Shown here: piece after piece, positions 1 to 24,000 of the stretch
Numbering within the stretch: position 1 is the first letter of the stretch
Layout: every line of letters begins with the position of its first letter
DNA from: Pseudodesulfovibrio sp. zrk46
GTDB taxonomy: Bacteria; Desulfobacterota; Desulfovibrionia; Desulfovibrionales; Desulfovibrionaceae
NCBI RefSeq assembly: GCF_012516435.1
Contig: NZ_CP051216.1
Location: 2,765,669 to 2,789,668, forward strand
Length of the DNA stretch: 24,000 bases
Reading direction: 5' to 3'
The notes under the pieces: generated by a model
What the model was told of the DNA's origin: nothing
Databases searched by the model: none
The model's input: only the letters and a program-made list of their open reading frames with translations
Translations under genes and position numbers: made by a program

Positions 1-3000
1 TCGGTACCACCCACGGAGATGACCGCCGTGTCGTTGGTGCCGGTAATATCAATGGAGATGGTCTGGGAGACTACTTCGCCGTCGTCGGTGCGGGCGTAGA
101 CCACGATGCTGTCGGAGGCGGAGTCGCCAGCGTTCAGCGCGTCAGCTCTGGAGTCCAGAGTGTAGGTCCAGTTGCCGTCTGCATCGATGGTGACGGAGCC
201 GTAGTTGCCCTGAACCGTGCCGGCGTCGAAGTCAGGAGTGTCGACCAGATCAACGTCGGTGACGTCGAGTGCGCCGGACACGCTGATGTCGGTCTCTTCG
301 GTGACATCGCCGGAAGCGGTGCCAGTAATGACCGGGGTATCTTCGGTGCCGTTGATGGTCACGGTGACGGTGTGCGAGGCAGAGCCGTCATCGGAAGTGA
401 CCACAAAGGTCTCGGTGAGTGTCTCGCCAGCGCCGAGCTGCTGCACTTCGGTGGCGGTGTTGTCGACGTTGTAGGTCCAGTTGCCGTCAGTGGTGATGGA
501 CAGTGCGCCGACCTTGCCGGTGTTGTCTACGGTGGTGGAGAAGACATCTTCGCCATCGTCCGCGTCGGAGATGGAGAGCTTGCCGGTGGAGGTCAGTGTG
601 ACATCCTGATCGGCAATGCCTTCGGCCAACTCGGTGACTGCGCCGGTGTCGGAATCGGTGTCGCCCACGGAGATGACCGCCGTGTCGTTGGTGCCGGTAA
701 TATCAATAGAGATGGTCTGGGAGACTACTTCGCCGTCGTCGGTGCGGGCGTAGACCACGATGCTGTCGGAGGCGGAGTCGCCAGCGTTGAGCGCGTCAGC
801 TCTGGAGTCCAGAGTGTAGGTCCAGTTGCCGTCTGCATCGATGGTGACAGCACCGTAGTTGCCCTGAACCGTGCCTGCGTCGAAGTCAGGAGTGTCGACC
901 AGATCAACGTCGGTGACGTCAAGTGCGCCGGACACGCTGATGTCGGTCTCTTCTGTGACTGCGCCGGAAGCGGTGCCGGTGATGACCGGAGTATCTTCGG
1001 TGCCGTTGATGGTCACGGTGACGGTGTGGGAGGCAGAGCCGTCATCGGAAGTGACCACAAAGGTCTCGGTGAGTGTCTCGCCAGCGCCGAGCTGCTGCAC
1101 TTCGGTGGCGGTGTTGTCGACGTTGTAGGTCCAGTTGCCGTCAGCGGTGATGGACAGTGCGCCGACCTTGCCGGTGTTGTCCACGGTGGTGGAGAAGACA
1201 TCTTCGCCATCGTCCGCGTCGGAGATGGAGAGCTTGCCGGTGGAGGTCAGTGTGACATCCTGATCGGCAATGCCTTCGGCCAGCTCGGTGACTGCGCCGG
1301 TGTCGGAATCGGTGTCGCCCACGGAGATGACCGCAGTGTCGTTGGTGCCGGTAATATCAATAGAGATGGTCTGGGAGACGACTTCGCCGTCGTCGGTGCG
1401 GGCGTAGACCACGATGCTGTCGGAGGCGGAGTCGCCAGCGTTGAGCGCGTCAGCTCTGGAGTCCAGAGTGTAGGTCCAGTTGCCGTCTGCATCGATGGTG
1501 ACAGCACCGTAGTTGCCCTGAACCGTGCCTGCGTCGAAGTCAGGAGTGTCGACCAGATCAACGTCGGTGACGTCGAGTGCGCCGGACACGCTGATGTCGG
1601 TCTCTTCGGTGACATCGCCGGAAGCGGTGCCAGTAATGACCGGGGTATCTTCGGTGCCGTTGATGGTCACGGTGACGGTGTGCGAGGCAGAGCCGTCATC
1701 GGAAGTGACCACAAAGGTCTCGGTGAGTGTCTCGCCAGCGCCGAGCTGCTGCACTTCGGTGGCGGTGTTGTCGACGTTGTAGGTCCAGTTGCCGTCAGTG
1801 GTGATGGACAGTGCGCCGACCTTGCCGGTGTTGTCTACGGTGGTGGAGAAGACATCTTCGCCATCGTCCGCGTCGGAGATGGAGAGCTTGCCGGTGGAGG
1901 TCAGTGTGACATCCTGATCGGCAATGCCTTCGGCCAACTCGGTGACTGCGCCGGTGTCGGAATCGGTGTCGCCCACGGAGATGACCGCCGTGTCGTTGGT
2001 GCCGGTAATATCAATAGAGATGGTCTGGGAGACGACTTCGCCGTCGTCGGTGCGGGCGTAGACCACGATGCTGTCGGAGGCGGAGTCGCCAGCGTTCAGC
2101 GCGTCAGCTCTGGAATCCAGAGTGTAGGTCCAGTTGCCGTCTGCATCGATGGTGACAGCACCGTAGTTGCCCTGAACCGTGCCTGCGTCGAAGTCAGGAG
2201 TGTCGACCAGATCAACGTCGGTGACGTCGAGTGCGCCGGACACGCTGATGTCGGTCTCTTCGGTGACATCGCCGGAAGCGGTGCCAGTAATGACCGGGGT
2301 ATCTTCGGTGCCGTTGATGGTCACGGTGACGGTGTGCGAGGCAGAGCCGTCATCGGAAGTGACCACAAAGGTCTCGGTGAGTGTCTCGCCAGCGCCGAGC
2401 TGCTGCACTTCGGTGGCGGTGTTGTCGACGTTGTAGGTCCAGTTGCCGTCAGTGGTGATGGACAGTGCGCCGACCTTGCCGGTGTTGTCTACGGTGGTGG
2501 AGAAGACATCTTCGCCATCGTCCGCGTCGGAGATGGAGAGCTTGCCAGAGTCTGTCAGAGTGACAGCCTGATCGGCAACGCCTTCTGCCAGCTCGGTGAC
2601 GGAGCCGGTGTCGGAATCGGTGTCGCCCACGGAGATGACCGCAGTGTCGTTGGTGCCGGTAATATCAATAGAGATGGTCTGGGAGACTACTTCGCCGTCG
2701 TCGGTGCGGGCGTAGACCACGATGCTGTCGGAGGCGGAGTCGCCAGCGTTCAGCGCGTCAGCTCTGGAATCCAGAGTGTAGGTCCAGTTGCCGTCTGCAT
2801 CGATGGTGACAGCACCGTAGTTGCCCTGAACCGTGCCTGCGTCGAAGTCAGGAGTGTCGACCAGATCAACGTCGGTGACGTCGAGTGCGCCGGACACGCT
2901 GATGTCGGTCTCTTCGGTGACATCGCCGGAAGCGGTGCCAGTAATGACCGGGGTATCTTCGGTGCCGTTGATGGTCACGGTGACGGTGTGCGAGGCAGAG

Positions 3001-3314
3001 CCGTCATCGGAAGTGACCACAAAGGTCTCGGTGAGTGTCTCGCCAGCGCCGAGCTGCTGCACTTCGGTGGCGGTGTTGTCGACGTTGTAGGTCCAGTTGC
3101 CGTCAGTGGTGATGGACAGTGCGCCGACCTTGCCGGTGTTGTCTACGGTGGTGGAGAAGACATCTTCGCCATCGTCCGCGTCGGAGATGGAGAGCTTGCC
3201 AGAGTCTGTCAGAGTGACAGCCTGATCGGCAATGCCTTCGGCCAGCTCGGTGACTGCGCCGGTGTCGGAATCGGTACCACCCACGGAGATGACCGCCGTG
3301 TCGTTGGTGCCGGT
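1..3314. repeat. Tandem array, 654-bp period (218 codons = two VCBS-type modules per unit); at least 5 units plus a 44-bp partial; continues past the left edge
   Basis: The same 85-aa shadow ORF recurs at 217, 871, 1525, 2179 and 2833 (spacing exactly 654). Units 1-654, 655-1308, 1309-1962, 1963-2616 and 2617-3270 are near-identical by eye. Positions 1-44 equal 3271-3314. Variant blocks lie around 2547-2606 and 3201-3222. Confidence 0.95.
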
Positions 3315-4388
3315 CACGGTAATGGTCAGTTCGGCCGTATCTATCAAATCGCCGTCAGAAACCTGATACTTGATGGTGATTGTCTGCTTTTCACCATCAG
3401 TCAGGTCATCATATTCAGATGCGTCAAAAGTGTAGGAGCCGTCTGCATTCAGGGTGAATCCCTTAACCGGTGCCTGGTCGTCCGCGAGGCTGTAGGAGAG
3501 TTCCTCTGCGGTGTTATCGACATCGCTGTCGTTGCCAGCAACGGTGCCATTGATAATGGCATCTTCAGTGACGGCGTTAGTGTCGTCTTCGGCCTCAGGT
3601 GCATCGTTAACAGGGACGACAGTGATAGTGCCAGTCCCACTGGAGGACAGACCGCCTGCGTCTGTTACGGTGAAGGTCACGTCAATTGTGCCGAAGTAGT
3701 CCTGATCAGGTACATAAGACCACTGGCCGGGGCCGATGTTGGTGAGAGTGCCACCAGAAACATTCAGTTGGGTTACGGACAAAAAGGAACCCGGTGTGTC
3801 AGTGACCAGAGCAAGGATGTCCGTATCATTAATGATATATGGATCACCGGCGACCTGAGGGTCATTGTCTTCATTCAGGGACAGAGAGAGGGTGCCGTTG
3901 ATGATCGGGGCGGTGTTTGGTGCTTCGGTAGTGTCACTGGCTCCGAAGCCTCCTCGGCGCGCAAAGCTTGAGGACTCAAATTCCGGATCGCCCTGGTTGC
4001 CCAGACTGTCGACGCCGCGGAACAGGTTGCCGCTATCGTCAACATAAGAGCCAACACCACTGCCACTGGCTGCGGAATCGGCTGCGGTATCGAAATTGTC
4101 CTGCTGGTCAGAGGACTCTTCGTTGAAGGCGAACAGGTAGACATCACCTGGGACCTCTGTGCCGTCCATGAGTTCGAAGGTCGGCAGGGTGCCTTCTTCG
4201 GCCATGATCAGGTAGTCCTTGACGATGACGACGCCGCCTTCCTCAAGGGTGATGACGAGATCCGGACCGTTGCCGTTGAATTCGGCAGTGGAAATGTCAA
4301 AGTCAAATATAAGGGCTGCATCTGCTGCTACCGGGATGGTTGTGACACCATCTATGGCAGGCTTCGTGACGGTAATTTGGTCGGCCAT
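1..4388 (-). CDS. Giant repeat adhesin (VCBS-type and cadherin-like repeats; probable type I secretion substrate). N-terminal ~1460 codons only; the 3' end runs off the left edge
   Basis: Found by translating the minus strand from ATG 4388..4386, preceded by AGGAGG (4399..4394, 5-nt spacer). I met no stop through the unique region and the first 654-bp unit; the period is a multiple of 3, so the frame should stay open to position 1. N-terminus MADQITVTKPAIDGVTTIPVAADAALIFDFDISTAEFNGNGPDLVITLEEGG has no signal peptide. Then TITVVPVNDAPEAEDD (cadherin-like junction) and repeated DGNWTY(N/T)(V/L)D..(G/N)AG(E/D)..TV(T)I(N/T)GT(E/N)DT motifs typical of VCBS repeats. Confidence 0.85.
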   Translation of the reverse strand, partial: MADQITVTKPAIDGVTTIPVAADAALIFDFDISTAEFNGNGPDLVITLEEGGVVIVKDYLIMAEEGTLPTFELMDGTEVPGDVYLFAFNEESSDQQDNFDTAADSAASGSGVGSYVDDSGNLFRGVDSLGNQGDPEFESSSFARRGGFGASDTTEAPNTAPIINGTLSLSLNEDNDPQVAGDPYIINDTDILALVTDTPGSFLSVTQLNVSGGTLTNIGPGQWSYVPDQDYFGTIDVTFTVTDAGGLSSSGTGTITVVPVNDAPEAEDDTNAVTEDAIINGTVAGNDSDVDNTAEELSYSLADDQAPVKGFTLNADGSYTFDASEYDDLTDGEKQTITIKYQVSDGDLIDTAELTITVTGTNDTAVISVGGTDSDTGAVTELAEGIADQAVTLTDSGKLSISDADDGEDVFSTTVDNTGKVGALSITTDGNWTYNVDNTATEVQQLGAGETLTETFVVTSDDGSASHTVTVTINGTEDTPVITGTASGDVTEETDISVSGALDVTDVDLVDTPDFDAGTVQGNYGAVTIDADGNWTYTLDSRADALNAGDSASDSIVVYARTDDGEVVSQTISIDITGTNDTAVISVGDTDSDTGSVTELAEGVADQAVTLTDSGKLSISDADDGEDVFSTTVDNTGKVGALSITTDGNWTYNVDNTATEVQQLGAGETLTETFVVTSDDGSASHTVTVTINGTEDTPVITGTASGDVTEETDISVSGALDVTDVDLVDTPDFDAGTVQGNYGAVTIDADGNWTYTLDSRADALNAGDSASDSIVVYARTDDGEVVSQTISIDITGTNDTAVISVGDTDSDTGAVTELAEGIADQDVTLTSTGKLSISDADDGEDVFSTTVDNTGKVGALSITTDGNWTYNVDNTATEVQQLGAGETLTETFVVTSDDGSASHTVTVTINGTEDTPVITGTASGDVTEETDISVSGALDVTDVDLVDTPDFDAGTVQGNYGAVTIDADGNWTYTLDSRADALNAGDSASDSIVVYARTDDGEVVSQTISIDITGTNDTAVISVGDTDSDTGAVTELAEGIADQDVTLTSTGKLSISDADDGEDVFSTTVDNTGKVGALSITADGNWTYNVDNTATEVQQLGAGETLTETFVVTSDDGSASHTVTVTINGTEDTPVITGTASGAVTEETDISVSGALDVTDVDLVDTPDFDAGTVQGNYGAVTIDADGNWTYTLDSRADALNAGDSASDSIVVYARTDDGEVVSQTISIDITGTNDTAVISVGDTDSDTGAVTELAEGIADQDVTLTSTGKLSISDADDGEDVFSTTVDNTGKVGALSITTDGNWTYNVDNTATEVQQLGAGETLTETFVVTSDDGSASHTVTVTINGTEDTPVITGTASGDVTEETDISVSGALDVTDVDLVDTPDFDAGTVQGNYGSVTIDADGNWTYTLDSRADALNAGDSASDSIVVYARTDDGEVVSQTISIDITGTNDTAVISVGGT

Positions 4389-4513
4389 AACTTCCTCCTA
4401 CAAAAGTTGCGTGGCTTATATGTCGATTCTTAGTTTAAAATCTTAGATTATATATATGGCCTGTCGCGTCACAAGTCAACGGATTGAAATTAAGTTAATA
4501 TGAGCACTTATGT

Positions 4514-4659
4514 TGTGGATAAGAGTCCTTTCACAATGCTTGTTGCTGGTATTTCAGGAATGTTTCTGTATGACGATTAGGGGCGATTATGAGATTTTAT
4601 ATTAAGTTTTCCACATAGTGGTGTTTAATACTGTATTTGTTCTGATATTATTATCCACG
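4514..4659. promoter_or_regulatory. Cluster of DnaA-box-like 9-mers in the AT-rich intergenic region
   Basis: TGTGGATAA 4514..4522 is the exact reverse complement of consensus TTATCCACA. TTTTCCACA 4607..4615 matches 8/9 and TTATCCACG 4651..4659 matches 8/9. A weaker TGTGGAAAG sits at 4743..4751 (7/9). A very AT-rich stretch follows at ~4660-4740. Confidence 0.3.
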
Positions 4660-4981
4660 AGTTATTTTTGGTTTGAATAATTTTAATAGCTTGAAAGTAT
4701 TGATTAATTTTTATCTTAGATAAATATTAGGAAAAGTTATCATGTGGAAAGTCTATTATGCTGATTACGGCTATCTTATCGTCAATCTACATATCTGATT
4801 TCATGAATTTGAGTGTAACAACATGATCTTTGTCATGGTTGATATTTAAGAAATGACATGTCGTGAACGCTGGCCGTTTTGAAGAAATAGATATCTGATT
4901 GTTGACAAACATCTGTTTAGCTGAACATACAACTATCGTGAGTATTCTTCTAATCGAGAGAGAAAAATCGGTGAGGGGTGT

Positions 4982-5755
4982 ATGTGTAAGATCGTTTCGA
5001 GTCTACTAGTTGTTTTGGTGTTGTTAGTGTCATCTGTTGCAAGTGCGGATGAGTATGTCGTTATGTCCGGAGTTTACCCTCCATTTACTTTCAATAAAGG
5101 GCTTCGTGTCGGAGGTGTGTCGGTTGATACAATTGAAAGTATCATGAAGATGACGAGTACTCCGTTTCATCGGAAGAACATCAAATTAATGCCGCTGAAA
5201 AAAGCGTATGCCGATGCGGAGACTCTTCCGAAGAGGGTCATCTTGAATGTCCCTCGCACGCCTGAAGTTGAAGAGAAATTCAAATGGGTGGGGCCTGTTT
5301 ATTTCCCTAAGTATGTCCTGATCGGTAAGAAGGGGAACGAGTACACCATCGCGACAACCGAAGATGTCGAAAAGTACCAAGTGGGGAGTATTCGCGGCAG
5401 TGATCCTTTAGATACCCTTATTGAAGAGGGCGTTGACCCAAAAAAGGTCAAGATGCACACGAGTTATGTGCAGCCCCTTCTTGAGTTGAAAGGGAAAAAG
5501 ACCGATCTAATTGCTTACTCCAATCTGGAGACGGCCTATCTGATGCGTCAAATGCGGATTGACCCAAGAAAATACAAGGTGGCTTTTGTCTATAAAAAGG
5601 TGCCGCTCTATTTTGCTTTCAGCAAGGATACTGATGATGCCAAGATCAAGCTATACAACGATGCCTTGGCCAGTATCAAAGTCCCCATGGCTCATGGTGA
5701 TACCGTGTTTCAAAAGAATCTGCGCAAGTATGTCCCGTATGGTGAAATTAAATAA
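4982..5755 (+). CDS. Periplasmic solute-binding protein, family 3 (amino-acid ABC-type SBP fold), no adjacent permease or ATPase
   Basis: 257-aa ORF with GGTGAGGGG upstream of the ATG. Signal peptide MCKIVSSLLVVLVLLVSSVASA/DE. YPPFTF motif near the mature N-terminus, typical of SBP_bac_3 proteins. Confidence 0.6.
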   Translation: MCKIVSSLLVVLVLLVSSVASADEYVVMSGVYPPFTFNKGLRVGGVSVDTIESIMKMTSTPFHRKNIKLMPLKKAYADAETLPKRVILNVPRTPEVEEKFKWVGPVYFPKYVLIGKKGNEYTIATTEDVEKYQVGSIRGSDPLDTLIEEGVDPKKVKMHTSYVQPLLELKGKKTDLIAYSNLETAYLMRQMRIDPRKYKVAFVYKKVPLYFAFSKDTDDAKIKLYNDALASIKVPMAHGDTVFQKNLRKYVPYGEIK

Positions 5756-5774
5756 CGAGTCGGATAAATAACGG

Positions 5775-5808
5775 AAAAAGGGGAGTCTTGTATGAGGTTT
5801 CCCTTTTT
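5775..5808. terminator. Hairpin between convergent genes (possible bidirectional intrinsic terminator)
   Basis: AAAAAGGG (5775-5782) pairs with CCCTTTTT (5801-5808). Wobble pairs may extend the stem inward. A-run and T-run flanks could serve both strands. It lies between the stop at 5755 (+) and the stop at 5823 (-). Confidence 0.45.
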
Positions 5809-5822
5809 TATTTGCTCTTGAG

Positions 5823-6719
5823 TTACATGCCACCAGTCATGGTCATGAAGCGAAACTTCCTCGCAACGGATGGTTTGGTTTTCCTATAGGCTCCGATAAT
5901 GCTCTCCACTGTCTTGATCCTGTCTTCCGGTGCAGGGTGAGTCTTGGCGAAAGCCGCTTCTTCGGCCAAGCGCTTTTTCATGACCTGTAACATTTCGATG
6001 AAATAATTGGGGTCATAGCCCAAGCGTTGTAGTATCGTGACGGCGTCTTTGTCCGCTTCCTCTTCAAATTCTGTGGAGTATCCATTTTCGAGTAGCGTCG
6101 TGGTAATTGTCTCAGTGCCCGTGCCTAGTGTCTTGGCGAGGTTCTTCTCATTTTCAAGAAAGAATGTGGATGTGCCGGGGAGGGATTGTGTCCTCGCTGC
6201 TTGATTGATGACGCCCTTGCTCAGGGCTTGGAGCGGGTGTTTGCGTTGAACATGTGCTATCTCATGGGCTAGCGCTGCGGCCATGGCGTCTTCTGTTTTG
6301 CAGCATCGAAGCATGCCTTTGGTGACAAAGATAAAGCCTCCCGGTGCTGACATGGCGTTGATCTCGTCAGTATCAAGGATCATGAATTTGTAGCCGCCAA
6401 ATGTTTCAGGGCGGTCGGATACTTTTGCCAGAGCTAATCCCATGACGTTCAAATACTTTTGCGCACGATCATGTTGGAGTGGAGAGTATTTCGTTAATAT
6501 TGAAGCTGCCACAGCCCTGCCAAGGTAGTGCTCCTGTTGCGGGGTAATTTCCTGATACCCCGCTGGTTTTTTCGGGGGGGCTTTGTAGCTGTTTTTGATA
6601 TCTTCAGTGTCCACCTTGAAACCACCGGGAAGGCCGATTTCAAATGCACTGGCAAGACCCGGGGCAAGCAGGATGGGAGTGGTCAGAAACAAGGCGCGGA
6701 GAAAGCTTCTACGTTTCAT
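5823..6719 (-). CDS. M48-family zinc metalloprotease with Tat-type signal peptide
   Basis: 298 aa. HEXXH motif in ALAHEIAHVQRKH. N-terminus MKRRSFLRALFLTTPILLAPGLASA/FE carries an RRxFL twin-arginine motif. Its ATG overlaps the upstream stop (TAATG at 6717-6721). Confidence 0.75.
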   Translation of the reverse strand: MKRRSFLRALFLTTPILLAPGLASAFEIGLPGGFKVDTEDIKNSYKAPPKKPAGYQEITPQQEHYLGRAVAASILTKYSPLQHDRAQKYLNVMGLALAKVSDRPETFGGYKFMILDTDEINAMSAPGGFIFVTKGMLRCCKTEDAMAAALAHEIAHVQRKHPLQALSKGVINQAARTQSLPGTSTFFLENEKNLAKTLGTGTETITTTLLENGYSTEFEEEADKDAVTILQRLGYDPNYFIEMLQVMKKRLAEEAAFAKTHPAPEDRIKTVESIIGAYRKTKPSVARKFRFMTMTGGM

Positions 6720-7201
6720 TAGATACCGCCTTTCCCAAGGCCGCCAGCCTTGATGAATTCATCGACTTCTTTGGGGGAGGCGCTTTCGGCGGCCATCTTG
6801 TCTACCAATGTATAATCAGCTTTGGTGGATTCTCGGTATTTATCTTCGGTCCTTTGATTGAAACCTTGTCCAGAGAGGATGAGGGTATCGGTTTGCTCTG
6901 CTGCTTGTACATCACTATTGGTAGGGCGAAGAATGATCTTCTGCTCGCTCAGCGCTGAGGAATGCATCCATCCGCTTTTGCCGGATTTGATGGAGGTGAT
7001 ACGACGCCATTCTCCCTCTTCGGCTTTAAGTTCTACAGCATCCCCATACGGCAGGGTGTCGGTTTGCTTTCCATAGAAGCCGGGCTTGCTTCTGAGTTGG
7101 CCGTTTTGAACCTGAACGCTGAGTTGTTGGCCTGCCCAGGCTGATGTTGCTGTCATTACGGTTACAGCTAGCCCAATAATATATTTGCTTATGCTTTTCA
7201 T
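6719..7201 (-). CDS. Exported SH3-domain protein (bacterial SH3_3-like)
   Basis: I prefer the start at ATG 7201..7199 (MKSISKYIIGLAVTVMTATSAWA signal peptide), which has GGAGGG 7214..7209 7 nt upstream, over the track start at 7228. The segment LRSKPGFYGKQTDTLPYGDAVELKAEEGEWRRITSIKSGKSGWMHSSAL reads as a bacterial SH3 fold. Confidence 0.6.
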   Translation of the reverse strand: MKSISKYIIGLAVTVMTATSAWAGQQLSVQVQNGQLRSKPGFYGKQTDTLPYGDAVELKAEEGEWRRITSIKSGKSGWMHSSALSEQKIILRPTNSDVQAAEQTDTLILSGQGFNQRTEDKYRESTKADYTLVDKMAAESASPKEVDEFIKAGGLGKGGI

Positions 7202-7293
7202 GAAGCATCCCTCCAATTTCAATGGCAACCTGAGTGTGGGGATTACCAGAAAAAAAGAAGGGATGCATCATTATGTTCGGTGAAGAATGGAGG

Positions 7294-7698
7294 TTACAAG
7301 CGCATTGAGGTCATGAACATGGGAGACTTGTCTGTTGCGGCGACAAAACCTTGTCGTTCGTAGAACCCGGCTTTGGTGTTGTAGGAAATCAGTAGCTTGG
7401 TCGGAACGTCCTGGTACGCCTCGGCCATTTGCTCAATGAGGAGTTTTCCAATCCCTTTGCCCTGGTATTCCGGACGAACCAGCAGATAATGAACGTAAGC
7501 GGCCATGTGTCCGTCTGATAAAACATTGATCAATCCGACGAGCTTGTCCCCATCCCAAGCAGTAAAAACCCCATGTGCTCCTTGGATGGCCTTCACCAGC
7601 TTTTCTGGATAATTCCCGGAATCCCAATCTACGGAGAGAAACAGGTCTTGTAGCTCCTGCTCGCATAACTCTTTGGTGTCACTGAAAGAAATAGACAT
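7294..7698 (-). CDS. GNAT-family N-acetyltransferase
   Basis: 134 aa. Acetyl-CoA binding motif A in LLVRPEYQGKGIGKLLIEQM. AAGGAGG RBS at 7709..7703. Confidence 0.85.
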   Translation of the reverse strand: MSISFSDTKELCEQELQDLFLSVDWDSGNYPEKLVKAIQGAHGVFTAWDGDKLVGLINVLSDGHMAAYVHYLLVRPEYQGKGIGKLLIEQMAEAYQDVPTKLLISYNTKAGFYERQGFVAATDKSPMFMTSMRL

Positions 7699-7824
7699 AT
7701 GTGCCTCCTTGTCATTCCTGTTGGAGGAAATCTATGGCTCCGTCTTCAATAGGTCCAATATATTGTTTGTTGAGATTAATACGGCACGTATATTGATAAA
7801 AGTGTGAATCTACACTATTTTGTG

Positions 7825-7853
7825 TTGACAACATCCCGCACTTTCTGCAAATT
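7825..7853 (+). promoter_or_regulatory. Candidate sigma70-type promoter for tRNA-Ala
   Basis: Perfect -35 TTGACA (7825-7830), 17-nt spacer, weak -10 CAAATT (7848-7853). The tRNA 5' end lies 16 nt downstream. Confidence 0.35.
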
Positions 7854-7869
7854 GACTTTCCAACGACGT

Positions 7870-7945
<76 letters not shown>

Positions 7946-7955
7946 CTAGAAACTT

Positions 7956-7994
7956 AAGGACTTCAGATGTTTATCTGAAGTCCTTTTTCTTTTG
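7956..7994 (+). terminator. Rho-independent terminator after tRNA-Ala
   Basis: Perfect 13-bp stem AAGGACTTCAGAT (7956-7968) / ATCTGAAGTCCTT (7973-7985), loop GTTT, then TTTCTTTT. Confidence 0.85.
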
Positions 7995-8032
7995 TCTGGA
8001 ACCGAAAAACGGTTTTGTGACCCAAATGTGTC

Positions 8033-8632
8033 CTATTTGGATTTTTTTGTGTTTTTATAATGTGCGGCAAGTCTGTCTTGCGCCGGATTGTGGATAAGGT
8101 TTTCAAGGTTGGTGTATCGTTCGGTCATTCGGGGATCATTGTGTCCGATCATGGCTGCTGCATGCTTCGTTGAACTGCCAGAGAGTACAATATTGGTGCA
8201 GTATGTGTGGCGCTGAACATGGAAGGTAATCTTTTTGTTGAATCCGCATGCCTTTCGAATGGTTCTCCAAGCATTATTGACATCCTTAAATCCAGTACCA
8301 TCGAGTCGGCCGATAACATATTCGTCTCTGACTTTGATTCCACGTTTCTTTCGCATCTTTTCAACGTGTGCTTTTCGATTGAGTAAAGCCTCTCTTGTTC
8401 GAAGCATTATCGCGTGAATTCTGTCATGCTTGTTTTTGGTGCGAAAGAAGCTGATCGGCCTTGTTTCTTGAAAGTTCAGATCGATATGGGGTCATTTGAG
8501 GTTAAGTGCCTCTTGGCGAGCACAACCATGCGCGACGGCGATCATAATTGCCAAAAACATGTAATGGCGTGTTTTCTGATTAGCAGCATGTTCAAGCATG
8601 TTCTCGACTTCGCTGTCGGACCCTGTCTCTAA
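8033..8632 (-). pseudogene. Tyrosine recombinase (phage-type integrase) remnant: N-terminally truncated, in-frame TGA
   Basis: The C-terminal catalytic region is intact in the 124-aa ORF (HVQRHTYCTN..., IGHNDPRMTERYTNL). Upstream in the same frame it reads SEVENMLEHAANQKTRHYMFLAIMIAVAHGCARQEALNLK-stop(8494..8492)-PHIDLNF, where integrases normally have LKW.dIDL. There is no N-terminal SAM-like domain. Confidence 0.8.
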
Positions 8633-8824
8633 CTCTCGCAGATAAACGCATTCGTATTTCAGCGACTTTCAGAGTCGTTCGATCATAACATTATCCATCC
8701 AACGCCCTCGGCCATCCATTGAGATGCGGATGCCAGCATCCTGCAAGGTTCTGATGAACTCATAACTGGTAAATTGGCTGCCTTCATCTGTGTTGAATAT
8801 TTCAGGCACAATAGGGACTTTTCT
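8633..8824 (-). mobile_element. IS3-family transposase (rve/OrfB) internal fragment, inactivated
   Basis: The minus-strand translation RKVPIVPEIFNTDEGSQFTSYEFIRTLQDAGIRISMDGRGRWMDNVMIERL-stop(8671..8669)-KSLKYECVYLRE matches the conserved DDE-region pattern SDqGSQfTS...GI..SMdGrGrw.DN..iERlW.slKyE.vYl. Only ~60 codons remain. It abuts the integrase remnant in the same frame. Confidence 0.75.
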
Positions 8825-9068
8825 TCAATGGTTATCTCAATATGAGCACCCGGTAGCCGTCCTTATTCGGTTGCTGCCATTCCGATCATTCCTGAATAGT
8901 TATACGTGCTGGTGTAAGTTCCTCAACCCCATCCTCAGTCTTGGTGCATTATTATAACGCCATGAAGTGGACATATTGTTTTTGAATGTGTTTATCTGAT
9001 AATAGGTTTTTCTATTTGGGTGCGTTTAATTATAGGCGAATTGATCTGAGTTCAAAGAGGAGGCAGGC

Positions 9069-10046
9069 GTGAGTTCCAAAGAAAAGGTATCTAAGTCTGA
9101 TGCAAAAGGTCAAAGATCGCTTGAAAGAAGTGTTTTAGAGGGAATTAACAATATTTTTCTTCAGGCTTTGACAGGCAATGATGAGGAAGAGTTGGCAAAG
9201 CTCTGCCTTCATACTTTGGAGAAGATAACGAACAGTGACTACGGCTTTATTGGAGAAATAAATCCTGTTGGTCGGTTCGATACAATTGCTGTGAGTAATC
9301 CGGGATGGGATGCGTGCGGTATCGATAGTTCCAAAGCTGGTTTACTGATTACAGATATGGATATTTCCGGGATTTGGGGAAAAGTCCTTAAAGATGGAAA
9401 ATCATTGCTTACTAATGCTCCGAGCAAGCATCCATCAAGCTCAGGGCTCCCTCCGGAGCACCCTCCTTTAAATGCTTTTCTAGGCGTCCCCATGAAGCAA
9501 GGTGAATTAACTATTGGTATGATTTCACTGGCAAAAAAGAAGGGGCGATTTACAAAGAAAGATCAGGAAGCTGTTGAGTCGTTGGCCGTGGCTGTGAACC
9601 AAGCTCTTCACAGCAAACAAACCGAGAACAAATTGGCCGCTCAGGCACAAGAAATATTGGAGCTATCTACACCTGTCCTAAAGATCTGGGAGGGAATTGT
9701 AATAGCACCTTTGATCGGCAGTTTGGACAGTGAACGAACACGGCAGTTTATGGATCTCATCTTGTCGAGCATTGAGACCACCAATTCTTCCGTTGCATTG
9801 ATAGATATTACCGGTGTTCCAATTCTGGATACGCAAACTGCGCAGCATATCATTGATACGATCGGAGCCTCTCGTCTCTTGGGAGCAGAAGTCATTCTCA
9901 CAGGAGTTAGACCAGAAATAGCTAAGACGTTGGTGCATCTGGGGATCGACTTGTCTGAGGTGATTACGAGAGCTTCTCTTTCTGCGGGAATACGTGTGGG
10001 TTTGAAAAGGCTTGGCCTCGAAGTGCAGAGTATTCAGAGTCAGTAG
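9069..10046 (+). CDS. rsbR: RsbR-like stressosome protein, GAF-type N-terminal sensor + C-terminal STAS
   Basis: GTG start with AGAGGAGG 6 nt upstream. The N-terminal half (ITNSDYGFIGEINP...PPEHPPLNAFLGVPMKQGELTIGMISLAKKKGRFTKKD) reads as GAF. The C-terminus (STPVLKIWEGIVIAPLIGSLDSERT...IDITGVPILDTQTAQH...GAEVILTGVRPEIAKTLVHLGIDL) reads as RsbR-type STAS. Confidence 0.85.
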   Translation: MSSKEKVSKSDAKGQRSLERSVLEGINNIFLQALTGNDEEELAKLCLHTLEKITNSDYGFIGEINPVGRFDTIAVSNPGWDACGIDSSKAGLLITDMDISGIWGKVLKDGKSLLTNAPSKHPSSSGLPPEHPPLNAFLGVPMKQGELTIGMISLAKKKGRFTKKDQEAVESLAVAVNQALHSKQTENKLAAQAQEILELSTPVLKIWEGIVIAPLIGSLDSERTRQFMDLILSSIETTNSSVALIDITGVPILDTQTAQHIIDTIGASRLLGAEVILTGVRPEIAKTLVHLGIDLSEVITRASLSAGIRVGLKRLGLEVQSIQSQ

Positions 10047-10081
10047 TTTCTAACTTATATTTCTATTTCTAGGAGCGTGTT

Positions 10082-11038
10082 ATGCAAATGTCGTTTTCCG
10101 AAACCCTAGCTCTCGATCGGCATCAAAAATTGCTGGAGGCCTTTTGTAAGGCTACCGGAATTGCCGGCGCCATCATTGATTTGGATGGGAATGTCATGGT
10201 GGGAGCCCAGTGGCAAAGAATTTGTACTGATTTTCATCGCAAAAACGAAGAGACATGCAAAAAGTGCATTGAATCCGATGTGATTTTAGCCAATCGACTT
10301 TCCAAGGATAAGAAATACACACTTTATGAGTGCAAGAATGGATTGATCGACGCCGCTGCCCCAATCATCGTTGAGGGAGAACATGTCGCCAATGCGTTTA
10401 TCGGACAGTTTCTTACCGCTCCCCCTGATAAAGATAAATTTCGTGCCTTTGCTCGAAAATATGGCTTTGACTCAAAGGATTACTTGAAAGCGCTAAAGCA
10501 TGTTCCAATCGTAGAAAAAAAGCGACTGCCTGATTTAACTAACTTCGTAAAATTATTTGCTGAAGTTGTTTCGGAATCCTACCTCGAACAAAGAGTTCAG
10601 AAGGAACAGGCAAAGGAGTTAGAAAAAAAGACCCAAGCTATTCAGGATTTATCAACTCCTGTTGTGAGAGTGTGGGACGGCATTGTGGCTGCCCCGCTTA
10701 TCGGTTTGATGGACGGGGAACGCGCCGAACTACTCATGGAACGTTTTCTGGGGGCTATCGTGGAAACCAAGTCTCCCTTAGCGTTATTGGATATCACTGG
10801 TGTTCCGGATGTAGACACACAATCCGCACAATACTTCATAGATGCGGTTAATGCAGCAAACATGGTTGGCGCAGAAGTTATTCTGACCGGTGTGAGTCCA
10901 TCGATAGCGCAAACTCTCATTCAACTTGGAATTGGCCTCAAAGGAATCAAGACCAGAAATTCCTTTGCTGACGGTTTGCGATTGGCTCTCTCCTTACAAC
11001 AGAAGGAAAAAGCAGTTTTGTTGAGTGAGGGGGTCTAG
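10082..11038 (+). CDS. rsbR: RsbR-like stressosome protein, PocR-type N-terminal sensor + C-terminal STAS
   Basis: AGGAG lies 6 nt upstream. The N-terminal FCKATGIAGAIIDLDGNVM...WQRICTDFHRKNEETCKKCIESD...YECKNGLIDAAAPIIVEGEHVANAFIGQF fits the PocR pattern. The C-terminus STPVVRVWDGIVAAPLIGLMDGERA...LDITGVPDVDTQSAQY...GAEVILTGVSPSIAQTLIQLGIGL reads as STAS. Confidence 0.8.
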   Translation: MQMSFSETLALDRHQKLLEAFCKATGIAGAIIDLDGNVMVGAQWQRICTDFHRKNEETCKKCIESDVILANRLSKDKKYTLYECKNGLIDAAAPIIVEGEHVANAFIGQFLTAPPDKDKFRAFARKYGFDSKDYLKALKHVPIVEKKRLPDLTNFVKLFAEVVSESYLEQRVQKEQAKELEKKTQAIQDLSTPVVRVWDGIVAAPLIGLMDGERAELLMERFLGAIVETKSPLALLDITGVPDVDTQSAQYFIDAVNAANMVGAEVILTGVSPSIAQTLIQLGIGLKGIKTRNSFADGLRLALSLQQKEKAVLLSEGV

Positions 11039-11039
11039 A

Positions 11040-11417
11040 ATGAATACAGCAACAGTTTCAATTGTTCGGATTAAAGGAGTGCTGCTTGTCACCTTGCCTC
11101 AAGATCCGCAAGATATGGTAATTGCGGAATTGCAAGATAACATCCTGAATCGGATGAGTGAACAGGATACGAAAGGTGTGATCCTCGATTTGTCCCAAGT
11201 AAGTACTCTGGATTCTTATTTTGCCAGAACGATTATTGAAACAGGCCAAATGGTCTCTCTAATGGGAGGTACTACGATTTTGGCCGGTATGCAGGTCGGT
11301 GTTGCTATTACGGCAACACAGCTTGGGTTGACTCTTGGTGCCATGCGTACGGCACTTGAAGTCGATAAGGCTCTCGATATGCTTAATAGTACAACCTCGG
11401 TCTCTTCGGAGGAATAA
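11040..11417 (+). CDS. rsbS: RsbS-like single-STAS stressosome scaffold protein
   Basis: I prefer ATG 11040 (GAGGGGG upstream, 1 nt after the previous stop) over the track start at 11025. 125 aa. GVILDLSQVSTLDSYFARTIIETGQMVSLMGGTTILAGMQVGVAITATQLG aligns with B. subtilis RsbS, including the phospho-Ser context (iDSFiak). Confidence 0.85.
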   Translation: MNTATVSIVRIKGVLLVTLPQDPQDMVIAELQDNILNRMSEQDTKGVILDLSQVSTLDSYFARTIIETGQMVSLMGGTTILAGMQVGVAITATQLGLTLGAMRTALEVDKALDMLNSTTSVSSEE

Positions 11418-11866
11418 TGTCTATAGATAATTTCCAAGACTATTCCGGTAAGATCGCAATTACTTCTGAAGTCGATATTGTCGCTGTGCGCAAAGAGATT
11501 CGGTCTGCCTGCCAACGCCTTGGATTTAATGACACAGACGTTACTCGTATAGTCACGGCGGCTTCCGAGTTAGCAAGAAATATTTATAAGTATGCGTCTC
11601 AAGGCAACATGCACTGGAAAAAGCTCAATCAAATAGGAAGAATTGGTGTTGAGTTGCTGTTTGAGGATAGGGGGCCTGGAATTAGGGATATTGACCTAGC
11701 AATGTCCCCAGGATTTACAACCTCTAGGGGGTTAGGGCTCGGTCTTCCTGGTGCTAAAAGGCTTATGGATGAGATAGATGTTGAGTCGACTCCAGGTGTC
11801 GGTACGAATGTTGTTATTCGTAAGTGGCTAAAAGGAAGAATAGTCTCTTCGCCGCAAGCTGCTTAG
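11417..11866 (+). CDS. rsbT: RsbT-like serine kinase / switch protein (HATPase_c_2)
   Basis: TAATG overlap with rsbS and GGAGGA RBS. VDIVAVRKEIRSACQRLGFNDTDVTRIVTAASELARNIYKYA...FEDRGPGIRDI...GFTTSRGLGLGLPGAKRLMDE closely parallels B. subtilis RsbT. Confidence 0.88.
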   Translation: MSIDNFQDYSGKIAITSEVDIVAVRKEIRSACQRLGFNDTDVTRIVTAASELARNIYKYASQGNMHWKKLNQIGRIGVELLFEDRGPGIRDIDLAMSPGFTTSRGLGLGLPGAKRLMDEIDVESTPGVGTNVVIRKWLKGRIVSSPQAA

Positions 11867-11887
11867 CTTTCTACAAGGAATCTTGTT

Positions 11888-12940
11888 GTGTCTATGGATC
11901 GTACTTGCCCCAAAACTGAACACGTAATTGTTGAGAATTCGGCCGACGTGCACTGGGCTGTTAGCAAAGTAAAAAAGATTGCTCGAGAGATTGGTTTCGA
12001 TGCGACTGAACAAGAGGAACTGGTGGTGTGCGCCAAGGAGTTGGCGATGAACATGGTTCTTCATGCCGAAGGTGGAATCTTAAGTATCAGAGTCAAATGT
12101 GAACTCATGGATTGGGAGATTGAATTTACTGCAAAAGATAATGGGCCAGGACTTAGAAGTATTGATGAAGCTATCGCTGATGGGCTCTCTTCTCGAGGCG
12201 GGCTTGGAATCGGACTTGGCACACTGAACAGATTCATGGATTCATTGGATTTGTTGCCAGTCCCAGAGGGTCAGTCTGGTACCAGGATACGATGTACTAG
12301 AAAGCTGAAGAAACGAGAACGATACGCTGTTTCAGGCCCTTTGGATGTTGGAGTCGCAAGTAGGCCATGCCCAGGCTTCAACCTTAATGGTGACAGCTAT
12401 GTAGTGCGCATAATTGATAACAGGCTGATGGTTTGCGTTATCGATGGGTTGGGGCATGGACAGTTCGCGCATAAGGCTGCAAGTGCGGCCCAAAAGTATG
12501 TCGAAGATCATGTCCATTTGGAGATAGAAGCACTGTTTAAAGGCGTGGACAGAAGTTGCAGGGCTACACGTGGTGTCGTTATGGCCCTGGCATTAATTGA
12601 TTGGGAACGGAACAGTATCTCCTTGGCCGGTGTCGGAAATATTGAAGTGAGATATCGTGGAAGCAATCCAGGCTTTTCCTATGTTTTCAAGAGGGGCTTT
12701 TTGGGGGCAGGTGTTGGACGAGTTTCCATCTCTGAACATGTATGGGAAGCAAATGATCTTCTTATAATGCACTCAGATGGGATCTCCAGCAAATGGAGTT
12801 TGGAAGATGATCCGACCATAAGTCTGCTCTCGGCAAAACAGATGGCATTAGCGCTTCTTAGGAATTATGGAAGAGATAATGATGATGCCACAATTCTCAT
12901 AGTTAAAAAGGCAGACGGAGCAGATACAACAAAACGTTAA
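11888..12940 (+). CDS. Fusion protein: RsbT/RsbW-like ATPase domain + PP2C (SpoIIE-type, RsbX-like) serine phosphatase
   Basis: GTG 11888 (AAGGAA 7 nt upstream); ATG 11894 is an alternative. The N-terminal ~135 aa carry an N-box (ELAMNMVLHA) and G-boxes (DNGPGL, GGLGIGLG). The C-terminal region carries PP2C motifs (NGDSYVV, VIDGLGHG, MHSDGI, DDATILIV). Confidence 0.85.
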   Translation: MSMDRTCPKTEHVIVENSADVHWAVSKVKKIAREIGFDATEQEELVVCAKELAMNMVLHAEGGILSIRVKCELMDWEIEFTAKDNGPGLRSIDEAIADGLSSRGGLGIGLGTLNRFMDSLDLLPVPEGQSGTRIRCTRKLKKRERYAVSGPLDVGVASRPCPGFNLNGDSYVVRIIDNRLMVCVIDGLGHGQFAHKAASAAQKYVEDHVHLEIEALFKGVDRSCRATRGVVMALALIDWERNSISLAGVGNIEVRYRGSNPGFSYVFKRGFLGAGVGRVSISEHVWEANDLLIMHSDGISSKWSLEDDPTISLLSAKQMALALLRNYGRDNDDATILIVKKADGADTTKR

Positions 12941-12958
12941 GCTCGAGAAGGATTCGAT

Positions 12959-15022
12959 ATGTCAGTTGGAAATTCGGCCAGCAGCCATTCAGAACTCTCG
13001 CGGTTGAAAAGAGAGCTCAATGAGGTGCATGAAGAATTGGCAAAAACCAACTCTGAATTGCTGCAATTGACATTAGAGCTAGACGATAGGGTCAACGAAC
13101 GTACAAAGGAGTTAAGAGAATCCGAGTCTGAACTCCGCATGCATCGTGACCATTTGGAAGACTTGGTCAAGGAGAGAACGATAGAGTTGAATGATGCAAA
13201 TCAGAGGCTATCGGTTTCCCTAAATGAACTTAAAGTCTCTGAAGAGCGTTATCATAGTTTGGTCAAAACAATTCCTGATGTTGTTTATCAAGTCTCTCCA
13301 TCTGGGCATTTTACCTTCGTAAACGAGGCCGTTGCTAGGCTTGGCTATACTCAGGAAGAATTAATTGGTGAGCATTTCAAGACTCTTTTCTATCCTATTG
13401 AGAGCAAAAGTATTTCAAGAGAGGGGATACTTGAGGAAACTGAACTTTTAGAGAGACAAGATGACTATAGTCCCAAGATAGTCGATGAGCGTCGTACAGG
13501 TGCTCGTATGACTTGTGGACTCGTTGTTGGACTAAAATCAAAGGATAGTAGTTCTGTCCAGCCAGCAGAATTAATAGGGCTATCCGGTGATGATGTTATC
13601 GCTGAGATAAATGCTGCTGGGCTTTATCGGGGCAGTAGTGGAACAGTGACAAGGACCTTTATCGGCACTGTTGGAGTAGTTCGTGACATCACAGAAAGAA
13701 AAAAGATGGAGAAGCAACTTTCTGAAATAAATGAAGAGTTGGAGATGAAAGTTGAGGTTCGCACAAGGGAGCTCAATGCTTCGAATGAGCATCTACTGAC
13801 TGAAATTGCTGAACGAAAAAAAGTCAGTGAACATTTGGCTGAATCAGAAAAGATCTTAAGGGCGGTTTTGAATGGAATGGGAGCTGGAGTTTTCTTTGTA
13901 GATCCTGCAAATTATTCTATTATATATGTTAATACAACTGGCCAGAAGATGCTTGATATGACGCGCCCTGAAATATTGGGCAGAAAATGTTGTGATCTCA
14001 TATGTCCTGGTAAGAAAGCGGTACCGGGTAAAAAGTGTAGTATTTATATGACCAAGATGCTGAATAAAGAACAGCAATTGTCTTTACCTGACGGTACTGT
14101 CATTCCAGTTATGAAGCATGTTCTTCCTTTGCGGATAAAGGATCAAAACATTCATGTCGAAATCATTTTTGATGTGACAGAGAAGAAATCTCTGGAACGA
14201 CAGTTAGCTTATGCCCAAAAGCTAGAGTCCGTGGGGCAATTGGCCGCTGGAATTGCGCATGAAATCAACACTCCGATTCAGTACATTGGCGGCAATGTTA
14301 CCTTTTTGAAGTCCGTTATCGAAAGTTTTGCGAATTGCATGGAAAAGTACGAAGACTTGAGCAGTGCGGTTGTTGAGGAACAAGATGTTGTCAAAGTCGC
14401 TTCAGAACTAGTTAACTTAGTGGATAAGGTTGCTTTGATAGATGATATTACTGAGTCAAAGGCAGCCATTGATGACATTCTTGAAGGAGTCGGACGCGTT
14501 TCCACTATAGTTACTGCAATGAAGAAGTTCTCACACCCTGACCTTGAGGACCGTAAAGCCATTGATGTGAATGCGGCCATTGAGAACACCATTATTGTCG
14601 CTCGAAACGAGTGGAAATATTGTTCGGAGATTGAGACGGAATATTCTCAGGATTTGCCATTGCTGATGTTTGTCCCTGGAGATTTGAATCAGGCTATCTT
14701 GAATATTATCGTTAATGCAGCCCATGCCAACGCTTCAAAGTGCTCAGATTGCGGTGAAAAAGGGATTATAAGAATTTCTACCAAACATGAAGATGACACG
14801 ATTGCCATATCTATTATGGATACGGGAATAGGAATTGCCCCCGAGAACTATGGGAAAATATTTGACCCCTTCTTCACAACCAAAGACGTCGGCTACGGTA
14901 CAGGGCAAGGCTTGGCTATAACGCACGCTGTTATTCAGAAGCATGGTGGCGAAATTGCATTTGAATCGGAGTTGGGGGTTGGTACAACATTTACCCTTAA
15001 ACTACCGATTGAAGCTGAGTAG
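12959..15022 (+). CDS. Soluble sensor histidine kinase: long N-terminal coiled coil, PAS domains (the last has a Cys cluster), HisKA, HATPase
   Basis: 687 aa with no hydrophobic TM segment. ERTxEL-type coiled-coil linkers. H-box [23 protein letters not shown]-box ILNIIVNAAHA. G-boxes DTGIGI and GTGQGLAI. Starts 18 nt after the phosphatase gene with GAAGGA upstream. Confidence 0.9.
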   Translation: MSVGNSASSHSELSRLKRELNEVHEELAKTNSELLQLTLELDDRVNERTKELRESESELRMHRDHLEDLVKERTIELNDANQRLSVSLNELKVSEERYHSLVKTIPDVVYQVSPSGHFTFVNEAVARLGYTQEELIGEHFKTLFYPIESKSISREGILEETELLERQDDYSPKIVDERRTGARMTCGLVVGLKSKDSSSVQPAELIGLSGDDVIAEINAAGLYRGSSGTVTRTFIGTVGVVRDITERKKMEKQLSEINEELEMKVEVRTRELNASNEHLLTEIAERKKVSEHLAESEKILRAVLNGMGAGVFFVDPANYSIIYVNTTGQKMLDMTRPEILGRKCCDLICPGKKAVPGKKCSIYMTKMLNKEQQLSLPDGTVIPVMKHVLPLRIKDQNIHVEIIFDVTEKKSLERQLAYAQKLESVGQLAAGIAHEINTPIQYIGGNVTFLKSVIESFANCMEKYEDLSSAVVEEQDVVKVASELVNLVDKVALIDDITESKAAIDDILEGVGRVSTIVTAMKKFSHPDLEDRKAIDVNAAIENTIIVARNEWKYCSEIETEYSQDLPLLMFVPGDLNQAILNIIVNAAHANASKCSDCGEKGIIRISTKHEDDTIAISIMDTGIGIAPENYGKIFDPFFTTKDVGYGTGQGLAITHAVIQKHGGEIAFESELGVGTTFTLKLPIEAE

Positions 15023-15113
15023 ATAGGCTTGCTACATGGGAAAGTGAAAGTAGCACTTGGTCCTATCGATCATAGTTCCCAAAAGAGTGATGTGAGTTGA
15101 TAGGAGGCAGAGC

Positions 15114-15153
15114 GCTCATGGCAATCTTTCTTTGAATTGCAATGAGCCTTTGT
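15114..15153 (+). terminator. Candidate terminator hairpin after the stressosome/kinase operon
   Basis: GCTCATGGCAAT (15114-15125) and ATTGCAATGAGC (15136-15147) pair at 11 of 12 positions, with a 10-nt loop. The following T-tract (CTTTGTC) is weak. Confidence 0.35.
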
Positions 15154-15272
15154 CAATCGTCTTATGCGGGATTCGATATTGAGTTTTCCTCTTTGAAATT
15201 ACATGTTAGTAATGAATCAAGAACTAGTGATAGGGAGTTGAATGGATTGTCGAAAGGGATGATGCAATATGA

Positions 15273-15549
15273 ACCAATCGCCATCTATCTCGTTTGAGAG
15301 AGTATGCGGTTATCCATTTCACTTTAGAAGAAGACTGTATGTCTAAAATTGTTTTTCCCCAAGTTGGGTGAGCATGCACACGAACCTGTGCAGTTGAAGA
15401 ACAGCGCAAAGTGATTTCAAAGTGCAAGGTTCTATCAGGAGGATATCGATACCAATGAAATCAAGGCTCTTATCGCAAGCTGGTTGCTTACTCACATCCT
15501 AGGGAGTGATATGAAGATTAAGCAATACTTGGAAGAAAAAGCGGAATAA
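15273..15549 (+). pseudogene. Hemerythrin-like gene remnant (frameshift, internal stops, N-terminal truncation)
   Basis: Three pieces read in order. LREYAVIHFTLEEDCMSKIVFPQVG ends at a stop at 15369. After a +1 shift, GEHAHEPVQLKNSAK runs to a TGA at 15412. Then FQSARFYQEDIDTNEIKALIASWLLTHILGSDMKIKQYLEEKAE runs to the stop at 15547-15549. Together they match the hemerythrin pattern HF..EE..M, H..H, WL..HI...D.k...yl. Confidence 0.55.
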
Positions 15550-15611
15550 TCGGGTAGGGGTAGTCGATTCATTGATGCGGGGGCAAGGGCAAAGGAGAAT
15601 CTGGGGCGGTC

Positions 15612-18179
15612 ATGATCTGGAAAAAACGGCGATTCATATACTTAGTACTTATAATGGTAGCTTTGGTGGTAGCTGTATCTTTTTTTAACAGCTACTACAT
15701 GTATCAAATGTCCATCTCTGAGCAGCGGGCCCGTCTATCTGAATTGGTGGGTGTCCAAAAAAATGTCATCGCGGAAATAGGTGTGCGCTTATGGGCATCC
15801 ACAGATATAGATGAGCATGGAGTTATCGATCTTCTCGTGCGTTCCCACTCGCTTTTCATGGAGAAAGATTCCAAAGTAGAATTCATAGTTGCAAAACGTG
15901 AAGGAGGCTTCATAAGCTTCCTAAGTCTAAATGGCAAAGCTGTGCCCTCCGATAGCCCGATGGCTAAAATCCCTTTTGACTCAGGTTTAGCCATACCTAT
16001 GAAGCATGCCCTTTTACGACAAGTGGGAACAATTATTGCCGACGACTATGACACCACTGAAGTTTTGGCTGCTTATAACTACGTAACATTAAGAAATACT
16101 ACTCTGGGTATTGTTGCAAAGGTTGATTTAGAAGAAGTCAAAGCGCCTTTTATGGAGGCAAACATAATCGTTTTGGGAGTTGGTAGTTTTCTTACTTTGA
16201 TCGGAGTTTGGCTGTTCTTGAGGATAAGCGAGCCGATCATAAGAGCCCTTCAGCAAAGTGAGCAGCAATATCGTGGGCTGGTTGAGAATGCTGATAGTTT
16301 GATTATTCGAATCGACAGTAATGGTAATATTACTTACGCGAATAACTATGCTCAAAATTATTTTGCAGTTGATTCAGTCGTTGGAATCCCGATGTATCAG
16401 TTGTTTGAAGAAGAGGTGAGCACTCCTTCGATTTTTGGAATAGCTGAATTTTTATCAGAAAGGACCAGCCTTAATCCTACTCAAATTGCCAAGAGTAAAA
16501 ATGAGTTTGCTTATGTCTCGTGGACTGTGAAGTTGTTTGAATCACAAACTCCCGAGTTGCTGTGTATTGGTATTGATGTGACCAATGAGCATCTTGCTCG
16601 CCAAGCACAGAAAGAATCGCAGGAACGATTCAGGGCTCTGGCAAAAGCTGCACCAGTAGGAATTGTCATTACAGATCTGATGGGCAATCTAATGTATGCA
16701 AATGAGAAGATGCAGGAACTTACACGGGCTTCTACCGTTGAGCTTGCTGGGGTTGGCTGGCTCCAGTTTATTGAAAGAGGCCTGAGGGATGAAATCATTC
16801 GAGAATGGTTTACTCAAAATAATATTAAGCAGCGTTATGAGTTCCAATTGACGAACCTAAAAGGGGATGAACTGTGGATTCTTGGTCAGATCGTTGATTT
16901 GGAGAATGCACATAGTGAGACTGTCGGAAAGTTGGTAGCCCTCACTGACATCACCCGGATAAAAGAGGCTGATGTTGCCCGTAGTCGTCTCACTGCGGCT
17001 ATCGAACAGGCTGCAGAAATGATCATAATCACCGATCTTGATGGAACAATCTCATATGTCAATCCCGCTTTTGAACAGGTTTCGGGTTATAGCAAGGAAG
17101 AAGTTTTAGGAAAGAATCCACGAATCCTTAATAGTGGTGAGCACAAGAGAGATTTTTATATTGGGTTATGGGAAACACTTGTTGCTGATGAAATCTGGAC
17201 TGGTAGGTTTATTAATAGGCGGAAAAATGGCGAACGTTACACCCAAGAGTCAACTATTGGCCCAGTTAAGAACGACAACGGAGAACGAATCGGCTATGTC
17301 GGAGTAGCCCGAGATATTTCTGAGCAACTCGTTATTGAAGCCCGCTTACGCCAATCTCAGAAACTCGAGTCAATAGGGGAACTCGCAGCCGGAATTGCTC
17401 ATGAAATCAATACTCCCACTCAGTATGTTACAAGTAACTTGCAGTTTTTTGAGGATTCATTCGCGAAATATTCAGGGATGATCGAAAAGACTCAAAAGTT
17501 GATACTACTTATTAAAAATAGAGAGTTGGGCGGAAGCGAATCAGAAATTCTTGAGTATGCTGAAAAGATTATTGATGATCAGGAAGTGGAGTTCCTCAAG
17601 GAAGACCTCCCCAATGCACTGCAAGAGTCAGAGTCAGGGTTGAAGCGTATTTCGGAGATCGTACAATCGATCAAGCAACTGGCGCATCCTGGCGAAGTCA
17701 AAAAGAGCTTTTGGAGCTTAAATGAGATAGTTAGAGACGCCGTTACAGTCGCGACCAACGAGTGGAAGTATTCTGCAATTATCAATTATGATTTAGATGA
17801 ACAATTAGATCACATTTATTGCCTCAAAGCAGAGGTCGGACAAGTAATCTTAAATGTAGTCGTTAATGCAGCCCACGCGATTGAAGCGGTTCGAGATATT
17901 GACGATGAACTGGGCTCTATCTCAATAAAAACCTATTCCGAAAGAGATTTAGCTGTGTTGGAAATATCAGATACAGGATCTGGTATCCCAGAGGAACTAC
18001 TCGATAGAATCTTTGACCCGTTCTTTACAACTAAGGAGGTTGGTAAGGGGACTGGGCAAGGGTTGGCGATAGCTCATAATGTCGTGACGAACCTTCACAA
18101 CGGAAGTATTGAAGTCTTGAGCACCGTGGGTGAAGGAAGTACTTTTGTCATCAAGCTTCCTTTTGAAGATAAAGACTAA
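15612..18179 (+). CDS. Membrane sensor histidine kinase: TM, ~155-aa extracytoplasmic Cache-like domain, TM, three PAS-like regions, HisKA, HATPase
   Basis: 855 aa. TM1 is [18 protein letters not shown] and TM2 is [20 protein letters not shown]-box [23 protein letters not shown]-box [12 protein letters not shown]-boxes DTGSGI and GTGQGLAI. Confidence 0.9.
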
Positions 18180-19189
18180 AATGCTTCTTCAGAGTATATG
18201 TTCTCTTCCTGGAGTATGGAAATCCCTGATTCTGCGCATTGAACATCAAAACAAGATCCTTTCATTTCATTGAGAAAACGAATGGCCTCATTTGCTCCAA
18301 GAATTTTGCGATATGGTCTGTGGGTCATTATAGCATCAATAACATCAGCGACAGAAAGAATTTTCGATTCAATTAATATGCTCTCTTTGGTGATGCCATT
18401 GGGGTAGCCTGAACCGTCAAGGCGTTCATGGTGCTCGACGATTATCCTGGATATTGGCCATTCCGTATCCAAGGTCTGGAATATGTCCGCTCCGACAAGA
18501 GGATGAGCTTTAATCAGCGCAAATTCTGCATCGTTTAGTGTGCCAGGCTTATTTAGAATACCTGCCGGTACGGCTATCTTACCAATATCATGAACTCGGG
18601 CAGCCAGTTCCAATCCATGTATTTTTTCTTCGGGCAAGTTTATTCTTTCAGCTATCAAAACAGCTAATTTTGAGGTCCGTTCCATGTGCCCTGCGGTATA
18701 GGGGTCTCGGAATTCAACTAGACGGGTAAAAGCCTGAAGGGTTCCTTCCAGACCATCGTTTAAACGGCGCATAATTGCTAGTTCTTGAGAGGCCTGGGTC
18801 ATCTTGAACTGGTCTATGCCTGCAATGATTGCATTGGTAAGGTCTTCAATAGCACAGGGCTTTGTAAGAAAACGGAAGATATCACCTCGGTTGACGACAC
18901 TGATTGCCATTTCCAGGTCAGCATAACCTGTCAGGACCATACGAATCGTTGACGGATAAAGCTCCTTGATTTTTCCTAGCAGTTCAATACCGCTCATGGT
19001 TGGCATTTTAATATCGGTTACAGCGACAACGAAAGGTCCTTCTTTCTCTAGTTTTTCGAGGGCCGCTTCACCACCTAAGGCCGTATGCACATCGAATACA
19101 TTGCGCAACAATCTGCGATGACTATCCAGAAGGTTGGCTTCATCGTCGACCATGAGCACTTTGTGTCGGGAATAATCTTTATTCATCAT
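18176..19189 (-). CDS. Response regulator with HD-GYP output domain (RpfG-type c-di-GMP phosphodiesterase)
   Basis: 337 aa. REC motifs: VDDE, VTDIKMP, LTGY, FLTKPC. HD-GYP motifs all present: TAGHMERT, VHDIGK, KAHP, EHHERLDGSGYP. Confidence 0.9.
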   Translation of the reverse strand: MMNKDYSRHKVLMVDDEANLLDSHRRLLRNVFDVHTALGGEAALEKLEKEGPFVVAVTDIKMPTMSGIELLGKIKELYPSTIRMVLTGYADLEMAISVVNRGDIFRFLTKPCAIEDLTNAIIAGIDQFKMTQASQELAIMRRLNDGLEGTLQAFTRLVEFRDPYTAGHMERTSKLAVLIAERINLPEEKIHGLELAARVHDIGKIAVPAGILNKPGTLNDAEFALIKAHPLVGADIFQTLDTEWPISRIIVEHHERLDGSGYPNGITKESILIESKILSVADVIDAIMTHRPYRKILGANEAIRFLNEMKGSCFDVQCAESGISILQEENIYSEEAF

Positions 19190-19194
19190 TGTTA

Positions 19195-20334
19195 CTAACC
19201 TGGTACGAGTACTTCTAATTTTTCAGGCACACCGACTTGTTTAGCAAATAAGTGTATCCGATCAATTTTGTCTTTATCTAGCTCCAAGCTTTTTCTGAGC
19301 AGCATGGCGCCTTGATCAGAAATGATGTCTTGATGAAGAATCATCCCTGGGTTCAGATCAGCCAGTGCAACCATCTTAGTTTCATATCTGGCCTCATTGC
19401 CGAGCATTCCCTCGAGATAATATATTAACTCCGGGTCATATACTTCAATATTCTTTTCCAAACTCATGAAGGCTTTTTGGGGGGATTTATTCTTTTGGAG
19501 TGCCACATCATAATCCAAGGCAATTTTCAAAATACGCCCGCCAAGAGGAATGCTATCTCCCTTCTTGTTGTCTCGAGGTGTGCCAGAACCATCATATCCC
19601 TTGAGCTGATATGCGATCATTTCTGCAATCGACTCAAGCCGCGGCAGCTTCTGGATCATGCTTTGGGCAATGACAGGGTGCATTTCAAACATTTGCAGTT
19701 GTTCTGGTGTTATTTCCTTTCCGTTGAAGATGTCATCCAACGTGCCCGGCGGCAGGATCAGAGTGCCAAATTGAGAAAGCATCGTTGCGATGTCATAACG
19801 CCATAAATCTTTGACCCCTTTTTTCTCGGCGAGATATCTTACATAGCGGCGTACTCTGTTGACCTGTTCTCCAGCAACCGGGTTCACCAGTGACGTTATT
19901 TCGCCAAGGAGTTCTATACTGCCTTTGAGAGTTTTCTCCATTAAGACTTTTTTTGCCGTAACCAAATCAAATTGACGAACGCCTTCTACTACATGTTTGC
20001 GAAGATCCTCTTTCTCACATGGCTTGGTTAAAAAACGGAAAACATTCCCGTCATTCACAGCGTGGATGGCATTATTCAGATCGGCGTATCCTGTGAGCAT
20101 AAGCCGGGTGGTGTCGGGTGAAAGTTCCTTGACCTCTTTAAGGAATTCAATGCCATTCATTTTGGGCATTCTGAAGTCAGATACTACCGCTGCAAATGGG
20201 TGTTTTTTGTCTATATTTGCCAGCGCATTTAAAGGGTCTGTGTCTATTTCGACTTCGAATAAATCCCTTAGCTGTCTCCTTAGCGCAGACAGCACATTGG
20301 GTTCATCGTCCACTAAGAGGATTCGCTGTTTCAT
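19195..20334 (-). CDS. Response regulator with degenerate (pseudo-)HD-GYP domain and an extra C-terminal domain
   Basis: 379 aa. REC is intact (VDDE, VSDFRMP, LTGY, FLTKPC). Aligned to the neighbouring HD-GYP domain: GH->GE, HD->SQ (MLSQFG), HHE->YQL, GYP->GTP (YQLKGYDGSGTP). ATGA overlap with the upstream gene. Confidence 0.85.
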   Translation of the reverse strand: MKQRILLVDDEPNVLSALRRQLRDLFEVEIDTDPLNALANIDKKHPFAAVVSDFRMPKMNGIEFLKEVKELSPDTTRLMLTGYADLNNAIHAVNDGNVFRFLTKPCEKEDLRKHVVEGVRQFDLVTAKKVLMEKTLKGSIELLGEITSLVNPVAGEQVNRVRRYVRYLAEKKGVKDLWRYDIATMLSQFGTLILPPGTLDDIFNGKEITPEQLQMFEMHPVIAQSMIQKLPRLESIAEMIAYQLKGYDGSGTPRDNKKGDSIPLGGRILKIALDYDVALQKNKSPQKAFMSLEKNIEVYDPELIYYLEGMLGNEARYETKMVALADLNPGMILHQDIISDQGAMLLRKSLELDKDKIDRIHLFAKQVGVPEKLEVLVPG

Positions 20335-21590
20335 TTAACACCTCTGCCAATGGACTGCATGAAAATATCAATGTTTTCAGCCGGGATGCACTCCCAATAG
20401 TCCCATTTCTTTTTAAGGTAAGCGATCCACTTGGTCCGTTTCGCTTTGTCGACAAGGCCTTCCAGTTCCTCGTTAATTTTAGTCTTCCTATACTTTTCGT
20501 TTATAATGACGCAGTTATGATCGAAAACATCTGCAACGTGCGCTATTACTGAAACTTGATCATCTGGATTGACCTTATGATGATGGTGCCCGATGCCGTA
20601 GACCAGTCTGCCGGATAGTCCCCAAAGGCCCATTAGGTATGCGCCTACTTCGGCATGTGATGTGCCAAATGTCTCCTTCTCTGCTTCGAAGATGAGCTTG
20701 TTGGTTCCATTAATATCGTTCAGCATTTGCTTGTACTGTTCCGGGAAACTACTGATAAGGACAAGCTTTCCAACGTCATGTAGCAGCCCGGTCATACGAC
20801 ACTGTGCGATAGTGTCTCTGTCAAGTCCTTCGCACTCTGCAATCAACTGAGCGATAGTGGACACTCTGAAACAATGTTCCCAAAGAAGGGTGATGCTTAG
20901 TTCGGGAAGCTTCTTCTCGTCATATAGGGAGAACATATGGGTGGAGAGAACCAGCGCTTTAATAGTGTCCAGTCCAAGCATGGTTATAGCTTTATGAACG
21001 GAGTCTACGTTTGAAGGAAGTCCGAAATAGGGAGAGTTCACAAGCTTGAGGACTTTGGCAACAAAGCCAACATCACGTGAGATATGTTCCGCTATTTTAT
21101 CAATAGATGGTTCTTTTTGAGCCAATTCACTTTCTATGTCATGGAAAACTTGTGGAATTACGGGCAATGCATCAAGTTTGGTAACAAGCTCTAGAAGGTT
21201 TTGGTCCGTAAGAACAGATCGGGAGTGCAGTGCCCCCTCGATCTTTTCGATGAGTTCGTCGGATTCACATGGTTTGGAGATGTATTGATGCACAGCCTTG
21301 ATGCTACGGATAACTTCGTTAAGGTCCACCTGTCCCGAAAGCGCAATACGAATAGTGGTAGGCGATAGTGACTTAACCCGGCTGAGGAGATCTGCTCCGT
21401 CCATCCCGGGCATGCGTATGTCTGAAACCACAACATCAAATTCAGCATGTTCCATCGCCTCAAGAGCCTTTTGGCCGGATTCAACAAAGGTCATGTCCCA
21501 TTCATTATGCTTTGACCTGAGCATACGCTTCAGCGCAGAAAGAACATTAGGTTCATCGTCTACAAACATGATTTGAGTTTTGTCGCTCAT
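20331..21590 (-). CDS. Response regulator with HDOD output domain
   Basis: 419 aa. REC motifs: VDDE, VSDIRMP, LSGQ, YISKPC. HDOD-like region: ISRDVGFVAKVLKLVNSPYFGLPSNVDSVHKAITMLGLDTIKALVLS...GLLHDVGKLVL...HAEVGAYLMGLWGL. TAATG overlap with the upstream kinase gene. Confidence 0.85.
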   Translation of the reverse strand: MSDKTQIMFVDDEPNVLSALKRMLRSKHNEWDMTFVESGQKALEAMEHAEFDVVVSDIRMPGMDGADLLSRVKSLSPTTIRIALSGQVDLNEVIRSIKAVHQYISKPCESDELIEKIEGALHSRSVLTDQNLLELVTKLDALPVIPQVFHDIESELAQKEPSIDKIAEHISRDVGFVAKVLKLVNSPYFGLPSNVDSVHKAITMLGLDTIKALVLSTHMFSLYDEKKLPELSITLLWEHCFRVSTIAQLIAECEGLDRDTIAQCRMTGLLHDVGKLVLISSFPEQYKQMLNDINGTNKLIFEAEKETFGTSHAEVGAYLMGLWGLSGRLVYGIGHHHHKVNPDDQVSVIAHVADVFDHNCVIINEKYRKTKINEELEGLVDKAKRTKWIAYLKKKWDYWECIPAENIDIFMQSIGRGVK

Positions 21591-23686
21591 TAGTCCCTCT
21601 CATCAGGATTTATCGGCAACACTATCGTGAAGCGAGTGCCGACATTGAGATCACTTGTGACTTCTATGGTACCATTATGTTTTGTAATAATCGAATAACA
21701 AATGCTTAAACCTTGACCGCTACCTTGCCCGACATCCTTTGTGGTGAAAAAGGGATCAAAGATTCTTTCTTGAATCTCTTTTGGGATGCCGATTCCATTG
21801 TCTTCTATGGATATGGTGACATTGTCTCCATCTTCCGAGGTAGATATGGAGATTGTCCCTTTCTCTGTTGTGTCTTTAAAGCGATCTTTAACTGCATGAA
21901 CTGCATTTATGATTAAATTAAGAAACGCTTGGCTAATATCGTGAGAATTACAGCGTACTTGAGGTAAGCCTTCCATTAGATCAAGGTTTAAATCTGCAGT
22001 GTATTTCCATTCGTTTTTTGAAACGATAGAAAGATTTTGAAGGATTGCATTCAAGTTGTTCCATTCAAACAGATCCAGTCCCGGATGAGACAATTTTTTT
22101 AAGGCTTGAACTGTCGTCGTAATGCTCTCAACCCCTTCAAGGGATTGTTCGAGGGCTTGAGGAACTTCCTCATTGTAAAAATCGATATCCTCAAAGGATA
22201 AGGAGGGGTGGGCCTCTGGATTAGCCTTTTGTGCCCAGCATGCAATACAAGTTTCAAAGGCCTTTTGAATGAATCTCAGATTGTCAGTGATGTATTGAGC
22301 TGGAGTGTTGATTTCGTGTGCTATTCCTGCAGCCAGACTGCCAATGCTTTCGAGTTTGAGAGCGTGTGCAAGCTGTCTTTCGATGTTCTTTCGTTCGGAA
22401 ATATCGAAGATGACTGCGACGAAATGGGGTTTGTCATTAATCTCCAATTCGAGCACTGTCTTAGAGATTGGTACCGAGGTTTCATCTTTGCGCTTCAACT
22501 CAAATTCTGCGTTCAATAGCTTTTTCCCAATGGCTGGGCATCCTTTCTTTGGAAATTGATCACCATACCTGCAAATGTATTCATAGCAGGGCTTGCCGGT
22601 AAGCTCCGAAGGCGAAACCCTTAGAATTTTGCCAGCAACGTTGCTGGCTCTTGTTATGATGAAACGTTCCATGTCTATGAATAGCACTCCTGCTTCAATA
22701 CCATCGAGTATGCTTTCTAGTACTTTCTGGTTCTTGATGAGTTGTAGTTCATCATAATGTTTTGTTTGAATATTCCTAATTAAATAGAAGAGAATCATGG
22801 CCAGCAGAATTAGTGAAGCAGATCCTCCAAGGATCCACCAGCGTATAGCCAATACAGGTTTCAACAATCTATTGTAATCCAGAGACAATACGATATGCCA
22901 CTTAATGGGAATATTCGTATTAGCCAAATGAGTTTGAACAACGATAATTTCGTTATTGCCATTTATCTTGTCTTGAAAAACTCCATTGATGTTCTTGTTG
23001 GAAAATTTATTTTTTAAAAAAGTGTTTATAGAAAAAGGCTTGTATAAGGACGTGGAGTAGAGTGTCTCCCAATGATCAGTGAGAAGTTCCAGTTTATTGA
23101 TGTGATACTCATCTAGAGTGTGACCAATTTTTCGAATAAGCGAAGAGGAATGGCAGATAGCAGTCAGGACAACCGGATCGCTACTTGGGTTATCAATTCG
23201 CATTGAAATGCGAAGCATCGAGCGACCACGAGAGTCTTTAAAAAAATCCATAGATCTACCTGTCTCAAGTGTAGTTGACCACCAATCTTCCTTACAGCAA
23301 TCCTGTTTTTCTGATTCTGTGGAGGCGAGTATCTTTCCATCCTTATTGGCGAGAAAAACCTCTTCATAAAATCTCTGGCCGAAATTGTTTTCAAAGAAGT
23401 CAATAAATCTGGAGGAAAGCATGGGGTTATCTACCTGCTGCCACCATGCCCCAGTGTGTATTTGTGCGTCTGACTGTAAGGTGGCTATGAATAAGCCCAA
23501 GTCTTCTTGATAAAAGGAAATATTGCTTTGTATCATCCCTTGGATATGCTTCCCCCAGAATTCTCCATCTTCGAATAGTTGATCTTGGAAAGCATTGTAG
23601 GTCCGATGGTACACCACCCCTGTCACACTAAGCAGCAGTATGGCGAATCCAGTCAGTAAGATGATTACTTTGGTATTGATGCGCAT
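21590..23686 (-). CDS. Membrane sensor histidine kinase: TM, ~260-aa extracytoplasmic (double-Cache-like) domain, TM, Cys-triad PAS, HisKA, HATPase
   Basis: 698 aa. TM1 is VIILLTGFAILLLSVTGVVY and TM2 is WWILGGSASLILLAMILFYLI. H-box [23 protein letters not shown]-box FLNLIINAVHA. G-boxes DNGIGI and GSGQGLSI. Confidence 0.9.
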   Translation of the reverse strand: MRINTKVIILLTGFAILLLSVTGVVYHRTYNAFQDQLFEDGEFWGKHIQGMIQSNISFYQEDLGLFIATLQSDAQIHTGAWWQQVDNPMLSSRFIDFFENNFGQRFYEEVFLANKDGKILASTESEKQDCCKEDWWSTTLETGRSMDFFKDSRGRSMLRISMRIDNPSSDPVVLTAICHSSSLIRKIGHTLDEYHINKLELLTDHWETLYSTSLYKPFSINTFLKNKFSNKNINGVFQDKINGNNEIIVVQTHLANTNIPIKWHIVLSLDYNRLLKPVLAIRWWILGGSASLILLAMILFYLIRNIQTKHYDELQLIKNQKVLESILDGIEAGVLFIDMERFIITRASNVAGKILRVSPSELTGKPCYEYICRYGDQFPKKGCPAIGKKLLNAEFELKRKDETSVPISKTVLELEINDKPHFVAVIFDISERKNIERQLAHALKLESIGSLAAGIAHEINTPAQYITDNLRFIQKAFETCIACWAQKANPEAHPSLSFEDIDFYNEEVPQALEQSLEGVESITTTVQALKKLSHPGLDLFEWNNLNAILQNLSIVSKNEWKYTADLNLDLMEGLPQVRCNSHDISQAFLNLIINAVHAVKDRFKDTTEKGTISISTSEDGDNVTISIEDNGIGIPKEIQERIFDPFFTTKDVGQGSGQGLSICYSIITKHNGTIEVTSDLNVGTRFTIVLPINPDERD

Positions 23687-23687
23687 A

Positions 23688-24000
23688 TTACCGCCTGAAG
23701 AATTCGAGTTTGCCGTTTTTCATTTGAGCCGGGCGTAAAGGGAAATGGAAATGATGAGAATTGGGTTGGCTTTCGACATCACCGAATAACCCTGGATAAA
23801 CAAATCCCCTCTCCATAAATTCAACTATATCCTGTGGCTTCGTTCCTTTTGCTTTGAAGATGTCATACAGAAGCATGATGCTGTCGTAGCCTATTGTAGA
23901 ATACACATCCACGGGACTGTCGTACTGTTGAACAAAATCAACGCGTAATTGTTTCATTTGTCGAGATGTTACATTGTAAATTAATGGGGCCGGGATATAA
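23688..24000 (-). CDS. Periplasmic binding protein, type 1 (Leu/Ile/Val-binding-protein-like), C-terminal part; the 5' end is beyond the right edge
   Basis: The frame is open upstream of the track's Met out to position 24000 (YIPAPLIYNVTSRQMKQLRVDF...). The pattern YSTIGYDSIMLLYDIFKAKGTKPQDIVEFM is typical of the C-terminal lobe of LivK-type SBPs. Its stop TAA (23690..23688) lies 1 nt before the kinase ATG. Confidence 0.55.
   Translation of the reverse strand, partial: YIPAPLIYNVTSRQMKQLRVDFVQQYDSPVDVYSTIGYDSIMLLYDIFKAKGTKPQDIVEFMERGFVYPGLFGDVESQPNSHHFHFPLRPAQMKNGKLEFFRR

Follow-up and report, generated by a model that had tools for sequence, protein, structure and literature searches.

A stressosome-type operon of Pseudodesulfovibrio sp. 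zrk46 ends in a histidine kinase and may signal through c-di-GMP

What does a stressosome-type module control when the last gene of its operon encodes a histidine kinase? We addressed this question for a locus of the sulfate-reducing bacterium Pseudodesulfovibrio sp. zrk46, contained in a window of 24,000 nt (the whole stretch of DNA that was analysed). Positions 9069-15022 of this window hold six ORFs, all on the + strand, and their coordinates and tight spacings agree with those given in a previous sequence-only reading of the same DNA. In 5' to 3' order, the genes are:

9069-10046, + strand: rsbR1, a co-antagonist of the RsbR type in which a linker helix connects a DevS-like GAF sensor to a C-terminal STAS domain
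10082-11038, + strand: rsbR2, a co-antagonist of the RsbR type in which a linker helix of 46 residues connects a PocR sensor to a STAS domain
11040-11417, + strand: rsbS, a single-STAS scaffold/antagonist with the phospho-Ser S59 in LDSYF
11417-11866, + strand: rsbT, a GHKL Ser/Thr switch kinase (N-box ELARNIYKYA, G1 box DRGPGI, G2 box GLGLGLPG)
11888-12940, + strand: TX, an RsbT-paralogous kinase domain (aa 1-145) followed by an RsbX-type PP2C (aa 150-350)
12959-15022, + strand: HK1, a soluble effector histidine kinase with an N-terminal motif helix, an S-helix, two PAS domains, an H-box and HATPase_c

The two rsbR genes are separated by 35 nt (10046 to 10082), rsbR2 and rsbS by 1 nt given an RsbS start at ATG 11040, and rsbS and rsbT overlap in a TAATG at 11417. 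TX follows rsbT after 21 nt if it starts at GTG 11888, or 27 nt if it starts at ATG 11894, which is the start in the NCBI annotation, and HK1 begins 18 nt further on at ATG 12959. A Shine-Dalgarno-like purine run accompanies every one of these starts; rsbS has an alternative start at GTG 11025. The sequence-only reading had proposed a profile search for STAS, GAF, PocR, HATPase_c_2, SpoIIE, PAS, HisKA and HATPase_c, and these domains were found with Pfam. The best PDB matches are stressosome proteins, in keeping with its assignment of an RsbR/RsbS/RsbT module. Judged from these matches and spacings, the locus is a real stressosome-type six-gene operon whose last gene encodes a histidine kinase, not a sigma factor.

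Among the core proteins, RsbS (Pfam STAS, 3e-9) matches B. subtilis RsbS (6jhk, 7e-17) and Moorella MtS (6e-16), and RsbT matches HATPase_c and HATPase_c_2 (each about 1e-10 in Pfam) as well as SpoIIAB (5e-6), with the previously described N-box and G-boxes present. The two-domain fusion encoded by the fifth gene had been left uninterpreted. A plain RsbX was rejected here, as Pfam matches to both HATPase_c_2 (9e-10) and SpoIIE (2e-5) reveal an RsbT-like half joined to an RsbX-like half. The N-terminal half of TX is collinear with the RsbT of the window (28% identity, E 4e-14), while the C-terminal half matches MtX (3zt9, 1.5e-16) and RsbX (3w40, 1e-11) in the PDB. The motifs for ATP and metal binding are all intact, and they are invariant in the family alignment; the TX family numbers 500 or more clusters at 50% identity (E<=1e-30).

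The recurrence of this gene order was assessed across 80 genome loci from many phyla, all collected through TX, so that their association with TX holds by construction. RsbR(1-3)-RsbS-RsbT stands before TX in 67 of the 69 loci with sufficient upstream sequence; in the two remaining loci, L004 and L064, the R-S-T genes are also in the ORF listing, merged or split by ORF calling. Wherever the downstream sequence suffices (73 loci), an effector gene abuts TX, and in most cases the two overlap by exactly 4 nt. By Pfam, HATPase_c is found in 56 of these 73 effectors, HisKA in 51, GGDEF in 12 and EAL in 11; approximately 75% are histidine kinases and the remainder mainly GGDEF/EAL proteins. The complete six-gene order is also present in L004 and L085, where HK1 orthologues hold the same operon position. 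The neighbourhood survey proposed in the sequence-only reading thus bears out the gene order, and the tie that it saw between the terminal kinase and the module extends to related loci. From its gene content, the locus is a member of a large and widespread class, RsbR(n)-RsbS-RsbT-TX-effector, and the window itself is therefore no rarity. The novelty previously attached to a sigma-less module was overstated: such rsbRSTX modules, whose outputs run through HisKA/REC or c-di-GMP, have already been published (PMC9237108; PMC12143880).

Could a sigma factor nevertheless be the true output, with RsbT or TX controlling an RsbU/RsbV/RsbW-type switch elsewhere in the genome and HK1 forming a side branch? 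GHKL kinase domains like the N-domain of TX also occur in anti-sigma factors, and this domain gave weak NCBIfam matches to SpoIIAB and RsbW. As previously claimed, no rsbU, rsbV, rsbW or sigma gene was found by Pfam and NCBIfam searches of the window, a negative that covers 24 kb of a 4.08-Mb genome. Pfam likewise detected no sigma factor, RsbU, RsbV or RsbW among the effectors directly after TX in the 73 loci, where kinases and GGDEF/EAL proteins are found instead, and we consider a sigma output highly improbable.

What the module might sense is suggested by its two RsbR proteins. Both end, as previously proposed, in an RsbR-type STAS domain (Pfam 3e-12 in RsbR1, 7e-11 in RsbR2) that matches Listeria RsbR in the PDB at 1e-27 to 3e-29, the latter value being that of RsbR1. 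The sensor halves are indeed unlike, GAF_2 (3e-20) in RsbR1 and PocR (4e-50) in RsbR2. The only PDB matches of the RsbR1 GAF half are DevS/DosT GAF-A domains (1e-10), and H131 aligns with DevS His149, the proximal haem ligand (PMC4082495). The HP dipeptide of GAF-RsbR is invariant across 13 orthologues, and the alignment makes H131 a candidate haem ligand. In place of the distal Tyr171 of DevS, RsbR1 has Ser152, and haem binding or ligand discrimination may therefore differ. In the PocR domain of RsbR2, C48, C62, C84, W44 and R53 are invariant in the alignment, and the best fold matches of the AF2 model of this protein (pLDDT 88.5) are Listeria RsbR (7b0u) and YtvA. The pairing of GAF and PocR had been put forward as a stressosome input not yet characterised. 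Among the papers searched, none ties PocR or GAF sensing to a stressosome, which favours that claim, and PocR-RsbRs are rare. GAF-RsbRs, however, are common (>90 clusters of full-length GAF-STAS proteins with identities of 45% or more; 13 of the 90 RsbRs across the surveyed loci), and the same pair is present in three other contigs.

Phosphosites were then compared with those of known stressosomes. The Ser of LDS59YF in RsbS aligns with S58 of Moorella MtS, and both this Ser and the Asp before it are kept in 77/77 family RsbS, so the phospho-Ser context reported earlier stands. Of the two RsbR Thr residues named as phosphosites, the one in IA(K/Q)T was well placed, aligning with Listeria T241. 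The Thr of DITGVP was rejected: 18 of 90 related RsbRs have Met in its place, and no phosphosite is known there. At the position equivalent to RsbRA T171, which corresponds to the Thr of GTIDTER that varies among PDB chains of Listeria RsbR mutants, RsbR1 has Ser (LDS221ER) and RsbR2 has Gly (MDG212ER); at that of T205 (VVDT), both have Thr (T255 and T246, respectively). Across the RsbRs of related loci, Ser/Thr occupies the T205 position in 90/90 and the T171 position in 86/90. By alignment, S221, T255 and T287 are candidate phosphosites of RsbR1, and RsbR2 keeps T246 and T278.

We next consider how the module might reach HK1, in which Pfam finds two PAS domains, a weak HisKA and HATPase_c (3e-23). 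Its H-box contains H434 (AHEINTP), the second PAS domain bears a conserved Cys motif, and a search of HK1 for TM segments found none. An ERT signalling helix is preceded by a short motif:

13013-13114, + strand: effector N-terminal motif, HK1 aa 19-52, ELNEVHEELAKTNSELLQLTLELDDRVNERTKEL

The consensus LQxELxETNxGLxALTxELE is found in about 70 of the 73 effectors, whatever their output domain. A motif HMM run against six-frame ORFs (1.49 M residues) gave 113 matches, every one of them in the N-terminal 120 aa of the product of the gene that follows TX, and zero elsewhere; since the effectors that it finds are also those from which it was built, only the absence elsewhere is informative. The motif matches no Pfam family, and RsbU_N was absent from HK1 and the other effectors by Pfam. 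On the basis of this conservation, we propose that the helix could be a docking site for RsbT or TX.

Were TX the partner, its RsbT-like domain would bind or phosphorylate the helix, with RsbT confined to the STAS complex and TX serving as both output adaptor and reset phosphatase. The coupling of TX and effector is the tightest of any pair (the 4-nt overlap), the invariant TX kinase motifs suggest that the domain is an active kinase instead of serving for docking alone, and RsbT binding to the downstream kinase was not detected in Vibrio (PMC9237108), a result that also counts against an RsbT-HK1 contact. Motif-bearing effectors were seen only beside TX-type modules in this survey, but a TX association is built into the way in which the loci were collected. 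Furthermore, RsbT contacts the effector in Bacillus and Moorella (PMC12143880), and there is no obvious reason for a fused phosphatase to be dragged to the effector; we regard TX as an unlikely contact.

HK1 might instead be a PAS redox sensor kinase that works independently and only shares the operon, with the remaining proteins forming a one-to-one partner switch and no icosahedral stressosome. Having two PAS domains of its own, one of them Cys-bearing, HK1 may sense signals independently, and its 18-nt gap from TX departs from the family-typical 4-nt overlap. The STAS domains of RsbR and RsbS, however, resemble proteins solved inside stressosomes (1e-27 to 1e-29; 7e-17), and independent sensors need neither universal adjacency nor an N-terminal motif common to kinase and GGDEF effectors. 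This arrangement appears distinctly improbable.

A further kinase and two candidates for the final output lie downstream of the operon:

15612-18179, + strand: HK2, a membrane PAS histidine kinase (Pfam, TM segments)
18176-19189, - strand: REC-HD-GYP response regulator (Pfam Response_reg and HD_5), candidate final output
19195-20334, - strand: second REC-HD-GYP response regulator (Pfam), candidate output

The first regulator shares 43% identity with the REC-HD-GYP protein encoded last in two co-directional stressosome operons, those of L063 and L083; between the second regulator and the second REC-HD protein of L063, identity is 35%. In L063, L083 and L055, the cascade runs from the effector kinase through a REC-PAS-HK of the HEINTP subfamily to REC-HD-GYP. 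This synteny points to the REC-HD-GYP proteins, and hence c-di-GMP, as the final output. HK2 shares its H-box subfamily with HK1 and is separated from the operon by 590 nt; it is probably a parallel input outside the operon. The two regulators belong to a convergent operon that includes a kinase of their own, HK3, and HK1 may therefore be an orphan or use another partner.

Taken together, we favour, at a probability of roughly 60%, a stressosome-type hub in which RsbT release acts through HK1 on REC-HD-GYP proteins and c-di-GMP, with TX as the reset. RsbR1, RsbR2 and RsbS would co-assemble via their STAS domains and sequester RsbT. On receipt of a signal by the sensor domains, probably gas or redox through haem for RsbR1, RsbT would phosphorylate RsbS S59 and RsbR S221/T255 and be released. 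Free RsbT would then bind the conserved HK1 helix in place of RsbU_N, altering HK1 autophosphorylation through the adjoining ERT helix; precedents exist for RsbT action on both coiled-coil linkers and non-sigma outputs (PMC12143880; PMC9237108). Phosphate from HK1 would pass to the REC-HD-GYP regulators 3 kb downstream and change c-di-GMP hydrolysis. The PP2C of TX would strip the STAS phosphates, its RsbT-like domain probably docking on the STAS surface used by RsbT. Points against this mechanism are that HK1 lacks RsbU_N and that RsbR2 has no hydroxyl at its T171-equivalent position.

The sigma-B stressosomes of B. subtilis and Listeria share with zrk46 the core proteins, RsbR paralogues with differing sensors, RsbS Ser59 and the T205-equivalent Thr, and orphan-encoded RsbR paralogues occur in Bacillus as do some PocR-STAS paralogues in other genomes. 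Those systems have RsbU, RsbV, RsbW and sigma-B, whereas the zrk46 locus has none and ends in a kinase; their sensors are non-haem globins, unlike those of zrk46, and RsbX is fused only in the latter. With the GAF-A domains of M. tuberculosis DevS(DosS)/DosT, RsbR1 has in common the segment SxHPxSxGxPxxHPP...FLGVP, including His149/H131. The GAF domain is attached to a histidine kinase in DevS and to STAS in RsbR1, where haem is predicted, and the DevS Tyr171 that discriminates O2, NO and CO is replaced by Ser, Ala or Gly in GAF-RsbRs. In Moorella thermoacetica (MtR/MtS/MtT/MtX, with the GGDEF effector MtG), MtS and MtX are the closest solved relatives of RsbS and the RsbX half of TX, and the non-sigma output is linked to c-di-GMP (PMC12143880), as proposed here. 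MtG carries RsbU_N (PMC12143880), whereas HK1 does not, and the solved MtX chain (193 aa) starts where the PP2C half of TX starts, so that MtX shows no kinase domain. Vibrio vulnificus and V. brasiliensis, also Gram-negative, have a sigma-less R-S-T-X module with a sensor kinase directly downstream (two-component proteins VvD1 and VvD2 following rsbRSTX), c-di-GMP enzymes as presumed output, an effector without RsbU_N and, as in RsbR1, Ser at the T171-equivalent position (PMC9237108). Vibrio encodes one RsbR, whose sensor is a haem globin, and an RsbX with a single domain (about 195 aa), whereas zrk46 has two RsbRs (DevS-like GAF and PocR) and an RsbX fused to an RsbT paralogue; the presumed c-di-GMP enzyme of the output is a GGDEF cyclase in Vibrio and likely an HD-GYP phosphodiesterase in zrk46.

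Six co-directional genes occupy the plus strand between 9069 and 15022, an arrangement already noted in the sequence-only reading and judged real, far beyond chance, from the ORFs, their spacings and Pfam matches:

9069-10046, plus strand, RsbR1 (GAF_2 and STAS domains)
10082-11038, plus strand, RsbR2 (PocR and STAS domains)
11040-11417, plus strand, RsbS (STAS domain)
11417-11866, plus strand, RsbT (HATPase_c_2)
11888-12940, plus strand, TX (HATPase_c_2 and SpoIIE)
12959-15022, plus strand, HK1 (PAS, PAS, HisKA and HATPase_c)

The domain search proposed in that reading, run with Pfam on all six proteins, matched both the STAS and the RsbT-type kinase profiles, and the intergenic spacings were indeed 35, 1, -1 (TAATG), 21 and 18 nt. 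RsbR1, RsbR2 and TX each have a 100% identical counterpart among the NCBI proteins of Pseudodesulfovibrio sp. zrk46. A purine-rich ribosome-binding stretch lies ahead of every start (6/6), while promoter and terminator scans matched the window less often than shuffled sequence and did not yield operon boundaries of any use. RsbS consists of a single STAS domain whose nearest solved structures are RsbS of B. subtilis (7e-17) and Moorella (6e-16); the claimed phospho-Ser context was confirmed, as S59 in LDSYF aligns with S58 of Moorella MtS (B. subtilis S59), and this Ser is conserved in 77/77 RsbS of the family. RsbT, encoded directly after rsbS with the TAATG overlap, is a small kinase of the GHKL Ser/Thr type as claimed, with intact N, G1 and G2 boxes. 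The STAS halves of RsbR1 and RsbR2 match the Listeria stressosome RsbR at 1e-27 to 3e-29, and an AlphaFold (AF2) model of RsbR2 (pLDDT 88.5) shows STAS joined to a sensor domain by a linker helix of 46 residues, with Listeria RsbR and YtvA as best fold matches. RsbR, RsbS and RsbT carry the sequence hallmarks of a stressosome core, in which RsbR and RsbS would assemble into a megadalton pseudo-icosahedral particle holding RsbT. As had been stated, no rsbU, rsbV, rsbW or sigma gene lies within the 24-kb window, and the Bacillus-type sigma-B pathway set (RsbU with RsbU_N and PP2C, RsbV, RsbW and sigma-B) was not found there.

The RsbR phosphosites had been assigned to two Thr residues, and this assignment stood for one of them: the Thr of IA(K/Q)T aligns with Listeria T241, whilst that of DITGVP corresponds to no known phosphosite and is replaced by Met in 18/90 related RsbRs. 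Listeria RsbR mutant chains in the PDB differ at the Thr of GTIDTER, which we take to be Listeria T175 / B. subtilis T171. By alignment, RsbR1 has Ser221 and RsbR2 has Gly212 at the T171-equivalent position, and the T205-equivalent site (VVDT) is Thr255 and Thr246, respectively, leaving RsbR2 with one of the two expected phosphosites (T246, not G212). Ser at the first, T171-equivalent site is a family rule (82 of the 90 RsbRs), and Vibrio RsbR likewise has Ser; in-operon PocR-RsbRs have Gly or Ala there, and orphan PocR-STAS proteins Ser or Thr.

The fifth gene product, TX, is a two-domain fusion. An RsbX-type PP2C (Moorella MtX 1.5e-16, B. subtilis RsbX 1e-11) with intact GD, DGxGHG, SDG and DD motifs makes up its C-terminal half, and the first 145 residues align collinearly with RsbT of the window (28% identity, E 4e-14), the N-box, G1 and G2 motifs being invariant in 26 homologues. 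TX is not rare: an indexed search returned 2826 matches at E≤1e-5, and at E≤1e-30 a set of 1.84 billion representatives yielded at least 500 clusters (50% identity) of the family, almost all ~340 aa long. By contrast, RsbX of Bacillus, Moorella and Vibrio is single-domain and lacks the full RsbT-like kinase domain that TX adds to its PP2C. MtX was considered as a further fusion of the TX type and ruled out, since its solved chain begins at the PP2C boundary; Vibrio RsbX is ~195 aa long. The rsbRSTX minimal module, of which Pane-Farre 2005, with Heinz 2022, is reportedly the source, has a single-domain RsbX after rsbT, which was not encountered here.

We surveyed the neighbourhoods of TX by scanning one genome per species with a TX alignment, which gave 167 relatives, and analysed the best 80 of these 167 loci, all of them chosen through TX. 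They span Nitrospinota, Myxococcota, Acidobacteriota, Cyanobacteria, Methylococcales, Chloroflexota, Planctomycetota, Verrucomicrobiota, Firmicutes and Desulfarculales. The recurrence of gene order, which the sequence-only reading had proposed to survey, was evident from this TX-based check: RsbR, RsbS and RsbT directly precede TX in 67 of the 69 loci with ≥2.5 kb upstream, and the remaining two (L004 and L064) also contain the R, S and T genes, merged or split by ORF calling. One RsbR copy is present in 56 loci, two in 9 and three in 4. Downstream, a co-directional gene, hereafter the effector, adjoins TX in 73/73 loci with ≥1.5 kb on that side, overlapping it by exactly 4 nt in most. The domains of these 73 effectors, window included, are HATPase_c (56), HisKA (51), REC (17), GGDEF (12) and EAL (11); among the best 80 TX-chosen loci, this large class is thus most commonly represented by stressosome modules with a histidine kinase at their end. 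In these environmental phyla, the same loci show, the reset phosphatase usually has a second RsbT-like kinase domain as its fusion partner. The window locus is an ordinary member of this large variant class of a known system, with none of these features unique to it. Two Dehalococcoidales loci (L020, 3562-4432; L028, 9247-10117) encode two free-standing tandem RsbT paralogues besides the RsbT-like domain of TX.

The terminal gene had been read as a histidine kinase, and HK1 has both a DHp H-box (His H434) and HATPase_c (3e-23), with an AtoS-like NCBIfam match at 3e-62. Its N-terminus might have been a diverged RsbU_N, a possibility we rejected: Pfam did not find RsbU_N in HK1 at E≤0.01, nor was it among the best 25 of 37 matches for residues 1-107 even at E≤10, those 25 being sub-threshold coiled-coil families only. 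Across the 73 effectors, RsbU_N was likewise not among the best 25 of 33 Pfam families. Nearly all effectors start with a conserved helix, LQxELxETNxGLxALTxELE (the ETN motif), often duplicated and usually followed by RVxERTxEL, which we take to be the 'ERT' signalling-helix signature. An HMM of the 28-residue ETN core, run on the six-frame ORFs of 88 loci and the window (1.49 million residues), gave 113 hits at E≤0.01, hits inside the training set arising by construction. All 113 fall no further than residue 120 of the gene that follows TX, residues 19-44 of HK1 among them; the informative part is the absence of any HMM hit elsewhere in these 1.49 million residues. The motif precedes kinases as well as GGDEF/EAL enzymes, which leads us to propose that the ETN helix may be where RsbT docks or, in an alternative reading, where the RsbT-like domain of TX does so. 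The docked partner would act via the coiled coil, as RsbT does on the RsbU linker (PMC12143880).

Two further observations concern the effectors. The second PAS of HK1 (13988-14041, residues 344-360) contains the Cys motif C344-C345-x3-C349-x10-C360, of which C344, C349 and C360 are kept in the HK1 orthologues of loci L004 and L085 and partly in HK3, a kinase encoded further downstream; this is a hint that the kinase itself takes a metal, Fe-S or thiol redox input. Nine Methylococcales and related proteobacterial loci, several of them Methylococcales (L014, L041, L042, L047, L054, L057, L061, L068 and L071), encode effectors of ~750 aa with two ETN copies ~45 residues apart.

Among the 90 RsbRs of the surveyed loci, sensors are PAS (~55), protoglobin (13), GAF (13) or PocR (2, namely RsbR2 and its counterpart in L004), and wherever a locus has several RsbRs the GAF type is the first gene. 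Full-length GAF-STAS relatives of RsbR1 at ≥45% identity form more than 90 database clusters. The RsbR1 GAF has just one kind of match among all solved structures, the haem-binding GAF-A domain of M. tuberculosis DevS/DosT (1e-10). H131 of RsbR1 aligns with His149 of DevS, which lies in the PPxHPP segment and serves as proximal haem ligand (PMC4082495), and the HP dipeptide is invariant across the 13 GAF-RsbRs. The distal Tyr171 of DevS, part of a hydrogen-bond network, is not kept, being S152 in RsbR1 and S, A or G across GAF-RsbRs. With moderate confidence, we regard the RsbR1 GAF as a candidate haem-based gas or redox sensor. The PocR (PF10114) match in RsbR2 scores 170 bits against a gathering cut-off of 23.9 and covers 158/162 profile positions. 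PocR-STAS proteins are rare (~16 clusters), and an alignment of PocR-RsbRs reveals C48, C62, C84, W44 and R53 as invariant in the domain. L004 and L085 also have the GAF and PocR RsbR pair, with RsbS, RsbT, TX and a PAS kinase after it, and the pair recurs on a 7.8-kb contig (proteins P0243 and P0007); five further PocR-STAS genes are orphans. Our literature search returned no description of this sensor pair, which agrees with its earlier designation as an uncharacterised stressosome input.

No REC gene follows HK1 on the plus strand in the window, and a cognate regulator in the same operon was not found. Candidate outputs, together with a kinase of their operon, are encoded convergently:

18176-20334, minus strand, REC-HD-GYP genes (18176-19189 and 19195-20334; Pfam)
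21590-23686, minus strand, HK3, dCache/PAS histidine kinase (Pfam, H-box subfamily)

At three surveyed loci (L063, 11442-17958; L083, 11418-17116; L055, 11429-20376), from Desulfarculaceae, Dethiosulfatarculus sandiegensis and a Hydrogenedentota MAG, the operon continues from a motif-bearing hybrid kinase (ETN-GAF-HisKA-HATPase-REC) to a REC-PAS-kinase of the AHEINTP H-box subfamily and one or two REC-HD-GYP proteins. HK1, HK3 and the membrane PAS kinase HK2 (15612-18179, plus strand) all belong to that subfamily. The REC-HD-GYP protein of 18176-19189 shares 43% identity with the regulator that ends the L063 and L083 operons, and that of 19195-20334 is 35% identical to the second REC-HD-GYP of the relay. 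Because the window's HD-GYP regulators share a convergent operon with HK3, it is from synteny only (L063 and L083) that we infer a putative route from HK1 through these regulators to c-di-GMP control. Within 11 kb (12959-23686), soluble HK1, membrane HK2 and dCache/PAS HK3 lie together with three REC proteins (18176-19189, 19195-20334 and 20331-21590; two HD-GYP, one HDOD), in what looks like a multi-input c-di-GMP signalling cluster. The 590-nt gap between HK1 and HK2 (15023-15611) holds no ORF >67 aa and no Rfam or Pfam match; a haemerythrin remnant considered at 15484-15549 was dropped as being without Pfam support.

Immediately upstream of the stressosome operon lies a decayed mobile element at a tRNA (7870-8809):

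7870-7945, tRNA-Ala(GGC)
8033-8407, minus strand, phage-type integrase, C-terminal fragment
8669-8809, minus strand, IS3-like transposase fragment

The operon may therefore sit on an old genomic island. At the window start, a direct-repeat search found five 654-bp repeats (96-97% identical, minus strand, 1-3330 and probably to ~3970), a period beyond the longest that Tandem Repeats Finder handles (500). This region has 61% GC as against 44% elsewhere in the window, and its reverse strand encodes GNYGSVTIDADGNWTY-type repeats, so that a giant, repetitive adhesin-like gene appears to extend past the window start; the plus-strand ORF of 1199 aa at 372-3971 is probably an antisense artefact.

Taken together, the observation of a sigma-less stressosome operon holds and its initial interpretation holds in part. 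Our joint reading, tentative at a probability of roughly 0.4, is that the RsbR-RsbS-RsbT-TX-effector arrangement may constitute a major unrecognised stressosome class, with an ETN-addressed effector and a reset phosphatase that the fused RsbT paralogue would deliver, and that here a hub of a DevS-like haem-GAF gas or redox sensor and a Cys-rich PocR sensor may control c-di-GMP via HD-GYP. The ETN helix, with the ERT signalling helix after it, would replace RsbU_N, before kinases and GGDEF/EAL enzymes alike. This locus and its ~80 relatives offer concrete handles on what RsbR sensors detect and on how released RsbT reaches outputs without RsbU_N: since one GAF-RsbR keeps the His that ligates haem in DevS, a defined gas or redox ligand is predicted for it, and the short ETN motif, confined to the effector gene, can be mutated or swapped for probing RsbT docking. 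The TX fusion, the effector motif and the haem-type GAF RsbR, all of them features of the class, hold more of the interest than the window does.

It is already established that rsbRSTX modules can lack a sigma factor and have two-component, c-di-GMP or PP2C outputs (Heinz 2022, PMC9237108), and that RsbT controls non-phosphatase effectors (PMC12143880); the Vibrio study could not detect contact of RsbT with an RsbU_N-less output (PMC9237108). Literature searches on the fusion, on Desulfovibrio stressosomes and on neighbourhood surveys returned nothing relevant, work on photoglobin and PP2C7 being silent on the fusion. Compared with published modules, the system differs in its DevS-like GAF and PocR sensors, its RsbT-RsbX fusion and its non-RsbU_N effector motif, none of which was described within the reach of our search, outside which lay the founding Pane-Farre 2005 and Quin 2012. 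Whereas the RsbT-responsive effectors RsbU, MtG and proteobacterial NreB-like kinases bear RsbU_N, HK1 is without it, and its putative c-di-GMP output is in keeping with the Moorella and Vibrio systems, in which c-di-GMP also figures.

Follow-up and report, generated by a model that had tools for sequence, protein, structure and literature searches.

A conserved kinase, REC-HDOD and REC-degenerate HD-GYP gene set in Pseudodesulfovibrio: a proposed branched two-component network without transcriptional output

Organization of the locus

The window analysed here is a stretch of 24,000 nucleotides from the genome of the sulfate-reducing bacterium Pseudodesulfovibrio sp. zrk46. According to the ORF list, five genes are packed on its minus strand in the order binding-protein fragment, kinase, REC-HDOD, REC-degenerate HD-GYP and REC-HD-GYP, and two further histidine kinase genes lie on the plus strand. 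In the following, K1 denotes the Cache/PAS kinase of the operon, K2 the convergent PAS kinase and K3 the coiled-coil/PAS kinase, while the regulators are numbered protein 1 (REC-HD-GYP), protein 2 (REC-degenerate HD-GYP) and protein 3 (REC-HDOD).

23688-24000, minus strand, continuing past the window: 3' end of a LivK/Peripla_BP_6-type periplasmic solute-binding protein gene, 103 C-terminal aa (Pfam)
21590-23686, minus strand: sensor histidine kinase K1, 698 aa (Pfam, ORF)
20331-21590, minus strand: REC-HDOD (protein 3), 419 aa; REC 21216-21590, HDOD about 20511-21167 (Pfam)
19195-20334, minus strand: REC, degenerate HD-GYP and small C-terminal beta/alpha domain (protein 2), 379 aa; REC 19960-20334, pseudo-HD-GYP about 19420-19932, C-terminal domain 19198-19389 (Pfam)
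18176-19189, minus strand: REC-HD-GYP (protein 1), 337 aa; REC about 18815-19168, HD-GYP about 18230-18742 (Pfam)
15612-18179, plus strand: membrane PAS histidine kinase K2, 855 aa, His597; convergent, without its own regulator
12959-15022, plus strand: cytoplasmic coiled-coil/PAS histidine kinase K3, 687 aa, His434; without its own regulator

The successive junctions of the five genes measure +1, -1 (TAATG overlap), -4 (ATGA overlap) and +5 nt, exactly the order and spacing given in an earlier sequence-only reading of this DNA, and promoter-like and terminator-like sites within the operon showed no excess over expectation. This packing, with junctions of at most 5 nt, would count for one network. 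The stop codon of the K2 gene overlaps that of the REC-HD-GYP gene, the two ORFs sharing 4 nt.

The sequence-only reading had also associated the operon with a giant adhesin of a class often controlled by c-di-GMP. The adhesin exists, running on the minus strand from position 4388 off the left edge with at least 1462 aa and 11 Cadherin_4 repeats, but its association with the operon was one of distance only. Unrelated genes and an integrase fragment separate the two, the window yielded no LapD/LapG-type gene, and nothing within it connects the cluster with the adhesin.

Receiver domains

All three receivers retain the DD, phospho-Asp, T/S and K positions and carry closely similar tails (FLTKPC, FLTKPC and YISKPC), as had been read from the sequence, and these key positions show little or no variation in the protein 2 family and among 33 REC-HDOD orthologues. 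The KP(C) tail typifies receivers of the HupR/RpfG-type subfamily, the best PDB matches being 3kcn, 2jk1, 2rjn and 3hv2, and to judge from these relatives it is not peculiar to this operon. A DNA-binding domain was detected in none of the three regulators, which agrees with the earlier statement that the operon encodes no such output.

Helix alpha-1 of the receiver is nearly identical in proteins 2 and 3 (EPNVLSAL[R/K]R), and the corresponding helix of protein 1 (ANLLDSHRRLLR) is unlike both. Receivers were slightly more similar within a locus than across loci (p = 0.013 for alpha-1, p = 0.0004 for the whole REC), the signal being small in size (0.435 within-locus versus 0.403 cross-locus identity).

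Output domains

Protein 1 matched the Pfam models Response_reg (70.6 bits), HD_5 and HD, and its receiver harbours VDDE, D58, T and the K in FLTKPC, the residues that mark an RpfG-family receiver. When aligned with its PDB match PmGH (4mcw, E 4.8e-35), the HD-GYP domain was found to possess the complete set of metal ligands (H168, H200-D201, H229, H253-H254-E255 and D282), the GYP motif (G261-Y262-P263) and the c-di-GMP contacts KPG (K214-P-G216) and RxY[K/R] (R291-P-Y293-R294). The third-metal position (E185) is occupied by Tyr164, which assigns the domain to the binuclear subtype. Protein 1 is thus predicted to be an active, binuclear-type c-di-GMP phosphodiesterase, which would hydrolyse c-di-GMP and probably stop at pGpG because it lacks the third-metal glutamate. 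The original HD-GYP assignment holds in that every metal and c-di-GMP contact is kept, while the activity itself is a prediction from residues.

Protein 2 is of a different nature. Its Pfam matches to Response_reg and HD_5 (110 bits) reveal homology to the HD-GYP fold, the Pfam HD model gave no match, and AlphaFold2 models (pLDDT 88 and 85) were helical through aa 108-315 in the model with pLDDT 88. Only one of the seven metal ligands is kept, namely H219; the others are replaced (H by Q157, HD by S187-Q188, HHE by Q243-L244-K245 and D by L273), and the tyrosine of GYP has become T252. The same degenerate pattern is repeated in 22 family members, in which the replacement residues S187, Q188, Q243, K245 and L273 are fixed, and both KPG and RxY[K/R] are absent from protein 2 and from the family consensus. 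With metal ligands, GYP tyrosine, KPG and RxY[K/R] lost, protein 2 was rejected as a catalytic HD-GYP.

The family is large. A profile of the pseudo-HD-GYP and C-terminal domains retrieved 2,378 clusters at 50% identity (E <= 1e-30), and a length of about 380 aa with the architecture of protein 2 prevailed in most of the best-scoring 150 of these 2,378 clusters. Nine family members that are unusually long or multi-stretch were scanned, and no fusion of HDOD with pseudo-HD-GYP was seen in them. DUF3391 (PF11871) matched the C-terminal domain in none of 21 family members, even at E <= 10. The secondary-structure layout of this domain loosely resembles the published description of DUF3391.

Binding of c-di-GMP is said to be common among degenerate EAL, GGDEF and HD-GYP domains, and protein 2 conserves a set of pocket-like residues (H219, Q243, K245, D248, R267, D274 and D276). 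Protein 2, the HDOD protein or both might then be receptors for c-di-GMP or pGpG and read the product of the enzyme next door. This is an improbable role: KPG, RxY[K/R] and the GYP tyrosine are gone from protein 2 together with the phosphate-holding metals, HnoD and NosR, its known relatives, reportedly act via protein partners, and most loci encode no c-di-GMP enzyme alongside. A receptor function, which the sequence-only reading had offered among its possibilities, is unlikely through the canonical site because those three substrate contacts are lost. A role as protein-protein modulator is more probable for protein 2 than one as c-di-GMP receptor, to judge from its single remaining metal ligand of seven, the missing substrate contact, its distant homology to NosR over the full length and its HnoD-like architecture.

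Protein 3 matched Response_reg, HDOD (181.8 bits against a threshold of 22.9, aa 142-338) and HD (41.5 bits). Its best PDB match was 3HC1 (E 1.4e-27), a Geobacter HDOD protein in which two Fe are held by five His and one Asp, and all six ligands have counterparts in protein 3 (H239, H271, D272, H312, H336 and H337), conserved in 29-33 of the 33 orthologues. The two-metal ligand set of the di-iron type is intact and the metal centre is predicted; protein 3 is, on these residues, not degenerate. The sequence-only reading had counted proteins 2 and 3 as two probably non-catalytic paralogues, which is right for protein 2 with its lost ligands but does not fit protein 3, whose complete 3HC1-type set sets it apart from a degenerate paralogue.

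What the HDOD domain may catalyse can be approached through DVU0330, a REC-HDOD protein of D. vulgaris, of which a fragment (aa 230-412) showed weak bis-pNPP activity and was inactive on c-di-GMP, pGpG, c-di-AMP, cAMP and cGMP; the construct omitted the N-terminal half of the HDOD domain. Since this isolated fragment was only weakly active on bis-pNPP, a catalytic role of the HDOD domain is putative. A pGpG-hydrolase role has been speculated for HDOD, and a two-step pathway could be envisaged in which the REC-HD-GYP makes pGpG and the metal-bearing HDOD converts it to GMP, in keeping with the retained two-metal site and with the tyrosine at the third-metal position of protein 1, which is associated with stopping at pGpG. 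We hold such a pathway to be very improbable given that the DVU0330 fragment, albeit truncated, hydrolysed neither pGpG nor c-di-GMP, and that the HDOD/pseudo-HD-GYP pair usually occurs without an active HD-GYP.

Conservation of the gene set and its kinases

The triad of REC-HDOD, REC-degenerate HD-GYP and REC-HD-GYP was present in six of eight Desulfovibrionaceae loci (the window and loci L001, L082, L083, L084 and L085); in L086 the HD-GYP lacks a receiver, and L081 has no HD-GYP. Comparative genomics, which had been proposed for the triad, extended to other phyla, where REC-HDOD adjoins relatives of protein 2 in 26 of 37 informative loci, a kinase with the same core is found no more than 3 kb away in 35 of 37, and the HDOD/pseudo-HD-GYP pair stands without an active HD-GYP in 35 of 37. 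In most loci, as read by hand from the coordinates, the match to protein 2 begins either a few nucleotides before the HDOD ORF ends or less than 20 nt after it, a spacing that suggests translational coupling. The notion that the three regulators belong together is therefore upheld by the triad in the Desulfovibrionaceae and by the pair beside a same-core-family kinase in many phyla. The conserved unit is the kinase with REC-HDOD and REC-degenerate HD-GYP, to which the active HD-GYP is added almost solely in the Desulfovibrionaceae.

These distributions also bear on the possibility that only the REC-HD-GYP produces an output while the two other regulators compete for phosphate and shape the kinetics. 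Other branched systems are known to use sink regulators, and the three intact receivers do look alike on their kinase-facing surface. Nevertheless, we find this explanation quite improbable here. The output domains are under strong purifying selection, with 65-84% identity among orthologues within the family; many polar residues of the pseudo-active site of protein 2 are invariant, conservation of its C-terminal domain reaches to Burkholderia NosR, and the HDOD metal ligands are conserved. Moreover, in the 35 of 37 loci from other phyla without an active HD-GYP there would be nothing to buffer.

K1 comprises TM1, a periplasmic dCache-like domain (about aa 28-282), TM2, PAS, DHp (His457) and a catalytic domain. 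Its HATPase_c match was strong (94 bits), those to PAS_9 and dCache_1 were weak (E about 1e-3), and the K1 orthologue in L081 gave a confident dCache_1 match. The fragmentary binding protein aligned to positions 246-342 of the 343 in the Peripla_BP_6 profile (E 2e-5), and in L081 and L083 the gene immediately upstream of the kinase encodes a full-length orthologue of 370-371 aa. K1, K2 and K3 share the H-box AHEINTP, which fits the H-E-x-x-T kinase/phosphatase motif, as well as the N, G1, F and G2 boxes (NAxHA, DxGxGI, FDPFFTTK and GxGQGL) and HATPase_c matches of 78-94 bits, as is characteristic of class I histidine kinases. Their cores are 38-47% identical, K3 and K1 at 47%, and kinases found beside the conserved module in other phyla match the K1 core with more than 200 bits. 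K2 and K3 thus possess the same H-box and core as K1 and have no regulators of their own.

The earlier reading had suggested that one kinase may branch to all three regulators, a picture that is too simple. A kinase of the same family does stand beside the pair, but the binding protein and Cache kinase of the operon are lineage-specific: P. mercurii ND132 lacks them, and other sensors take their place in L082, L085 and L086. K2 is retained more often than K1 in the Desulfovibrionaceae, in six of the eight loci, with positional orthologues in L001, L081, L082, L083 and L084. K3 did not adjoin the triad in any of the relatives examined; it is a possible third input of uncertain membership.

With exactly three same-family kinases and three regulators in the window, and with the deviating alpha-1 helix of protein 1, the cluster could also consist of separate one-to-one pathways that are merely neighbours. 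We regard such insulation as unlikely: the ND132 triad has only one neighbouring kinase, one kinase typically precedes the two regulators in other phyla, proteins 2 and 3 have almost the same alpha-1 helix, and K3 is not syntenic with the triad elsewhere.

Proposed network and comparison with known systems

We consider it reasonably probable that the locus encodes a multi-input, branched two-component network without transcriptional output. The anatomy, residue states, homology and conserved synteny of the locus are shown by the analysis, and from them we infer which kinase serves which receiver, the partner of protein 2 and the HDOD chemistry. K1, through its dCache domain and the adjacent binding protein, would be an input of the network, K2 the partner kinase kept most often in the Desulfovibrionaceae, and K3 possibly a third input. 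Together they would set the phosphorylation state of the three receivers, with protein 1 as the predicted c-di-GMP hydrolase. Protein 2, presumably a pseudoenzyme of the NosR/HnoD kind without metal binding or canonical c-di-GMP contact, would bind and tune a partner protein in a phosphorylation-dependent manner, the co-encoded HDOD regulator and, in loci that have it, the HD-GYP enzyme being the candidates, and protein 3 would be a second real effector with a candidate di-iron centre.

On the input side, LuxP/LuxQ-type sensing involves a periplasmic binding protein that docks on a tandem-PAS/Cache kinase. The likeness lies in a binding-protein gene 1 nt upstream of a dCache-like kinase gene, a pairing kept in L081 and L083. 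Unlike LuxP/LuxQ, the binding protein is of the Peripla_BP_6, LivK-like class, and most relatives of the module lack the pairing.

On the output side, protein 1 has the architecture and the full catalytic and substrate residues of the RpfG family (RpfC/RpfG; PA4781, TM0186, DVUA0086 and others). RpfC, however, is a hybrid kinase and the kinase here is not of that type, and unlike RpfG, protein 1 is one of three outputs and the least conserved of them outside the Desulfovibrionaceae. Protein 3 shares architecture and size with DVU0330, and both, like 3HC1, keep HD-type metal ligands, although DVU0330 was absent from the best 120 matches. GsmR (Xanthomonas REC-HDOD) and SadB (Pseudomonas YbaK-HDOD) are without metal ligands, unlike protein 3; SadB exemplifies an HDOD protein able to serve as an adaptor. 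In the open-access papers and preprints searched, none of DVU0330, GsmR, SadB and 3HC1 was described as paired with a degenerate HD-GYP regulator.

NosR, which is phosphorylated by NosK, consists of REC and a degenerate HD-GYP (HG...GTP) and is described, like HnoD, as working through protein partners. Protein 2 (aa 5-377) aligned with a Burkholderia NosR-like protein carrying LLHGIGK and RGTP (locus L047; BLASTP, 28% identity, E 4e-48) from end to end, including the C-terminal domain, and both NosR and protein 2 have GTP in place of GYP. The kinases here share the HEINx H-box with NosK (HEINN). On the other hand, NosR has retained the HD histidine and one of the two in HHE, where protein 2 has SQ and YQ, it has a long coiled-coil linker, and an HDOD partner was not seen at the Burkholderia locus. 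NosR was the best NCBIfam model for all three regulators, yet with NF053512 protein 2 reached only 253.9 bits, below the curated cut-off of 400. The window proteins scanned contained no FIST domain, and no H-NOX gene was present. Protein 2 was therefore rejected as a NosR family member, and the analogy is one of mechanism and not of membership.

The H-NOX/NosP network of Shewanella oneidensis comprises two kinases, HnoK and HnoS, that act on three regulators, HnoB, HnoC and HnoD, one of which is a c-di-GMP phosphodiesterase. HnoD, a REC-degenerate HD-GYP protein whose architecture protein 2 resembles, inhibits the phosphodiesterase HnoB unless phosphorylated. In Shewanella the enzyme is a REC-EAL, the third regulator a transcription factor and the sensors the NO-binding H-NOX and NosP, whereas here they are a REC-HD-GYP, a REC-HDOD without DNA-binding output, and a binding protein with dCache as well as PAS. 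By analogy, the NosR/HnoD type is a better precedent for protein 2 than a c-di-GMP receptor, and the two-kinase, three-regulator logic of Shewanella would be the same as that proposed here. Because the trio of kinase, dead enzyme and HDOD protein recurs across many bacterial phyla, it is a real variant, apparently undescribed, of a known kind of signalling circuit.

Organization of the operon and its receivers

Five close-set open reading frames occupy the minus strand at the right-hand side of the window.

Genes of the operon (ORF call and Pfam matches)
23688 to window end, minus: Peripla_BP_6 binding protein, last 103 codons
21590-23686, minus: kinase K1, 698 aa
20331-21590, minus: protein 3, regulator of 419 aa, Response_reg and HDOD (182 bits)
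19195-20334, minus: protein 2, regulator of 379 aa, Response_reg and HD_5 alone (110 bits)
18176-19189, minus: protein 1, regulator of 337 aa, Response_reg, HD_5 and HD

The ORF call, the Pfam domains and the junctions of +1, -1 (TAATG), -4 (ATGA) and +5 nt bear out the five-gene packing and the gene order proposed in an earlier sequence-only reading. Proteins 2 and 3 match proteins of Pseudodesulfovibrio sp. zrk46, the source of the window, with 100% identity. K1, the Cache/PAS kinase of the operon, has about 255 periplasmic residues between two hydrophobic segments; its dCache_1 and PAS_9 matches in Pfam are weak, and dCache_1 was found with confidence in its orthologue at the related locus L081. 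A promoter and terminator scan gave counts at or below the shuffled expectation and was hence uninformative.

All receiver signatures noted in the earlier reading were recovered, and they are invariant or nearly so in the families of proteins 2 and 3. Receivers of the HupR/RpfG-type subfamily typically carry such a KPC tail, and 3kcn, 2jk1, 2rjn and 3hv2 were the best PDB matches. The best NCBIfam model for all three regulators was the NosR family, for which protein 2, at 254 bits, stays below the cut-off of 400. The cysteine directly following the receiver Lys-Pro is present in all three regulators, in 32 of 33 REC-HDOD and in 22 of 22 pseudo-HD-GYP proteins, and is replaced by tryptophan in HupR and in the Burkholderia NosR-like protein; a redox role for this residue is possible. 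The structural genomics entry 3kcn, a receiver labelled 'adenylate cyclase homolog', matched the receiver and linker of protein 2 with 121 bits, including the linker helix LVTxKxxLxxKTxxGxI, and may be the receiver of an orthologue in the protein 2 family.

Three HD-superfamily outputs

Residue roles were taken from the HD-GYP structure PmGH as summarised by Galperin and Chou and transferred to proteins 1 and 2 by alignment. In protein 1 the metal ligands are complete (H168, H200-D201, H229, H253-H254-E255 and D282) and are accompanied by the GYP motif, the KPG loop and RPYR, while Tyr164 occupies the position of the third-metal Glu185 of PmGH. With these residues, protein 1 should be an active c-di-GMP phosphodiesterase of the binuclear type, and its reaction may end at pGpG.

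Protein 2 retains only H219 of the metal ligands, the remaining positions being Q157, S187-Q188, Q243-L244-K245 and L273; the GYP tyrosine is replaced by threonine, and KPG and RxY[K/R] are lost. The replacement residues are fixed in 22 family members with identity down to 44%, which argues for an old, selected state and not for decay. A conserved extension of about 75 aa forms a small beta/alpha domain in AlphaFold2 models (pLDDT 88 and 85). Since this domain had no Pfam family in 21 members at E <= 10, no match better than E 0.7 among PDB sequences and none at E <= 0.001 in a Foldseek search of the PDB, where weak resemblances to gephyrin/MoeA and RNA polymerase beta-hybrid motifs were the only ones, its fold was left unclassified, with DUF3391 no more than a lead. 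The pseudo-HD-GYP and C-terminal domains, used together as a profile, recovered 2,378 clusters (50% identity) at E <= 1e-30, and most of the 150 best-scoring clusters are of about 380 aa with the architecture of protein 2. Nine family members of unusual length or with multiple matching stretches were scanned, and none was a fusion of HDOD and pseudo-HD-GYP.

To our knowledge, HDOD domains have no biochemical function assigned although they are very common in bacterial signalling proteins. The nearest solved relative of protein 3 is the Geobacter HDOD protein 3HC1 (E 1.4e-27), in whose structure two iron ions are held by five histidines and one aspartate. The corresponding residues are present in protein 3 (H239, H271-D272, H312 and H336-H337), and these ligands are kept in 29 to 33 of 33 REC-HDOD orthologues from the related loci. 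Protein 3 should therefore not be called degenerate, and its earlier description as a probably non-catalytic paralogue is unjustified by the sequence. Assayed as an isolated fragment, DVU0330, a REC-HDOD protein from D. vulgaris, had weak bis-pNPP activity only and none on c-di-GMP, pGpG, c-di-AMP, cAMP or cGMP; DVU0330 was absent from the best 120 homologues of protein 3. A degradation of c-di-GMP in two steps is one rival explanation, held to be improbable.

A conserved core across phyla

One genome per species was searched with the profile of the protein 2 family, and the ORFs of the 80 loci returned were typed against the domains of the window itself. A protein 2 orthologue was present in 47 loci, of which the 37 with at least 1.4 kb on each side were counted. 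An exact-sequence look-up found no record of protein 2, and its gene context was taken from orthologues.

Genes near the protein 2 orthologue (37 loci)
REC-HDOD gene within 300 bp: 26
REC-HDOD gene directly upstream on the same strand: 23
Kinase with the same H-box and catalytic core within 3 kb: 35
Active-looking HD-GYP within 1.5 kb: 2

The phyla represented include Desulfobacterota, Planctomycetota, Acidobacteriota, Gammaproteobacteria, Chloroflexota, Nitrospirota and Verrucomicrobiota. The conserved core is a kinase, a REC-HDOD protein and a NosR-like pseudo-HD-GYP protein, and the active phosphodiesterase is accessory to it. At most loci the protein 2 match begins between a few nt inside and less than 20 nt past the end of the HDOD ORF (coordinates read by hand), which implies translational coupling. 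The kinases range from about 400 to 1057 aa, indicating a variable sensor part on a conserved transmitter core, and further kinases of the same core family are common (L007, L011, L014, L024, L030, L031 and L046). This arrangement makes a predicted metal-competent REC-HDOD protein and a NosR-like pseudo-HD-GYP protein partners with apparent translational coupling, placed behind a single family of kinases in many phyla.

Another recurring order with HDOD, HD-GYP and the same kinase family was observed in four loci of the Betaproteobacteria (L051, L052, L057 and L058): an HDOD protein standing alone (about 270-360 aa) is followed by a kinase of about 470-620 aa, a REC-HD-GYP protein (about 445-600 aa from longest-ORF calls) and lastly a small REC protein. 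One more kinase and a REC protein of 742-743 aa are present in L052, L057 and L058, and L051 adds only a kinase on the opposite strand.

Kinases of the Desulfovibrionaceae loci

Eight loci of the Desulfovibrionaceae, the window included, were compared for the triad of REC-HDOD, REC-pseudo-HD-GYP and REC-HD-GYP and for the surrounding kinases.

Composition of the Desulfovibrionaceae loci
Window: triad; binding protein and Cache kinase; convergent PAS kinase
L083: triad; binding protein and Cache kinase; convergent PAS kinase
L081: triad without HD-GYP; binding protein and Cache kinase; convergent PAS kinase
L082: triad; PAS/GAF kinase in place of binding protein and Cache kinase; convergent PAS kinase
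L084 (P. mercurii ND132): triad; no binding protein and Cache kinase; convergent PAS kinase
L001: triad; no binding protein and Cache kinase detected; convergent PAS kinase
L085: triad; same-strand Tll0287-PAS kinase downstream instead; no convergent PAS kinase
L086: HD-GYP without receiver; no binding protein and Cache kinase; dCache/PAS kinase replacing the convergent kinase

The triad occurs in 6/8 of these loci. A counterpart of the convergent kinase K2 (15612-18179, plus strand) is likewise found in 6/8, its stop codon overlapping or abutting the last regulator gene. In the window, the TAA of K2 (18177-18179, plus) overlaps the TAG of the protein 1 gene (18176-18178, minus), leaving no room for terminators. 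L001, L082 and L083 have comparable overlaps of 4-19 nt, and the convergent overlap suggests read-through antisense transcription or interference between both units.

AHEINTP occurs in K1, in K2 and in a third kinase, K3 (12959-15022, plus strand), whose transmitter cores are 38-47% identical to one another; neither K2 nor K3 is accompanied by its own regulator. All three bear H-E-x-x-T, a kinase/phosphatase motif mentioned in the Burkholderia NosR paper. More than one kinase is likely to be involved. Three insulated kinase-receiver pairs would be a less probable rival explanation. Identity in the kinase-facing helix alpha-1 was 0.435 between the two receivers within a locus against 0.403 across loci (p = 0.013), and the within-locus excess over the whole REC domain had p = 0.0004. 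This excess, significant but small, is weakly compatible with a shared kinase.

K3 closes a partner-switching, stressosome-like operon (9069-15022, plus).

Genes preceding K3 in the stressosome-like operon
9069-10046, plus: GAF-STAS
10082-11038, plus: PocR-STAS
11025-11417, plus: STAS
11417-11866, plus: RsbT/RsbW-like HATPase_c_2 kinase
11888-12940, plus: HATPase_c_2-SpoIIE fusion

K3, whose H-box and core are those of K1, might relay a stress signal to the regulators of K1's operon; among the relatives examined, K3 was not adjacent to the triad.

The neighbouring adhesin

A protein of cadherin-like repeats, at least 1462 aa long (3-4388, minus strand, N-terminus at 4388), is cut by the left edge of the window; it has 11 Cadherin_4 domains and Big_9. 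Its DNA has 61% G+C against about 43% elsewhere in the window. The repeats are near-identical with a period above 500 bases, as seen by eye in translation, and Tandem Repeats Finder, run at periods up to 500 bases, found nothing in the region. A plus-strand ORF at 372-3971 was rejected as a shadow of the adhesin gene. The suggested link of the operon with this adhesin, about 14 kb away and of a class often controlled by c-di-GMP, finds nothing in the window to support it beyond shared position, and a functional link was rejected for that reason. Between the two lie genes for an M48 peptidase, an SH3 protein and an acetyltransferase, then an integrase fragment, the partner-switching operon and two kinases. 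No LapD- or LapG-like gene was detected in the window. The integrase fragment is a 124-aa ORF (8033-8407, minus), probably a remnant; of the phage integrase family, it matches just the C-terminal part.

Proposed mechanism and significance

The general idea of a branched, non-transcriptional output through HD-superfamily domains was sound. Its specific form, in which one kinase may serve an active phosphodiesterase and two probably non-catalytic paralogues, needs revision on four points: the make-up of the conserved core, the accessory place of the phosphodiesterase, the likely involvement of further kinases and the apparent metal competence of the HDOD protein. On balance we favour a model in which more than one kinase of a single family, namely K1 together with its binding protein, K2 and possibly K3, would set the phosphorylation of the three receivers. 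Protein 1 would lower c-di-GMP, and protein 3 would act as a metal-dependent effector. Protein 2 would be a phosphorylation-dependent protein modulator of a partner; in the ancestral module this partner would be the HDOD regulator, and here it may be the HD-GYP enzyme as well. Less probably, such regulators would serve as phosphate sinks or nucleotide receptors.

A bolder reading, offered tentatively and held to be rather improbable, is that the trio represents an ancient module in which an HDOD metalloprotein has the NosR-like pseudoenzyme as a dedicated partner controlled by phosphorylation. The HDOD protein would then be the real output, as a redox- or gas-sensitive switch or a nucleotide hydrolase, and the phosphodiesterase a late, lineage-specific addition. 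If true, the trio would offer the first setting in which HDOD domain function is open to genetics and biochemistry.

The main value of the finding as a whole is a handle on HDOD function. The coupled pair points to specific experiments on HDOD and degenerate HD-GYP proteins, and c-di-GMP turnover is perhaps just one, recent branch of such networks. Pseudodesulfovibrio mercurii ND132 is described as genetically tractable, and its triad with a single neighbouring kinase would make it a practical test bed.

Comparison with known systems

We know of only few cases of degenerate HD-GYP regulators, such as HnoD and NosR; PA2572 is another. No description of a module of kinase, REC-HDOD and pseudo-HD-GYP was found in open-access papers and preprints. 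Burkholderia NosR combines a receiver with a degenerate HD-GYP domain (HG...GTP), and its phosphorylation by NosK (H-box HEINN) is governed by the NO sensor NosP. At the related locus L047, a Burkholderia protein bears exactly the NosR motifs and aligns with protein 2 over residues 5 to 377, C-terminal domain included, at 28% identity (E 4e-48). In Shewanella, two kinases and three regulators form a network in which the degenerate HD-GYP protein HnoD, as long as it is not phosphorylated, inhibits the EAL regulator HnoB. By analogy, the network of the window would work most like those of NosR and HnoD while being a member of neither: the window has no FIST or H-NOX gene, its enzyme is an HD-GYP protein whereas HnoB is an EAL protein, and its third branch is a REC-HDOD protein where the known network has a transcription factor.
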